A stretch of 64,000 nucleotides of DNA from a virus, in IMG/VR virus record IMGVR_UViG_3300009703_002802, one strand, 5' to 3'. The notes below the pieces were generated by a model that saw nothing but the letters and a program-made list of their open reading frames with translations, ran no database searches and was not told the origin of the DNA. Both the position numbers and the translations under genes were made by a program. Shown here piece by piece: positions 1 to 64,000 of this stretch. The number at the start of each line of letters is the position of its first letter. Position 1 is the first letter of the stretch.

Positions 1-2
1 AA

Positions 3-419
3 GTAGAACCAGAGTTAGATCTGGAAGCTGAAATTGACGAGCTTCAAGAAGAGTTTGAAAAAGAAGAAACCTCGCTTGCAAAAGAAGAAAGAGTTTCCAC
101 GTTATCTTTTCACACAGACAAAGAAGGCTACATATGGGTAGACGTTTACTGGGCTGATTTAGAAGGCGCTCACATATCTTTTGCTGAACTTTTAGAAAAA
201 GTTTCTAGCGGAGATTTAATTCAAGACGTTTTTGATTTTGTCAAAAATAAGTGCGAAACAGAGGAAGAAATGAAATTATTTTCCGAAATACTTGAAACAA
301 TCACAGATATGCAAAAACTACGGCTGTTTAATAACATTACTGGGCTAGATCATTCCAGTCTTACCCCAGATAATGGGCCTGTTGTAAGACCAACAAAGAT
401 GATAAAAAACAACAAATAA
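3..419 (+). CDS. Hypothetical acidic protein, 5'-truncated by window edge
   Basis: Frame 3 is open from base 3 (VEPELDLEAEIDELQEEFEKEE...) to TAA at 417-419; absent from the ORF track because its start lies outside the window. Confidence 0.75.
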   Translation, partial: VEPELDLEAEIDELQEEFEKEETSLAKEERVSTLSFHTDKEGYIWVDVYWADLEGAHISFAELLEKVSSGDLIQDVFDFVKNKCETEEEMKLFSEILETITDMQKLRLFNNITGLDHSSLTPDNGPVVRPTKMIKNNK

Positions 420-428
420 GTGTATAAT
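420..428 (+). promoter_or_regulatory. GTGTATAAT motif, putative phage-sigma promoter (copy 1)
   Basis: Immediately after an upstream stop; the same 9-mer occurs at 3183, 11904 and 60488(-), all at gene junctions; no TTGACA-like -35. Confidence 0.55.
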
Positions 429-469
429 TATTTAGACAGTATACTAACTCCCTATGTAAGGAGTATAAC

Positions 470-1102
470 ATGATATCTAATAAAATAGCGTGGGAAAAAT
501 GGGATGATGATTTAATAGAGGAAGAACTTTTTGAAGATTTATACGCACTGAGCAACCCAGAAGACGAGGAAGATCCTGAAATCATACAAGAAGCTTTGGA
601 GTTTATGAGCAAAATACCAAAGCTTGTAAGCACTCCTACTGGAATGGCTCAGCTACACGACAAGATGAGTGTTCTAAATCAGTTTGACTGCTGGATGGGA
701 CACACTAACTTTGACATAACAAAAGCTGTTCAAAATATCATTGAAACAGCAGAGGGAGTTGAGCTGCTTCAAATAAGCAGTAGGTATAGATTTTTTGTAG
801 GGGTAGGAAGACTTTTTAATTTTGCTGATGTTAGAAGAGATATAGAGTCAATACTCTGCAACTCTAGCATTAAAGATGATTTAAAAAGTTTAGATGTAGA
901 TGAGTACACACAAGACACTGTGGAACTCATAAAAGAAACTATACACTACGATAAGCACTGGGTAATATTCGTTAGACCTACCGGAGAAGTTAAGTACGCT
1001 AGCACCAACGAAGATAATGACGAAGGCTACTTAAACAAACTTCTCAGATACGAAAGAGACAAGGAAATTTTTGGCGGTTTGATTCTTCAAAACGAAAATT
1101 AG
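470..1102 (+). CDS. Hypothetical protein (210 aa)
   Basis: Long ORF, AAGGAG SD at 458-463. Confidence 0.8.
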   Translation: MISNKIAWEKWDDDLIEEELFEDLYALSNPEDEEDPEIIQEALEFMSKIPKLVSTPTGMAQLHDKMSVLNQFDCWMGHTNFDITKAVQNIIETAEGVELLQISSRYRFFVGVGRLFNFADVRRDIESILCNSSIKDDLKSLDVDEYTQDTVELIKETIHYDKHWVIFVRPTGEVKYASTNEDNDEGYLNKLLRYERDKEIFGGLILQNEN

Positions 1103-1103
1103 A

Positions 1104-1766
1104 ATGAACGACGATTCTTTAATAAACGAAATACATTCTTATGGCCTAAACAGCAAGGCTGGAGAAATATATTTACACGGCTTTTTCTCTAACGCAGAAG
1201 AAGAGCCGGGAGTTGATTATAGAATGGCTACAACATTTATAAAAAACTTACATATCATTCAAAACATAGAACCAAATAAAGAAGTATTAATACATATGCA
1301 CACCATAGGAGGTAACTGGCAAGATGGAATGGCAATATACGATTCTATATTGTTATGCCCAAGTCATGTAACAACTGTTGCTTATTCAACAGCCTCGTCT
1401 ATGAGTAGTGTAATATTGCAGGCTTCTGACTTAAGACTAGCTATGCCTGATACTGACTTTTTGATTCACTTTGGCTCTGTATTTGCTGAAGGAAACAGCT
1501 TGGCTGTTATCTCTGCGGTAGATCATGAGAAGAAGTTAAATAGCAGAATGCTTGATATATACACTGACAGATGTATTAGGGGTAAATTTTTCAAACAACA
1601 TTATAAGTCACTTACGAGAGATAAGGTTAAGTCTTACATAGCTAAGAAGTTAAAAAACAAAGTTGACTGGCTTCTCGGCGCTGAAGAAGCTGTTTTTTAT
1701 GGATTTGCGGATGGAATCATTGGTGAAAAAGGATATGAGAATATTCAAAGCATTAGACCAAAATAG
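1104..1766 (+). CDS. clpP: ClpP-like serine protease
   Basis: HTIGGNWQDGMAIYDSI, ASSMSSVILQA (Ser), LIHFG (His), DWLLGAEEAVFYGFAD (Asp) match the ClpP fold and triad. Confidence 0.85.
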   Translation: MNDDSLINEIHSYGLNSKAGEIYLHGFFSNAEEEPGVDYRMATTFIKNLHIIQNIEPNKEVLIHMHTIGGNWQDGMAIYDSILLCPSHVTTVAYSTASSMSSVILQASDLRLAMPDTDFLIHFGSVFAEGNSLAVISAVDHEKKLNSRMLDIYTDRCIRGKFFKQHYKSLTRDKVKSYIAKKLKNKVDWLLGAEEAVFYGFADGIIGEKGYENIQSIRPK

Positions 1767-1774
1767 GTGTTCGC

Positions 1775-2071
1775 ATGTTAAAAAAATTTTTTTGCGTAGC
1801 TCTAATAGCTAACATAGTATTAAGTTCCTTTTGTCTTTATCATCTTCTCAACCAAGAAAAAGTTGAGCTAAAGATAGAAATTGACAAAAGCTTTGTAGAG
1901 AAGATGGATATGCTGGATAAAAAAATGGACGCAATGTATTTTGACTCTAGAGAAAGAGATACAGTGCTTTTGAGATTATTAGTTGATATTCGCAATGAAT
2001 TAAAAGGCCCAACTATAGACTCTAATTTAAAAGGAAAAGTAGCACTTAATGAAGGAAGTTACGGAAAGTGA
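1775..2071 (+). CDS. Small protein with N-terminal membrane anchor/signal
   Basis: Hydrophobic N-terminus FFCVALIANIVLSSFCLY followed by a helical soluble part. Confidence 0.65.
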   Translation: MLKKFFCVALIANIVLSSFCLYHLLNQEKVELKIEIDKSFVEKMDMLDKKMDAMYFDSRERDTVLLRLLVDIRNELKGPTIDSNLKGKVALNEGSYGK

Positions 2072-2561
2072 ATTTCTAGAGGCTTATAAAAATCTTGATA
2101 ACACTCGAATAATGAATAAGGTTTGTTCAAGATACAGAAATACTATACCTCATGATGAAATAGAAAGATGTAAACTTGTCGCTCTTTGGGAAGCTATGAA
2201 AGCTTTTGACCCAAATGGTGGTAGAAAGTTTACGTCCTTTCTGTATAACAGGATTGATTGGGAGTGCAAAAAAGAAATACAAAGAATAAATAGGCACAAA
2301 AGAAGGACTACCTTTTTTATTGATGGACATCCGGAAGGAAGTCACACTCCTGATTATAGAAACTTAAGAAATTATGAAACTGTGAATATGGAGGAAGCAA
2401 TAGAAACATTGGTTCCAAAATATAAAAATATATTACATCAAAGATTCTTTGAAAGAATGACGATGCAGGAAATAGCCGACAGGAACAATTATAGTAGGGA
2501 AACCGCAAGAAGGTATATAAACATAGCACTGGAAAAGCTGAGAGAATGTTTACCGAAATAG
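2049..2561 (+). CDS. Sigma-70 family (region 2 + region 4) sigma factor
   Basis: ALWEAMKAFDPNGGRKFTSFLYNRI (region 2); ERMTMQEIADRNNYSRETARRYINIALEKLR (region 4 HTH). Confidence 0.85.
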   Translation: MKEVTESEFLEAYKNLDNTRIMNKVCSRYRNTIPHDEIERCKLVALWEAMKAFDPNGGRKFTSFLYNRIDWECKKEIQRINRHKRRTTFFIDGHPEGSHTPDYRNLRNYETVNMEEAIETLVPKYKNILHQRFFERMTMQEIADRNNYSRETARRYINIALEKLRECLPK

Positions 2562-3190
2562 CCTGTTACAGCCAAGATTCAACTCTTAATGACATCTTAC
2601 TGACAATATTTACATCTTCAGAACAAGGAGTTGACTGCGTTGCCCTGCCTTCTGGATTTATGAGTAGGGTGCAGGATTTTATTAAAGACCAAACATTTGC
2701 TGCCGTCATAGACTTTCCTTACGGGATAAGCACAACCCAAGTGCGATTGCATGAAATACTGCTCGCAATACGTCATGGAGCTTCTTTCATAGACTTGGTT
2801 CTTAACCCAAGCTACATAAAAGAGGGAAGCTGGAAAAAAGTAGAAGAAGATCTTAAAACATGCTTGACTGTCTGCAAGCAAAATAAAGTCGTGCTACGAC
2901 CAATCCTTGAATACAAACTGTTTGAACCAAAAGAAGTTCTCAGCGTCTGTGAAATTTTAGAAAAAAACACAGTCACCACTGTTATAAACTCTACAGGCTC
3001 AATAATAGATGAGCCAAGCGACAACGCTATTATCTGCCATTCAATACAAAAAAACACCGACATATCAGTCATTTCTTGTAGCAATAGAATAACACCAAAA
3101 TATTTTGACATATTTTCTAATATGGGAATAGAGGGTTTTAGATTTACTTCCTCTTCAATAGCCAAAAATATACTGTCAAATGGTGTATAA
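2546..3190 (+). CDS. Deoxyribose-phosphate aldolase (DeoC)-like protein, catalytic lysines apparently lost
   Basis: VIDFPYG...AIRHGASFIDLVLN and LRPILE match DeoC; the KTSTG motif reads INSTG. Confidence 0.75.
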   Translation: MFTEIACYSQDSTLNDILLTIFTSSEQGVDCVALPSGFMSRVQDFIKDQTFAAVIDFPYGISTTQVRLHEILLAIRHGASFIDLVLNPSYIKEGSWKKVEEDLKTCLTVCKQNKVVLRPILEYKLFEPKEVLSVCEILEKNTVTTVINSTGSIIDEPSDNAIICHSIQKNTDISVISCSNRITPKYFDIFSNMGIEGFRFTSSSIAKNILSNGV

Positions 3191-3191
3191 T
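3183..3191 (+). promoter_or_regulatory. GTGTATAAT motif (copy 2)
   Basis: Overlaps the deoC-like stop; shares 15 nt (AATGGTGTATAATAT) with the minus-strand copy near 60488. Confidence 0.6.
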
Positions 3192-3263
3192 ATATTGGAC
3201 AGGATCCTTACCGCAGGAAAAAAAGGACAAGTGCTAGCCATAAAAATATAGTGAGAAATAAAG

Positions 3264-3929
3264 ATGGCAACAAGCACACATAAGTATTATATCAGCGAAA
3301 GTTCAACTTCCGATGGTATAGCAGACAACGACGGTGGCGTAATTATGCACGGTGGTAACATCGGTAGTTCTCGTCACACAAACAAAAGCATCCTTGATAT
3401 TGTCAAAGGTGCTGATGATTACGGTTCAATGGTTAAAGCCAATACTGGTACTGCCAACGAGATCGGAATCACCACAGCAAGATCTGACGGTACACTTGCT
3501 TATAATCCTAACGGAAGAGCAGTTACTAGATCTTCAACTGACACGGGCTTTTTGATTAGAGGTGGTTCTCCAACTTTAATTAGTGGTATTTCTGCTACTG
3601 GTGGAATTCTTTCCATTCCCGGTAGTGATACTACTGCAAGACGTGCTGGTAATCTTCACTTCACAGAACGTGTATACCAAAGGGGTACATGGGCGACAAC
3701 TATCTTCGACCTATTTGGCGGAGGCTTGTTGCAGAGCGATGGTACAGCTAAAGCTGGCATCACAAATAGAGGAACACGATACAACCATAACAGTATCGAC
3801 AACTCTAAAGCTGATAGCCCAGATGACGCTGCAAGACCATCAAGATCTGTTCCCGGTGAAGCAGTTATCCTATTCAACTTCGTTAGTTACTCAACTAACA
3901 TGGTTGACTATAGCGATATAACCGGCTAG
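3264..3929 (+). CDS. Gly/Ser/Thr-rich hypothetical protein, probable virion component
   Basis: 221-aa ORF; composition typical of structural proteins; lies downstream of the GTGTATAAT motif. Confidence 0.6.
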   Translation: MATSTHKYYISESSTSDGIADNDGGVIMHGGNIGSSRHTNKSILDIVKGADDYGSMVKANTGTANEIGITTARSDGTLAYNPNGRAVTRSSTDTGFLIRGGSPTLISGISATGGILSIPGSDTTARRAGNLHFTERVYQRGTWATTIFDLFGGGLLQSDGTAKAGITNRGTRYNHNSIDNSKADSPDDAARPSRSVPGEAVILFNFVSYSTNMVDYSDITG

Positions 3930-3947
3930 TCAAGTTTAGTAATAATT

Positions 3948-3993
3948 GGGGGTGTGGGGTAAATACTCCGCACCCCCTATATTATGGAGTATT
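3948..3993 (+). promoter_or_regulatory. GC-rich hairpin with an alternative SD-occluding pairing
   Basis: 12-bp stem 3948-3959/3966-3977 with two G.U pairs; alternative 8-bp AATACTCC (3962-3969)/GGAGTATT (3986-3993) covers the SD. Confidence 0.55.
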
Positions 3994-3997
3994 GCAG

Positions 3998-4339
3998 ATG
4001 AAAACCCTGTTAGCTTTTTTGCCGCCCCTTTTAGTTGCAGCTGGCGATACGATGCCTTTTGCATTTGATTGGGGAACTATATCGGCTACAGGACTATTGG
4101 GATGGTATTTATGGTATACAACCAAAGTCATACTTCCTTCACATCAAAAACAAATTTCTGTCATGCAAGAAACTTTTAGTGGTGATTTTAAAAATCAAAG
4201 AGATCATTACGAAAAGATATTAGATGACTTACAAGATCGTTATGATGCGAAGAATGAGGTTGAAGCAGAAAGAATGCAAAGAGTAAGTGATACTCTGGAC
4301 AAAATAAACATGACATTAAATAAGATTGGAGAAAAGTAA
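3998..4339 (+). CDS. Membrane protein with coiled-coil tail (holin-like candidate)
   Basis: ATG at 3998 after GGAG; hydrophobic N-terminal segments (LLAFLPPLLVAAG; ISATGLLGWYLWY) and a charged helical C-terminus. Confidence 0.55.
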   Translation: MKTLLAFLPPLLVAAGDTMPFAFDWGTISATGLLGWYLWYTTKVILPSHQKQISVMQETFSGDFKNQRDHYEKILDDLQDRYDAKNEVEAERMQRVSDTLDKINMTLNKIGEK

Positions 4340-4578
4340 TGAAGGCTGTTAAAAATAAAAAAGGAATTTTAGCAATAGTATCAATATTGATTGCTTTACT
4401 TGCAGCCATCTGGCAAAACGGAGGACTTGATGGAATTATTATAGACGTTCCGGGATCTAACCCCATTGAAGTTAATATTCCAGAAGGTTGCGATTGCGAT
4501 GAAGGTTGCGAATGTGATGTTGATGGCGGTGATTGTGTTTGTGTTGACACATGCGATTGCCCTGTCTGCACCGGATAA
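4339..4578 (+). CDS. Small membrane-anchored protein with Cys-rich (CxC repeat) tail
   Basis: TAATG coupling; basic N-terminus plus TM GILAIVSILIALLAAIW; tail CDCDEGCECDVDGGDCVCVDTCDCPVC. Confidence 0.65.
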   Translation: MKAVKNKKGILAIVSILIALLAAIWQNGGLDGIIIDVPGSNPIEVNIPEGCDCDEGCECDVDGGDCVCVDTCDCPVCTG

Positions 4579-5005
4579 TTATGAAGTAGAGGTTGTTGAA
4601 TACTGCGATTACGTAGAAATCAACCACGTTTACAGATATGACGAAATAGACGAGAGAGTGGTCTGCTACATGAAGCAGGCCATTTTCTGGTCTTTTAGAG
4701 AAGAAGTTTTACTGCCAGTAATGGACTCGCAAGGCAAGCCGACTGACGAATATAGAATGACTTCTGACTTTGTAGTGCGAGACTATGTTGTATTAAAGAT
4801 GGGCTGGAGTAACAAACAAAATACAACATGGAATTTTATTAATGGAAAGTGGCATTTCACTTTTTATGATATGAATAGCGATACTTACTTACGAATCATA
4901 TGTAATAGCATAAAGACGAGCCACACAGACTATGATGTTGAACGTAGAAATCTTAAGCTAATAAAAAAAGAACATAGACACGAATTTATGGAGCGAAGAG
5001 AATGA
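4523..5005 (+). CDS. Putative secreted hypothetical protein
   Basis: In-frame ATG at 4523 gives signal-like MAVIVFVLTHAIALSA, then EINHVYRYD...QAIFWSF; start uncertain. Confidence 0.6.
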   Translation: MAVIVFVLTHAIALSAPDNYEVEVVEYCDYVEINHVYRYDEIDERVVCYMKQAIFWSFREEVLLPVMDSQGKPTDEYRMTSDFVVRDYVVLKMGWSNKQNTTWNFINGKWHFTFYDMNSDTYLRIICNSIKTSHTDYDVERRNLKLIKKEHRHEFMERRE

Positions 5006-5385
5006 AATATCCAAAAATTAAAGCTGAGTGGGAACCGATTTCAAACCCAAACGTAAATGTGACCAGTCAAGAATTAAAAATTTATGTCAACGGTTCATTA
5101 AAAGAACAAAGAGCTTTTGACCGTTGGGCGAGAGAGCATGAATTTTTTATACCCGCTTGGGATAGTAAAGGAAATCTTTTAGAAAATCAAACAAGGGTTT
5201 ATTTTACTGTTGAAGCTAAGACCGACAATTTTTCTTCAGAGATCATAACATCTAATGTTATACAACTAGAAAGTATTTCTATGAAAGAAAAGCCAGCGGA
5301 CTTGAAGGTGTCCGTTATGCCCTTTCCTCAATTCTATCAAGAATTTGATTCGCCAATTTTTGTCGTGGGTAGCGGGGTTAATTAA
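5002..5385 (+). CDS. Hypothetical protein, beta-rich
   Basis: ATGA-coupled 127-aa ORF. Confidence 0.65.
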   Translation: MKYPKIKAEWEPISNPNVNVTSQELKIYVNGSLKEQRAFDRWAREHEFFIPAWDSKGNLLENQTRVYFTVEAKTDNFSSEIITSNVIQLESISMKEKPADLKVSVMPFPQFYQEFDSPIFVVGSGVN

Positions 5386-6627
5386 ATGAACTGGCAAGAC
5401 CTACACAATCAATCTTTAATATTCGATTGGCATAATCACGGAACTCTCAAGAACTTTTTATTTGACCGTTCTCTTGACGGTAAAGAGTCTAGGTTCTTAA
5501 CTAGATTATTCAAAAGAGCTTTTTGGCCTCTGAGCGAAAGGAACACGCTCCCAAAGATGGAAGAAGGAGGTTTAGATGTGGTTCTGTCCACATCTTATAT
5601 ACCTGAGATAGAGTGGGTAGACGACCAAAAGCTCATCAAATTTCTAAAGTGGATCTACCCTTCCGTAAACAAAAGAGTTTTTCAACCCACTTACTTTGAC
5701 GCGACCAACGCCATGATGGATCGCATGGAAAAAGAAGTGAATGATTACAACAAAATTTCTCTATCAGATAGAAAATTCAAATTCGCAAAAAACATAAAAG
5801 AGCTTGAACAAGTTGTGGCTGATGGAAATATAGCAATGATTCACTCTGTAGAGGGAGGTCACTCTTTAAATGGAGAGTTGGCTAAAAAAAGAGTTGATGA
5901 ATCTACAGCACTAAAACCTTTGGTAAGAGATGAGATCCTAAAAAACTTAGAACATTTTTATGACAGAGGCGTGGCATATCTCACACTAGCACACTTTTAT
6001 CCAAATCACTTGGTTAGTCCTGTATTTCCATATCCAGAATACGGCATTAAAAGCAGCAATTGGAAAAACCTAATGGCTGGCTGGGATATGAATAAGGGAC
6101 TAACATCAACAGGCAAAAAGGTGGTGCAAGCTATGAAAGAAATGGGTATGATTATAGACATAACCCATTGCACGCCTAAAGCTAGACAAGAAGTCTATGA
6201 GATAGTTGGTAACGATCTATCTAAGGTTATTGCCAGTCATATCGGTGCTTATGCCGTCAATCCAGACCCACTAAACTTAGAAGACTGGGAAATAAAATGG
6301 ATGGCAGATCATAATTGCCTGATAGGTATTATCTTTATGAATTATTGGCTAAGTCCAATAGATTCAGGTTTAGGATTAAAACATATAGAACGTACAATGG
6401 ATCACATAATAAATATAGCTGGAGATAAAGTTCTTTCGATAGGAACTGACTTCGACGGCTTTACAGATCCTCCAGATGAAATCACAGACATATCAGAGCT
6501 ACCTAGACTAACTAGGTATTTAAAATGTCTAAAGTCATCTATAAACGAAGACAAGTATAGTGATAATACAATCACAAATATTTTAGGCAGAAATTCGCTA
6601 AGATTCTTACTAGAAGGTTGGAAATAA
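5386..6627 (+). CDS. Membrane dipeptidase / peptidase M19 family
   Basis: DWHNH, HSVEGG, YLTLAH, GLTSTGKKVVQAMKEMGMIIDITH, ASH and GTDFDG motifs. Confidence 0.9.
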   Translation: MNWQDLHNQSLIFDWHNHGTLKNFLFDRSLDGKESRFLTRLFKRAFWPLSERNTLPKMEEGGLDVVLSTSYIPEIEWVDDQKLIKFLKWIYPSVNKRVFQPTYFDATNAMMDRMEKEVNDYNKISLSDRKFKFAKNIKELEQVVADGNIAMIHSVEGGHSLNGELAKKRVDESTALKPLVRDEILKNLEHFYDRGVAYLTLAHFYPNHLVSPVFPYPEYGIKSSNWKNLMAGWDMNKGLTSTGKKVVQAMKEMGMIIDITHCTPKARQEVYEIVGNDLSKVIASHIGAYAVNPDPLNLEDWEIKWMADHNCLIGIIFMNYWLSPIDSGLGLKHIERTMDHIINIAGDKVLSIGTDFDGFTDPPDEITDISELPRLTRYLKCLKSSINEDKYSDNTITNILGRNSLRFLLEGWK

Positions 6628-7073
6628 TGTTTAAAGAAAACGAATACACAGAAGCAATGAAGCAGTATGCTGATGATGCTACTATTAGTGACCCAAAGAC
6701 GGGTGCTTGCTGGGAAGGTTATGAAAGAGTACCAAATACAAAAAAGGGATCTCCCGGAAGCTGTAGAAAAAAAGGTACTAAAGGATCTGCCGAAGACTGG
6801 GACGAAGAGTGGACAGAGTACTCTGAAGCCGCTGAATATCAAGGAAGAAAAGTTACACTAAATAAGCCGTTTCTTACTCCTGACGGACCAAAGAAGCGTT
6901 CTGTTTATGTAAAAAATGATAAGGGCAACGTAGTTAAAGTAAACTTCGGAGATCCCAATATGAAAATTAAAAAAAATGATCCAGCAAGACGCAAGAGTTT
7001 TAGGTCAAGACACAACTGCGACAATCCGGGTCCTAAATGGAAAGCAAGATACTGGTCTTGTAAAGCTTGGTAG
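6627..7073 (+). CDS. Modular basic phage protein (CWxGY module plus KVTLNKPF...RKSFRSRHNC...YWSC domain)
   Basis: TAATG coupling gives start 6627; both modules resemble widespread phage domains of unknown function. Confidence 0.75.
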   Translation: MFKENEYTEAMKQYADDATISDPKTGACWEGYERVPNTKKGSPGSCRKKGTKGSAEDWDEEWTEYSEAAEYQGRKVTLNKPFLTPDGPKKRSVYVKNDKGNVVKVNFGDPNMKIKKNDPARRKSFRSRHNCDNPGPKWKARYWSCKAW

Positions 7074-7081
7074 GGTTAAAA

Positions 7082-7252
7082 ATGTTTAAAAAAAATAAAT
7101 ACATAGAAGCTCTAAGACTTAATACCGAAGGTCGTATAAAATATGAATACGAACACCCAAGGACTGGGGAAGTATTCTTGTATTCAAGGAAGGGTCCTCA
7201 TAAAAAGGGTGGAGTTACATTAATTTATAAGGGTAAAGCAAAAAATGGCTAG
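7082..7252 (+). CDS. Small basic hypothetical protein
   Basis: ATG at 7082; N-terminus resembles that of the preceding gene. Confidence 0.6.
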   Translation: MFKKNKYIEALRLNTEGRIKYEYEHPRTGEVFLYSRKGPHKKGGVTLIYKGKAKNG

Positions 7253-7508
7253 CGAAGAAAATAAGAATCTATCTAAACACGACAAGAGAGAACTCAAGAA
7301 TAAGCTTAGACTGGATAAAAAAGACGATAAACGAAGCTATAAACTTGAGAAGATTAAAGAAGTTAGTAACAAGGCTCTTGCGGTTGCAGCGAAGAGAAAA
7401 TGGCTAGTATTTTTAATTGGCATAGGTCTTGTCGCTTATTTTGTCATTTCAAGTGGCGGTTTAGGTGGCGGCGGTGGTATAATGGATAAGATTAAATCTT
7501 TTTTTTAG
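7245..7508 (+). CDS. Basic protein with C-terminal TM helix
   Basis: Lys-rich N-terminus; WLVFLIGIGLVAYFVI TM segment; Gly linker. Confidence 0.7.
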   Translation: MASEENKNLSKHDKRELKNKLRLDKKDDKRSYKLEKIKEVSNKALAVAAKRKWLVFLIGIGLVAYFVISSGGLGGGGGIMDKIKSFF

Positions 7509-7523
7509 ACTAGGAGAATAGTA

Positions 7524-7706
7524 ATGGAAAAGGTTAAAGCTCTTTTAAAGAGTCGTAGATTCTGGACTGCTATCGGCGGTGTTGTTGTTGTGGTTGGTCA
7601 AGAAACTCTTGGGTTAGACCCAGACACAACTAACAGAATTATAGCTCTGGCTGTAGCTTGGATTGTCGGAGACTCTTTAAGAGTTACCGATACCAACAAC
7701 GAATAA
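7524..7706 (+). CDS. Small two-TM holin-like protein
   Basis: AGGAG SD; KSRRFWTAIGGVVVVVG and IIALAVAWIVG, a pattern seen in small phage holins. Confidence 0.55.
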   Translation: MEKVKALLKSRRFWTAIGGVVVVVGQETLGLDPDTTNRIIALAVAWIVGDSLRVTDTNNE

Positions 7707-7724
7707 CTTTAGCGGGTAATTCGC

Positions 7725-7755
7725 AAGCCTAGCCTCCTTTGGAGGCTGGGCTTTT
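7725..7755 (+). terminator. Rho-independent terminator
   Basis: 13-bp stem AAGCCTAGCCTCC-TTT-GGAGGCTGGGCTT followed by TT. Confidence 0.8.
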
Positions 7756-7770
7756 ACATACGGAAATGAC

Positions 7771-8058
7771 ATGACGGAAAAAACAAAAGAAAAACACGTA
7801 CTAATATTCTCTGCACAGTGGTGTAGTCCTTGTAGACAAATGAAATTCAATGTTCTTTCGGATTCAAAAGTAAAACAAAGACTTTCTGAATATGACTCTG
7901 TACAATATTTAGATATAGATGAATCTAATGGAAGGCAGCTCTCTGCCGCTTACAGAGTCTCTGCTGTTCCCACAGTTATCATTGTAAATGAAGAAGGAAG
8001 ACCTAAAAAAATGGGTCACTTCATGAACACCTATAATTTCTTGGAGTTTTTAAAGTGA
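7771..8058 (+). CDS. Thioredoxin-like protein
   Basis: WCSPC active site; cis-Pro motif AVPT. Confidence 0.85.
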   Translation: MTEKTKEKHVLIFSAQWCSPCRQMKFNVLSDSKVKQRLSEYDSVQYLDIDESNGRQLSAAYRVSAVPTVIIVNEEGRPKKMGHFMNTYNFLEFLK

Positions 8059-8351
8059 GCAAGAAGAAAAAACATCAAGTGGTGGTATTTGTTACGGAGT
8101 GGTGTCCTCATTGCCAACACATGAAAGAACACACTTGGACTGATCCAAGCGTAATTAAAGCTGTAAAAGCTTATCATACCGGTAAGCCAGCTTTTATAGT
8201 CTGTAACAAGCCACAAAATAGAAAATTTGTTTCAGAGTTTGAGGTAGAGAGATACCCCACAGTTGTGATTATGGATGAAGACCACAACGTGGCAAAAAAA
8301 GCAAATAATATGAGTCCCGAAGACCTAGTTCAATTCTTAGAAGATTTTTAA
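8055..8351 (+). CDS. Thioredoxin-like protein
   Basis: WCPHC active site; RYPT motif. Confidence 0.85.
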   Translation: MSKKKKHQVVVFVTEWCPHCQHMKEHTWTDPSVIKAVKAYHTGKPAFIVCNKPQNRKFVSEFEVERYPTVVIMDEDHNVAKKANNMSPEDLVQFLEDF

Positions 8352-9349
8352 TGTCGCTTAGCAAAAAAAGCAGAATATTAATAACCGGAGGAAAAGGTTT
8401 TCTTGGAACTCACTTAGATGAAGAACTGAGAAATCAAGGTTACGAAAATGTATTCACCGCTTCTGGTGTAAGACAAGGTCTTGATCTTGGTGAGGAAGCA
8501 AATGTCGGGTGGCTATTTGACTTTACTCATCCTGAATACGTCATTCACTTAGCCTCTAGAAATGGAGGCGTAGGAGCAAACTTCAAATATGCTGGAGGAC
8601 TCATGTATGAGAACCTCAATATGAGCATAAAGATAATTGAGGAAGCTAGACAATATAACGTAAAGAGGATAATAAATGTTGCAGACATAGCTTGCTACCC
8701 CTCTAACTCCCCCATACCATATGTTGAAAATGATTTTTGGAATGGGTATCCTCATCTAGTCAAGGCTCACTACGCAATAGCAAAAAGAACAATAACCGAC
8801 ATGCTTTCTGCCTATAGAAAGCAGTTTGGTATGAAGAATACAACTCTTATATTCTCTGATATATACGGGCCGAAAGACGAATTTGACCCTCATGCCGGTA
8901 AAATCATACCATCCGTTTTGACAGAGGCTAGGTTTTCAGTAGAAAACAATGTGCCACAATTTGTCTCTTCCGGAAGTTCAAAATCAACCAGAGACTTTAT
9001 CTACGTTGACGATTGTGTCAAAGCTATATCGCTAGCTCTTGAGAATGAAAACACTCCAGAGTTGATGAATATTGGAAGTGGGGTAGAAACTAAAATAACA
9101 GAGCTGATTAAAAACATTTGTGAGCTGTATGGCTATGAAGGAGATATGATCTGGCAAGAAAAGCCATCACACGGAATAGAAAGAAGATTCTTAGACACTT
9201 CGCGAGCTAAAAAATATCTTGGCTTTGAAGCACAGACAAGTTTAGAGACTGGCATAGCCAAGACTATTAACTGGTACAATACAAACATGAGTTCACCTCA
9301 ACTGTACAGAGCCAAAGATTTGCCGCCAAGCTTACAGGCACTAAGATGA
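8351..9349 (+). CDS. GDP-L-fucose-synthase-like extended SDR (epimerase/reductase)
   Basis: ITGGKGFLG, GGVGAN, YAIAK, IYGPKD. Confidence 0.8.
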   Translation: MSLSKKSRILITGGKGFLGTHLDEELRNQGYENVFTASGVRQGLDLGEEANVGWLFDFTHPEYVIHLASRNGGVGANFKYAGGLMYENLNMSIKIIEEARQYNVKRIINVADIACYPSNSPIPYVENDFWNGYPHLVKAHYAIAKRTITDMLSAYRKQFGMKNTTLIFSDIYGPKDEFDPHAGKIIPSVLTEARFSVENNVPQFVSSGSSKSTRDFIYVDDCVKAISLALENENTPELMNIGSGVETKITELIKNICELYGYEGDMIWQEKPSHGIERRFLDTSRAKKYLGFEAQTSLETGIAKTINWYNTNMSSPQLYRAKDLPPSLQALR

Positions 9350-10203
9350 TAACAACCATAATTATCTCTAGAGATAGACCAGCACAGCTACACCTACTCT
9401 TAGAAAGCTTGAAGATAAATGGCGGCAATCTATTTGACATAACCGTTCTGTACGAATCATCGAGCGATTATTTTGAAGAAGGTTACAAACAAACACAGTA
9501 CCACTTCTCTAAAAAATACAGAAGAGATGTTAGTTTTCCAATTAGGTGGAAGCCTAAAAAACACGAAAACGTAAACGAAGACATTCTTGAACTGTTATCG
9601 AACTCTAGAGAGCTTGTATGTTTTCTTAATGACCAAAACATTTTATTTGACAAGGTTTCTTCATACAGAAAAATAAAAAGTTTATTTACACATCATAGCT
9701 TATCCTCCTTGTCTTTGAGGCTCGGTAACAATACGGTTATACAAAACCCTTACGATGCTTCTTCGTTTCATATAGATAAACCAAAAGAAGGTGACTTTGT
9801 TTTAGATAGATTTCTTGTGTGGGATGCAGCAAAGTTAAAAAGCTACACAAACTTTGCCACACCATTCTCTACCAATGGTCATATATACTATCACAATTTA
9901 ATAAAAAATGTTTTAGAAAGAACTAAGGTTGATGATTTTGAGCAGTTTGAGTTGGTAGTCCAGCAGGCTTTATATAATGGTGCGTTTGTTGGAAGAATAC
10001 CACCGAACATGGCGTGCTTGGAGTATAGTGCTGTTTTGCATAATTCATGTGACAAAGTTTCTGACTACAAAGTAACACGCTATGACAATACCGAATTAGG
10101 AATCAATCACAGGTATATGGATGGAATGAGAATACAATACAATGATTTTGATTTCAAACACGTATCAAAACCATATCAAGATTTTACGGTGTATTTTAAA
10201 TGA
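9346..10203 (+). CDS. Putative GT-A fold glycosyltransferase-like protein
   Basis: N-terminal IIISRDRPAQLHLLLESL typical of phage/giant-virus GT-like proteins. Confidence 0.5.
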   Translation: MITTIIISRDRPAQLHLLLESLKINGGNLFDITVLYESSSDYFEEGYKQTQYHFSKKYRRDVSFPIRWKPKKHENVNEDILELLSNSRELVCFLNDQNILFDKVSSYRKIKSLFTHHSLSSLSLRLGNNTVIQNPYDASSFHIDKPKEGDFVLDRFLVWDAAKLKSYTNFATPFSTNGHIYYHNLIKNVLERTKVDDFEQFELVVQQALYNGAFVGRIPPNMACLEYSAVLHNSCDKVSDYKVTRYDNTELGINHRYMDGMRIQYNDFDFKHVSKPYQDFTVYFK

Positions 10204-11171
10204 AAATTATATGCACAACAGTCGTTAGGGCTGCAAAACAAGGCGACATTCATGGCGGCTTATACGTTGTTGATGTTGATACAGAGGAGGTTGTTCACCA
10301 TGAGCCTTATCAAAAAGATTTTATCAATGATAATGAACGTGGAGGAGAAAGAGGTCTGCGTGGCATTTGCGTTCTTCCTGATCGCATTATCGTTTCTGAT
10401 TCTGCCGGTTTTATTGAGTTAAATAAGAACGACTACTCCATAGTAAAGTCACACCAAGACCCGACAGCGTTTAAATCTATTCATGAAATATGCTATCACG
10501 ATGGTTTCATATGGGCTACATCAACAGCTTATGACGCTATAGTAAAAGTTGATTTAGATTTTAACCTGCATGGGTTCTGGGAAATAAAAGGGAAGAGTTT
10601 ACCAGACCACAAAGCTTTTACAGGTAAAGAAAAGATAGATCCCAAAGATCGTTCTCATGATGACAACTATCATATAAATTCAATATGCACACACGATGGA
10701 GAACTTCTTTTTTCGGGGCTGATAACAGGTTTGTACAATTTTGAAGATGTTAAAGCTGTAACGCCTATGCCCTACATATCAGGCAATATACTACAAGAGA
10801 TGGGCATAGCTTCTCCAAGTATGAGAGTTACAAAAGCTGCAAGCTTTATACATAACTTTTATGAATATGAAGATATGTTTGTTGCTAACTTTACAAGCTT
10901 TAGTTGTTTAGGTATAGCTAACAAGCAAATGGGAGGAGTTGTATTCGATGTAGCTCCTATACCAAGAGCTAAGAAAGCAAAATTTTGTGTTGACGAAATA
11001 GCAGTAAACAACTGGAACAGAGGTCTTGCAAGGCATGACAACCTATTGTTTGTAGGTTCTTCTCCTGCTAGAATACTTGTTTATGATTTGAACAAGGCTG
11101 AGTTCATTAAGGAAATACAACTAGAGGAAGACATAAGACATGCGATACATGGACTGGAGGTTTTAGGATGA
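10200..11171 (+). CDS. Beta-propeller protein (TIGR03032/DUF4915-like)
   Basis: GLRGI, SIHEI, YHINSI and WNRGLA...LFVGSS blade motifs. Confidence 0.55.
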   Translation: MKIICTTVVRAAKQGDIHGGLYVVDVDTEEVVHHEPYQKDFINDNERGGERGLRGICVLPDRIIVSDSAGFIELNKNDYSIVKSHQDPTAFKSIHEICYHDGFIWATSTAYDAIVKVDLDFNLHGFWEIKGKSLPDHKAFTGKEKIDPKDRSHDDNYHINSICTHDGELLFSGLITGLYNFEDVKAVTPMPYISGNILQEMGIASPSMRVTKAASFIHNFYEYEDMFVANFTSFSCLGIANKQMGGVVFDVAPIPRAKKAKFCVDEIAVNNWNRGLARHDNLLFVGSSPARILVYDLNKAEFIKEIQLEEDIRHAIHGLEVLG

Positions 11172-11383
11172 CGTTCAACGAGGATCTCGCCGTAAAAAAC
11201 GGTGCTGAAAAAATGAAAATTTCTGACGACAGGTCGGCGTGGGTGTTGCCAGAAAACGAATCGTTTCGTAAAATGATAGCCTACGCCCAAAACGAAAGGT
11301 GGATTTGGATTCATCCGCAATATAAACATGGGCAAGACGATAAGAAGAAAAAGCAAAAAAGACAAGAAACGTCTGAAGCGTGA
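11168..11383 (+). CDS. Small hypothetical protein
   Basis: Coupled at both ends (ATGA/GTGA). Confidence 0.55.
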   Translation: MTFNEDLAVKNGAEKMKISDDRSAWVLPENESFRKMIAYAQNERWIWIHPQYKHGQDDKKKKQKRQETSEA

Positions 11384-11904
11384 ACGAAGAACAAGAACAA
11401 AAAAACGCGATGACTCGTCCAACTTGGGATGAGTATTTTATAAATTTTGCACAATTAACAGCAACCAGAAGCCCCGACTCTCAAACGAAAGTTGGATGCG
11501 TCTTGGTTCATAAGAATAGGGTAATCAGTGCTGGTTACAACGGATTTTGTACCGGCGTGATTGACGACGACCTTCCTACGGTTAGGCCGGACAAATACCC
11601 CTTCATGGTTCATGCTGAACAAAATGCAATAAGCAATATGATAATAAGGCCGAAAAAGAAGGTGATAGCTTATGTTACGCACATGCCTTGTTACAGGTGT
11701 GCTAAACTGCTTTGGCAAAATAATATAAAAACTTGGAAAATTTTAGCTGGACAAAAAGCACATAGTTATTCCGAGGAAGATAAGCTAATACACAACCATC
11801 TGTTTGAAAATGGACTTAAGATAGACTGGATTACCCCAAGATGGTCTTACTTGAACGATCTTGTGGTAGACAAAAAAAATGATAAGCAGCTATCGCTTTT
11901 CTAG
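11380..11904 (+). CDS. dCMP deaminase
   Basis: HAEQNA and PCYRC zinc motifs; KVGCVLV...GYNG; ends in QLSLF. Confidence 0.9.
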   Translation: MNEEQEQKNAMTRPTWDEYFINFAQLTATRSPDSQTKVGCVLVHKNRVISAGYNGFCTGVIDDDLPTVRPDKYPFMVHAEQNAISNMIIRPKKKVIAYVTHMPCYRCAKLLWQNNIKTWKILAGQKAHSYSEEDKLIHNHLFENGLKIDWITPRWSYLNDLVVDKKNDKQLSLF

Positions 11905-11912
11905 TGTATAAT
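11904..11912 (+). promoter_or_regulatory. GTGTATAAT motif (copy 3)
   Basis: Begins at the last base of the deaminase stop and precedes the RNR leader. Confidence 0.55.
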
Positions 11913-11920
11913 AAAATGTC

Positions 11921-12060
11921 GGGGCTTAAAGAGTTAGCATAAAGACTGAACTAAAGTAACACCTCCTCGATGTGCAATAAGCCCTAAGCGCTTAGTTTAA
12001 CCTTGTGATTTTTTAACCTAGACAAACCGCTTAGGTTTTAGGTGTTACTTTTTTACGGAG
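11921..12060 (+). promoter_or_regulatory. Structured 5' leader of the RNR gene
   Basis: Perfect 12-bp (11953-64/12040-51), 8-bp (11983-90/12028-35) and 7-bp (11922-28/11978-84) complementarities. Confidence 0.5.
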
Positions 12061-12066
12061 CCACAT

Positions 12067-14268
12067 ATGTCTGTTCGAGAACTTTCTGATTATACTTTTG
12101 TAGCAAAATATGCAAGATGGATACCGGAAAAGAAAAGAAGAGAAACTTGGGAAGAAGCTGTTAGCCGAGTAAAAGAAATGATGCTTGACAAGTATTTCGA
12201 CAAGCCAGAAATACATGAAGACATTGAGTGGGCTTATGAGATGATGCGAAAGAAGCGCGTTCTTGGATCTCAAAGAGCCTTACAGTTTGGTGGAAAACCA
12301 ATCTTTAAACACAACGCAAGAATCTATAACTGCATCACCTCTTTTTGTGATCGACTGCGTTTCTTTCAAGAATGTATGTATCTTTTATTGTGCGGTTGTG
12401 GTACTGGGTTTTCTGTGCAGAGACATCACGTAGAAAAACTACCACCCCTAGTCAGAAATAAAAGTGGCACTAAAAAGTTTGTCATACCAGATACCATTGA
12501 AGGATGGTCAGACGCTGTTGGCGTTTTGGTGGCTAGCTATTTTGATCAAGATGAACTGTTTCCAGAATACGTAGGCAAAAGCGTAAACTTTGATTACTCT
12601 GAAATTAGACCAGCTGGATCTTTCTTAAACTCTAGCGGCGGTAAAGCTCCCGGCCCAGAACCCCTAAAAAACGCCCTGTCTAGCATTAGAAAAATTTTAG
12701 ACAAGGCACTTAAAGAGTTAGAGTTCTGTGACAAGTCAATAAGAGATCTCACTCCAATTCAAGCTTACGACATAGTTATGCATAGTGCTGACGCTGTTAT
12801 TTCTGGCGGCGTTCGTAGAAGTGCTACTATATGTTTATTTAGCGCAGATGATGAGGAGATGGCAAAAGCTAAGACCGGATCTTGGTTTGTGGAGAACCCA
12901 CAAAGAGGACGTTCTAATAATTCAGCATTATTACTAAGAGATAAAACAACAGCCGAGCAGTTTTCAAAACTGATGAAGTCAGTACAAGAGTTTGGAGAAC
13001 CCGGTTTTGTATGGTCTGACTCTACCGAGTTAATAGTTAATCCATGTGTTGAGATTGGAATGTGGCCTGTGGACGAAACAACCGGCAAAAGCGGTTGGCA
13101 GGCTTGCAACCTAAGCACAATTAACTGCGCTAAGATAAAAACAGAGGAAGACTTCCTTGAAGCCTGTAAAGCCGCTTCTATAATCGGTTCTCTTCAGGCT
13201 GGGTTTGCAAGATTCCCCTATCTCGGCAAGACAAGCGAGAATATTGTTAGTAGAGAAGCACTACTCGGCGTTTCCATGACAGGTATAATGGAGAAGCATG
13301 AGATATGCTTAGATCCTGACACGCAGAAACAAGGGGCTAAAGTAGTTAAAGATGAAAACAAAAGAGTCGCTAAGATCATTGGAACCAATCAAGCCGCTAG
13401 AACTACTTGTATTAAGCCTGAAGGTACTAGCAGTTGTGTTCTTGGTACTTCCTCTGGTATCCATCCGCATCATGCTAAGCGTTATATACGAAGGGTTCAA
13501 GCGAATAAGATGGAACCCATTTACAACTACTTTAGAGAAGTAAACCCAAGAGCCTGTGAAGAGTCCGTATGGTCTAACAATGATAGCGATGATGTAGTTG
13601 CATTTTGCGTAGAAGTTCCTGCGGGGTCTAAGACTAAGAATCAAGTTGGCGCTATAGATCTCCTAACACATGTAAAAAGCACACAGCAAAGCTGGGTAAT
13701 TCCCGGCACTAATAAATCCCTGTGTACCAAGCCTTGGCTTGTACACAATGTTTCTAATACGATTAATGTAAAACCAGATGAATGGGAAGAAGTAGAAAAG
13801 TTTATTTATAAAAACAGGAAATACTTCTGTGGTATATCTTTGTTGCCAATTACTGGAGACAAGGACTATCCCCAAGCGCCATTCACCGCAATCTACCTAC
13901 CAACAGAACAGGTTCGTCACTACGGAGACGCATCTTTGTTTGTCAGCGGACTTATAGAGGTCGCTCTCAACTTATGGGAAGACAATCTATGGTCGGCCTG
14001 CGATTCACTTCTAGGTGTCGGAGCTAAGATAAAAGGCAATGGCAAAAAAGAGTGGTCTGACAGATGTAAGAAGTTTGCGGATAGATATTTTGAAGGAGAC
14101 CTAAGAAAGCTTACCTATTGCATGAAAGATGTCTACAACTGGAAAGAGTGGGTAGACTTAAATAGGGAGTTTACTAAGGTTGACTATACGGAAGTTATAG
14201 AGGAAGAAAACAACGTCAAACCTGAACAGGAATGGGCTTGCGCTGGCGGAAAGTGTGATATTATTTAG
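12067..14268 (+). CDS. nrdJ: Class II (adenosylcobalamin-dependent) ribonucleotide reductase, monomeric RTPR-like
   Basis: YNC, GTGFS, GGVRRSA, NPCVEI, ACNL, TCIKPEGT and C-terminal CAGGKC; no beta subunit adjacent. Confidence 0.85.
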   Translation: MSVRELSDYTFVAKYARWIPEKKRRETWEEAVSRVKEMMLDKYFDKPEIHEDIEWAYEMMRKKRVLGSQRALQFGGKPIFKHNARIYNCITSFCDRLRFFQECMYLLLCGCGTGFSVQRHHVEKLPPLVRNKSGTKKFVIPDTIEGWSDAVGVLVASYFDQDELFPEYVGKSVNFDYSEIRPAGSFLNSSGGKAPGPEPLKNALSSIRKILDKALKELEFCDKSIRDLTPIQAYDIVMHSADAVISGGVRRSATICLFSADDEEMAKAKTGSWFVENPQRGRSNNSALLLRDKTTAEQFSKLMKSVQEFGEPGFVWSDSTELIVNPCVEIGMWPVDETTGKSGWQACNLSTINCAKIKTEEDFLEACKAASIIGSLQAGFARFPYLGKTSENIVSREALLGVSMTGIMEKHEICLDPDTQKQGAKVVKDENKRVAKIIGTNQAARTTCIKPEGTSSCVLGTSSGIHPHHAKRYIRRVQANKMEPIYNYFREVNPRACEESVWSNNDSDDVVAFCVEVPAGSKTKNQVGAIDLLTHVKSTQQSWVIPGTNKSLCTKPWLVHNVSNTINVKPDEWEEVEKFIYKNRKYFCGISLLPITGDKDYPQAPFTAIYLPTEQVRHYGDASLFVSGLIEVALNLWEDNLWSACDSLLGVGAKIKGNGKKEWSDRCKKFADRYFEGDLRKLTYCMKDVYNWKEWVDLNREFTKVDYTEVIEEENNVKPEQEWACAGGKCDII

Positions 14269-14276
14269 GACTAAAA

Positions 14277-14708
14277 ATGACTAATTATAATTTTTTTGAG
14301 ACCAAAAAACTCTACGAATCAGCAAAGAGTCCCACCAAAGGTCATCTAGATGATGCTGGTTGGGACTTGTACGCTTTTGAAACTGTCAGCATACCGGCGG
14401 GAGCCACTGTTTTAGCTTCCACAGGCATTGCAATAGCCATACCTAAAGGTCACTCAGGGTTAATCTGGGATAGATCTTCTATGGGTGTTAAAGGTGTTCA
14501 TAGACATGCTGGCGTTATAGACTGTGGATATAGAGGCGAAGTAAAAGTTTGTCTGCACAATACCACAAAAGAACCATTCCATGTAGAAAAAGGTGATAGA
14601 ATAGCTCAGCTTATCATACAGGAAGTTCCACATTTTGTACAGCACGTAGTAGAAGAATTAGACTCTACAGACAGGGGTTCCGGAGGCTTTGGCTCTACAG
14701 GTAAATAA
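14277..14708 (+). CDS. dut: Trimeric dUTPase
   Basis: DAGWDL, RSSMG, GVIDCGYRGE, DRIAQL, RGSGGFGSTG. Confidence 0.95.
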   Translation: MTNYNFFETKKLYESAKSPTKGHLDDAGWDLYAFETVSIPAGATVLASTGIAIAIPKGHSGLIWDRSSMGVKGVHRHAGVIDCGYRGEVKVCLHNTTKEPFHVEKGDRIAQLIIQEVPHFVQHVVEELDSTDRGSGGFGSTGK

Positions 14709-14710
14709 AA

Positions 14711-15382
14711 ATGCCCAGAAGAAAAAAACCAGAAGCAGGACAACCAACTAAAAGAAGGAAAGCTTTAAAACCTAAAACCAAAAATCAGGAAGGTTACATC
14801 AGAACTATATCAGAAAACGATGTGACTTTCTGCACCGGCCCAGCAGGTACAGGAAAAACAGCAGTAGCTGTTGGCTTGGCTTGCGATTATTTGTTAGATA
14901 AAAGGGTTGAGAAGATAATTGTAACTAGACCTGTAATTGAAAGTGGTAGGGGTTTAGGTTTCCTGCCCGGAACTTTTGAAGAAAAAATACATCCTTATCT
15001 TGTGCCTGTACTGGAAGAGATGCAGTACAGGTTAAATAGCAATAGAGTTCAAGCATACAGAGAAGAAGGCAAGATAGAAGTAGTGCCTTTAGAATATATG
15101 AGAGGGCGAAATTTCCATAATTGCTTTATGATATTAGATGAAGCCCAGAACGCCACCTTTGAACAATTAAAAATGTTTATAACGAGAATCGGCTGGGATT
15201 CAAAAGCTGTCATCAACGGAGACATTGAGCAAACAGACCTTCTAAAAAAAGACCGAGGCGGTCTTGAGGAGTTCCTTGAGCGTCTTGATGGCGTTGACGG
15301 TGTTGGTATTTCCGAACTTACGGAAGAAGATATTGTCAGAAATAGTATTATCTCAAAAATTCTTAAAGCACTGTACGATTAA
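14711..15382 (+). CDS. phoH: PhoH-family ATPase
   Basis: GPAGTGKT, LGFLPG, YMRGRNF, LDEAQN, NGDIEQTD, DIVRNS. Confidence 0.95.
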   Translation: MPRRKKPEAGQPTKRRKALKPKTKNQEGYIRTISENDVTFCTGPAGTGKTAVAVGLACDYLLDKRVEKIIVTRPVIESGRGLGFLPGTFEEKIHPYLVPVLEEMQYRLNSNRVQAYREEGKIEVVPLEYMRGRNFHNCFMILDEAQNATFEQLKMFITRIGWDSKAVINGDIEQTDLLKKDRGGLEEFLERLDGVDGVGISELTEEDIVRNSIISKILKALYD

Positions 15383-15383
15383 C

Positions 15384-15737
15384 ATGCCAACATATGATTA
15401 TCAATGTAACACCTGTGGAATTGAGTTTGAACAATTTCACGGCTTCAAAGAGGAACCTTCTCCCTGTAAATGCGGAAGTTCAGATATAAAAATTGTTATC
15501 AACCAACCTCCCATTGGCTTCGTAAAAGGAGAAGCCAAAACTCTTGGGCAACTTGCCGAGAAAAATACCAAAAAGATGGGGCGTTACGAACTTGACGACA
15601 GAAGAGCTTATCAAAATGCCGAGAAGAAAGAAAAGAAAAAGGACTGGTGGGAAAAGTCTGGGGATGCCAGCAAATCCGATATAAACAAAATGAGCAAGTC
15701 CCAAAAAGCAAAATATATTAGAGACGGGAAAAAGTAA
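15384..15737 (+). CDS. FmdB-family zinc-ribbon protein
   Basis: True start ATG 15384: MPTYDYQCNTCG...CKCGS. Confidence 0.8.
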   Translation: MPTYDYQCNTCGIEFEQFHGFKEEPSPCKCGSSDIKIVINQPPIGFVKGEAKTLGQLAEKNTKKMGRYELDDRRAYQNAEKKEKKKDWWEKSGDASKSDINKMSKSQKAKYIRDGKK

Positions 15738-16039
15738 TGGAATTTAAGAAGTATGTAGAAAAAGCTAAAGGCGAATTTGTAGTTGTAAAATGCGCTGACT
15801 GTGATAGACCATTACTAAATATCATCAAGACAGAAGATACAGATGACAAGCATTTCATAAAAGTTCATTGCGTAAATAAGAGATGTACCCCGAAAGAAAC
15901 CAGAGGTGAGAGCTGGGTTCATGAAATTAATGGATCTTTTATATATGCAACAATAAAAGAAAGAGATATAATAGAGTCGATGGAAGAAGACGAGGACGGT
16001 GTAATGAATATACATATGGGGAAAAAGAAAAATGGATAG
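15737..16039 (+). CDS. Hypothetical protein with CxxC motifs
   Basis: TAATG-coupled; CADC and CVNKRC. Confidence 0.65.
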   Translation: MEFKKYVEKAKGEFVVVKCADCDRPLLNIIKTEDTDDKHFIKVHCVNKRCTPKETRGESWVHEINGSFIYATIKERDIIESMEEDEDGVMNIHMGKKKNG

Positions 16040-16343
16040 TGAATTTTTTCAAGAAGAAAAGTTTGATTACACCTACTACGGATCTGACGGATCGGAATCT
16101 CAGGAAGACGGACGTAATTCATGCGCATATCTAGTAAAAAGCGATAAGGTGCAAAATTATTATGTTAAGTTTTTCAGGGGTAGGGTCATAGACCCTTACG
16201 GTATGGATTCTGGAAAAATCAAGTCAGACATGGCAGAGTATAAAAAAGTTCAAAAGGATACATTTAATTTTTACGTTAAGTATCTAGAAACTAGAAAATC
16301 GAGCTATTTATCTTGGGCAGAACGGAGCCATATTGATGTCTAA
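16032..16343 (+). CDS. Hypothetical protein
   Basis: Coupled ORF in operon. Confidence 0.7.
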   Translation: MDSEFFQEEKFDYTYYGSDGSESQEDGRNSCAYLVKSDKVQNYYVKFFRGRVIDPYGMDSGKIKSDMAEYKKVQKDTFNFYVKYLETRKSSYLSWAERSHIDV

Positions 16344-16665
16344 AAGAAAAACAGGAAAGCTAACTAAGGTAGAAAAATTCTACATTGAGAACAATACAGA
16401 AAAGTCTGTAGAAGAAATAGCTAAAGACCTAAACAGAACCGAGAATGCTGTAAAGAAACATATTGGCGAGTCTACAGACACAGGGCATGTCGATACAGCT
16501 CAGGACGAAAAATCTACGGTTGGAGAGCTTATGGGTCACAAGGAAGATCGTGGAGTTACAATCATGACACCAGCCGCATCTGAATTAGCCGATGAAACCA
16601 GATCAACGAGAGTTCAGAACACATCAAGATATAGTGATGCAATTCATATAATCAAAGACAAGTAA
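16336..16665 (+). CDS. Hypothetical protein with N-terminal HTH
   Basis: SVEEIAKDLNRTENAVKKHI. Confidence 0.65.
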   Translation: MSKRKTGKLTKVEKFYIENNTEKSVEEIAKDLNRTENAVKKHIGESTDTGHVDTAQDEKSTVGELMGHKEDRGVTIMTPAASELADETRSTRVQNTSRYSDAIHIIKDK

Positions 16666-16666
16666 T

Positions 16667-17170
16667 ATGAACCTATCGGACATACCAGATCGTGAATACA
16701 ATGTAGCCAAACAATTAGATTCTTACGTCAATCAGTACGGTGACAAGAATCCAATGTGGATAGCCGAACTTTCAAACGGCGAAACTATCTACCAAGATGA
16801 CGGCAGACCTAACGCAGTTCCAGAGAGCGCTTGGGCTAGGCTAAAGATCTATTGTGAAAACAAGGGTCTGTATGTCACAAACCTAAAAATTAAAAATAGA
16901 TCCAACGCAAAAGATGTTCCCGCCAACAAAGATGGGTACTTCTTTTGTAAATGTGCGTCAGCTTTTATGTTTGGTGGCGATACACTACACTCATTTATAG
17001 TTGGATATTTGGATGACGGCAGGCTGTTTGTTAGAAAATGGTCTATGCCGGAAATGACTTTAGAAAGAGTTGAAGAACGAGATCCCTTCGCAAACCCTGA
17101 CTGTTTGATAGCGAAGGACGGAGCATTGAATGGACAATTACAAACACAAAACGACGGGTCAACCGTGTAA
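16667..17170 (+). CDS. Hypothetical protein
   Basis: 167-aa ORF in operon. Confidence 0.7.
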   Translation: MNLSDIPDREYNVAKQLDSYVNQYGDKNPMWIAELSNGETIYQDDGRPNAVPESAWARLKIYCENKGLYVTNLKIKNRSNAKDVPANKDGYFFCKCASAFMFGGDTLHSFIVGYLDDGRLFVRKWSMPEMTLERVEERDPFANPDCLIAKDGALNGQLQTQNDGSTV

Positions 17171-17540
17171 TGCCGCTGAATACATAGCGGAAATGGTTTG
17201 CTTGAGAAAAGCTGAATCGCAAAATGTCGGACGGCCAGCTTACGCATTATGGAATACGGCCAAGTGGAAAAAAGAATTCCAAAGCCAGATAACTAAAGCC
17301 TATCAACTTCTAAAAAAATATACCGACAAGGCCATAATCTCAGCGCTAAACTCCCCAAAAGGAAAAGGCATATATTCCTTGAGGGTGAAAAATCTAGAAC
17401 CTCTTGTAAAACAATCCCAAAAACGGTTGGATAAAATTAATCCCGACGTGATAGAATATACAGACAATACAAAAGCAAGACCTTCCAAACCTTACGGTCG
17501 AGAAAGTAAAATCAGCAAACTTAGGAAGTTAGATGGCTAA
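17130..17540 (+). CDS. Hypothetical basic protein
   Basis: 136-aa ORF coupled to recA. Confidence 0.7.
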   Translation: MDNYKHKTTGQPCNAAEYIAEMVCLRKAESQNVGRPAYALWNTAKWKKEFQSQITKAYQLLKKYTDKAIISALNSPKGKGIYSLRVKNLEPLVKQSQKRLDKINPDVIEYTDNTKARPSKPYGRESKISKLRKLDG

Positions 17541-18624
17541 GAAAAAAGAACTTTCAATCTTTGATACGCTCGTAAAAAAGTACGGCGAAGACGTTGTTAA
17601 AAGCGGCAAAGAAGTATTTGAAGAAATCAAAAATAAGCAAATTATTCCTGTCAGCCCTTGTTTAGATTACGCTCTTGGCGGCGGAATCCAAGAAGGTAGT
17701 TGGGTTCAAATGATAGGAGATCCAAAGAGTGGCAAAACAACGACCGCTTTGCAAATAGCTGCTAATGCACAGAAAGAAGTCTATGGCTCAAGAGATGTGT
17801 GGTACATAAATGTAGAGGGAAGACTAAATAGAAAAAACTTGGAAGGAATAAAAGATCTAGACGTTGATAAGATCCACGTATTTGAATCACCTTCTGAAAC
17901 TCTGAGTGCAGAGAAGTACTTAGGAGCTATAGAAAGAATAGTCAAAGAATGTCCGGGTTCTGTTATTATCATTGATTCTGTTTCTTCTATGATAGCGCAA
18001 AAAGATTTAGACGAAGAGGTTAGAGGAGATTACAGACCGGGACTTCAAAAAATACTATCTAACTTCACAAAGAAACTTGGCGGCGTAGTTCCTAAGCAAG
18101 GTGTAATTATAATCATGATTACGCACTATATTTCTAACATCTCCGGCTATGGAAAAAAGAAGGTAGCTGATGGTGGTGTAAAAATACAATATCAAGCTGA
18201 TACTATTTTAGAGATAAGCAGGGTTCAGCCTTGGAAGATTGACGATAAGGCAGACTCACAGCAGGTTGGTCAGTGCATCTTATGGAAAGTGGTCACTTCC
18301 TCTGCCGGAGGCTTTACCGGAGGTGGAGCTGTTAGCTGGCTTCGTTACGGTGTTGGTCTTGATAAAAAACAAGAGTTATTTTCGCAGGCGGTTGATTTTG
18401 ACATTATCGAACAGGCTGGTGCGTGGTACACTTGCCACTTCGCTATTGACAGTCCAGAGTCTATCGCTGACATTCTGTCTGAAAAAGAAGTCGATCCATT
18501 AGACGAAGATGCCGTATTAAGATTCTTCAAATTTCAAGGACAGGCTAAGCTGTTAGATTTTATGAATGAGTATCCACAGCTTTGGGACTTGCTTGACAAC
18601 ACAATGAGGGAGATATTGTATTGA
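17533..18624 (+). CDS. recA: RecA/UvsX recombinase
   Basis: LDYALGGGI, Walker A GDPKSGKT, Walker B IIIDSV, QAGAWY. Confidence 0.92.
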   Translation: MAKKKELSIFDTLVKKYGEDVVKSGKEVFEEIKNKQIIPVSPCLDYALGGGIQEGSWVQMIGDPKSGKTTTALQIAANAQKEVYGSRDVWYINVEGRLNRKNLEGIKDLDVDKIHVFESPSETLSAEKYLGAIERIVKECPGSVIIIDSVSSMIAQKDLDEEVRGDYRPGLQKILSNFTKKLGGVVPKQGVIIIMITHYISNISGYGKKKVADGGVKIQYQADTILEISRVQPWKIDDKADSQQVGQCILWKVVTSSAGGFTGGGAVSWLRYGVGLDKKQELFSQAVDFDIIEQAGAWYTCHFAIDSPESIADILSEKEVDPLDEDAVLRFFKFQGQAKLLDFMNEYPQLWDLLDNTMREILY

Positions 18625-19046
18625 GAGTAAAAGGGTTTGACGGTCGCGAACATCATTGGAGGCTGAATAAATATGCAGTTTCTGGCGAAGATATTAGACC
18701 AAGATCAAACTTACATGTTTCCGCAAGAAAATTGTTGAAATCGCTTTTTCCTTATGATACAATTTTGGAAGAGGTCGTCCTTCCCGGCTCAAACAAGCCG
18801 TCGAGACCATCCAAACTTTACGCTGACTTTTTCATTCCAGCCTACAATCTTGTCGTGGAAGTTCATGGAAGGCAGCATTTTGAGTTCGTGAGTTTTTTTC
18901 ATAAGAACAAAGCCGAATTTCTAAAATCTAAAATCAGAGATAAAGACAAACAGAGATGGTGCGAACTTAATTCTATAGAATTCGTATCATTAAAATTTTC
19001 GGAAGGTGAAGATGAGTGGAGAGAAACAATACTCGAAAAACTTTGA
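18621..19046 (+). CDS. Vsr/DUF559-like PD-(D/E)xK endonuclease
   Basis: LYADFFIP...VVEVHGRQH...RDKDKQRWCELN. Confidence 0.75.
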   Translation: MRVKGFDGREHHWRLNKYAVSGEDIRPRSNLHVSARKLLKSLFPYDTILEEVVLPGSNKPSRPSKLYADFFIPAYNLVVEVHGRQHFEFVSFFHKNKAEFLKSKIRDKDKQRWCELNSIEFVSLKFSEGEDEWRETILEKL

Positions 19047-19491
19047 GCTTGACGGCCTTATACAATCTCTAAACGAATACAGCGACCTAAAAGGTATAAT
19101 AACTGCAAAAATACATCCAGAGGTTGAAGAAATTGTAAACCTTACGGAAGACGATCTGAAGAAACTAAAACCTGAAGAATGTCTACGCAAGGCTTTTTTA
19201 TTATCTGGATACTGCGGCTATGTGCAGAAAATAGAAAACAAACACAAAGTAAAACTAAACTGGTGCAATGACATCCTTTACAGAATGACAGTAGAACATG
19301 ACCACCTGTTTGGCAAATATATGAAATGGGAACAGAAGTTACACACCCTATCAATTAATGATGACTTTGCTGAGTCCGTTATGAAAGCAAAAAGTACAGC
19401 AGAAAACAACATTACTTGGATAGACAATAAAGTTAGAGACATGCGTAGACAAGTAGACGCATTAATGGAGCTTGGAAGGAGAAGGTACTAA
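19012..19491 (+). CDS. Helical protein, possibly a UvsY-like recombination mediator
   Basis: Coiled-coil composition and position next to recA; function is an inference. Confidence 0.4.
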   Translation: MSGEKQYSKNFELDGLIQSLNEYSDLKGIITAKIHPEVEEIVNLTEDDLKKLKPEECLRKAFLLSGYCGYVQKIENKHKVKLNWCNDILYRMTVEHDHLFGKYMKWEQKLHTLSINDDFAESVMKAKSTAENNITWIDNKVRDMRRQVDALMELGRRRY

Positions 19492-19940
19492 TGACCCCTC
19501 TAGAACTTATCAAAGAAGGAATTTTGAACGATGATATGGAGCAAGTTATTCTCGGCTACAAAAGCCTCACGGGAGAATCAATCTCAAGAGGAGCAGCAGA
19601 AGAGCGAGAGCCAGAAGACGGACAAGTGCAAGAAACACCAGTGCAAGAAGGGGTGCGGGAAGAAAAATCAAAAGACTTAGACTTCTCAATAAAAAGATCT
19701 AAAAATGATAGTAAATCTAAATATGCAAAAGCAGAGGCAATTCAATCTGGCGAGAATAAGTTCGTTGACGATGGCGTTGAGTCTTCAGAAGTAACAACTC
19801 CAGAAGTCAGAAGAACAACAAGACGGCCTCCGGTTGATTTGTTAGATGTCACTTGTCATGTTTGCGGAAAGACAGAACAGATAAACCCTCAACTTAAAAG
19901 TGGAGAATTCTACAGATGTTCAAGATGTATTGGAGGGTAA
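19491..19940 (+). CDS. Hypothetical protein with C-terminal zinc finger
   Basis: CHVC...CSRC. Confidence 0.65.
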   Translation: MTPLELIKEGILNDDMEQVILGYKSLTGESISRGAAEEREPEDGQVQETPVQEGVREEKSKDLDFSIKRSKNDSKSKYAKAEAIQSGENKFVDDGVESSEVTTPEVRRTTRRPPVDLLDVTCHVCGKTEQINPQLKSGEFYRCSRCIGG

Positions 19941-19943
19941 CAA

Positions 19944-21401
19944 GTGGAAGAACAAATTTCAAATCCAGCGTCCGAAAGGGTTGTTTTATCGGGCATAATT
20001 AAACATGGCTCAGAAGCTTTTATAGACGTTGACGACATGATAGATGTAAGCACGTTTACTTTAGAGCAAAATCAGATTATTTATGCCTGCCTAAAAAAGA
20101 CATTAGAAAATAGCTCTAGCATAGATCTTCCGTCCGTCCTGAGTGCGGCTGAAGATTTAGGAATGACAGACTCTTTCAAGGACAGGGTTCCTCCTAATCA
20201 TATTCAAGGATTAATGAACTTCGATGTTCAACTTGAAAATGTTAGGACTCACGCAAAGAAACTAAAGAAGCTGGAAATAGCCAGAGATGTCAGACTCAGA
20301 GCAAAAAGAGTTATAAAAGACATAAGCGATGTTACAGGAGATGAATCTGTTGACACCATCATATCAATAGGCGAATCTCCTTTCTTTGAACTATCTTCAA
20401 CTCTTAACAACTCCGTAGAGGACAGGCCAATAACTCTTGGAGACGAAGTTTCTAACTATATACAGCACTTGGAAGAGAATCCTTGCGACATGCTGGGTTT
20501 GAGTAGTGGCTTCGCAAGGTTTGACGCAGCTATTGGTGGTGGTTTTCGACGTAAGTGTGTAGATCTCATAGCTGCTCGCCCTAAAACAGGAAAGAGTATG
20601 CTGGCAGATAATGTAGCTGCTCACATAGCAACCCAATTAGAAGTTCCTGTTTTGATATTAGACACGGAAATGTCAAGAGAGGATCACTTCAACAGACTGT
20701 TGGCAAGGTTCAGTGGAATAAACATCAACGATATTTCTACTGGAAAGTTCACAAAAATGGTGAACGGCAAAGAAAGAATTGCTCAAGCCGCAGAAAAAAT
20801 TAAAGACGTTCCGTTTGATTATATCACTATAGCTGGGAAGCCTTTTGAAGAAACACTTTCGATTATCAGGAGATGGATTGTCAAACGTGTCGGCTTCGAC
20901 GAAAACGGAAGAACAAATGATTGTATGGTCATATATGATTATCTAAAACTTATGGCATCTAATGAAATTAATGACAGCATGAAAGAGTTTCAGGTGCTAG
21001 GATTTCAAATAACAAAACTACACAACTTGACTGTTGAGTATGACTTTCCTTGCCTGAGCTTTGTTCAGCTAAACAGAGACGGAATTACAAAAGAGTCTAC
21101 TGATGTTGTCAGTGGTTCTGACAGATTGATTTGGCTCTGTAGTAGCTTTACTATTTTCAAAACAAAATCTGATGAAGAAATGGCTGAAGATAACGGAGCT
21201 ACAGGTAATAGAAAGTTGATTCCAATCGTCACTAGGCACGGTGGTGGCCTAGATGATTACGACTATATCAACATTGATATGAAGGGTGAGATTGGAACTG
21301 TTGAAGAAATGATGACTAAATCAGAGGCTTTAAAAGGAACTCAATTACAACGAGAGGGATTTGTTATTGAGGACGGTGGAGAAGCGGAGAGGCCATTCTA
21401 A
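19944..21401 (+). CDS. dnaB: Replicative DNA helicase
   Basis: AARPKTGKS, LDTEMS, IYDYLKL, VQLNR, GSDRL. Confidence 0.92.
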   Translation: MEEQISNPASERVVLSGIIKHGSEAFIDVDDMIDVSTFTLEQNQIIYACLKKTLENSSSIDLPSVLSAAEDLGMTDSFKDRVPPNHIQGLMNFDVQLENVRTHAKKLKKLEIARDVRLRAKRVIKDISDVTGDESVDTIISIGESPFFELSSTLNNSVEDRPITLGDEVSNYIQHLEENPCDMLGLSSGFARFDAAIGGGFRRKCVDLIAARPKTGKSMLADNVAAHIATQLEVPVLILDTEMSREDHFNRLLARFSGININDISTGKFTKMVNGKERIAQAAEKIKDVPFDYITIAGKPFEETLSIIRRWIVKRVGFDENGRTNDCMVIYDYLKLMASNEINDSMKEFQVLGFQITKLHNLTVEYDFPCLSFVQLNRDGITKESTDVVSGSDRLIWLCSSFTIFKTKSDEEMAEDNGATGNRKLIPIVTRHGGGLDDYDYINIDMKGEIGTVEEMMTKSEALKGTQLQREGFVIEDGGEAERPF

Positions 21402-22444
21402 TGTTTCAAACAAAAGAAGACAGGATTGCACTGGCAGATTTGATGTCTGACAATATAGGTGATCTTTTAGATTTTTTAGAAATAGACTACACAGATAATG
21501 GCGATTACTACGCCTTTGTCTGTCCCATACACGAAGGTGCTGACAATCCACATGGATGCACGATGACGGTATTCGGTGAGTGGAAAGGTGCTTGGAAGTG
21601 TTGGACTAGAGGTTGCGAAAAAGAGCATACTCATTCGATATTGGGGTTTGTCAGAGCTGTACTTAGCGTGAGAAAAGACAAGGAAGTTTCATTCAATGAA
21701 GCTATTAATTTTTGCAAGGACTTTCTTAACGTAAGTGGAAACGATATTAAAGATAGAGCAAAAGATATACCGTCTATACTTCAAAAGTATCAGCAAAAAA
21801 CAAAGCAGAATAAACAGAAAATACTAAACATACCTAGAGAAGAAATTAGGAAAAGTCTCAAGATACCTTCTAAGTATTACATCAATAGGGGTTATACTAA
21901 AGAGGTGTTGGATAAGTTTGATGTTGGAAACTGCGATTCAAAAGGTAAACAGATGAACGGTAGAATTGTAGCTCCCGTTTATGATGAAAACTTTGAATAC
22001 GTTGGTTGCGTAGGAAGAACTACGAAAGAAGAACATAACGGTTACAAGTGGATAAATTCCAAATACTTCAATTCAGGCTCTCACTTATACGGTTACTGGC
22101 TAGCCAAAGAAAAGATAAGAGAAAAGAAAACGGTTGTTTTGGTAGAAGGTCAAGGCGATGTATGGAGACTTCACGAAGCCGGAATAGAAAATTGTGTGGG
22201 TATATTTGGATCTTCTCTTAGTGACACACAATCTAGAATTATACAAACTTCTGGAGCCTTTAATGTTGTTATACTGACAGATAATGACGAAGGTGGCGAA
22301 AAAGCTAGAAGGTCAATCAAGGAAAAATGCGGAACTCTTTTTAACATTGTCGAACCAGAGTTTTTCGCTAAGGATATTGGCGAAATGACCGTACAACAAA
22401 TACAAAACGAAATTAAGCCTCAACTGGAGGGCAAGTATGTCTAG
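21401..22444 (+). CDS. dnaG: DNA primase (zinc-binding domain + TOPRIM)
   Basis: CPIH...CWTRGC; RIVAPV; VEGQGD; TDND. Confidence 0.88.
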   Translation: MFQTKEDRIALADLMSDNIGDLLDFLEIDYTDNGDYYAFVCPIHEGADNPHGCTMTVFGEWKGAWKCWTRGCEKEHTHSILGFVRAVLSVRKDKEVSFNEAINFCKDFLNVSGNDIKDRAKDIPSILQKYQQKTKQNKQKILNIPREEIRKSLKIPSKYYINRGYTKEVLDKFDVGNCDSKGKQMNGRIVAPVYDENFEYVGCVGRTTKEEHNGYKWINSKYFNSGSHLYGYWLAKEKIREKKTVVLVEGQGDVWRLHEAGIENCVGIFGSSLSDTQSRIIQTSGAFNVVILTDNDEGGEKARRSIKEKCGTLFNIVEPEFFAKDIGEMTVQQIQNEIKPQLEGKYV

Positions 22445-23234
22445 AATAATTGGATTCTCTGGAGCAAAGCAAAGCGGTAAAACCACATCAACAAACTTCC
22501 TTTACGGATATCAACTTAGAGTTAATGATGTAATTGAGAAGTTTATGATGAACCAAGACACTGGCGAACTTCTTGTTAATACAGTGACGATTAACGAGAA
22601 AGGCGAAGAAGAAGAAGGTTTGGGTATTCTCGACATCGAGAGAAGAGATCCTGAATTTGTAGAATACGCAGCACAAGAAATTTGGCCTCATGTGAGATCG
22701 TTTAGTTTTGCCGACCCTCTCAAGATAATAGCGGTACAACTATTCGGTTTGTCAGAAGAGCAGTGTTTCGGCACGGACGAAGATAAAAACTCACTTACTA
22801 ATATTAGAATTCAAGATATGTCTAGGTTAATTTCTGGCCCAGACCAAACCGAACTTGTGAAGATACCAGCAGCAGAAGCTCATCTTACAGCAAGAGAATT
22901 TTTACAATATTTTGGAACAGACATATGCAGAAGACTTAAATCGGACATATGGGTTCGCAGTTGTGTGAACAGAATAAAACAAAGTGGAACTGATCTAGCC
23001 ATTGTTCCAGATATACGTTTCCCAAACGAAGTTAAGGCTATACGCAAAGCTGGAGGCAAAGTCATAAGACTGACAAGAAAGCCTCACGAAGATAGTCACG
23101 ACAGTGAAACAGCTTTAGATGGCTTTAAGAAATTTGATCATGTTATCGACAATCAAAACATGACGATTGATGAAACTAATAGAGCATTGTTAGAGGTTAT
23201 AAAGGAATGGGGATGGATAACTCCAAAGGCTTAA
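22437..23234 (+). CDS. Deoxynucleoside monophosphate kinase
   Basis: GAKQSGKT, SFADPLK, REFLQYFGTDICR, PDIRFPNE. Confidence 0.88.
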   Translation: MSRIIGFSGAKQSGKTTSTNFLYGYQLRVNDVIEKFMMNQDTGELLVNTVTINEKGEEEEGLGILDIERRDPEFVEYAAQEIWPHVRSFSFADPLKIIAVQLFGLSEEQCFGTDEDKNSLTNIRIQDMSRLISGPDQTELVKIPAAEAHLTAREFLQYFGTDICRRLKSDIWVRSCVNRIKQSGTDLAIVPDIRFPNEVKAIRKAGGKVIRLTRKPHEDSHDSETALDGFKKFDHVIDNQNMTIDETNRALLEVIKEWGWITPKA

Positions 23235-23770
23235 TCGTAGAAATTCCGTTTACACAGGATATGGTCAACTCTGCTAAAGCTAAGGCTAAGCAGATGGGAT
23301 CAATTAAGAATTCAATACTCAAGGGTAAAGGTAACTTTGCTGGATTTCTTGGGGAAGAAGCCGTCGCTGCGTACATCAGTGCGGACATTATTAGTTTTGA
23401 AGAGGGAGATGCCAAATACGGGCATGATATCCTCAAAAATGACAGAAGGATTGAAGTAAAGACTAAAAGGCGCACAGTCGCTCCAAAGCCTTTCTATGAC
23501 GTTTCAGTCGCTGCTACAAGCAAGCACCAAGCGGACAAGAGAGGATTAGATCTTTACATTTTTGCAAGCATACAGTTTGATGGTCATACGCCAAAGAGGA
23601 TATGGATCATCGGACAAAAAGACAGGGATCAATATTTCAAACAGGCTAGGTTTATCAAAAAAGGAGAGAGTGAAGGCAACAATGGTTTTCGCGCTCATAC
23701 TGATATGTACAATTTGATAACTACAGAATTAGATGGTTTAGATGATAGTTTGCTACCACAGAAGCAGTAG
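23213..23770 (+). CDS. Restriction-endonuclease-like PD-(D/E)xK protein
   Basis: GFLGEEAV...HDILKNDRRIEVKTK. Confidence 0.55.
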   Translation: MDNSKGLIVEIPFTQDMVNSAKAKAKQMGSIKNSILKGKGNFAGFLGEEAVAAYISADIISFEEGDAKYGHDILKNDRRIEVKTKRRTVAPKPFYDVSVAATSKHQADKRGLDLYIFASIQFDGHTPKRIWIIGQKDRDQYFKQARFIKKGESEGNNGFRAHTDMYNLITTELDGLDDSLLPQKQ

Positions 23771-24761
23771 TTTAGGAACTCTGGAGTTCTGCGAACAAAA
23801 GTATTTTCTCCAGTACAATCTATCCTACAAGGACAAGACGAACAAAAAAGCTCTCATGGGTACTATTACCCATAAGGTGATGCAGATACTTGGAGACAAG
23901 TCACTGGCTATCATCAAAGGTGAAGACAAGGTCGTTGATGACGAACTTGGTACTTTTACGCTGGAGCAGTGTGACGACCTATCGCATGTGAATGACTTAG
24001 CTTTTGATTACTACGCTAGTAGTTTTCCAGAAGTCGTTATCACGGATACTGAAAAACGAACCTGTCTAAAATGGGCTGAGAAAGCTGTGGCCTATCAGGA
24101 CGGAATGTTTGATCCTAGAAATCAAGATGTATTTGCGACAGAGCTTTTCTTCGACATTGAAATACAGGAAAACTGGGCAAAGTACAACTACAGGGTAGGT
24201 AAAGAAAATGTCAAAGGTAACTTAGCTATAAAGGGAACCGTTGACTTAATCGTAAAACAGGGCGAAAACTATTACGAGATACTAGATTATAAAACCGGCA
24301 AAAGAATTAACTGGGCTACTGGAGAAGAGAAAACTTTAGAGAAGCTGCAAAAAGACACTCAGCTCCTCCTGTATTACTACGCCCTAAAAAACATGTACCC
24401 AGAAGCAGAGTTTTCTGTAAGCATTTTTTATATTAACGCTGGTGGTGTTTTCTCAATGGTCTTTGACGAAGACGACTACAAAAAAGCAGAAAACATATTG
24501 AGACAAAAATTTGAGAAAATTAAGAGAAGTCAAAATCCAAAGCTCTTATCTAATGAAAACTCACATTGGAAGTGCCAGAAACTTTGTAAGTTTAGTCAGC
24601 CTTACAAAGAAGGTTCAAAGAAAAGTGTGTGTCAACATATTAGAGACGAGGTAAGAAAAGACGGAATCTTAAAAGTTGTTGAAAAATACGGAGATGTCAA
24701 CAAGCTGTCAGCATACGGAGATGGCGGCGGTAGACTCGCAGAAGATACTAAGAAAAAATGA
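23742..24761 (+). CDS. Cas4/RecB-like PD-(D/E)xK exonuclease
   Basis: SSSLGTLEFCEQKYF, GTVDL, ILDYKTG, QLLLYY, CQKLC...C. Confidence 0.85.
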   Translation: MIVCYHRSSSLGTLEFCEQKYFLQYNLSYKDKTNKKALMGTITHKVMQILGDKSLAIIKGEDKVVDDELGTFTLEQCDDLSHVNDLAFDYYASSFPEVVITDTEKRTCLKWAEKAVAYQDGMFDPRNQDVFATELFFDIEIQENWAKYNYRVGKENVKGNLAIKGTVDLIVKQGENYYEILDYKTGKRINWATGEEKTLEKLQKDTQLLLYYYALKNMYPEAEFSVSIFYINAGGVFSMVFDEDDYKKAENILRQKFEKIKRSQNPKLLSNENSHWKCQKLCKFSQPYKEGSKKSVCQHIRDEVRKDGILKVVEKYGDVNKLSAYGDGGGRLAEDTKKK

Positions 24762-26665
24762 ATTGGACTCCATTACATTTACACAGTCACTACAGCCTAC
24801 TTGATGGCCTGTCTAGGCCGCAACAGATCGCAAGCAGGTGTGCAGACTTGGGATTTAGCTCTTGCGCACTGACAGATCACGGAACCGTGTCTGGAGCTGT
24901 CTCTTTCACTAAGGCTTGTAAAGCAAAAAATATCAAACCTGTGTTAGGCTGTGAGTTCTATCTCAGTCAAGACGACGCAACGGTAAAAGAAACATCAAAC
25001 AGAACCCTGAGTCATCTTGTAGTGCTGGCAAAGAACAAGACTGGCTGGGGAAAATTGATCGAGGCTGTATCTCGCAGTAACGATGAAGATGTTTATTATT
25101 ACAAGCCGCGATTAGACTTAGATTTGCTCGGTCAATATGCTAACGGAGACCTTTTGGCTTTTAGTGGGCATTTAGGCAGCGACATGGCTAACGCGATTTT
25201 TACAGACTATAAAGCTGCGTATGGTCAAGAAACAGAGGCTGGAGTTAAGAAGTATATAGACCCAAGCTGGGTTGAGAAAGTCACAAAAGTCGCATACAAA
25301 TATATGGATATATTTGGTAAAGAAAACTTTCTAATCGAAGTGCAGTGTATAGACCAAGATAACTCTCCAGCAGCAAAGCTTGTAGCGCAAGGGATGCGCT
25401 ATATCGCTAAAACATTAAAGATACCCTCGATAGCGACCTCAGACTCACACTATCCAGAAAAGAAGGATTCACCAGACCACCTACTACTTTTGTGTTCTGC
25501 GATGAAAACAACTCTTAGAAAGATAAAAAGCAAGTTAGATAACAATGAGGACGTTGGCTTCTCTGGGTTTATGAAGTCTAACAACTTCCACATCCCAACT
25601 TTACAAGAGATGAAGGCAATACATACAGAAGCTGAATTGCAGAATACCATGCATGTGGCCGACATGTGTGAAAGCTATGACATTCTTGGTCAGCCAATGT
25701 TGCCTAAGTTTAAATGCCCAGAAGACATGGCGGAAGAGGCTTACCTAAAACATTTATGCAGAGAGGGATGGAAAAATTTCCTCATGCCAAGTGGTAAGAT
25801 AAACACAAAAACATCTGAAGATATATATGCCGACAGAATAAAAAAAGAACTTAAAGTCATAAGTGATGCAAACCTGTCTGGATACTTTCTGATAGTAAGA
25901 GATATAGTTAACAACATTAGATCAAACTCTTGGATTCCCGGACCCGGAAGAGGTTCTGCTGCTGGATGTTTGGTTTCTTATTTGGTGGGCATAACACAAG
26001 TTGATCCCATTGAGTATGGATTAATCTTTGAAAGATTTTATAACGCCGGAAGAAATACAGAAGATCACATATCACTTCCAGATATTGATATAGACGTACC
26101 GGCATCTAGAAGAGACGATACCATAAACTACATAAGAGATAAGTATGGACATTCAAAAGTAAGTCAAATGGTTACATTTGGGAGACTTCAAGGGCGAAGC
26201 GCACTCAAAGAAGTTCTACGCATGAATGAGGCTTGCGGCTATGACGAAATGAACGTCATAACAAAAAGCCTACCACCCGAACATGAAATATCTGATCAAT
26301 TAGCGGATATGGACGACCCGTCAGTAATACGATGGACTTTGATAAATCAGCCGGAAGTCCTAAGAGAGTATTGCAGAATGAATGACGAGGGCGAATTAGA
26401 AGGCGATTATGCAAAACTGTTTGAACAAGCCATGCGCATCGAAGGTACATTTAAGTCTCAGGGTAAACACGCAGCTGGAGTTGTAATTTCCTCCAATAAT
26501 TTGAACGAGGTATGCCCTATGGTTAGAGACAAATCTAGCTCAGAAAAAATGGCTGGTATGGAAATGAACGATCTTGAGGCTATGGGTCATGTCAAATTTG
26601 ACGTTTTAGGTATTTCACTTTTAGATAAAGTGATGGGTATTAGAGACCAACTGGAAGAATCTTAA
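24758..26665 (+). CDS. dnaE: DNA polymerase III alpha, N-terminal half (PHP + palm)
   Basis: HLHSHYSLLDG, TDHG, GPGRGSAAG, PDIDID, GKHAAG, KFDVLG. Confidence 0.93.
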   Translation: MNWTPLHLHSHYSLLDGLSRPQQIASRCADLGFSSCALTDHGTVSGAVSFTKACKAKNIKPVLGCEFYLSQDDATVKETSNRTLSHLVVLAKNKTGWGKLIEAVSRSNDEDVYYYKPRLDLDLLGQYANGDLLAFSGHLGSDMANAIFTDYKAAYGQETEAGVKKYIDPSWVEKVTKVAYKYMDIFGKENFLIEVQCIDQDNSPAAKLVAQGMRYIAKTLKIPSIATSDSHYPEKKDSPDHLLLLCSAMKTTLRKIKSKLDNNEDVGFSGFMKSNNFHIPTLQEMKAIHTEAELQNTMHVADMCESYDILGQPMLPKFKCPEDMAEEAYLKHLCREGWKNFLMPSGKINTKTSEDIYADRIKKELKVISDANLSGYFLIVRDIVNNIRSNSWIPGPGRGSAAGCLVSYLVGITQVDPIEYGLIFERFYNAGRNTEDHISLPDIDIDVPASRRDDTINYIRDKYGHSKVSQMVTFGRLQGRSALKEVLRMNEACGYDEMNVITKSLPPEHEISDQLADMDDPSVIRWTLINQPEVLREYCRMNDEGELEGDYAKLFEQAMRIEGTFKSQGKHAAGVVISSNNLNEVCPMVRDKSSSEKMAGMEMNDLEAMGHVKFDVLGISLLDKVMGIRDQLEES

Positions 26666-26666
26666 T

Positions 26667-26918
26667 ATGAATAGAGAATTTATAAAAAACAGAATTGAGA
26701 ACAAAAGATACGTTGAGTTCAAATCTCTGTCTATATGCAAAATAAATGATTTTTATGACAGAATGGTAGAAAAGGACATGTATCAGGTTCACTGTTCCAA
26801 CCCTAGATGTTTGCATGAAAAAGAATCTAACTCAAAGAAAATTCCGTTCAGTATGCTTTACGCAGACATTGAACAAGCAATAAATAAATTTGTTGAATTA
26901 AGGAAAAAGATAAGATGA
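26667..26918 (+). CDS. Hypothetical protein
   Basis: 83-aa ORF between dnaE-N and the exonuclease, coupled to the latter. Confidence 0.6.
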   Translation: MNREFIKNRIENKRYVEFKSLSICKINDFYDRMVEKDMYQVHCSNPRCLHEKESNSKKIPFSMLYADIEQAINKFVELRKKIR

Positions 26919-27598
26919 ATTATAGAGATATCATTGTGTTCGACTTTGAAACGGGCGGTAGAAACCCGTATAAGTGTCAGCCAACACAAATTGCCGCAGT
27001 TGCTATTCATGGGCGCAAGCTCACTGTGCAGCCCGGAGGTTATTTTAATAGTGAAATACGGCCTATTTTAGATGACGATAAGGCTATTGAGCTAGGTTTA
27101 GATCCAGTAGAGGACGAAGCTCTCGCCGTCACTAGAAAGAATAGAGAAGATTTAGCAAAAGCACCGCAGCCAAAAGCGGTTTGGCAAAAGTTCACAAACT
27201 TTGTCAATAAGTACAACTTCAAAAAAACAAACTACTACGCTCCTATCGCCGCTGGTTACAACATAATTGGTTTTGACATGCCTATCGTTGAACGTATGTG
27301 CCAACAATATGGCCCTACGCACAACAAGTCAGGTAGACAGGGCTTGTTTAATCCTATTCACAAAGTTGACTTGATGCATACGGTGTGGATGTGGATGGAG
27401 AATAACTCAGATGTTAAATCCTTGAGCATGGATTCAATGAGAGACCTGCTTGGTATGGACAAAGAAAATGCTCATGACGCACTACAGGACGTAAAAGATA
27501 CTGCCAATTTGTTGATTGCTTTCATGAAGCTTATCAGAAGAGTTTCTCCTAGCGTAAAATTTGAAAAGGCATTTGCAGATGGAAACATCCACCTTTGA
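26915..27598 (+). CDS. DEDDh 3'-5' exonuclease (DnaQ/epsilon-like)
   Basis: VFDFETGG, GYNIIGFD, HDALQD. Confidence 0.88.
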   Translation: MNYRDIIVFDFETGGRNPYKCQPTQIAAVAIHGRKLTVQPGGYFNSEIRPILDDDKAIELGLDPVEDEALAVTRKNREDLAKAPQPKAVWQKFTNFVNKYNFKKTNYYAPIAAGYNIIGFDMPIVERMCQQYGPTHNKSGRQGLFNPIHKVDLMHTVWMWMENNSDVKSLSMDSMRDLLGMDKENAHDALQDVKDTANLLIAFMKLIRRVSPSVKFEKAFADGNIHL

Positions 27599-29150
27599 TC
27601 CTATAAATTTATCTTTTGACGACGACTCTACATGGGACACAATCTGTAGCGGAAGAACGAAGGGTGTTTTTCAGTTAGAGAGTAGTTTAGGAAGAAGTTG
27701 GGCTAAAAAAGTTAAGCCCAAAAATATGGAAGAACTTTCCGACTTAATAGCCATCATCCGTCCGGGATGTCTAAAAGCTATAGTTGATGGAAAGTCTATG
27801 ACTCAACATTACGTCGATAGGAAGAGTGGCGAAGAGTCAATAACATATTTGCACCAATCATTAGAGCCAATCCTAAAGAAGACTCAGGGTGTACTCGTTT
27901 ATCAAGAGCAGTCAATGCAGATAGCTCAACAGTTAGCTGGATTTAGCCTTGAGGACGCTGACGACCTCCGTAAAGCCATCGGCAAAAAGAAGGCGGATCT
28001 GATGGCTAAAGTTAAAAAGTCTTTTATGTCAGGGGCTATTAAGCAAGGGACTGTGGACGAAGAAACAGCAGAGGAAATTTTTAGCTGGATTGAAAAGTCT
28101 AGTCGTTACGCTTTTAATAAATCTCACGCTGTTAGCTATGCTATTTGTGGATATTGGAGCGCATACGCTAAAACGCATTATCCGCTACAGTTCTACTGTA
28201 ACTATCTTAGATATTCTGGCGGAAAGCCAGACCCGCAGAAAGAAGTCAAGGAGCTTGTCACGGACGCTAAGTCCAACGATATATTCATACATCCTCCGTC
28301 CTTAGATTATTTGAACGAAGAGACTGACGTAATAAACGATACAATCTACTTTGGACTCAAAAACGTCAAGTCTCTAGGGTCTAACACAATAACAACAATA
28401 AGAGATAGTATTTCTGATCTAAAGGAATCTTTAAAATCACAGGAGTGGACTTGGTATGAATTTTTAGTCCTCATTTCTAGGAAGATAAATAAAACGGCAA
28501 CCAGAGCTTTAATATCCTCTGGAGTTTTGTCCAACCTTAAAGTTTCAAGACAAAAGATGCTTTATGAATTCGACACGTTTGAAAAGTTATCCAACAAAGA
28601 AATAGAATGGGCTTTAGAAAATTATCAAGCCTTTGACTCATTACTAGAACTTCTTAGAAGTCTAGGCAAGCCGAGAAAAGAGGGTGGTGGGGTTACAAAC
28701 AAGAATAGGCTGGAGATAGTAAAAGATTTGATACAGCAGCTAGAAGATCCTCCAGTCTCTCTACACGACGATCCAGAATGGATAGTTAGAACGGAAGAAA
28801 ATTATTACGGCGTGTCACTGACTTTCTCCAAAGTAGAGTCATCAGATACTAGCAGGGCTGATACCACTTGTAAAGATCTCATTAATGGTAAAGAGGGCAA
28901 GGTTATGATTGCCGCAACAGTTTCTGAAACGAGAAGGTACACACCAAAAAAGGGTAAGGCCGCTGGCAATGAAATGGGGTTTTTAGAAATAGAAGATGCT
29001 ACTGGTAGCGTTGATAATATAACTCTTTTTAATGAAGCTTGGATTAAATACAAAAATGTTCTATATAATGGAAACAATGTACTTATAATAGGAAAATCAT
29101 CCAAGGGTAAAAGAGACGGAGTTATAGTAGACGAAATATTTGAACTGTAG
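27579..29150 (+). CDS. dnaE: DNA polymerase III alpha, C-terminal half (fingers, HhH, OB fold)
   Basis: GVFQLES, IIRPG, VYQEQSMQ, LRKAIGKK, YAFNKSHA, MGFLEIEDATG; probable start ATG 27579. Confidence 0.92.
   Translation: METSTFDPINLSFDDDSTWDTICSGRTKGVFQLESSLGRSWAKKVKPKNMEELSDLIAIIRPGCLKAIVDGKSMTQHYVDRKSGEESITYLHQSLEPILKKTQGVLVYQEQSMQIAQQLAGFSLEDADDLRKAIGKKKADLMAKVKKSFMSGAIKQGTVDEETAEEIFSWIEKSSRYAFNKSHAVSYAICGYWSAYAKTHYPLQFYCNYLRYSGGKPDPQKEVKELVTDAKSNDIFIHPPSLDYLNEETDVINDTIYFGLKNVKSLGSNTITTIRDSISDLKESLKSQEWTWYEFLVLISRKINKTATRALISSGVLSNLKVSRQKMLYEFDTFEKLSNKEIEWALENYQAFDSLLELLRSLGKPRKEGGGVTNKNRLEIVKDLIQQLEDPPVSLHDDPEWIVRTEENYYGVSLTFSKVESSDTSRADTTCKDLINGKEGKVMIAATVSETRRYTPKKGKAAGNEMGFLEIEDATGSVDNITLFNEAWIKYKNVLYNGNNVLIIGKSSKGKRDGVIVDEIFEL
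28203..28238 (+). repeat. 36-nt cassette, copy A (YLRYSGGKPDPQ) inside dnaE C-half
   Basis: 33/36 identical to 32615-32650. Confidence 0.95.
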
Positions 29151-29179
29151 TTGCAAAAGCTCTTTAATCAGCGTATATT
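29151..29179 (+). promoter_or_regulatory. Sigma70-like promoter TTGCAA-N17-TATATT
   Basis: Canonical 17-nt spacing in the gap between the dnaE-C stop and ssb. Confidence 0.6.
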
Positions 29180-29216
29180 GTATGTAGTAAGAACAACTTA
29201 TTGCAAGGATGGTACT

Positions 29217-29633
29217 ATGAACACTATTTCAAATTATTGCCGATTTATTGGTCGTTTGACTGAAGACCCACATCTTATCAAAGTAGACAAAACAGAGTTA
29301 TGTCGATTTACTTTGGCCGTAACTGAATACAGGCGAGAAAAAAGCCATGACGGAGAAAGTAAGAAAAAGAAGAGCGTAAATTACTTTGACTTTGAAGCTT
29401 GGGACACTGGAGCGACAACTCTTGGTAAATATTGCAAAAAGGGTGACATAGTAGATGTAGTGACCTCAGCTAGAAATAATAACTGGACAGACAAAGAAGG
29501 AAACAAAAAGTTTCAGACAAGATTTAGAGTCAAAGAGTTTAAACTTTTTAACACAAATCAAAATACGTCTAGCGTTTCGGATGGGGCGAGCAATGAAAGT
29601 AAGCTCGAAAAATCCGAACTAGTAAATGAATAA
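29217..29633 (+). CDS. ssb: Single-stranded DNA-binding protein
   Basis: IGRLTEDP, RFTLAV, YFDFEAW, YCKKGDIV; start reassigned to ATG 29217. Confidence 0.88.
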   Translation: MNTISNYCRFIGRLTEDPHLIKVDKTELCRFTLAVTEYRREKSHDGESKKKKSVNYFDFEAWDTGATTLGKYCKKGDIVDVVTSARNNNWTDKEGNKKFQTRFRVKEFKLFNTNQNTSSVSDGASNESKLEKSELVNE

Positions 29634-30123
29634 AGAAGAAAGAAGCACAACGGACAAAGAGCTTGAAGACCAACTGATTCGTAATAATTACGGACTGGTT
29701 GTTAGTCAAGCTCTTTCTTTTTTATCTAGAAACTCTAGCTTAGACGAATTTATACAGGCTGGACTGATAGGTCTGCTTAGAGCTATAAGACAACATGATG
29801 AAAACATAGCTAAGTTTTCTACTTATGCTACTGTATGTATTAGAAATGAGATACAAAAATTAAAAAGCAAAAATAAAGATAAAGATGTTAAAGTATTCTT
29901 TGATAACAATCTTTTAGCAAAAAGTCTAAAAGATAAGTACTATATAAAAGAAAGCTTCTTTGATTATGTGCCGGATTATCTATCAGAAGAAGAGAACTTT
30001 ATACTCAAGTTAAAACTTGAAAATTATACCAACGCAGAGATTTGCGATTTTCTAAATTGCACCAGAGTTGTTTTGAATAAAAAATTAGAAACACTCTTTG
30101 AAAAAATTAGGGAAGCTAATTGA
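29626..30123 (+). CDS. Sigma-70 family sigma factor (second copy)
   Basis: QAGLIGLLRAIRQHD...KFSTYATVCIRNEI; LSEEENFIL...YTNAEIC. Confidence 0.82.
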   Translation: MNKEERSTTDKELEDQLIRNNYGLVVSQALSFLSRNSSLDEFIQAGLIGLLRAIRQHDENIAKFSTYATVCIRNEIQKLKSKNKDKDVKVFFDNNLLAKSLKDKYYIKESFFDYVPDYLSEEENFILKLKLENYTNAEICDFLNCTRVVLNKKLETLFEKIREAN

Positions 30124-31760
30124 TGAGAAAGAAAAGAATATTATTTTGCGGAGAGGCTACCTATCTAAATACAGGCTATGCAACCTATGGCAGAGAAGTT
30201 TTAAACAGACTTTATCAGACAGATAAGTACGAATTGGCAGAATTTGCTAGTTATGGAACTCCAGAAGAGGCCGCAAAGAACAATATTCCGTGGACTTTTT
30301 ATCCAAACATGCCTGACACTTCTAACAAAGCTGAAGTAGATCAGTACAACTCCATCCCTACAAACCAATTTGGAGAGTGGAGATTTGAAGAAGTATTACT
30401 TAGCTTTAAGCCTGATATTGTTTTTGATATTCGAGACTTTTGGATGCTTGACTATCAAAGCAGGTCGCCATTCAGAAGGATGTTCCATTGGGTTATAATG
30501 CCTACCGTAGATGCTTCCCCACAAAACGAACAATGGCTGGCTACATTTTCTGAAGCTGACGGCGTTTTTAATTATTCTGATTGGGGATATGAGGTTCTAA
30601 AAGAAGAGTCTAACGGCGCTATTAATTGTTTGGGTAGCGCTCCTCCTTCTGCCGATCAAGCCTACCAGCCAGTAGCAAGCAAAAGAAAGCACAAATCCGA
30701 ATTAGGGTTTGACCCAGACAGTAAAATAATTGGCACTGTAATGCGCAATCAAAGAAGGAAGTTATTTCCTGACTTGTTTGAAGCTTTTAGAAAGTTTTTA
30801 GACAAGAGTGGTAGTAGTGATGTTTTTCTATACTGTCACACTAGCTATCCAGACATTGGATGGGACATACCTAAACTACTAAATAAACACGCACTGTCAA
30901 GCAAGGTTATCTTCACATATGTATGCCCAAGTTGTGGTCATGCTTTCCCATCGTTTTTTGCTGACGCAAAAACAAAATGCCCAAGATGCGGTGGTTCTGG
31001 AGCTGGCTTATCAAGCGTAAAGAATGGAACGAGCTATGAATTCCTTGCTTCTATCATGAATACGTTTGACCTATACGTTCAGTATGCAAACAGTGAAGGT
31101 TTCGGTTTGCCACAGGTTGAAGCAGCCGCTTGTGGAGTGCCTGTCATGAGCATTGATTACTCTGCCATGAGTAGTGTTGTTAGAAAATTGGGAGGAATAC
31201 CATTAAAGCCAAAAGCTCTTTACAACGAAATGGAAACTGGCTGTGACAGGGCAGTACCTGACAACGACAAGACTGCGGAGGAGATGAAAAAGTTCTTCGA
31301 CATGTCAGATAAAGATCGTCAATTTTTAGGAAAGCTTTGCAAGGCGAACTTTGATAAATACTACCAATGGGATTCAACCGCTAAGAAATGGGAGCAGTAT
31401 TTTGATTCTTTAGAAATTAGACCCGATCAAGAAACTTGGCTGTCACCACCCAGAATACACCACCCAGATATAGATGTTCCTGCTTACCTTCCTACACAAG
31501 AGTATGCTCAATGGCTGATAGTCAATGTTTTAGGAGAGCCTGAAAGACTTAACACTTACTTTGAAGCAAGAATGATTAGAGATCTAAATTATGGGATGTA
31601 CATAGAAGGCACTGGAGAGATGTACTTTAATGAGGACTCTTATAAGTTTGTTCGTCCAGAGTATCAACCGTTTGACAAAGAAATTGCATACAAGGTTGTC
31701 GCTGATCTTGCAGAGAGAAGAAATTTCTGGGAATCAAAAAGGAAAGAGGTGGTTAGATGA
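30123..31760 (+). CDS. GT-B (GT4-like) glycosyltransferase
   Basis: RNQRRKLFP, EGFGLPQVEAAACGVP. Confidence 0.88.
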   Translation: MRKKRILFCGEATYLNTGYATYGREVLNRLYQTDKYELAEFASYGTPEEAAKNNIPWTFYPNMPDTSNKAEVDQYNSIPTNQFGEWRFEEVLLSFKPDIVFDIRDFWMLDYQSRSPFRRMFHWVIMPTVDASPQNEQWLATFSEADGVFNYSDWGYEVLKEESNGAINCLGSAPPSADQAYQPVASKRKHKSELGFDPDSKIIGTVMRNQRRKLFPDLFEAFRKFLDKSGSSDVFLYCHTSYPDIGWDIPKLLNKHALSSKVIFTYVCPSCGHAFPSFFADAKTKCPRCGGSGAGLSSVKNGTSYEFLASIMNTFDLYVQYANSEGFGLPQVEAAACGVPVMSIDYSAMSSVVRKLGGIPLKPKALYNEMETGCDRAVPDNDKTAEEMKKFFDMSDKDRQFLGKLCKANFDKYYQWDSTAKKWEQYFDSLEIRPDQETWLSPPRIHHPDIDVPAYLPTQEYAQWLIVNVLGEPERLNTYFEARMIRDLNYGMYIEGTGEMYFNEDSYKFVRPEYQPFDKEIAYKVVADLAERRNFWESKRKEVVR

Positions 31761-32911
31761 AAGTCCTCTATATAGGTTGCTACAGAGATGGTACTGGATG
31801 GGCGCAAGCCGCAATAGATTACATACTTTCTATGGACGCTGCTGGAATAGACGTTGTTCCAAGGCCAATAAAATTAAATAACAACAAACCAGACATACCT
31901 AAAAGAATAATTGAGCTTGAGAAAAAAGATAGTATCGGCAGTGATGTTTGCATACAGCACGTACTTCCACACATGATGGATTACAATGCTAGATTTAAGA
32001 AAAATATAGCCCTATACGCAAGCGAGACAAGCAATTTTAAGGCATCTAACTGGGCTAGAAAAATAAACTGTTTAGATGAGGCTTGGGTTATAAACAACCA
32101 AATGGTGAACGCCGCAAAAGAAAGCGGGGTAAACATACCAATAAAGGTTGTTCCTCATGCCACAGATTTTTCTAAGTTTGAAAGCAATCATAGAAAAGTT
32201 GATATACCAAACATAAGAGACACCTTTACTTTCTACTTTGTTGGCGAGATGAACAACAGAAAGAACATGGCGGCTTTTATAAGAGCGTTTCATCTAGAGT
32301 TTGACCCAGACGAACCCGTCTCGATTTTAATAAAATCAAACAGGTATGGTATGTCTTCCGACGAGTGCGCGGCAGAGATAAAAAATGTATGCGATAAAAT
32401 TAAGACATCTCTTAAAAAGTACGCAAATCTAGAAGACTATAGAGAAGACTTAATAGTTACAGATTATTTAGGCGAACAAGAGCTTTATGGTCTTCACAGG
32501 GCTTGTGACTGCTTCGTTATGCCTAGCTACGGAGAGGCTTGGTCTATACCAGCTTTTGACGCTATGGGCTTTGGTAAAACGCCGATATGTTCAAATACTG
32601 GAGGAATGGCAGATTATATTAGATATTCTGGGGGAAAACCAGACCCGCAGGGCGACTCTGGAATTTTGATTGACGGCAGATGGGAACCAGTTTCTGGAAT
32701 GACAGACACCTTTGCCGATCTTTTTACAGGCGAAGAGGATTGGTATTCTGTAGATGTAAATCAGCTTAGAAGAGCAATGAGAAAAATATACACTATGAAA
32801 AGCTCAGAACAAGAAGAATACAGCAAGATGAAAAGAAACGGACTTGTTCAAGCGCAGAAATATTCTCACGAAAATATAGGCAAATTAATAAAAGAGCTTT
32901 TGAATGAGTAA
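31757..32911 (+). CDS. GT-B (GT4-like) glycosyltransferase
   Basis: RKN, CDCFVMPSYGEAWSIPAFDAMGFG; carries the shared cassette. Confidence 0.88.
   Translation: MKVLYIGCYRDGTGWAQAAIDYILSMDAAGIDVVPRPIKLNNNKPDIPKRIIELEKKDSIGSDVCIQHVLPHMMDYNARFKKNIALYASETSNFKASNWARKINCLDEAWVINNQMVNAAKESGVNIPIKVVPHATDFSKFESNHRKVDIPNIRDTFTFYFVGEMNNRKNMAAFIRAFHLEFDPDEPVSILIKSNRYGMSSDECAAEIKNVCDKIKTSLKKYANLEDYREDLIVTDYLGEQELYGLHRACDCFVMPSYGEAWSIPAFDAMGFGKTPICSNTGGMADYIRYSGGKPDPQGDSGILIDGRWEPVSGMTDTFADLFTGEEDWYSVDVNQLRRAMRKIYTMKSSEQEEYSKMKRNGLVQAQKYSHENIGKLIKELLNE
32615..32650 (+). repeat. 36-nt cassette, copy B (YIRYSGGKPDPQ) inside glycosyltransferase
   Basis: 33/36 identical to 28203-28238, in the same reading register. 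Confidence 0.95.
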
Positions 32912-33920
32912 TCCAGTAGCATCTATAACAAGAGCAGCGACCAGAAAATTTAATGAGCCGCTAAATATACTGACCTTCCCCACACACGAAAGATATGAAA
33001 GTCTTTTGTGCAGGACAGGCCATAATTTTTATGCCTACAGAGCCGAAGGCGTAAAAGACTGGAACTCTAACTACGCTCCTCTACCAGAGAACTACCAACT
33101 GCTAGACCCAGATCTTGGCGAGTCACAAATACCACTGAATGTAGATTTTGATCTTATTCTCTCTCAAAACAAGTTCGGTCAATTTCAAATCGCAGAACCT
33201 TTATCAAAAAGACTGCACTTACCGATGGTTAGTTTAGAGCATACATTGCCAGTTCCTTACTGGCCTCCAAATGTAAAAGAGTCTACAAAATACATGAGAG
33301 GCGATACAAATATATTTATATCAGAATACAGCATACACGACTGGGACTGGAGTCCGCAGGGGAATGACACAGCAGTAATAACGCACGGAGTAGACTCGCA
33401 GACTTTTAAGCCGCAGGAAGTAGAGAGAGAAAACCAAATACTATCCGTTGTTAATGACTGGATTAATAGAGATTGGTGTTGCGGGTTCACTTTATGGCAA
33501 AGAGTTATTCAGGGCTTACCATTTAAGGTTGTTGGAGATACTCCCGGCCTGTCAGTCCCAGCATCCAGCACAGAAGAATTAGTAAACGCATACTCTTCCA
33601 ATAGAATTTTTCTAAACACTTCTACAATATCTCCCGTACCAACAGCCTTGCTGGAAGCCATGTCTTGTGGTTGCGCTGTTGTTACGACAGCGACATGTAT
33701 GATACCGGAGATTGTAGAAAATGGCGTTAACGGTTTTATAAGTAATGACGAAGAAGAGCTAAAGCAATACTTAGTTGACCTCTTGAATGACGAAGAGCTT
33801 GCTAAAAAGCTAGGCGAAAACGCAAGAAAAACCATAGTCGAAAACTTTTCACAAGAAGAGTTTATTAGGAAGTGGGACTTTTTACTTAAACAAACTGCTA
33901 AAAAGTTTTTTAGGGGATAA
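32904..33920 (+). CDS. GT-B (GT4-like) glycosyltransferase
   Basis: FLNTSTISPVPTALLEAMSCG, ENGVNG. Confidence 0.88.
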   Translation: MSNPVASITRAATRKFNEPLNILTFPTHERYESLLCRTGHNFYAYRAEGVKDWNSNYAPLPENYQLLDPDLGESQIPLNVDFDLILSQNKFGQFQIAEPLSKRLHLPMVSLEHTLPVPYWPPNVKESTKYMRGDTNIFISEYSIHDWDWSPQGNDTAVITHGVDSQTFKPQEVERENQILSVVNDWINRDWCCGFTLWQRVIQGLPFKVVGDTPGLSVPASSTEELVNAYSSNRIFLNTSTISPVPTALLEAMSCGCAVVTTATCMIPEIVENGVNGFISNDEEELKQYLVDLLNDEELAKKLGENARKTIVENFSQEEFIRKWDFLLKQTAKKFFRG

Positions 33921-33921
33921 G

Positions 33922-34431
33922 ATGAAGATTAACATAACACTAGGCGGGTCTGGCTACAAATCTGGCTACGTGAACGTAGACCCAACGCTCAAAAGAATGG
34001 GTGAAGAAGTAGTTCTGGAAAATGCCAATGAAGGACAAACAAATGTCATAAAGGCAGACATTCGTAATTTAGATGAAATAACCCTAGAAAACGAATGCGT
34101 AGAAATTGTAGCAGAAGACATACTAGACTATCTACAGCTTGGAGAGTCTAGAAAAGTTTTAGCTCACTGGATTAGTAAGCTTAGACATGGCGGCAAGATA
34201 GTCGTCGGCGGAACAGACATTCTAGAAGTATGTAGAATGTTTTATAAAAAAGCTATAGACACAGATTCTCTCAATGTCCTTATGCATGGAAATTTTGAGG
34301 AGGTTTGGAGCGTTAAACTAAGTCACACGACTATGGAAGATCTTGTTTCTTTCTTAGAGTCGCAAGGTATCAAAGTTACAAAAAAAAGATTACAAGGCGT
34401 TAACATGTTAGTAGAAGGAGAAAGACCATGA
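33922..34431 (+). CDS. Degenerate class I SAM methyltransferase-like protein
   Basis: NITLGGSG...GYVNVD; EDILDYL; LRHGG. Confidence 0.55.
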   Translation: MKINITLGGSGYKSGYVNVDPTLKRMGEEVVLENANEGQTNVIKADIRNLDEITLENECVEIVAEDILDYLQLGESRKVLAHWISKLRHGGKIVVGGTDILEVCRMFYKKAIDTDSLNVLMHGNFEEVWSVKLSHTTMEDLVSFLESQGIKVTKKRLQGVNMLVEGERP

Positions 34432-35225
34432 TGGACAATCAGTTAACTAGCTCCTGCAAAGATTGTGTTTTTGCTGTTTATATTGGCAAAACACAAACAG
34501 AGTGTAAGTTAGGTAGAGTAGAAAAGTTCAGAGAAAAGGGAGTTGACATCATTGAAGCAGAGGACTTAGAAGAAAATGAGTTCTTTGTGGTTGAAGCTTG
34601 GTGTAATTATTACAGAAATCAGGAATGGAAAGAGGCGTTTGACACAAGCGTTAGTCTAACAGACAAAGTAAAAGAAGAAGCCGTCTTTCCCGTAGGTTTC
34701 ATAGTTTTGTTCGACAATGACTCCTCTACTGAAGATTTAGAAAAAACTATTTCTGGCATTAAGGAAATAGAAGGCGAGGCTTCCTATGTCACTATAGCCA
34801 ATAGCTCAGAATCAGATCCTATAGAATTCATTTCTACAGTTCAAGATTTGTTTGGAGATTCTGAAATAGATTACAAAGTAACTAGGATTATGGAAAAAGA
34901 GACATATCAGTATCAATCCATAGATCTGTGTTTTTCTAACATTAACAATAGCTACTACTATATTTTGAAAGCTGGAAACAAGCCTGCAAAAGATGTAATT
35001 TCTTTAATTGATAAGCAAACGAATACAGAGCTTGAACCTGTTGTCTATATCAAAGGCGATGAAAATCTAAATGGAACTGTTGTTCAGGCTACCATGCATA
35101 AGTTTTTGAATGGATACTACGGAATGACACTTCTTGAAAAAATAGAAGGCATACAGAGTGAGGACGGAAGCACTAAAAGTGTAGTTTGGACTTGGGAAGA
35201 AATTAGAAATGGAAAAGAATCCTAG
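34428..35225 (+). CDS. Hypothetical protein in glycan cluster
   Basis: N-terminal CKDCVFA...C...C; coupled ORF. Confidence 0.65.
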   Translation: MMDNQLTSSCKDCVFAVYIGKTQTECKLGRVEKFREKGVDIIEAEDLEENEFFVVEAWCNYYRNQEWKEAFDTSVSLTDKVKEEAVFPVGFIVLFDNDSSTEDLEKTISGIKEIEGEASYVTIANSSESDPIEFISTVQDLFGDSEIDYKVTRIMEKETYQYQSIDLCFSNINNSYYYILKAGNKPAKDVISLIDKQTNTELEPVVYIKGDENLNGTVVQATMHKFLNGYYGMTLLEKIEGIQSEDGSTKSVVWTWEEIRNGKES

Positions 35226-35997
35226 AGTTACAATTCTTATAGCTTGTTATAACGACGAAGAGTATATAGCTAAAGCCATAAATAGCGCTATGCATCAAGA
35301 CTATGAAGGGCCTATTACAATTTGCGTCGTTAATGATGGCTCTACAGATAAATCTTGGGACATAATAACTTCTTCTGAAAAGAATGTTGCTAGCGATACA
35401 TTTGAAGGTTCGGAAGTTTTTATAACTTGGCCTAGTGATGATTTTTCCGATAGAAAATTTGTCGCTATAAATAGGACAAACGGAGGCCCTAGCGCTGCTA
35501 GAAATACCGGCATCAACTATACACTACCGGACACAGACATCTATGCAGTTTTAGATGCTGATGATGAAATGTATCCTGAAAAGATAACAAAATGTGTCAA
35601 TGTAATGAAACAGGACATGAAGTCTATTGGAGTTGTTTATGCTGACTATGACACTAAGCATACTTCTACAGGAAAAATAATCAGAGAATTTAAAGAGCCT
35701 TATACTAGAAGAAGGTTAATAGAAGAATGCATGGTTCATAGCGGCAGCATTATAAATAAACAAGCATTGTTAGACGTTGAAGAAACTACTGGTTACTACG
35801 ATTCTACTATGAGAACATGCGAAGATTATGACCTCTGGATGAGGATAAGCGAAAAATACATCATAGCCCATGTAGCAGAATCTTTAACTCTCGTTAGGGT
35901 GACAGGTGACAACTCTAGCTTTGTAGTAAATCAAAATGTCTGGCAACAAAACTGGTCTAGAGTAATGGAAAAATTACAAAACAGGGCAAATGCGTAA
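35209..35997 (+). CDS. GT2 glycosyltransferase
   Basis: VTILIACYN, VNDGSTD, GGPSAARNTG, LDADD, EDYDLW. Confidence 0.92.
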   Translation: MEKNPRVTILIACYNDEEYIAKAINSAMHQDYEGPITICVVNDGSTDKSWDIITSSEKNVASDTFEGSEVFITWPSDDFSDRKFVAINRTNGGPSAARNTGINYTLPDTDIYAVLDADDEMYPEKITKCVNVMKQDMKSIGVVYADYDTKHTSTGKIIREFKEPYTRRRLIEECMVHSGSIINKQALLDVEETTGYYDSTMRTCEDYDLWMRISEKYIIAHVAESLTLVRVTGDNSSFVVNQNVWQQNWSRVMEKLQNRANA

Positions 35998-36709
35998 ATA
36001 TAACCGTTTTACAAGCTCAACGAAGCACAATGGGTCTGGTAAAGACGCTGACAAACCTCTAAGCGTTATTGTACCAGTAGCCGGTATGGGTCATAGAATG
36101 AAATCCTATGGCCCTAAATGCTTGCTGCCAGTAAATCAAAGACATACCATACTAGATAAAATAATATTAACTGTAAAAAAGACTTACCCATTTTCTGAGA
36201 TAATAGTCGTAGTAGGATTTGAATCCGACAGGGTTATAAAAACGCTAGATAGAGACATAAGAATTGTAGAAAATCAATCTTATAGAACGTCCAATATAGT
36301 AGAAAGTCTTAGGCTCGGAATAAATAACTCAGTTCATAATAACGCACTGATAATATATGGAGATCTTATATTTAACGTAAGTTCGCTAAATGACATAACA
36401 AAAAAAGGATCTTCTATTGTTGTCGATAGTCAATCTAGATTTGACGAAGAAGAGATAGGTGTAACCATAGTGGATGGAGAAGTTACAAATTTTGCCTATG
36501 GATTAGAATCTAAATGGGCGCATATGGCATACTTGGAAGGTTTTGAGTTTGAAATGTTTAACGACTTATGTCAAGACAAAACAAAAAACAAAATGTATCC
36601 ATTTGAGCTTTTTAATATAATAATAAACTCTGGAGGCTTCTTTAGATCTGTTGAACCTCCTCGAATGCAAATAAAAGAAATTGACTCTCTTAAGGACTTG
36701 CAAAAATGA
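35990..36709 (+). CDS. Sugar/choline-phosphate nucleotidyltransferase (LicC/MobA-like)
   Basis: VPVAGMGHRMKSYGPKCLL, YGDL, EIDSLKDL. Confidence 0.85.
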   Translation: MRKYNRFTSSTKHNGSGKDADKPLSVIVPVAGMGHRMKSYGPKCLLPVNQRHTILDKIILTVKKTYPFSEIIVVVGFESDRVIKTLDRDIRIVENQSYRTSNIVESLRLGINNSVHNNALIIYGDLIFNVSSLNDITKKGSSIVVDSQSRFDEEEIGVTIVDGEVTNFAYGLESKWAHMAYLEGFEFEMFNDLCQDKTKNKMYPFELFNIIINSGGFFRSVEPPRMQIKEIDSLKDLQK

Positions 36710-37752
36710 AAGTTATGATTTCTAGTGACGGTCCTCATGCGCACTACTATATAAGAATGGGATGGGCTAAAGTTTTTCAAGCTATAGGTCACGAAGTAAT
36801 TTTATGGGACACAAATACAAAGTCTGCATATGACGCATTTGACGAGTTTAAACCCGACATATTTATGGGGCAAACTTACAACATGAATAGATCTCTCTTT
36901 AACTGCATAAAAGAGCGTCCAGAAATGAAGGTTGTAATGCGAGCTTCTGACTGGGGCGATATGCAAAAAGAGGTGGATAAAGAAAAATATCCTATCCTGA
37001 CGGCTACGAAAGATGAGTCTATATGGATAGAAAGACTTAAGAGAGAATGCGACAAGCCTGACTTCGTTCACAATCATTACCACGATAATTGGATGAAGGT
37101 CACACACAATAGGTGGGAGGTAATAGGTGTAAAAGTTGTCTCAATGATGCATGGCGCAGACGTGTTCGACTATGCAAACGCTGGTGAAGTGGATCTTCTA
37201 AAATCTGACATAGTGTTTGTAGGTGGCTATTGGCCTTACAAAGCAGAAAGATTAGATCCATATCTTCTTAGGCTATGCCATCCTGTCGGCAAGTTCAATA
37301 TAAAAATCTTTGGAGGATCTGACTGGCCTGTAGTTCAGTATGCTGGAAAAATTTCTAACGAAAATGTAAAACACGCTTTTAGATCTGCCATCGTCTGCCC
37401 AAATGTCAGCGAGCCTCATTCGCAAGACTTTGGATATGATATAATCGAGAGACCGTTCAAGGTATTGATGAGTGGCGGTTTTTGTATTTCAGACTACGTC
37501 GAATCAATGGCGAACGACGTATTTACAAACGACGAAGTTTTGTTTGCAAAAACGCCAGAAGAGTTTGAACAATTAATTCAATACTACGTCAATCATCCCA
37601 AAGAAGCAGCATTGTACGCAGAAAAAGGTTTTAATTGCGTTCTACAAAACCACACTTATTTTCACAGAATCGCTAGGCTGTTTACCGAACTAGACATGCC
37701 TAAAGAAGCGGAAAAATGTTTAATGTTCGTAGATAGCATGGTGGAAAAATGA
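36706..37752 (+). CDS. CgeB-like GT-B glycosyltransferase
   Basis: DIVFVGG, ERPFKVLMSGGFCISD, NHTYFHR. Confidence 0.75.
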   Translation: MKVMISSDGPHAHYYIRMGWAKVFQAIGHEVILWDTNTKSAYDAFDEFKPDIFMGQTYNMNRSLFNCIKERPEMKVVMRASDWGDMQKEVDKEKYPILTATKDESIWIERLKRECDKPDFVHNHYHDNWMKVTHNRWEVIGVKVVSMMHGADVFDYANAGEVDLLKSDIVFVGGYWPYKAERLDPYLLRLCHPVGKFNIKIFGGSDWPVVQYAGKISNENVKHAFRSAIVCPNVSEPHSQDFGYDIIERPFKVLMSGGFCISDYVESMANDVFTNDEVLFAKTPEEFEQLIQYYVNHPKEAALYAEKGFNCVLQNHTYFHRIARLFTELDMPKEAEKCLMFVDSMVEK

Positions 37753-38699
37753 AAATACTTGTAACTGGATCGACCGGATTTATAGGAAAGCATCTTTGTT
37801 TACAATTAAAACTTCTTGGACATAAACTGATTACAGTATCCCGCCGTCCAATAATGATAACCAACAGAGACGTTAAACTTAGCGATCACTATGCGTTAGA
37901 CCTTGGCGAAGTAGACAGGTCAAAAGACAGCTACTACATTTTTGAGAACATATGCAAACAGCACAAACCTGATTTAATATATCACTTAGCAAGCAATGCT
38001 GTAGTAAAACCAGACGACGAAAATCCTCACGGTATCATCTTAGATAATACTATAAGCACGCAGAAAGTAGCTCATTACGCACCTGAAGGATGTAGAGTTG
38101 TTTTAGCTTCTTCTGTTATAGTTTATGGTGATTGGATTTTTAATTCACCAAGCCCTGACAGAGAATACAAAGAATCCTCTACCTGCAAGCCAACTTCAAT
38201 TTATGGAATGACCAAAAGGGCTTCTGAGAGCATAATTGAGTCATATACATCTTCAGGCAAAATAGATGGGGTTTCTGCTAGATTATGCGCGACCGTAGGT
38301 TCCGGATTGACTCATGGAATCATAAAAGACTTTATAAGAAAAATAAAAAGCGACAACCCAAATCTAGAAGCTTTAGGTTCTTATCCCGGATCTACCAAAC
38401 CTTTCTGTCATATAGACGATGTGGTAGAAGCGCTGATACTTCTTGGTACACAAGATACAAAAGGCAAGGTATTTAACGTAGTTCCTGATGATTCAATTAC
38501 AGTTGAGGAAGTTGCGGAAGCAGCAATGTCCGCTCTAGAAATACAAAAGCCTATCAAGTGGCTTGGAGAAGAAGCAAACTGGAAAGGCGATAATAGAATT
38601 ATTAGAGCTAGTAACACATTGTTAAAATCTGCGGGTTGGAATCCTAAGTTTCCTAAATCAAAAGATGTCATCTTTGATGTAGTAAAGAGAAGCAAATGA
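37749..38699 (+). CDS. NAD-dependent epimerase/dehydratase (GalE-like)
   Basis: VTGSTGFIG, ASSVIVYG, YGMTK. Confidence 0.9.
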   Translation: MKILVTGSTGFIGKHLCLQLKLLGHKLITVSRRPIMITNRDVKLSDHYALDLGEVDRSKDSYYIFENICKQHKPDLIYHLASNAVVKPDDENPHGIILDNTISTQKVAHYAPEGCRVVLASSVIVYGDWIFNSPSPDREYKESSTCKPTSIYGMTKRASESIIESYTSSGKIDGVSARLCATVGSGLTHGIIKDFIRKIKSDNPNLEALGSYPGSTKPFCHIDDVVEALILLGTQDTKGKVFNVVPDDSITVEEVAEAAMSALEIQKPIKWLGEEANWKGDNRIIRASNTLLKSAGWNPKFPKSKDVIFDVVKRSK

Positions 38700-39751
38700 A
38701 AGTACTCTACTACCCACTAATACAACAGCAAGCCATTTCGTCAAGACAGGCTGGAGACTATCTGACAGACACTCTCTTTCATGGTCTCAGGTCTTTGTTA
38801 GGTGAAGATCTCATAGACGGCTACAGGATGTGGCATGTCTACAATGACGCTCATCCAGAATCTTTGTCTCACTTGTGGGGCAAAGGTTTTACTACTTATG
38901 GTTTATTGCCAAACATAAAGATTGACAGGGATGACATTGGCGGCAAGATACAAAGCAGATATTTCGACTATATCATCTGCCCTATGCACCACACTATGGT
39001 TCAAGACTGGAAGACGGCAAAGGATATTATAAAAAAGGTTCTTGAATTTTATCCGGCTAACAAAGTTTGCCTGATAGATGGATGGGACAGACCTTACACT
39101 GACACTTCTTTAATGTCTTTAGTTCCGTTCTTCAAAAGAGAGATAAACAAAGAAACAAGTCAAGCAAAGTCCATATCGTTTTCTATACCTAAAGAAAAAC
39201 TGCGACCTTTAGGCGGTAAGAGAAAAGAGATTGATTTTGCTTCGCTAGTTCCAGCGTATGGTCACTTTGACGATCCGCATATGAAGTCTTACATTTATGA
39301 TAATGAAAAAGACTACTATGATATGTACGAAGAAAGCTACTTTGCTTATACGTGCAAGAAAGGCAGGGAGCATGTTCTTGAGGAGTCTTGGGATTGTATG
39401 CGACATTATGAAATATTAGCAGCCGGTTCTGTTCCTTACTTTACAGACATAGAAAAATGCCCTCCAAAAAGCATGTTTAGATTTCCTAAAGACCTTTGCA
39501 TAAAAGCAAAAAAGATGTCTGGAGTCATGCCCGGAACAAAAAAACCTTTTGATCCAGAAGAAGACACGTTTATAGGAACATCTAAAGCTATACAAGATGG
39601 TTCAGCCAGAGGTTATATAGACTATGCAAATTTCAACAATATAGAATATGAAAATCTACTAAGAGAGTTTAGAGAGTATACAGAAAAATACTTAACTACA
39701 GAATCTATGGCAAAATATCTTTTAGAAGAAATGAAGAAATGCTCGGAATAG
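38696..39751 (+). CDS. Putative glycosyltransferase-like protein
   Basis: WDCMRHYEILAAGSVPYF motif typical of viral glycan clusters. Confidence 0.5.
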   Translation: MKVLYYPLIQQQAISSRQAGDYLTDTLFHGLRSLLGEDLIDGYRMWHVYNDAHPESLSHLWGKGFTTYGLLPNIKIDRDDIGGKIQSRYFDYIICPMHHTMVQDWKTAKDIIKKVLEFYPANKVCLIDGWDRPYTDTSLMSLVPFFKREINKETSQAKSISFSIPKEKLRPLGGKRKEIDFASLVPAYGHFDDPHMKSYIYDNEKDYYDMYEESYFAYTCKKGREHVLEESWDCMRHYEILAAGSVPYFTDIEKCPPKSMFRFPKDLCIKAKKMSGVMPGTKKPFDPEEDTFIGTSKAIQDGSARGYIDYANFNNIEYENLLREFREYTEKYLTTESMAKYLLEEMKKCSE

Positions 39752-40461
39752 AAAAAGCTATATGTCTATGTCTAGACAAACGAAAAGACGAATGGGAAGA
39801 CCTGCAAAGACAGTGCGAGTCAAAGGGTATTGAGTTTGAAAAATTCATTGTTGGTGATGGTAAAACACTAGACCCAGATATGTACGACAGAATAGACGTT
39901 GAAGACGCAGATCTTTCTGATTGGAGTTATGGAAATGACACCACTAAAATCAGACACTACAACGCTTTCATGTCACATATTGAAATATTCAAAAGAGCAA
40001 AAGAGCAGGGGCTAAATCGTTTTTTACTTCTTGAAGACGATGCTTATTTTACAGAAAGATTTGATGATGTAATGTCTAAGGTGGAACAAATAGCACATCA
40101 GTACGAAGAGAACAACAAAAGACCTTTTATTTTTGATATGTTTTTTCTTGGTTGGTGGATAGGAGAGGCTGACGATCCTTGGAATAAGACAGTTGAAAGA
40201 ATGTACAATGAGAATGGAGGGGTGGCATTGGGAACTGTGTCAGAAGCACACTTCACTTGCGGCGGAATGCACGGCGTTATTATTAATAAAACTATCTTAG
40301 ACAAACTCATAGAGCTTGACCCTGAAAATCCAATAGACTCACAACTAAACTCAGGGATACATCAAGAAATGAATACCTGCTATGTTATGCCCAAAATCAT
40401 ACACGATAAAGGTTTGTTCAGTAATTGTGAACAAAACAGGATTGAAAGAAATAAGTTATGA
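39739..40461 (+). CDS. GT25-like glycosyltransferase
   Basis: ICLCLDKRKDEW, SHIEIF, LLLEDDA. Confidence 0.75.
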   Translation: MLGIEKAICLCLDKRKDEWEDLQRQCESKGIEFEKFIVGDGKTLDPDMYDRIDVEDADLSDWSYGNDTTKIRHYNAFMSHIEIFKRAKEQGLNRFLLLEDDAYFTERFDDVMSKVEQIAHQYEENNKRPFIFDMFFLGWWIGEADDPWNKTVERMYNENGGVALGTVSEAHFTCGGMHGVIINKTILDKLIELDPENPIDSQLNSGIHQEMNTCYVMPKIIHDKGLFSNCEQNRIERNKL

Positions 40462-41123
40462 AAGTTGCGGTCTGTCTTTCTGGACAACTAAGAAGCTTTG
40501 TTAGAAGCCGAGACTCCCTTTTTAAAAACATAATAGACCCTACAAACGCAGATCTTTTTGTCTATGGTTGGGATTTTGAAAAGCGGAACGAAAATGATGT
40601 AACCAAGAGGTTCTCTGAGAACGGCACTGTAGAAGAATTCTTAGAATTGTACAGACCAAAGTCTTTCATCCTTGAAAGCTGTGATGAGTTTCTAAAAGAC
40701 AAAAACTTTTCCTTCCGTACAAAAGCTCCAGAGACCAGCGCCGAAAGAATGATGTGCATGTTTTATACAAATATGCAATGTTATCAGCAGATAAACAATG
40801 AAAACTATGATGTTGTGTTTAGATGTAGAACAGAAATAGAATACGAAAGACCAGTAACAAACGAAGAGCTAGAAATGTCATACACAAGTTTGGTTATTCC
40901 AAAGGGTCTTGATGGAAGGGATGGGTATCAAGACTCATTTGCGTTTGGTTCTGTAGAAGACATGAAAGTATACAACTCTGTATATAACAATATAGAACAT
41001 TACGCTAAAAACGGCATAATGATACATCCAGAATACATACTAAGATATCACTTAGATTGTAATAATGTGCCAGTTAATAGAATTGATTTTCCTATGCTTC
41101 TTAGGGGTAAGAAATACGGATGA
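40458..41123 (+). CDS. Putative GT-A-like protein
   Basis: KVAVCLSGQLRSF, YDVVFRCRTE, HPEYIL. Confidence 0.55.
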   Translation: MKVAVCLSGQLRSFVRSRDSLFKNIIDPTNADLFVYGWDFEKRNENDVTKRFSENGTVEEFLELYRPKSFILESCDEFLKDKNFSFRTKAPETSAERMMCMFYTNMQCYQQINNENYDVVFRCRTEIEYERPVTNEELEMSYTSLVIPKGLDGRDGYQDSFAFGSVEDMKVYNSVYNNIEHYAKNGIMIHPEYILRYHLDCNNVPVNRIDFPMLLRGKKYG

Positions 41124-42496
41124 TAAAACTTATAATATTTGATCTTGACGGTGTGTTAGTAGAAGCCAGAAATATACATTACGAAGCTTTAAACAGAGCC
41201 TTGGCTAAATTTGGAGAAAAGTATGTAATATCAATAGAAGAACATCTTTCTTCTTATGACGGACTTCCAACAAGCAAGAAGCTGGCCAAACTGTCTAAAG
41301 AAAAGGGGTTGCCAACTAATATACATGAAGAAGTTTGGCAAGAAAAACAAAAATGCACACAAAAAGTAATATCAGATGTAGTTAGCCCTTCTTCGCATTC
41401 TAGTATATGTATGGTTTTAAGAAGGCTTAGCAGTGAAGGGTACAAGATATACTGCGCTTCAAACTCAATAAGATCTAGCGTAAAGCTAATGCTTTTAAAA
41501 GCAGGCTATCTAGAACATATAGATGAATACTTTTCTAATGAAGATGTAAAAAACCCAAAACCACACTCCGAAATATATTTAAAATGCATGATACATGCTG
41601 GAGTTAACCCAGAAGAGTGCTTAATTGTAGAAGACTCTCACATAGGTAGAGAGGCGGCTGCAAAATCTGGAGGAAATGTTTTAGGCGTAAAAGGTCTAGA
41701 AGACGTAAGATTAGATAACATACATAAAGCTATAGAAAAAGCTGAGTGTAAGCATCAACCGATAAGACCTAAATGGCAAGGTGGAAACATGAAAGTTTTG
41801 ATACCGATGGCTGGAGCTGGTTCTCGTTTTGAAAAAGCGGGATATACCTTTCCTAAGCCACTTATTGAGGTAAACGGCAAACCTATGATACAGGTTGTCG
41901 TTGAAAATTTGAACATTGATGCCCAGCATGTATTTATAGTTCAAAAAAATCATTATGAAAAATACAATCTTCAGTACCTACTTAACTTGATAGCTCCTAA
42001 TTGTGAAATAGTTCAAGTTGACGGAGTAACTGAAGGCGCGGCTTGCACGACATTGTTGGCAAAAGAATTTATCGACAACGACGAGCCGCTTTTAACAGCA
42101 AATTCCGACCAGTTTATTGACTGGAATAGTAATGAATTCTTGTATTCAATGCAAGCTTCAGGAGTAGATGGTGGAATTTTAACTTTTGAATCTGTTCATC
42201 CAAAGTGGAGCTTTGCAAAGCTTGATGACGACGGTTTTGTTTCCGAGGTTGCTGAAAAGAAACCTATTAGCAACAAGGCAACGGTAGGTGTGTATTACTG
42301 GTCTAAAGGCAGTGACTATGTAAAATACGCCGAGCAAATGATTAAAAAAGACAAACGGGTAAACAATGAGTTTTATGTTTGTCCTGTATTTAACGAAGCT
42401 ATAGAAGATAAGAAAAAAATTAAGGTGTTCGACATCGACAAAATGTGGGGTCTTGGAACGCCAGAGGACTTAGAGGTATTCTTAAATGACACTTAA
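41120..42496 (+). CDS. HAD phosphatase fused to sugar nucleotidyltransferase
   Basis: FDLDGVL, KNPKP, VEDS; then IPMAGAGSRF, PKPLI, GLGTPEDL. Confidence 0.88.
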   Translation: MIKLIIFDLDGVLVEARNIHYEALNRALAKFGEKYVISIEEHLSSYDGLPTSKKLAKLSKEKGLPTNIHEEVWQEKQKCTQKVISDVVSPSSHSSICMVLRRLSSEGYKIYCASNSIRSSVKLMLLKAGYLEHIDEYFSNEDVKNPKPHSEIYLKCMIHAGVNPEECLIVEDSHIGREAAAKSGGNVLGVKGLEDVRLDNIHKAIEKAECKHQPIRPKWQGGNMKVLIPMAGAGSRFEKAGYTFPKPLIEVNGKPMIQVVVENLNIDAQHVFIVQKNHYEKYNLQYLLNLIAPNCEIVQVDGVTEGAACTTLLAKEFIDNDEPLLTANSDQFIDWNSNEFLYSMQASGVDGGILTFESVHPKWSFAKLDDDGFVSEVAEKKPISNKATVGVYYWSKGSDYVKYAEQMIKKDKRVNNEFYVCPVFNEAIEDKKKIKVFDIDKMWGLGTPEDLEVFLNDT

Positions 42497-43148
42497 AGTT
42501 TTTATCGGGTGGGATAGTAGAGAAACAGACGCTTACAACGTCTGTGTTAAATCCCTAAAAGAACACGCATCGCAAGAACTCGAAATCGTACCGATTGTCA
42601 GAGAAGCATTGATTGAAATTGGCGAGTATTACAGACCACAACCAGAAGCTGGTTCTGTAGAATTCACCTACACAAGATTTTTAACGCCATACCTAGCGGA
42701 TTACAACGGCTGGGCATTGTTTATAGACTGTGACTTTCTATTTACGAAAGATGTGGCTGAGTTGTTCGCTATGGCAGATGACGAATATGCACTAATGTGC
42801 GTCAAACATGATTATGTACCCAGAAACGCTGTAAAAATGGACGGACAAAAACAGGTTTCTTACCCAAGAAAAAACTGGTCTAGCTGTATTTTATGGAATT
42901 GCGGACACTCATCTAACAAAGCACTGACAAAAGATATAGTTAGCGAAGAGTCTGGCGCGTTCTTGCACAGATTTCAATTTCTCAAAGATGAAGAGATTGG
43001 AGAGCTTCCTCTTGAGTGGAATTGGTTAGAGGGTGAGTATGACAAACCGGAAACTCCGCCCGCAGTCATACACTTTACGAATGGTGGTCCGTGGTTTGAG
43101 AACTGGCAAGATGTAGACTATGCTGAACTTTGGAGGAGTTATCTCTAA
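42486..43148 (+). CDS. GT8-like glycosyltransferase
   Basis: FIGWDSRE, FTYTRF, FIDCD, YPRKNWSS, HFTNGGPW. Confidence 0.82.
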   Translation: MTLKVFIGWDSRETDAYNVCVKSLKEHASQELEIVPIVREALIEIGEYYRPQPEAGSVEFTYTRFLTPYLADYNGWALFIDCDFLFTKDVAELFAMADDEYALMCVKHDYVPRNAVKMDGQKQVSYPRKNWSSCILWNCGHSSNKALTKDIVSEESGAFLHRFQFLKDEEIGELPLEWNWLEGEYDKPETPPAVIHFTNGGPWFENWQDVDYAELWRSYL

Positions 43149-44128
43149 TGAAAGTAGCTATATGTTACACAAAGAGAAGAACAGATCAGATAATGGAATC
43201 TTTTACTCAAGGAGTTCTCGATTCTGGAGATCATGTTGAGGTAATAAAGTCAAAACGTGACTTGCATAAGCTTGAAAGATGCGACGTTTCTTTTCAAATA
43301 GCTGAAGTGACAAGATATGAGTCGTTATGCTTTCATTCAGATCCGAATGGAATGGCTGAAGAAGGCTATATGAGAGTTGCTATAAAAAATAAAATGATAG
43401 AACTTGGTCGTCAAAGAATGATGCTTGATTGCGGAATTCTAAGTGATGACAGAAATAGAAATGTGCATGAGAGATATTTTTCTATAGGTGTTGATGGAAT
43501 TAAAAGAGGTGCAAACTTCTACAATGAAAACAGCCCAAGAGATAGATACAAGAGAAGAAGATTAAGAATAAAAGAATGGAGACCGTCTGGAGATCATGTT
43601 CTGATCATTGGCCAGACACATTATGGTGCTGGTTTGGCGCATGTAGGGACTGAGAGTGACCCCATGTCGAACATGTGGATTGATCCAACAGATTATTATC
43701 ATAATTTAGTAAAAAGAGTAAGAGAATACACTGACAGACCAATCGTCTTTAGAACGCATCCAGTAGGTGATAAAGAAATAAGAAATAGAATTAGACCTCC
43801 AGAAGGGGTTCATGATATCACTCTTACTGATGCTAGAGAAATCCCTATCAAAAACGACTTAAGAAACGCTTGGTGTGCCATAACAAGAACATCTAACGGC
43901 GCTGTTGACGCGGTGTTCAATGGTATACCAGTAATAACAGAAGATCCAATTTGTTTAGCTTATGACGTTGCCGGACATACAATTAAAAAAATAGAAGACC
44001 CAGAAAAACCTAGCAGAACTCAGTGGCTTTATGACATGTCATACGCCGAATGGTCTTTGGAAGAAATGAGACAGGGACTGCCTTGGAAACACTTAAGGAG
44101 TAATTTAAAACATGCACAGGATAAATGA
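43148..44128 (+). CDS. KpsS/KpsC-like capsule-synthesis GT-B protein (paralog 1)
   Basis: RPIVFRTHP; TSNGAVDAVFNGIPV; start reassigned to ATG 43148. Confidence 0.55.
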   Translation: MKVAICYTKRRTDQIMESFTQGVLDSGDHVEVIKSKRDLHKLERCDVSFQIAEVTRYESLCFHSDPNGMAEEGYMRVAIKNKMIELGRQRMMLDCGILSDDRNRNVHERYFSIGVDGIKRGANFYNENSPRDRYKRRRLRIKEWRPSGDHVLIIGQTHYGAGLAHVGTESDPMSNMWIDPTDYYHNLVKRVREYTDRPIVFRTHPVGDKEIRNRIRPPEGVHDITLTDAREIPIKNDLRNAWCAITRTSNGAVDAVFNGIPVITEDPICLAYDVAGHTIKKIEDPEKPSRTQWLYDMSYAEWSLEEMRQGLPWKHLRSNLKHAQDK

Positions 44129-44792
44129 TGTATGGTGCGTTCCTGACGGGGACCAACTTATAACAAGAAAAATAAACGAAAGAAAGAAGAAAGACTCCGA
44201 CCCTACACATACGGATCTTTACTATGAAAGACGAGTTAGAAAAGCAGCCTTAGAGCATGTCACTAATTTTGGAACTTTTGTCGATGCTGGAGCTAATGTT
44301 GGTATATGGAGTAGACCAATGTCTGATCTATTTACAGCCGTAGAAGCTTTTGAACCAGCTGAAAAAAACAGAGAGTGCTTTACAGAAAACCTTAAGGAAG
44401 TAGATAATATCAATTTGTACAGTCATGGGTTAGGGGAAACACGAACTCATGGAAACTTGCTTTTAGGTGTTAAGAATTGTGGCGACTGCAAAATACTTTA
44501 CCAAGATGAGATCAAAGGTGTAAAGTTTAAGCCTGAAGATTCCGTTGAGGTAAGAACATTGGATTCTCACAACTTTCGTGAAGTTGGTTTAATCAAAATC
44601 GACACACAGGGTCACGAACTACGAATACTCAAAGGCGCTGTAGAAACCATGAAAAAGTGGAAGCCGGTTGTCGTTTTTGAGATAGACCAAGACAAAGACC
44701 GATGCTGCGACCTTCTAGAGTCCATTGGGGCAAGTAGAATACCAGTAGATAATAAATGCTTAATGATATACGGATTTAAACATAACAATTAA
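44112..44792 (+). CDS. FkbM-family methyltransferase
   Basis: VDAGANVG, AFEP, IKIDTQGHE. Confidence 0.88.
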   Translation: MHRINDVWCVPDGDQLITRKINERKKKDSDPTHTDLYYERRVRKAALEHVTNFGTFVDAGANVGIWSRPMSDLFTAVEAFEPAEKNRECFTENLKEVDNINLYSHGLGETRTHGNLLLGVKNCGDCKILYQDEIKGVKFKPEDSVEVRTLDSHNFREVGLIKIDTQGHELRILKGAVETMKKWKPVVVFEIDQDKDRCCDLLESIGASRIPVDNKCLMIYGFKHNN

Positions 44793-44817
44793 CCTCAGAA
44801 AACTTGCCGGATGTATT

Positions 44818-45594
44818 ATGAAAATCCTATACGTAACTACCTTTAACAACAAACTGTACAACGCAACCGGAAGAGACATGATTGAATCTTTCGTCAAGTA
44901 TAAGACGGAAGGCGATTTGCTTATTGCTCATGAAGACAGTCTGGATGAAGTCATACCACATCACAGAAAGTTTATCTTCCACGACTTAGAGGAAGATCCG
45001 TTTCTTCATTCGTGGTTAAGAGAGAATGAAGACATTATTCCGGTTGATCTTGGAGGCAAGTTTGATGGTGCTTACAAAGGAATGGCAAAGTTTAATCACA
45101 GAGCTTCTCAATGGTTTAGAAAAATAGTGGCTCTGAATAGGGCTATGGAAATAAAGAGTGATTACGAAGCCATAGTTTTTTTAGACAGCGACACGGTTGT
45201 CAATAAGCACCTGCCGTCATCTAAAGTAGATGAGATATTTGACGGACACTCCATGTTTTACCACTTGGGAGAACACAGAAAAAAGGTTGGTACTGGTATA
45301 GAATCTGGAATAATAGGATTCAATCTAAAAGAACAAGGCGCTTTACTGCTCAGTATTGTCATTAACAAGTTTAGAAGCGGTGAGTTTAGAGACTACTTTA
45401 GATGGGATGACGGATATGTGTTTAGAAAAGTCGTGGAGGAATATTGGGATATACCAACAAGAGATGTTGTGGACGTTAAAGAGAGTAACGTTGTAGAACA
45501 TGGACCTTTTGCTGAATATCTAGTACACAAAAAAGGAATACACTGGAAAGAACACGGTTTACCATCTATGAAAGGCTCTAAAGATCCACGATAG
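44818..45594 (+). CDS. Putative GT-A glycosyltransferase
   Basis: IVFLDSD, IESG, WDDGYVF. Confidence 0.6.
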   Translation: MKILYVTTFNNKLYNATGRDMIESFVKYKTEGDLLIAHEDSLDEVIPHHRKFIFHDLEEDPFLHSWLRENEDIIPVDLGGKFDGAYKGMAKFNHRASQWFRKIVALNRAMEIKSDYEAIVFLDSDTVVNKHLPSSKVDEIFDGHSMFYHLGEHRKKVGTGIESGIIGFNLKEQGALLLSIVINKFRSGEFRDYFRWDDGYVFRKVVEEYWDIPTRDVVDVKESNVVEHGPFAEYLVHKKGIHWKEHGLPSMKGSKDPR

Positions 45595-45595
45595 A

Positions 45596-46360
45596 ATGGC
45601 AGTATCTCCGCCAAAAACCATCTTGACAACACACGAAAGAAGCAAAGTTGTCGGCAGAGCGTTCGCTGAAGGCTGCGGTGGCGGAGTCATAAATATATTT
45701 AAGCTTCAAGAACTAGCAAAGAGGAAGATAATTGTTCCTCGCGTAGCCAGCTATGGCATACTTAGAGGGTGTGGAGAAGCAATAAAAGCCGCAAAGGATT
45801 ACTGGCATATTGATCACGGTTACTTTTTTAGATCAAGCACGCCAGAAGCGTATGACGGTTATTACAGGATCACTAAAAACAACTTCTGGCACGACGGGCT
45901 TAGTAAGTGTAATTCAGACAGGTTTGCTAGATTAAAAATGCAAGGCTTGCAACTGAAAGACTGGAGAAAGACTGGCAATCACATAATAGTAGTACCTCCA
46001 TCAAAATACATGGCAGATCATTGGGGTATGCATGACTGGCTAAGAGATACTGTCGCAGAAATTAAAAAATATACGGATAGAGAAATAGTCGTCTCTATCA
46101 AAAATGAGACACCACTAGAAAGAGTTTTGCCAAATGCATGGGCTTTGGTAACAGATCATTCGAATGCAGGGATAACAGCTTTACTAGAAGGCGTCCCTAC
46201 TATCTTCACTAACCCAGCAAGAAAGCTTGGGGAAATATCAGAGATAGAAAATCCACCTATGGATCGTGACTTTTTTTATGGGTTGGCTTACCAGCAATGG
46301 ACTTTAGAAGAAATAAGATCAGGTGAAGCATGGAATTACTTGGGCGATACAAAACATTAA
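45596..46360 (+). CDS. KpsS-like protein (paralog 2)
   Basis: IDHGYF, SNAGITALLEGVPT, YQQWTLEEI. Confidence 0.55.
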   Translation: MAVSPPKTILTTHERSKVVGRAFAEGCGGGVINIFKLQELAKRKIIVPRVASYGILRGCGEAIKAAKDYWHIDHGYFFRSSTPEAYDGYYRITKNNFWHDGLSKCNSDRFARLKMQGLQLKDWRKTGNHIIVVPPSKYMADHWGMHDWLRDTVAEIKKYTDREIVVSIKNETPLERVLPNAWALVTDHSNAGITALLEGVPTIFTNPARKLGEISEIENPPMDRDFFYGLAYQQWTLEEIRSGEAWNYLGDTKH

Positions 46361-46923
46361 TAGAAGAAGTAGAAAATAGGCAACCAAAAACGATACTAGA
46401 AGTTGGTACTCATCGTGGCAATAGCGCGATCACTATGGTAAATAAAGCCAAGCAGTACAACGACGATGTATTTTATTATGGATTTGATATATTTGATTGG
46501 GCTAACAGCAACTTTATGGCTAAGGAATTTAATGGTAAGGTTCCTCCAGTTTTAGCCCAAACCAGAAAACGTCTTAAAAGAGAAGGTATCCAGCACAAAC
46601 TGATGGTGGGAAATACCAACAGTACTCTTTCAAAATTTTCGCCAGATAGACAAATAGATTTTGTATTTATTGACGGTGGACATTCGGTCGAAACAATAGA
46701 AAGCGACTGGAACAACATAAAGAAGTTTATGGATGATGAAACTGTTGTGATATTTGATGATTACTATGAAAACAGAGACGATTTTGGATGCAAAAAATTA
46801 ATAGACGAATTACTACAAGACAAAGCATTTTCTGTTGAAAAACTAGAACCAATAGAGATAGTAGAAAAAAACGATATACATCTAAGATTAGCAAAGGTTA
46901 CAAAGAATGTCGGTACAAATTAA
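46330..46923 (+). CDS. Class I SAM methyltransferase (Methyltransf_24-like)
   Basis: LEVGTHRG, FIDGGH, FDDY. Confidence 0.88.
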   Translation: MELLGRYKTLIEEVENRQPKTILEVGTHRGNSAITMVNKAKQYNDDVFYYGFDIFDWANSNFMAKEFNGKVPPVLAQTRKRLKREGIQHKLMVGNTNSTLSKFSPDRQIDFVFIDGGHSVETIESDWNNIKKFMDDETVVIFDDYYENRDDFGCKKLIDELLQDKAFSVEKLEPIEIVEKNDIHLRLAKVTKNVGTN

Positions 46924-48949
46924 TGATTTAACCATAGTTAGCGCAGCTTGGAACTGTTCAAGTTTTTTAGAAGCAAACTGGAAGTTAATGTCTGAGTATT
47001 CAACAGATGGTCTTCAGTGGGTTGTTGCAAATAATCACCCAGAAAAAAGCTTGGGTATGGTTGAGACTATCCCTAACTTTAAAATTATTGACGGAGTTCC
47101 TCAATCGGAAGTAGAGCTACCGCCAAAAAGAAAGGCTATACATGTAGGAAGCTATCACCACGCCGCTGGTATTAACAAAACAATACCACACATTAAAACT
47201 AGATATGCTTTGTTTTTAGACCCTGACTTTTTTATAGGGCCGTCTTTAATAGAAATAATTGACTACATGGACAAAAAAGACCTTGCGTTCTTTGGGACAC
47301 CTTATGCAATAGATGGGTCTGATAGAGCAAGTCATACGTTCCCGTGTGTTTACTGCATGTTTGTGGATACAACAAAAGTTGACATCTCTACCTTTGACTT
47401 TACTCCACAGCCAACCGATCTGTACAAAGGCGATACTGGAACAAAAGTTTATTTAGATCATTTAGATTATCCTCATGAGTCGGTTAGACAATCTGTCGGT
47501 GACAACAAGGTAAAGGATCAGCTGGCGCAAAAACCTCACATCAAATGGCCATACACAAAAAGTACGCTACAAACTGTCTACGGCATGAAGACTCCAGAAC
47601 ATGCAAAAAATAACTACTTCTGGAAAAACGGAGGCGAATACTTTGGCTCTCATGTAAGAATGAAAATAAAAGCTAGAAACGAAGAGGGAACTGTATTTTC
47701 CGCTAAAGCAACTGAACCACATAGTGAAGCAGCTCACATAATGAATATTGTAGAAGCTGTTCAACATATAAGACAGATGGAGCCACAAAAAATGGTGACT
47801 CCTCTATTTAAAGTTCTTATGCACGAAGATGCTATAAATGAAAGTCATAAAGTTCTTAGATCAGGCTATGTATCTCAAGGCAAAGTCAACAATATTTTTG
47901 AAAAAAAGCTTATGAATCATTTGAGTAACAAAAACGCAGTTACTGTTAATTCTGGAACGTCAGCTCTGCATCTTGCGTTTGACCTAATAAAAGAAGCAGA
48001 GTCTTTAGATGAATCTTGTCAAGTTGTTTGCAGCCCATTGACGTGCGCGGCTGGATTGCTACCAATAGTTTCAAACGGACTTTCCATAAAATGGTGCGAT
48101 ATATCACCATCAAATCTAAATATAGATTTAGACAAGGCGGCAAAGCTACTTAATGAAAATACAAGAATTCTTAGTTTTGTTCATTGGGGCGGATATCCAA
48201 TAGACTACAAAAAGCTACAGGAAATAAAAAAGCAATACGCGCTAAAATACAAAAAACAATTATATATTGTTGAGGACTGCGCTCACGCTTGGGGTTCTAC
48301 TTGGAACGACCGTCCTGTTGGTGCAGTTCTTAACGATGATTCAACATTTAGCTGTTTTAGTTTTCAGGCCATAAAATCTTTGACAACTGGAGATGGAGGT
48401 CTTTTAATCACGCCACCCAGTTTCAGAAGAATGGCAAGAAAAAAGAGATGGTTTGGGATAGACAGAGATAATGATGAGGATTTCAGAGGCGGATATCCTA
48501 TTCAAGATTTAGGTTTTAAGTTTCATATGAATGACATTTCTTCTGCCCTTGGAATTGGCAACATGCCACATGTTCAAAGTGCAATAGAAGAGACTAGAGA
48601 AAACGCCGATGTCTACTATAAGAAACTTTCCGACCTTCGTTATGTCAAACTTCTGGATAACGACTATCAATCTCGGTCAAGTTACTGGCTTTTTACTATA
48701 AGGGCTATGTATAGAGATCAGCTTTCAGAACACTTAAAGGAAGCAGGTATACAAACCAGTCTCGTGCATCACAGGAATGACACACACCCCGTATTTAAAA
48801 ACTTTAAACCGAAGGCAAATACGCTACCAGTACTAGATGAAGTTTCTAAGGATATGCTTTGCGTTCCTGTTGGTTGGTGGATGACACCACACAGAATTAG
48901 AAGAATTGTGGACAGAATAAAAGACTTTTACGTACACAGAAAGAGTTAA
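46907..48949 (+). CDS. GT-A-like domain fused to DegT/DnrJ PLP sugar aminotransferase
   Basis: N-terminal LFLDPDF; C-terminal NSGTSAL, EDCAHA, FSFQAIKSLTTGDGG. Confidence 0.88.
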   Translation: MSVQINDLTIVSAAWNCSSFLEANWKLMSEYSTDGLQWVVANNHPEKSLGMVETIPNFKIIDGVPQSEVELPPKRKAIHVGSYHHAAGINKTIPHIKTRYALFLDPDFFIGPSLIEIIDYMDKKDLAFFGTPYAIDGSDRASHTFPCVYCMFVDTTKVDISTFDFTPQPTDLYKGDTGTKVYLDHLDYPHESVRQSVGDNKVKDQLAQKPHIKWPYTKSTLQTVYGMKTPEHAKNNYFWKNGGEYFGSHVRMKIKARNEEGTVFSAKATEPHSEAAHIMNIVEAVQHIRQMEPQKMVTPLFKVLMHEDAINESHKVLRSGYVSQGKVNNIFEKKLMNHLSNKNAVTVNSGTSALHLAFDLIKEAESLDESCQVVCSPLTCAAGLLPIVSNGLSIKWCDISPSNLNIDLDKAAKLLNENTRILSFVHWGGYPIDYKKLQEIKKQYALKYKKQLYIVEDCAHAWGSTWNDRPVGAVLNDDSTFSCFSFQAIKSLTTGDGGLLITPPSFRRMARKKRWFGIDRDNDEDFRGGYPIQDLGFKFHMNDISSALGIGNMPHVQSAIEETRENADVYYKKLSDLRYVKLLDNDYQSRSSYWLFTIRAMYRDQLSEHLKEAGIQTSLVHHRNDTHPVFKNFKPKANTLPVLDEVSKDMLCVPVGWWMTPHRIRRIVDRIKDFYVHRKS

Positions 48950-48950
48950 A

Positions 48951-49754
48951 ATGAAGTCACATGAAAAGTCTTGGCACAGAACTATAAAGGACAGAATAGA
49001 TTTTTTAGATGAAATCTCTTCGCTGCATAAAAACGGAGATTATGCCAATTTTAGACAGATAGAAAGCTTGCGTAGAAATATAAGCGGAGATAACGCTAAG
49101 AGAGCAAACGGTGAATTAAGCTATCTATTAAAAAACAACCCAGAGATATTAACTGAAAACCTAGACAAGATAAAAGAATGGGACTCATTTGGCAATCCTG
49201 TACTTCAAAGTTTTGAGCGTGAAAATTTTAAGATTAACTGCTCGGACTCAGTTTTTCCACCGTTGTACGATATAACAAAAATAAAGGAGAATCTTAACCT
49301 CTCCTCAGACTTTGACATAGTAGAAGTTGGATGTGGCTTTGGAATAGAAGCTAAAATTTTTCACGACATCGTTGGTTACAAGAGCTACACCCACGTAGAT
49401 CTCCCAGACATGTTAAAACTTCAGTCAGCTTATCTTTCTAACTTCAAAACACCTAACATTACCTATATAAACCCATACAAAGATATTGACAAACTAAAAA
49501 CTCATTACGATTTGTTCATATCTAACTTTGCTTTTACAGAGATAACTCATGATGTACAAAAATTCTATTTTGACAACATCATAAAAAAATGTAGCATGGG
49601 AATAATTGTAGGAAAAATGGCGCCACACATAGAAGGCGTAATGAATAACAAAATAACCAAAGTGCAAATTGGTTGGATTGAGTCAGAATTTAACATCAAG
49701 TATGAAAAGAATTCTGCTTATGTAAGAGGGGGTTTAATATATTTTTGGAAATGA
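48951..49754 (+). CDS. Putative sugar O-methyltransferase
   Basis: VEVGCGFG, VDLP, FISNFAFTE. Confidence 0.75.
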   Translation: MKSHEKSWHRTIKDRIDFLDEISSLHKNGDYANFRQIESLRRNISGDNAKRANGELSYLLKNNPEILTENLDKIKEWDSFGNPVLQSFERENFKINCSDSVFPPLYDITKIKENLNLSSDFDIVEVGCGFGIEAKIFHDIVGYKSYTHVDLPDMLKLQSAYLSNFKTPNITYINPYKDIDKLKTHYDLFISNFAFTEITHDVQKFYFDNIIKKCSMGIIVGKMAPHIEGVMNNKITKVQIGWIESEFNIKYEKNSAYVRGGLIYFWK

Positions 49755-50371
49755 ATAAATTTAAATACAAAACATTTAAGTACAGATTTGAGTCAATATT
49801 GCAGAGGGTTTTTGGTTGTGTAGATATGTCATGCCTACATGAAGAAGTAAAACTATTCGATGTAGACACAGATCAATCTTCAAAGTATCACAAAAAGTTT
49901 TACGAGCTTCCCGAAGACCATCCGTTCTTTTTAAATTTTAGAGAATTTGTGGTGAATGAAATAAAGCCCCTATTTGACGAACCTATAATCTTTCAAAAAA
50001 AACCTACCTTTAGAGTTCATTTAAGAAACAATATTGCGGTAGGCGCTTTTCATAGAGATAGAGACTACAACCATTTTACAGACGAAGTGAATTTTTTCGT
50101 TCCATTAACAAAAGCTTTTGACTCAAATACAGTATGGGTAGAGAGCGAGGAAGGAAAGGAAGATTTTGCACCTATGAACGCAAGGTATGGTGAGTTTTAT
50201 ATGTGGGACGGAGCTAACCTAAAGCACGGGAACAAAAAGAACGAAACCGGATCGACTAGGGTTAGTTTTGATTTTAGAGTCCTTCCAAGATCAAAATACG
50301 TGGAGTCGGGTAAAAAAAGCGTCACTCAAGGAATGCCTTTTGAGATAGGGCAATACTATGAAGAGCTATGA
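49751..50371 (+). CDS. 2OG-Fe(II) dioxygenase-like protein
   Basis: FHRD...HGN facial triad; RVSFDFR. Confidence 0.7.
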   Translation: MNKFKYKTFKYRFESILQRVFGCVDMSCLHEEVKLFDVDTDQSSKYHKKFYELPEDHPFFLNFREFVVNEIKPLFDEPIIFQKKPTFRVHLRNNIAVGAFHRDRDYNHFTDEVNFFVPLTKAFDSNTVWVESEEGKEDFAPMNARYGEFYMWDGANLKHGNKKNETGSTRVSFDFRVLPRSKYVESGKKSVTQGMPFEIGQYYEEL

Positions 50372-50939
50372 TATACTTATACTAGGATCCTCATACCTAA
50401 CAGAGCTTTCGGTTAAATATCTTTTAGACGTAAGTGACTACAATCTTGTTGGTTATGTGCCTTGTAAAAACACGCCAGTTGAAGGAAATATACCGCTAGA
50501 GAAAGTGGATATTAATCAACCGTGCGATATAAAACTTTCACTTCAATACGACATCATAGTTGACGATACGTCAAACACTTATAATCTTCATACGGGCCTT
50601 CTCCCTGAATATGGTGGTAGAGACATACTAGACCATACTATTAAAAATGAAGAACGAGAACAGGGACTGACTTTTCACAAAATGACTGAGGATCTTGATT
50701 ACGGCCCAATCATAAGCAAGATAACATATCCAGTGCTAGATACTGACTGTTCTTTTGATTTGTATAAAAGAATGCTAGAAATAGCACCGTCTTTTGTGCA
50801 TAGTAGTTTGAAGCTATTAAATAGCATGAAACAAAAAGAAATAGAAAAATGTTACAAATGTCCTCCTACTATGTATAGTAGAGGAGAGTTTGAGCTTAGT
50901 GAAAAATTTAAAGAGTTTATAAAATGCAAAAAGTATTAG
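50358..50939 (+). CDS. N10-formyl-THF-dependent formyltransferase
   Basis: NLHTGLLPEYGG; HKMTEDLDYGPII. Confidence 0.82.
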   Translation: MKSYDILILGSSYLTELSVKYLLDVSDYNLVGYVPCKNTPVEGNIPLEKVDINQPCDIKLSLQYDIIVDDTSNTYNLHTGLLPEYGGRDILDHTIKNEEREQGLTFHKMTEDLDYGPIISKITYPVLDTDCSFDLYKRMLEIAPSFVHSSLKLLNSMKQKEIEKCYKCPPTMYSRGEFELSEKFKEFIKCKKY

Positions 50940-51913
50940 TAACAGGTGGAGCTGGTTTTATAGGTCATCACCTAATAGAACACATATTAAAAAACACAGA
51001 CTGGTTTGTTGTATGCTTGGATAGGCTAGACACTTCTGGAAACCTCAATAGAATATCCGAATTTCTTGAAACTAATCCTTCTTGGAAAAAAAGATTCAAG
51101 TTTTTATACCACGACTTAAAGGCTGAAATAAATTCACAATTAGCAAAGCAGATTGGCAATGTAAGCCTAGTCTTTCATCTAGCCGCCTCTTCTCATGTAG
51201 ATAGAAGTATTGAAGATCCTTTAAGTTTTGTTTATGACAACGTGGTAGGTTCTTGTAATCTGTTTAATTTTGCTAGAAATTGTGACACCATTGATTACAT
51301 ACAAAATTTTAGCACGGACGAAGTTTTTGGTGACGCGCCAGTAGGAACTGCCTACAAAGAATGGGATCGTCATATGGCAAAGAATCCATACTCTGCTAGT
51401 AAGTCCGGAGCAGAGCAGTTAGGAATTGCATTTCACAATACCTACGGACTTCCTATTATCACAACTAACTGCATGAATGTGATTGGTGAAAGACAGCATC
51501 CTGAAAAGTATCTGCCTTTATGTATAAAGAAAATATTGGCAGGAGAAAAAATACACATACACTCAGACCCAAACAAGAATCCCGGAACTAGATTTTACGT
51601 ACACGCAAGAAACGTTGCTGACGTGTCTTTATTTCTGACAAAAGAAGCAGAAGCTGGAGACAAGTACAATCTTGTTGGACAAAAAGAAGTTTCAAATCTA
51701 GAGCTGGCGCAAATGGTAGCTGAAATTTTAGGTAAAGAGCTTAATTACGAACTAGTTGATTTTCACTCTTCTAGACCCGGACACGACTTAAGGTATGCAT
51801 TAGAGGATACTAAGATATGTAATATGGGATACAGCTATCCTGTGTCATTTGAAGATTCTTTAAAGAAGACAATACAGTGGACGATAGACAATCCTAAGTG
51901 GTTGGCAGGATAA
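50924..51913 (+). CDS. rmlB: dTDP-glucose 4,6-dehydratase
   Basis: VTGGAGFIG, ASSHVDRSI, STDEVFG, NPYSASK, RPGHDLRY. Confidence 0.9.
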   Translation: MQKVLVTGGAGFIGHHLIEHILKNTDWFVVCLDRLDTSGNLNRISEFLETNPSWKKRFKFLYHDLKAEINSQLAKQIGNVSLVFHLAASSHVDRSIEDPLSFVYDNVVGSCNLFNFARNCDTIDYIQNFSTDEVFGDAPVGTAYKEWDRHMAKNPYSASKSGAEQLGIAFHNTYGLPIITTNCMNVIGERQHPEKYLPLCIKKILAGEKIHIHSDPNKNPGTRFYVHARNVADVSLFLTKEAEAGDKYNLVGQKEVSNLELAQMVAEILGKELNYELVDFHSSRPGHDLRYALEDTKICNMGYSYPVSFEDSLKKTIQWTIDNPKWLAG

Positions 51914-52854
51914 TGAAATTTTTAATCCCAATAAAAAATAACAAATACTTCAGAATTGTTTCAAAAGCTCTTAAGACAGGACTAGAGAAACAAGGACAGA
52001 TAGCCGAGATCATATTCAGAGACGATCTGTCTAAAAGAGAAGAGTGTATCAAAGAGTATGATTTTGTTTTTGTGTTTACGATAACGGGAGATTGGATAAG
52101 AGATTTAGCTATTAAATATGGAAAGCCTTACATCTACATGGATAAGGGGTATTGTAGAAATGCCAGACTTAGAAATCCTGAAGCATTTATAAGATTTAGC
52201 CCAAACAGCTGGCAACCTTTAAAGCATCTAGATAAGTTTTCGGATAGAGATGATAGGTGGGAGGAACTGCTAAAAATACCAATAAGAAAGTGGTATGGAA
52301 AAGACGGAAAAGTATCCAAAGTAGAAACTCTAGAGCCAAAGTCTCACTTTAAAGAAGAAGGTGAGTACATACTGTTTGCTGGAAGTTCTGCAAAATACCA
52401 TCTATACATGGGTATTGAAGAACCAACCACGTATACAAAAAACATAGTTAAAGAGATTAGAAAATTTACAGATCGTCCTATAATATACAGACCTAAGCCA
52501 AGCTGGAACGCAAAGCAAGAAGTAGAAGGTACAATATTTTTAGGTGACAGTAAAATAAAATACCACGAACTGCTAAAGAAAGATCTGCATTGCGTTATAA
52601 CTCACACCAGCAACGCTGCTTTGGAAGCTAATTTCTATGGACTACCTACAATCGTTCTCGGAGAGGCGATAGCTAAACCAGTATCTAGCACAAAGCTAGA
52701 TGAGATAAATAATATATATAGACCAACACTTGAAGAAAAGCATTCATTAGGCAGATCCCTATCCTACTTTCAATATAGAATTGAAGAGGTGGAGAGTGGG
52801 GTCATGTTTGACAATCTAAAAGGCATTTTTGAGGAGGAATTAAATGGGTCATAA
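51913..52854 (+). CDS. KpsS-like protein (paralog 3)
   Basis: MDKGY, RPIIYRPKP, TSNAALEANFYGLPT, FQYRIEEV. Confidence 0.55.
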   Translation: MKFLIPIKNNKYFRIVSKALKTGLEKQGQIAEIIFRDDLSKREECIKEYDFVFVFTITGDWIRDLAIKYGKPYIYMDKGYCRNARLRNPEAFIRFSPNSWQPLKHLDKFSDRDDRWEELLKIPIRKWYGKDGKVSKVETLEPKSHFKEEGEYILFAGSSAKYHLYMGIEEPTTYTKNIVKEIRKFTDRPIIYRPKPSWNAKQEVEGTIFLGDSKIKYHELLKKDLHCVITHTSNAALEANFYGLPTIVLGEAIAKPVSSTKLDEINNIYRPTLEEKHSLGRSLSYFQYRIEEVESGVMFDNLKGIFEEELNGS

Positions 52855-53224
52855 AACACTAACAGGAGCTGTTCAGGGCAAGTTTTGGGGAACAACAAGA
52901 TGCTTCTTTGAGAATGCGACAAGTGAAGTTCATTATATAGAAGCTAATAAAGATGGTTATTGTTCTCGCCATCATCATGAAAATAAATGGAACAGATTTA
53001 TCGTGCTTGAAGGAGCTTTAAAGGTTATTATATATAAGCAGGATAGTGAAGATGAGACAATACTGAGACAAGGTATGTTTTCTGACGTTCCTCCCGGAAT
53101 AGACCACAGGTTTGTGGCAATGGAAGACACAAAAGCCTTAGAGGTTTATTGGATAGACGGGTTAGACCCTAAAGACATAGTTAGGAAAGATACTGGTGGT
53201 TCTGGAACAAGTACAGATAAATAA
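52844..53224 (+). CDS. Cupin-fold protein (sugar isomerase-like)
   Basis: CSRHHH...FIVLEG; VPPGIDHRF. Confidence 0.78.
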   Translation: MGHKTLTGAVQGKFWGTTRCFFENATSEVHYIEANKDGYCSRHHHENKWNRFIVLEGALKVIIYKQDSEDETILRQGMFSDVPPGIDHRFVAMEDTKALEVYWIDGLDPKDIVRKDTGGSGTSTDK

Positions 53225-53987
53225 ACCTGTTTTACTTATAGGCTCTGGCCCAGCTATAGATGAGTACCTTACACCAGAGATAACAAGTAAATATTTTACA
53301 TTGTGTACCGGAAGGGCTATATATGCGTTAGATCACGTAGATATAGTTACCTGTCTAGATCTGGTCAGGTTCGTCCATAATATATCCAACTTTTCAGATA
53401 GATTTGATCACTTTTTAGTTCCTCACTGTCTAACCACTAGATTCTGGACTGGAAGCAAATCTGGAATACTAGAGGTTACGAACACGACCCCTATCTACAC
53501 TTTTAACACTGGAGCTAGCAGTCCAAGCTCAACAAAAGATTGGTCGGACGTTCAGTACACATACAAAAAAAGCCCAAAGCACGCAAAGATGGTAGCTCAT
53601 ATGAGCCAGTTTGAAAGCTATAAAAAACAGATGGGCGTTAACGAGGGGTGTACAATACTGCACCCGCATGTAGCTTACGAAAATGCACTTAGGGTACTGT
53701 CGATCTCTTCCACATTATCCCAGAAGATAGAGATGTTTTTGAGAGAAGATGTCGATCTAACACACTGCCCTATAGATCAGTTTTTATTAAAAGATAACAC
53801 TCTGAGAAATCATTGTAGTTGTTTGCACTTCTTAATAAATTGGCTTTGGCTAAAAGGAGTTAATAAAATACATACAATTGGTATAACAAGAGAATATGAA
53901 GGTTGGGGACATACAAGACAGTTATTTGATTTTTACGGTATCAATTTTACTATGATGGAAGATTTTGGTGGAGAAATAAAATTATGA
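53196..53987 (+). CDS. Hypothetical protein, possible DUF115/Maf-like fold
   Basis: LLIGSGPA motif; start uncertain. Confidence 0.4.
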   Translation: MVLEQVQINKPVLLIGSGPAIDEYLTPEITSKYFTLCTGRAIYALDHVDIVTCLDLVRFVHNISNFSDRFDHFLVPHCLTTRFWTGSKSGILEVTNTTPIYTFNTGASSPSSTKDWSDVQYTYKKSPKHAKMVAHMSQFESYKKQMGVNEGCTILHPHVAYENALRVLSISSTLSQKIEMFLREDVDLTHCPIDQFLLKDNTLRNHCSCLHFLINWLWLKGVNKIHTIGITREYEGWGHTRQLFDFYGINFTMMEDFGGEIKL

Positions 53988-54454
53988 TTTTAATATCTCA
54001 TAGAGGTAACGTTTACGGTTCAGAACCTAAACTAGAAAACAGTCCTATGTATATAAACTCTGCCTTACAAGAAAATTACTTCGTAGAGATAGATGTGTGG
54101 AAAATAAAAGATACTTGGTTTTTGGGTCACGACGGACCAGCATACGAAACAAACGAAAGGTTCTTAACACAAAAGAATCTACTAATACACGCTAAAAATC
54201 TAGACGCATTAAAATCTTTGTTAGAGCTAGATGTTCACTGTTTTTGGCATCAAGAAGATTTCTATACTATTACCAGTAGAGGTTTAATAATTAGTTATCC
54301 GGGTTATGCTACTGGCGAAAATGTTATTTGCATGAAGCCTGAACTTATATCAATGGATACAATACGCGACTGTTATGCAATATGTTCAGACTATGTGGGC
54401 ATCTATAAAGATCGAAAGCCAGAAGTTAGGGTGGGTTTTAGTGAAACACGCTGA
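53984..54454 (+). CDS. Glycerophosphodiester-phosphodiesterase-like protein
   Basis: ISHRGN, EIDVW, LGHD, HAKN, FWHQED, ICSDY. Confidence 0.75.
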   Translation: MILISHRGNVYGSEPKLENSPMYINSALQENYFVEIDVWKIKDTWFLGHDGPAYETNERFLTQKNLLIHAKNLDALKSLLELDVHCFWHQEDFYTITSRGLIISYPGYATGENVICMKPELISMDTIRDCYAICSDYVGIYKDRKPEVRVGFSETR

Positions 54455-55235
54455 CGTAACGATTGTCATACAGGGTCCTTCTGTTAGCGTATCTGGAAAA
54501 CTGGGTGCTGCATTTAGAAATTTAGAAAACTACAGCAAGCACGTTGGCAATATTGTAATATCAACTTGGGATGACAGCAAAGTAAAGCCATCAAAAAGGA
54601 TGTTAAACAGGCTTGGCATCAAGTATGTTGAAGATTCTAAAGATCATTATAAAAATCATTACAACAGCTCTAACATAGCATATCAATCTGCAACTTCACT
54701 AAATGGATTAAAACTCGTTAAAACTGAATATGCTATAAAAGTAAGGTGCGACGAGAAGTATACCGACATTTCTAAATTTATAAAGGTAATGAAAAGTGCG
54801 CCAGAAAAAATAACGACTAGCAATTTTCTGTTTACTTCTGATGACTTTAGTCAATTCCACATATCCGATCACGTAATTGGAGGAAAGACGGAAAACTTGA
54901 TAGGAATGTTTGATAATACGTCTATGCTATGCAAACACTACACTAATAAGACAGATCCTATAACAGGAAGTGACTTAGCTATAGATAACTACAGAAATGG
55001 AAAAACAAAAAACGACGAAATATCACCAGAGTCACTTTTGTTTTTGTGCTTCTTAGCTTACAAAGAAATTGAAATAGACTGTTCAAAGTCTATAGAAATA
55101 ATGAATGATAATTGTCAACTTGTTGAATTAACAGATATGGGAGACTTTCTTTGCCATATGTCTTGTATACCCTATACAAACTACGATAGGGTATTAGAGG
55201 ACACGGCTACTATAACATCAATGAACGACCTATGA
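54441..55235 (+). CDS. WavE-like LPS biosynthesis protein
   Basis: IVIQGP, ISTW, YAIKVRCDE, HISDH; start reassigned to GTG 54441. Confidence 0.65.
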   Translation: MKHADVTIVIQGPSVSVSGKLGAAFRNLENYSKHVGNIVISTWDDSKVKPSKRMLNRLGIKYVEDSKDHYKNHYNSSNIAYQSATSLNGLKLVKTEYAIKVRCDEKYTDISKFIKVMKSAPEKITTSNFLFTSDDFSQFHISDHVIGGKTENLIGMFDNTSMLCKHYTNKTDPITGSDLAIDNYRNGKTKNDEISPESLLFLCFLAYKEIEIDCSKSIEIMNDNCQLVELTDMGDFLCHMSCIPYTNYDRVLEDTATITSMNDL

Positions 55236-55349
55236 CCAGAAGTAAAGATATAGGCTTTATATTTTTAATGTCACTCTTAATTACAGTGCAATTTCCAGTC
55301 GAACAATCCACTTGTATATTTTTAGCTTTCGTAGCTTACAGGAGAAAAA

Positions 55350-56285
55350 ATGTCTAAAATATTAGTTACAGGAGGTGGCGGGTACGTAGGAAACGTATTA
55401 TGCCGACATCTATTAGACAAAGGTTATGAAGTAAAATGCGTTGACAACTTTCATAAGGGTCAATGTGACGCAATTATTCCATTAGCAACAAATCCAAGAT
55501 TTGAATTTGAATACGGCGATGTAACCGTCTTGGAACAAATGAAGGAGGCTGTACGTGGGTGTGACGCTATTATTCATCTCGCTGCTATTGTTGGCTTTCC
55601 GGCTTGCAAATCCCAACCTGCGTTGGCAACGGCGGTGAACGTAGAGGGCGCTAGAAATATTATTTTTGCAAGAGAGGCTTATAATCCCGAAATGCCTCTT
55701 GTTTATGCGTCCACAGGCAGCGTGTACGGCAAGGTAGAGGACGTTTGTACAGAAGAGTCCCCTCTCAACGCTGTATCGCTTTACGGGGCAAATAAGAGGG
55801 TTGCAGAAGAGATGGTGGGAACACAAGACAACACTGTCTCTTTTAGGTTTGCTACTGGGTTTGGTGTCAGCCCATGTATGCGGGTGAATTTGCTCGTAAA
55901 CGATTTTGTGTATCAGGCTATGACGAATAAGATACTGACTATTTTTCAAGCAGATTTTCGCAGAACTTTCATTCATGTAAGAGACATGGCAAAAGCTTTT
56001 ACTATGGGTGTCGAGAACATGGGTAATTGGAAACACAAAGTTTACAACTGCGGAGCTAATCATCTTAACTGGACTAAAAGAGAACTGGCAGAATATGTCA
56101 AAGAGAAGACCGGATGTTTTGTTCATTATGAAGAAATTGGAAAAGATGCTGACCAAAGAGACTACGAAGTGAGTTATGATAAGCTAGAAGCCGAAGGGTT
56201 TAAGTGCGACGTAGACATGAAGACTGGCATCAACGAATTAATTAAAGTAGCACCTATCTTACAAATTAGGCATCAATACTCATGA
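55350..56285 (+). CDS. NAD-dependent epimerase/dehydratase
   Basis: VTGGGGYVG, STGSVYG, YGANK; AGGAG SD. Confidence 0.9.
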   Translation: MSKILVTGGGGYVGNVLCRHLLDKGYEVKCVDNFHKGQCDAIIPLATNPRFEFEYGDVTVLEQMKEAVRGCDAIIHLAAIVGFPACKSQPALATAVNVEGARNIIFAREAYNPEMPLVYASTGSVYGKVEDVCTEESPLNAVSLYGANKRVAEEMVGTQDNTVSFRFATGFGVSPCMRVNLLVNDFVYQAMTNKILTIFQADFRRTFIHVRDMAKAFTMGVENMGNWKHKVYNCGANHLNWTKRELAEYVKEKTGCFVHYEEIGKDADQRDYEVSYDKLEAEGFKCDVDMKTGINELIKVAPILQIRHQYS

Positions 56286-57238
56286 TAGATTTAAAAGGCT
56301 CAAAAGTATTAGTAACTGGTGGAACTGGTTTTTTTGGGAAGGGCATATGTAAAGCCTTAGAAACTAGAGATGTAGAAGAAATTATAGAAGTCAATTCTGA
56401 TGTTGTAAATCTGATGGATATTGAAGCTACTATAATGTTTTTGGATTCAACCAGACCAGACTATTGCATACACGCCGCTGGATATAACGGCGGCATTGAA
56501 TTTAATAGGATGTATCCTGCTGACATTTTGTACGCAAATACAGTAATGGGATTAAATTTACATCATGCGTGTGAGTATATGAAAGTTAAAAAGGTTCTTT
56601 CTATTATGACTTCTTGCGCCTACCCAGACACAGGCATGGAGTTGTTAAAAGAAGAAACTTTTTGGAATGGACTTCCTAACAAAACAATTAGAGCGCATGG
56701 AATTGCAAAAAGAACATTACAAGCAGCAGCCGAAGCGTATGAAGATCAATACGATTTAAAATCAGTGACTGCTTGTGTAACAAATTTATACGGCCCGCAC
56801 GACACATTTAACTTAGTTAGAACTAAAGTGGTTGGTGCTTTGATAAGAAAATTTGTTGAGGCCGTAATAGAAGAAGACGACGAGGTTGAATGTTGGGGTA
56901 CAGGCGCTCCTATGAGAGAGTTTATGTATGTAGACGATGCCGGTGAAGCAATCGTGCAAGCTTTAGAAAAGTACAACGATAGCTCAACACCTCTAAATAT
57001 TGGAACAGGGAATGATATCAGCATAAAAGAACTTGTTGACTATATAGTATCTGCCGTGGAGTACGAGGGTAACGTTTTTTGGAACACAGAAAAACCTGAC
57101 GGACAAATGAAAAAACTCCTAGATACCTCAAGGATGAAAGAAATAATCGACTTAGAACCAATCGCTGTTAAAGACGGTATAGAAAAAACCATAGAGTGGT
57201 ATATATCAAACAAAGAAAAAGCAGATGCAAAAAATTAA
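56282..57238 (+). CDS. GDP-L-fucose-synthase-like SDR (second copy)
   Basis: VTGGTGFFG, GGIEFN...PADI, TSCAYP, NLYGPHD, WGTGAPMREF, KPDGQMKK. Confidence 0.85.
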   Translation: MIDLKGSKVLVTGGTGFFGKGICKALETRDVEEIIEVNSDVVNLMDIEATIMFLDSTRPDYCIHAAGYNGGIEFNRMYPADILYANTVMGLNLHHACEYMKVKKVLSIMTSCAYPDTGMELLKEETFWNGLPNKTIRAHGIAKRTLQAAAEAYEDQYDLKSVTACVTNLYGPHDTFNLVRTKVVGALIRKFVEAVIEEDDEVECWGTGAPMREFMYVDDAGEAIVQALEKYNDSSTPLNIGTGNDISIKELVDYIVSAVEYEGNVFWNTEKPDGQMKKLLDTSRMKEIIDLEPIAVKDGIEKTIEWYISNKEKADAKN

Positions 57239-57701
57239 TAAAGTTGGTGTAGTTATAGATGACTTAAGCGCCGGTCAGCTATCATACCACATCATAAAAA
57301 ATATAAATAATTATGTAGAAGAAAACTCTACGGACTTTGTTGCGTTCTTTCAAAACTCAACTTCAAACATGATGCCAATGACCTTTTCGTCTATGTGCAT
57401 AAATGAGATTTGGAATTTTGATGGCGCGGCAATAGCGACTTCAGTTTCAACAGCTCTCGCAATATCAAAAACGTTTTCTCCTAGAAGAAAGTATTTTTAC
57501 GTTTGGGATCTAGAGTGGTGCAGAAAAAACGGTAGGGAGTTTGAATACAACGTCCAAGCTTTTAACAAACAAGATATAAATTTAATAGCAAGAAGCGAAG
57601 ATCACGCCAAGGCTATTAAAAACTATTGCAATAGAGACGTTGTCGGTGTTGTAGAAAATTTTAATATCAACAAACTAATGGAAATAATTAATCATGAGTA
57701 A
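57225..57701 (+). CDS. Hypothetical protein, GT-associated
   Basis: YFYVWDLEW; coupled ORF. Confidence 0.6.
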   Translation: MQKINKVGVVIDDLSAGQLSYHIIKNINNYVEENSTDFVAFFQNSTSNMMPMTFSSMCINEIWNFDGAAIATSVSTALAISKTFSPRRKYFYVWDLEWCRKNGREFEYNVQAFNKQDINLIARSEDHAKAIKNYCNRDVVGVVENFNINKLMEIINHE

Positions 57702-58482
57702 TCAATTTTTAGAAAAATACAAAGAGTACATCATAGAACAATATGTAGACCAAAAGAAGAGTACATACGAGATAGCTCAGGATATTGGCACTTACCCAAA
57801 TAAGATCAGAAGAACACTAAACACTTTGGGTGTTGATCTTAGGGATAGGAGTTCTGCGCAAACAGTAGCTATTGAAACCGGAAGGCACGAACATCCCACC
57901 AGAGGGAAAAAACGAACTGAAGCTGAGAAGATAGCTATCAGTAATGGAATGTCTCACTTCTGGGATAACATGGAAGAAACCGAAAGAGAGCGTCGATCAA
58001 AAATTTCTAAAGAGCAATGGGCTTCAATGTCTGAAGAAGACAAGGCAAACCTCAGAAGGCTTGCTGCTGAAGCTGTGCGTAAGGCCAGTAAAGAAGGATC
58101 AAAAATAGAAAAATTTATCTGCGAAGGCTTGACGGGTGCTGGTTATGATGTTATATTTCACAAAAAGGGGCTAATTCCTAACGAAAATATGGAAGTTGAC
58201 TTATTTGTGCCGGGTATTAAAACCGCTATAGAAATAGACGGCCCTGCTCACTTTCTTCCCATTTGGGGAGAAGAAAGCCTACAGAAGCACATCCGTGCAG
58301 ACGCTCAAAAAGCTGGTATGCTTATTAATAGGGGTTACGTTATTCTCCGTGTTAAAAACTTGATTAAAAACATCTCCCAGAAGCGAATGAGAGATATTCT
58401 CAATCAAGTTATTGGGGAGCTTTCAAAAATTGAAAACAAATTTCCCCCTCAGTCAAAAAGACTTATTGAAATAGAAGCATGA
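57694..58482 (+). CDS. Homing-endonuclease-like protein (HTH + NUMOD-like repeats + Vsr/DUF559 nuclease)
   Basis: STYEIAQDIGTYPNKIRR; GKKRTEAEKIAIS; VDLFVP...IEIDGPAH. Confidence 0.7.
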   Translation: MSNQFLEKYKEYIIEQYVDQKKSTYEIAQDIGTYPNKIRRTLNTLGVDLRDRSSAQTVAIETGRHEHPTRGKKRTEAEKIAISNGMSHFWDNMEETERERRSKISKEQWASMSEEDKANLRRLAAEAVRKASKEGSKIEKFICEGLTGAGYDVIFHKKGLIPNENMEVDLFVPGIKTAIEIDGPAHFLPIWGEESLQKHIRADAQKAGMLINRGYVILRVKNLIKNISQKRMRDILNQVIGELSKIENKFPPQSKRLIEIEA

Positions 58483-59333
58483 TAGATTATAATAAAAAAA
58501 ACATTGCAGAACTAAGGCAAATACTGGAAGATCACAACTGTGCGATTCCTAGCGGTGCAAAAAAAGCCGATTTAGTAAAATTAATTGAGGAAATCATGTC
58601 AGAGAATACATTGTTCGACGAAGTCTTTGAAGAGGAATCTTCAGAGCAAGAAATTCAGGAGCAAGATCTAGCTCCGGTAATCGGGTCTCCAGAGTGGAAC
58701 GATTACGTCATGAGTCACTTTCAGTCTAACGAGCTTATAGATGGAAATCCTATTTGCGCTGGTCTTAGGCGTGTTGCTGAGGATTTGTTAGGTGACATTG
58801 TAGAGTCTGGGCCGGTTAAAGTTTTTCCTGCTACAGATAGCAATGGGCCGGGAAGAGCTACTGTTGTTTATCAAGTTATATTCAACTGGGGAAATGCGGG
58901 CGTGTACAAGACCTTTAAGGAGGTCGCTGATGTATGGCATGGAAACACAGATGATCTATTCTGTGCGCATCCTGTAGCTACTGCAAGCACAAGAGCCGAA
59001 GGGAGAGCTTTAAGAAAGGCATTAAAGATTAGATGTCTAGCGGCAGAAGAGCTTGCTAAAAAAGATATTGTGGAGATAGTTCAGCAGGCTGTTTCCACTC
59101 CAAATCAAGATGGTAGAGTTAGTCAACAACAAATTCAGTTTATAGACACTAAGTGTAGCCAGCTTGATATAAATATGTTAGAATTTATAAACATCGGAGA
59201 GAACAAATACAAAAGTATCAATGATGTCGATAAAGATTGTGCTAAGTTGATGATTAAACACCTAAACAATTATCAAAACGGCAATACGGAAATTCCAGAA
59301 TCCATTAAAGGCTATAAGAATTGGAGAAGCTAA
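58479..59333 (+). CDS. HeH/SAP-like domain plus putative single-strand annealing protein
   Basis: IAELRQIL...KKADLVKLI; ATASTRAEGRALRKAL. Confidence 0.5.
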   Translation: MIDYNKKNIAELRQILEDHNCAIPSGAKKADLVKLIEEIMSENTLFDEVFEEESSEQEIQEQDLAPVIGSPEWNDYVMSHFQSNELIDGNPICAGLRRVAEDLLGDIVESGPVKVFPATDSNGPGRATVVYQVIFNWGNAGVYKTFKEVADVWHGNTDDLFCAHPVATASTRAEGRALRKALKIRCLAAEELAKKDIVEIVQQAVSTPNQDGRVSQQQIQFIDTKCSQLDINMLEFINIGENKYKSINDVDKDCAKLMIKHLNNYQNGNTEIPESIKGYKNWRS

Positions 59334-59669
59334 ATGAAAATTAATTACACAAACAGCACTGGAAGAATCAGTGCAGAAATTATTGCAGATACTCAGGTTG
59401 AGGTTTTTGAGCAACTAGCTCATTTTCAAGAAATCTTTGATGAATCTGCTTGTGGCAAATGTGGAAGTGAGAATGTTCGTTTTCAAGTTCGCACAGTAGA
59501 AGATAATCTTTACTACGAACTTCGTTGTTTAGACTGTGGCGCAAAGCTAGCATTTGGAACAATGAAGAAGGGTGGAAGACTGTTTCCACGACGTAAAGAT
59601 AAGGAAGGAAACTGGCTAAACGACCGTGGATGGGTTAAATGGAATCCTGATACACAACAGGAAGAGTAG
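59334..59669 (+). CDS. Zinc-ribbon hypothetical protein
   Basis: CGKC...CLDC. Confidence 0.7.
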   Translation: MKINYTNSTGRISAEIIADTQVEVFEQLAHFQEIFDESACGKCGSENVRFQVRTVEDNLYYELRCLDCGAKLAFGTMKKGGRLFPRRKDKEGNWLNDRGWVKWNPDTQQEE

Positions 59670-59683
59670 TCAGTGGACAAAAG

Positions 59684-59716
59684 AAAAGCCCGTCTCTTAT
59701 GAGTCGGGCTTTTTTT
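59684..59716. terminator. Bidirectional rho-independent terminator
   Basis: AAAAGCCCG.CTC-TTAT-GAG.CGGGCTTTT with T-run on + and A-run upstream, between convergent genes. Confidence 0.85.
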
Positions 59717-59742
59717 GTGAAGTTAGTGGGTGCAATATGGGT

Positions 59743-60453
59743 TTATAGATATTCTAACTCCACGTATAGTCCATATAGGGTTTTACTTCCAACACTGTCT
59801 GGAGATGCAGTAATACCTACATACCAGTCATGCTGTGTGTATTGCCCTGTGTTAGATGAACCATCTCCAGCGAAAATACCACTAGGGCCGGGAGATTGTG
59901 CTAATGGGACGAAAACGCCACTACCACCTACGGTATTAGTACCAGCAGGAAGTCTGTTGCTTGGATTGGGAGAACCCTGAAACGAGCCTTGAGAGTCTGT
60001 TCCAGTGTGAGTTGAACCTCCCCACCAAAGTGCATCTCCAGAACCTTCTATACTATAGGAAGAAGATGGATGTAGAAGTTCGCACGCCCTAGTAATTACA
60101 CCACTAGCTGGGTGATCTTTATTTGTTCTATCGAATATTCTTAATTTACAGTTTTGCGTTCTAACAGCCGTGCTATTTGTAAATCTAATATTAGCTGTTG
60201 CTTTTTCGTTTGGTATGTATCTTAAACCTGTGGCTGGAACTACGCCAGCAGCAAAACCTAGACTGTCTGTTGAATATTTTACATTGTTTGCAGCACCACC
60301 CTGTACAGTACCATTCCCGTCTGTAATAAAGGTTGTGTCTTGAAATTTGTTGATTTCTACCGATGCACCAAAAGAACCACCAAAAAACCCTAACCCAGAT
60401 CCTGACAGGTGATTTACAACTGTGTTACCAGCATAAAAACTTATTGAAGCCAT
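59743..60453 (-). CDS. Gly/Ser/Thr-rich probable virion structural protein
   Basis: 236-aa ORF with GGAG SD, downstream of the GTGTATAAT motif; ends YVELEYL. Confidence 0.65.
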   Translation of the reverse strand: MASISFYAGNTVVNHLSGSGLGFFGGSFGASVEINKFQDTTFITDGNGTVQGGAANNVKYSTDSLGFAAGVVPATGLRYIPNEKATANIRFTNSTAVRTQNCKLRIFDRTNKDHPASGVITRACELLHPSSSYSIEGSGDALWWGGSTHTGTDSQGSFQGSPNPSNRLPAGTNTVGGSGVFVPLAQSPGPSGIFAGDGSSNTGQYTQHDWYVGITASPDSVGSKTLYGLYVELEYL

Positions 60454-60487
60454 ATTTCTCTCTCCTATGGAGGTTATCTACTATAAT

Positions 60488-60496
60488 ATTATACAC
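60488..60496 (-). promoter_or_regulatory. GTGTATAAT motif (copy 4)
   Basis: ATTATACAC on +; 2 nt after the upstream minus-strand stop. Confidence 0.6.
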
Positions 60497-60498
60497 CA

Positions 60499-61074
60499 TT
60501 ATTCAAAAAAGCCTTTTGTTTTCTTTTTCTTCCCATATGGGAACAATTTGTTTAATTTGCTTTGCCTTTCCTTGCATCCACAGTCTTTATCCATAGCGTT
60601 AAATACTGTGTCTACTGCGGCTTTTATTCCAGTAGCTTTAGTTATCTTCGCAACCGTGTCACCCAAACCTCTAGATTCTTTAGGTATATTAGGATCTGAC
60701 ATAAAATAGTCTCTTTCGAGTATTTCTTTATCTTTTTCTTCTTTCTCTTTTTCTATTTTTGTGCCTTCCTTCATGACATTTTCATACATACTTTGCATTG
60801 GGCCTCTGCCCTGTTCCCAAAGATCAAAATAATCTTTTCTCTTTTTGCATAGCTGTACAAGGTCTGGAGTTTTCCAGCATTTATGTCTATCGCAGAATAC
60901 ACCACTAGAACTTTCTTCTGAACTGCACGCACATGGAGTTAGACTACCATTTATAACAACTTCTTCTATATGCGGTAGTTCTCCGTCATCCCCAAAGAAA
61001 CCCTTACTCCTATGAGTAGGAGGCTTGCTTCCATGAGAATTTAACCATTTTTTATTACATCCATTACAGGCCAT
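60499..61074 (-). CDS. Cys-containing hypothetical protein
   Basis: C-terminal GLGDTVAKITKATGI...CGCKERQSKLNKLFPY module seen in many phages. Confidence 0.7.
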   Translation of the reverse strand: MACNGCNKKWLNSHGSKPPTHRSKGFFGDDGELPHIEEVVINGSLTPCACSSEESSSGVFCDRHKCWKTPDLVQLCKKRKDYFDLWEQGRGPMQSMYENVMKEGTKIEKEKEEKDKEILERDYFMSDPNIPKESRGLGDTVAKITKATGIKAAVDTVFNAMDKDCGCKERQSKLNKLFPYGKKKKTKGFFE

Positions 61075-61088
61075 TTTGTATTTCCTTA

Positions 61089-63998
61089 TTAAGCTCTGTC
61101 ATCATTACCAGCGCCTTCTGGGTATTTTGTTCCAAGTTCAGGGTCTACCGGCTCGTGAAAGCCGCCTTCATGCACATCTACTCTTAACAAAGCTTGTGCT
61201 GGGAAACCAAACGGTCTGTTAACATCCATTATGGCTTCTGTGTAAGGTCCATAACCCCTGTTACACGTTTCTTGATTTATATTTCCACAGTCTTCGTCAA
61301 TAATAGGTAAGTAATGATTACAAACCTCATCATTAAAAGTAAATAACCAATTAAGCATTGTAGGCGTGCTAGATTCACCCTGTTTGCAATCGTCAAGCGG
61401 AACTTCTTGTCCTACCTTTATTCTAAACGAACCACCACTTCTACTCCACTGACATCCAAAATATGGGCCAAAGTTACCATCAAAATCTGGTATTGGAGCT
61501 ATGTATTCCATTCCTCTGTATAAGTCTTTTGGCGACCCTAAAGTAACGTGATGTCCAAGATGTGTTAGTGGAACAGGTTCGTTGGTTGCAGCCATTGATT
61601 GTTTGACTAAATCTTCTGTTGTTAACATTTCATCTGGCATTACAACCACAAGATCTCTATCAAAATCGGCATCTGATGAACACTTTGTTACTCCATTAGC
61701 ATCAGCACCAAAAACTCTTATTTGTTCTTCACGTACTGATGTTGGTATAGATCTCCAAGGATTATTTGGGTAGTCAGCATGGCTCTTACTTTTCTCATTA
61801 CAAACTTCATATTTTAGTGTTTTGTCCCATTCTCTTTCATTGACAGCTGGAGACTTGTGTATTGGAGTTGCTTCGTAATGAATCTTAATCTCTGTTGGGC
61901 TAATAACGCTCACTACATGACCACCCTCATAAGATGCTGATGGACATATGCACTGTTCTTCTACAAACTTTCTTTCAAAGGCTGGCGTGCCGAATGCTGG
62001 GACGGCCTTTGAGCTAACACAGAAGTCCTTTCCAAGATTCACTTTAACCCAATCATTTTTTGGATAATCAGCATGGCTTTTGTTTTTCTCGTAACATGTT
62101 TCTGGTTCTTCAATACAGTGTACGCAATTTTGACAATCGCAAGTTTCCATAGTGCTTATGAGTTCATCCAACTTACATAAAGGAGGACAGCCGCCCGATT
62201 TTAGTTTCGTTGGATCTATAGCGTCAAAGTACCATTCACCCCCAAGAACTTCCTCACACATAACTTGATCAACCATTTCCATATCCATTCCAGTAGGAAG
62301 TGGAGATTCAAACATGCCCAGAGTTGAAGACTCCGGCATTCCTGACGAAGGGTGAAGATAAGGAACATTTAAACAAGCAGCCTCTGCATTTTTACCGCCG
62401 CTTATTATTATTCTTTCTCCGTCTCGTAAATCATGCTCGGAGTATGTAGTCAGCTTAGTATATAAAAACTTACGATACCACCAAGCAGTTCTAACCCAAT
62501 AATGATCTTTGTCTCCTTCGCAACTGCTAAGGTCGTTGAGAGGACTAGATGCGTCTACTTTTACGTCTGGATCGGTTGGATCTTTCTTGTTCTTATAACA
62601 CTGCCCTTGCTCATCGCAGTCTTTCTTATTGTCAAATTCTGGATTAGTGCAAAAAGACTGATTGTAATCATATACGTTTTCTACACTTTTAAAGCTAAGC
62701 GACAAGTTTAAATCATTATGATATATAGGAGCAGGTTTAGTTGTGTCAGGATCTCCATTGGCATCTAGTTCGTAATTTGTTTCTATCAACGGAATGTCAC
62801 TAAGGAATACGGCCCTTTTAGGATCTAGTATGTTAGAAAAGGTTGGTGTAAAGCCTCTTCGACTTTCCCTAACAAAGTTTGGTCCAAGATGCTCTAGATG
62901 AAGATCATTAGCTGGACCTCCTTTAGGAACTCTTTGGTCGCTTTGTACTCCGACCGGCCATAGCTTATCGCCATAAGGCCACGGCTCGCTATTTGCAGTA
63001 CCATCTGAGTTTATTGGTCGTTCATAACCACCTGCCATTCTGTACAAGTGATCGTTAAGTACATGCGCTCTACTTTTTAGAACATGAGGATCTCTGACAA
63101 ATATTTCCATATAATCTGATTGATCTTCAGGAGATGTTCCATTTTGTAGGTATGTGTCACTAAACTTATCTGTATCAACGCCCCATCTACCAAAACCATT
63201 CGGGATTGATTTTGCTAATTTTGAACTACCCCTTCTAAACATTTGGTAGTCCATTGCAGGATTTTTACTAAGCTTGTCTCTAGTAGACCCACCGTAAGTT
63301 CCTGTTTCTGCTTCATTTCTATCAGCCATTCCTGTATTTACTACAGTACCTCCTGTCCACCCACAATTATACCTGCTATTTTTTCTAACTACTAGTTTTG
63401 CTATATTTTCGCCTTGACCAGTACCTATAGCGTTATAGGAATCCACCCAATCCATATGGAAAACTTCAAAGTTCTCAGGTTGTTTTCCTCCATGATAATT
63501 TATCCACTTTCCTTCTGGTATTTGAGAGCCTTGAATTCCATAAGGTCCTCCGTGAAGAGTTGAAATATCACTAGCTGTAGCGCATGTTACATAGTTGGCC
63601 GGGTCGTCATAGTGAGACCCATCAGCAATATTTTTATTAAACTCACAACATTCTGTACATGGTAGTTGTGCATCACAATGCATTGGAGAACCAACAACAA
63701 AAGGAGTACTCATACAGTCATGAAAATAAGGCACAGGATTCACAGGTTCGTACCAAGTTCTATTTGTTGGCCCTTTAAAGAATGTGCCTAGATTACCCGT
63801 TTCACTCTCGAAATCTTTTCCAACCCATTTGCTATTTTGACTGCCTATGTCTTCCTTCTCCGGATTAACACCCGCAGATCCACGTCCACTAAACACGCCA
63901 CATTCACTCGCCTCATCAGCTACGACCCATAGGCCAGTACAATCAGGCGTTGCTCCTCCAACAGACGGTTCAGCACAGAACGGATCTAAAATTGCTTC
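61089..63998 (-). CDS. Large Cys-rich protein, probable tail/virion appendage; 5' end beyond window
   Basis: Frame stays open from 63896 to the window edge (EAILDPFCAEPSVGG...), so longer than the 935 aa listed. Confidence 0.75.
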   Translation of the reverse strand, partial: EAILDPFCAEPSVGGATPDCTGLWVVADEASECGVFSGRGSAGVNPEKEDIGSQNSKWVGKDFESETGNLGTFFKGPTNRTWYEPVNPVPYFHDCMSTPFVVGSPMHCDAQLPCTECCEFNKNIADGSHYDDPANYVTCATASDISTLHGGPYGIQGSQIPEGKWINYHGGKQPENFEVFHMDWVDSYNAIGTGQGENIAKLVVRKNSRYNCGWTGGTVVNTGMADRNEAETGTYGGSTRDKLSKNPAMDYQMFRRGSSKLAKSIPNGFGRWGVDTDKFSDTYLQNGTSPEDQSDYMEIFVRDPHVLKSRAHVLNDHLYRMAGGYERPINSDGTANSEPWPYGDKLWPVGVQSDQRVPKGGPANDLHLEHLGPNFVRESRRGFTPTFSNILDPKRAVFLSDIPLIETNYELDANGDPDTTKPAPIYHNDLNLSLSFKSVENVYDYNQSFCTNPEFDNKKDCDEQGQCYKNKKDPTDPDVKVDASSPLNDLSSCEGDKDHYWVRTAWWYRKFLYTKLTTYSEHDLRDGERIIISGGKNAEAACLNVPYLHPSSGMPESSTLGMFESPLPTGMDMEMVDQVMCEEVLGGEWYFDAIDPTKLKSGGCPPLCKLDELISTMETCDCQNCVHCIEEPETCYEKNKSHADYPKNDWVKVNLGKDFCVSSKAVPAFGTPAFERKFVEEQCICPSASYEGGHVVSVISPTEIKIHYEATPIHKSPAVNEREWDKTLKYEVCNEKSKSHADYPNNPWRSIPTSVREEQIRVFGADANGVTKCSSDADFDRDLVVVMPDEMLTTEDLVKQSMAATNEPVPLTHLGHHVTLGSPKDLYRGMEYIAPIPDFDGNFGPYFGCQWSRSGGSFRIKVGQEVPLDDCKQGESSTPTMLNWLFTFNDEVCNHYLPIIDEDCGNINQETCNRGYGPYTEAIMDVNRPFGFPAQALLRVDVHEGGFHEPVDPELGTKYPEGAGNDDRA

Positions 63999-64000
63999 CT

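Follow-up and report, generated by a model that had tools for sequence, protein, structure and literature searches.

Probable templated insertion of a short DnaE tract into a glycosyltransferase gene of an uncultured marine phage

Templated insertions are known at double-strand breaks in yeast (PMC11724301), and the best-studied ones, of the MMBIR type, are inverted and have their template within ~100 bp (PMC8421209). A literature search on templated insertions returned general papers, none of them on phages. The sequence described here, a short tract of the replicase gene dnaE found again within a glycosyltransferase (GT) gene of a phage, resembles such insertions (PMC8421209, PMC11724301) in its length of tens of bases, an identifiable template elsewhere, an intact donor and some, though weak, microhomology at one junction, and in that a single event would have given an insertion polymorphism. 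Indeed, it has the marks of a templated insertion: a near-identical template, a derived state, an intact donor and presence in the contigs of several sequencing runs. It differs from the MMBIR type (PMC8421209), however, in that the copy is direct, with a template 4.4 kb distant or in the genome of a co-infecting phage (the strict definition, an inverted copy within ~100 bp, does not describe it), that the right junction lacks microhomology, and that the phage has a DnaE-type replicase.

As in short linear motifs (for example, the clamp-binding QL[SD]LF tails), two non-homologous proteins of one genome have an identical short peptide. Where a motif is truly shared, the orthologues of each protein conserve it, and the resemblance is one of peptides, not of nucleotides. 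In contrast, the copy in the GT is confined to this strain and agrees with a DnaE allele even at synonymous sites, and of the two carriers only DnaE shows conservation of the peptide in its orthologues. Short-patch ectopic gene conversion likewise moves sequence non-reciprocally between loci of one genome, but dnaE and the GT gene are unrelated and had no prior homologous tract (4-5 of 6 bases match at the edge), and the event would have inserted new sequence rather than converted a paralogous tract. With diversity-generating retroelements (DGRs; PMC3240598) the locus shares a one-way copying, within a phage, from a template repeat to the coding sequence of a second gene; it differs in that the GT tract is only 30 bases long, that the recipient site had no earlier repeat, and that this site is a loop and not a C-terminal variable region. 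We considered and rejected a DGR target: the differences between the copies are C>G and G>A, not adenine-specific. No reverse transcriptase domain was found among the ORFs scanned (23.7-36.7 kb).

The window, by which we mean the whole 64 kb stretch of DNA that was analysed (the window allele being the sequence as read in that stretch), contains the following features:

24758..26665, + strand: N-terminal half of DnaE, PHP domain and polymerase core (Pfam PHP, DNA_pol3_alpha), given as context
27561..29150, + strand: C-terminal half of DnaE (Pol III alpha) with fingers, HhH and OB domains, the putative donor gene (Pfam DNA_pol3_finger, 6.9e-48; HHH_6; OB; aligns to residues 645-946 of Taq Pol III alpha)
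28203..28208, + strand: TATCTT (Tyr-Leu), immediately 5′ of the probable template, with microhomology to TATAT(A/T) of the GT gene
28209..28238, + strand: native DnaE segment coding for RYSGGKPDPQ, the probable template of the copy (conserved in 41 related loci)
28216..28708, + strand: block of ~7% divergence between the window and the otherwise ~99% identical sister contig L044, starting within the template segment
31757..32911, + strand: GT4-type GT-B glycosyltransferase, the putative recipient, middle of three consecutive GT genes (Pfam Glycos_transf_1, 5.3e-14; PHROG 2170; AF2 model; Foldseek)
32615..32620, + strand: TATATT (Tyr-Ile), native GT codons at the left junction (from orthologue comparison)
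32621..32650, + strand: probable templated insertion of 30 bases (10 codons, RYSGGKPDPQ), derived and strain-specific (from its absence in orthologues and its match to DnaE)

Re-reading of the sequence upheld the observation from which the analysis started, that two 36-mers (28203-28238 and 32615-32650) are identical at 33 of 36 bases, in matching codon phase and between unrelated flanks. The first begins 642 bases (214 codons) into the ORF of the DnaE C-half and the second 858 bases (286 codons) into the GT ORF, both in frame; Pfam matches (DNA_pol3_finger and HHH_6 against Glycos_transf_1) agree with the two host genes originally named. The copies are in direct orientation and 4412 bases (~4.4 kb) separate the template from the GT copy, which lies downstream. 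A degenerate search allowing ≤3 mismatches found two copies only within the 64 kb window, a repeat search returned the pair as the sole 36-nt direct repeat of the window at 92% identity, and none of 100 dinucleotide-preserving shuffles of the window gave two matches. The repeat is real and non-random.

Comparison with relatives shows that the peptide is native to the C-terminal half of DnaE and conserved in the family. All 41 related IMG/VR loci, whose identity spans 37-95%, have a YL..(S/A).GKPDPQ-like sequence at the same position of DnaE. The segment follows the AYAKTHYP helix, the last helix of the fingers, and aligns to a short inter-helix stretch at about residues 845-853 of Taq Pol III alpha. 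The ORF of the DnaE C-half is uninterrupted, and gap-free against orthologues at the template site, indicating a copy and not a cut-and-paste event. Bases 27561-33000, compared as nucleotides with the genomes of isolate phages, gave no match, and a protein search with the N-terminal half of DnaE gave only matches of ≤34% identity and no cultured relative.

RYSGGKPDPQ is, by contrast, missing from the GT in 41 of 41 orthologues, whose identity ranges between 97% and 34%, including the closest (L003/G001; 94% nucleotide and 97% amino acid identity). The GT segment, which to the original prediction had looked like an insertion, is thus derived and, among the compared loci, unique to the window strain; the alignment of orthologues proposed there as a check makes DnaE the native carrier. 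The GT is otherwise under purifying selection, with 31 synonymous and 3 non-synonymous codon differences from L003. When the window was compared with the 93-kb relative G001, which has the DnaE copy alone and no second one, the RYSGGKPDPQ insertion was the only indel with an ectopic template in the window; none of the remaining window/G001 indels, checked against the window, had one.

Assignment of the recipient to GT4/GT-B rests on a PF00534 score of 52.5 bits (cut-off 26.4), and its best Foldseek matches are 3oy2, MshA, GlgM and HepE (E 1e-12 to 1e-17). The point of entry of the insertion is flanked by the Ile codon that follows the GG-M-A-D motif and by the next Gly codon. In the AlphaFold (AF2) model of the GT (pLDDT 93.2), the sole low block (residues 291-300; pLDDT 64) corresponds to the insert and forms a loop from helix 282-289 to strand 303-305; the Pfam and PHROG alignments of the GT break off at residue 289. 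The model thus predicts the insert to be a 10-residue extension of a surface loop. The placements first proposed are right: in DnaE the segment comes behind the AYAKTHYP helix, and in the GT it occupies the loop following GG-x-x-D.

The first six bases of the GT copy (TATATT, Tyr-Ile) are native to the GT, because orthologues carry D-Y/F-I/L there. The copied tract therefore comes to 30 bases (32621-32650), or 31 counting the T at 32620, which may come from the donor since the nearest insertion-free alleles have TATATA at this place. Of the three differences initially counted between the copies, the two synonymous ones are present, but the Leu/Ile difference is consequently not a substitution inside the copy.

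The insert matches the DnaE of the window at 28 of 30 bases and the DnaE allele of the sister strain L044 at 30 of 30. The window has GGC and AAG (at 28220 and 28226) and L044 has GGG and AAA; the DnaE of the metagenome contig X13 shares both L044 variants (28220 G, 28226 A). At the four cassette positions where the DnaE of L003 differs from that of the window, the insert agrees with the window/L044 lineage. These matches identify the template as, in all likelihood, a DnaE allele with GGG and AAA, as in L044 and X13. An exact 30-mer scan of viral contigs matched the L044 DnaE allele only, and one of metagenome contigs gave no match. Since the two synonymous differences preexist in the sister DnaE allele, they are uninformative on selection. 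Accordingly, of the earlier proposal of a short copy event kept at the peptide level, the copy event is supported (native in DnaE, derived in the GT) but the retention at the peptide level is not.

The strains are visibly mosaic in the comparison of the window, L044 and L003. Identity between the window and L044 is ~99% as far as 28215, and from 28220 the two diverge by ~7%; the last 493 bases hold 35 differences and the 5000 before them 59. The donor segment is able to fold into a hairpin (TCTGGC/GCCAGA, 5-nt loop, -5.9 kcal/mol), not significant against shuffles (z -1.5), nor was folding of the GT context (z -1.9). The switch in divergence between the window and L044 starts inside this hairpin-forming segment.

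Both alleles of the GT were found in seawater metagenomes, on the evidence of assembled contigs and sampled words. Contigs of runs X1, X3 and X4 carry the insertion with 0 differences and at the depth of the flanks, the X1 contig (26 kb) spanning both copies, and run X2 contains all sampled words of the insertion allele. These four runs, dated 2017, 2019 and 2024, belong to four studies, and since all four were flagged as possible sources of the window, not all are independent. From run X13, a contig of 3860 nt (depth 52) that covers the 734 bases of 32267-33000 shows 2 SNPs there and lacks exactly 30 bases, aligned as 29 missing at 32620 and 1 at 32650. The insertion-free allele is the commoner one (15 runs versus 4); in X13 this state is contig-based and in the other 14 of the 15 runs it is taken from word share, the 15 runs containing 0.74 of the sampled words where an insertion-free allele without other differences should give 0.76. 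The insertion is therefore real, varies between strains and is no product of assembly; the chimeric assembly named at the outset as grounds for dropping the prediction does not account for it.

We consider that a single recent templated ectopic insertion of a DnaE tract into the GT gene, tolerated and probably neutral, best explains these observations, with a probability of roughly 85%; the mechanism (template switch or break repair) and the neutrality are the parts of this explanation that we infer. A tract of 30-31 bases of dnaE would have been copied directly into the GT gene with the donor kept, most likely by a growing 3′ end that briefly switched to the wrong template, either where a fork had stalled or while a break in the GT gene was being repaired by synthesis. 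Microhomology of the form TAT.T(T), shared by the Tyr-Leu codons in DnaE with the Tyr-Ile codons in the GT, may have primed this switch, and the return to the GT template would have used no detectable homology. Because this microhomology joins two Tyr-(Leu/Ile) codon pairs, the copy would take the phase of its source, and since the length of the insert is a multiple of three, the GT frame is kept. TATCTT and TATAT(A/T) match at 4-5 of 6 bases at the left junction, with 1-2 perfect bases adjoining it, and the right junction (AAAGAA versus GGCGAC) has no microhomology. With none on the right and one perfect adjoining base on the left, the classical microhomology signature is weak. Among the genes adjoining the insertion we found neither a homing endonuclease nor any other obvious candidate for making breaks. 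That the insertion is tolerated follows from its occurrence in runs of three different years; persistence in several runs could also mean benefit or hitch-hiking.

As the DnaE of the window is an inexact template, an extra step is needed, either later recombination or a co-infecting donor. The ancestor of the window may have had GGG/AAA, its dnaE from ~28220 being replaced later by recombination; alternatively, the template may have been the genome of a co-infecting sister phage with GGG/AAA, the switch then being inter-molecular and no later replacement of dnaE needed. To the latter we give somewhat below even odds. Besides the perfect match of the insert to L044/X13-type DnaE, the three-way comparison with L003 as outgroup, in which GGC/AAG looks like the ancestral state and GGG/AAA like a change within the L044 lineage, is in its favour, and the mosaicism of the strains implies that co-infection and exchange occur. 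The divergence from 28220 on, however, equally fits an L044-like ancestor with a later-replaced dnaE block.

A quite different reading, that the DnaE loop is kept in the GT as an adaptive tag for shared docking, cleavage or modification, as the original prediction had offered, we regard as very unlikely. It could draw on the position of the insert, in frame, in the phase of the donor and in a modelled surface loop, on an allele unchanged across the dated runs and on the good conservation of the GKPDPQ core in DnaE of this phage group. But the peptide is absent from every GT orthologue compared and from the commoner, near-identical wild allele, an absence that the original prediction had itself listed among what would count against it; variation among donor alleles explains the synonymous differences, leaving no signal of selection on the peptide; and the Tyr-Leu/Tyr-Ile microhomology accounts for the shared phase. 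Read from the sequence, the other two phases of the insert are stop-free, so phase was not filtered by selection. The peptide matches no known motif, and its DnaE counterpart aligns to a short inter-helix stretch of the Taq enzyme. The peptide has no demonstrated common function in DnaE and the GT, and a docking tag is not supported.

There is hardly any room for the 30-base insertion being a chimera of assembly or amplification or a sequencing error. The window is probably a metagenome-assembled contig, and one related study (run X21) used whole-genome amplification; identical insertion sequence was, however, assembled independently in X1, X3 and X4, both flanks run on in the GT gene with the frame kept, and the insert differs from the DnaE of its own genome at 2 bases, which a graph mis-join would not give. 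Loss of an ancestral loop in relatives has nothing in its favour except the frequency of deletions between short repeats, and it would call for many separate and exact losses among the 41 orthologues; convergence is excluded by the 30/30 match to L044 at synonymous positions as well, as is chance by shuffles with 0 expected matches; these readings are effectively refuted. We also rejected a miniature mobile element: the 64 kb hold just two copies and the 93-kb G001 a single one, one copy is a conserved coding segment, and neither terminal repeats nor a target-site duplication was found at the copies.

For phage biology in general the finding carries little weight, and no link between glycosylation and the replisome follows from it. 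Its modest value lies in giving, from an uncultured marine phage, a clean natural case of short templated ectopic insertion: the donor allele has been identified, alleles without the insertion (ancestral) and with it (derived) both circulate in seawater metagenomes, and the graft extends a surface loop of a conserved enzyme without breaking the frame. There is also a lesson of method, in that synonymous differences mimicked conservation at the peptide level and were really preexisting variation of the donor allele. It is a long shot that the graft is non-neutral and gives the GT a new contact, for example with a replisome or host factor that the DnaE loop touches as well, or that the hairpin-forming DnaE segment is a fragile site that seeds breakpoints and ectopic donation; in the latter case the grafting of loops by template switching would repeatedly supply phages that have DnaE-type replicases with protein innovations.

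The 36-mers at 28203-28238 and 32615-32650 are 33/36 identical and each is in frame with its own ORF, as the original prediction had claimed. A degenerate search of the 64 kb allowing up to 3 mismatches returned only these two sites, and none of 100 dinucleotide-preserving shuffles of the window gave two matches. At 92% identity, no other 36-nt direct repeat occurs in the window. Three ORFs of the region are given here, the second and third assigned by Pfam:

23742-24761, exonuclease, in the neighbourhood of the pair
27561-29150, DnaE-type Pol III alpha, fingers/HhH/OB half (DnaE C-half), holding the first 36-mer
31757-32911, Glycos_transf_1 (GT4-like) glycosyltransferase (GT), the middle one of three GT genes, holding the second 36-mer

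The gene order is exonuclease, DnaE N-half, 83-aa ORF, DEDDh exonuclease, DnaE C-half, SSB, sigma-70-like factor and three GT4 genes. DnaE is split in two ORFs (24758-29150), with the 83-aa ORF and the DEDDh (RNase_T family) exonuclease in between. The three GT4-type genes are consecutive (30120-33920) with overlapping stop and start codons; the first (546 aa) has an internal zinc-ribbon match at residues 264-292 and weakly matches the GT4 family of conflict systems. The 5′ end of the sigma-factor ORF holds a 30-nt inverted repeat (29656-29716) that is near-perfect, with a 1-nt spacer and 77% complementarity. The window comes from a lineage of uncultured marine phages whose related contigs reach ~161 kb; no nucleotide match was found among isolate phage genomes, where the best DnaE protein match is 34% identical.

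A search with the GT protein gave 41 related viral contigs that keep the DnaE C-half, SSB, sigma factor and GT genes in synteny and also conserve the split DnaE arrangement, with both intervening ORFs. The cassette peptide is native to DnaE, because a homologous ungapped segment occupies its position in the DnaE C-half of every relative, at identities from 95% to 37%; closer relatives read YL(K/I/L)(H/Y)S(G/S)GKPDPQ. When DnaE is aligned to Taq Pol III alpha (2hpi), this segment falls on a short stretch at about residues 845-853, between the helix equivalent to AYAKTHYPLQF and the one that leads to the HhH region. In the GT alignment, RYSGGKPDPQ is absent from 41/41 orthologues, which pass from GGM.D(Y/F)(I/L) directly into a G/N/D-rich turn and the next strand. 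Even the GT of the near relative L003 (93-kb genome G001) lacks it, despite 94% DNA and 97% protein identity. The TATATT at 32615-32620 (Tyr-Ile codons) is native GT sequence; copying covers 32621-32650, a tract of 30 bases (10 codons).

Compared with the nearest insertion-free alleles, the GT has gained these 30 bases and an A to T change that keeps Ile (ATA to ATT). On its left side, TAT.T(T) is common to donor and recipient (Tyr-Leu versus Tyr-Ile codons); on its right side the tract has no homology (AAAGAA in the donor, GGCGAC in the recipient). The two copies share a reading phase because of this codon-level microhomology, and the GT frame is kept because the insert is 30 bases long. The other two phases of the insert are free of stop codons, and therefore the phase was not filtered by stops. 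Against the 93-kb genome, the insert is the sole indel with an ectopic template in the window, and no relative repeats its cassette elsewhere in the 9-17 kb examined per locus; on these comparisons the templated insertion is a one-off. Other strain-specific indels against that genome are at 4586-4974 (389 bases versus 59), 14268-14313 (46 versus 180) and 61105-61115 (an 11-base insertion), none with a second copy in the window. The window also has about 422 bases that this genome lacks, at 6623-7110 and edged by 33-nt repeats 85% alike (6623-6655 and 7078-7110); they resemble a tandem duplication or an additional small paralogue.

Two codons of the 30-base tract are not the same in the window's DnaE and in the GT copy, GGC against GGG and AAG against AAA. 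In IMG/VR, a pattern scan identified a sister-strain 5.5-kb contig, L044, 98.3% identical to window 23216-28708, whose DnaE has GGG and AAA and so matches the insert 30/30 (31/31 counting the preceding T). A DnaE contig of the seawater run X13 carries the same variants (28220 G and 28226 A), and the insert sides with the window/L044 lineage at four cassette positions where the DnaE of L003 differs from the window's. Together these observations show that the copying was recent and took place inside the strain complex, from a GGG/AAA DnaE allele. The earlier suggestion that the cassette was kept at the peptide level is not borne out: the synonymous differences are allelic variation of the donor, since the L044 allele already matches, and not substitutions gathered under constraint. 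The same allele sets a G_GGA_AAA heptamer (X_XXY_YYZ form) in zero frame at 32626-32632, in the GT and in L044 DnaE, probably by chance.

The window has the L003 base at both 28220 and 28226, where L044 alone departs. The data fit two histories equally. In one, an L044-like genome gained the insertion and recombination later exchanged its DnaE segment from about 28220 on; in the other, a co-infecting L044-like genome supplied the template. Between window and L044 there are 59 differences over 5000 bases upstream of position 28216 (1.2%) and 35 over the last 493 (7.1%), the divergent block opening with the two cassette positions. The jump from ~1.2% to ~7% falls at 28161-28220, and therefore a recombination breakpoint lies at or inside the template segment. 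When L003 is added to the comparison, ancestry is a patchwork all along the sequence. That the switch point falls so near the cassette may be coincidence or mark a fragile site. A hairpin, TCTGGC-GGAAA-GCCAGA, is possible at 28215-28231 and 32627-32643, with ordinary, non-significant stability (z -1.5); the variable positions form its closing pair, C-G in the window and L003 and G/A in L044, X13 and the GT insert.

Sequencing runs were scored for the share of sampled 31-mers of window 32500-32780 that they contain. All were present in four runs from four studies, labelled subsurface (two, 2017), seawater (2019) and aquatic viral (2024), each a possible source of the window and so not all independent. 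In X1 a 26-kb contig spans both cassette copies with 0 differences, and in X3 and X4 contigs cross the insertion with 0 differences at the depth of the flanks, so that an assembly or amplification artefact is rejected; X2 was scored by word share only. Fifteen further runs have a share of 0.74, against 0.76 expected for an otherwise identical insertion-free allele. In X13, the one of these whose contigs were compared, a 3860-nt contig (depth 52) covering 32267-33000 lacks exactly the 30 bases and has 2 other differences; its junction reads ATA GGC (ATA GGT in L003). These data make the insertion a genuine polymorphism, with the insertion-bearing form apparently the rarer allele.

The best-supported reading of the pair is a single templated ectopic insertion from DnaE into the GT, the copy event among the two alternatives first proposed. 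The other, a shared tag linking replisome and glycosyltransferase, is not supported, as the peptide is missing from close GT orthologues and from the commoner wild allele. Templated ectopic insertions are a known mutation class, arising from polymerase template switching or break repair synthesis (PMC8421209, PMC11724301). The present case departs from classic MMBIR in the direct orientation of the copy, in its remote template (4.4 kb off or on another genome) and in showing weak microhomology at only one junction.

An AlphaFold model of the GT built on 28 orthologues (pLDDT 93.2, pTM 0.90) has a GT-B fold, with chlorella-virus GT 3oy2, MshA, GlgM and HepE as best structural matches. Its sole weak block is residues 291-300 (mean 64), and the insert sits in an irregular stretch running from the end of the GG-M-A-D-bearing helix (282-289) to strand 303-305; alignments to GT families (Pfam, PHROG) end at residue 289. 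That the grafted DnaE loop has acquired a use in the GT is very improbable. Codon differences from L003 are 31 synonymous and 3 non-synonymous; the gene overall is under purifying selection, and the insertion is too young for inference on its own effect. Its presence in runs dated 2017, 2019 and 2024 argues that the insertion allele is at least tolerated.
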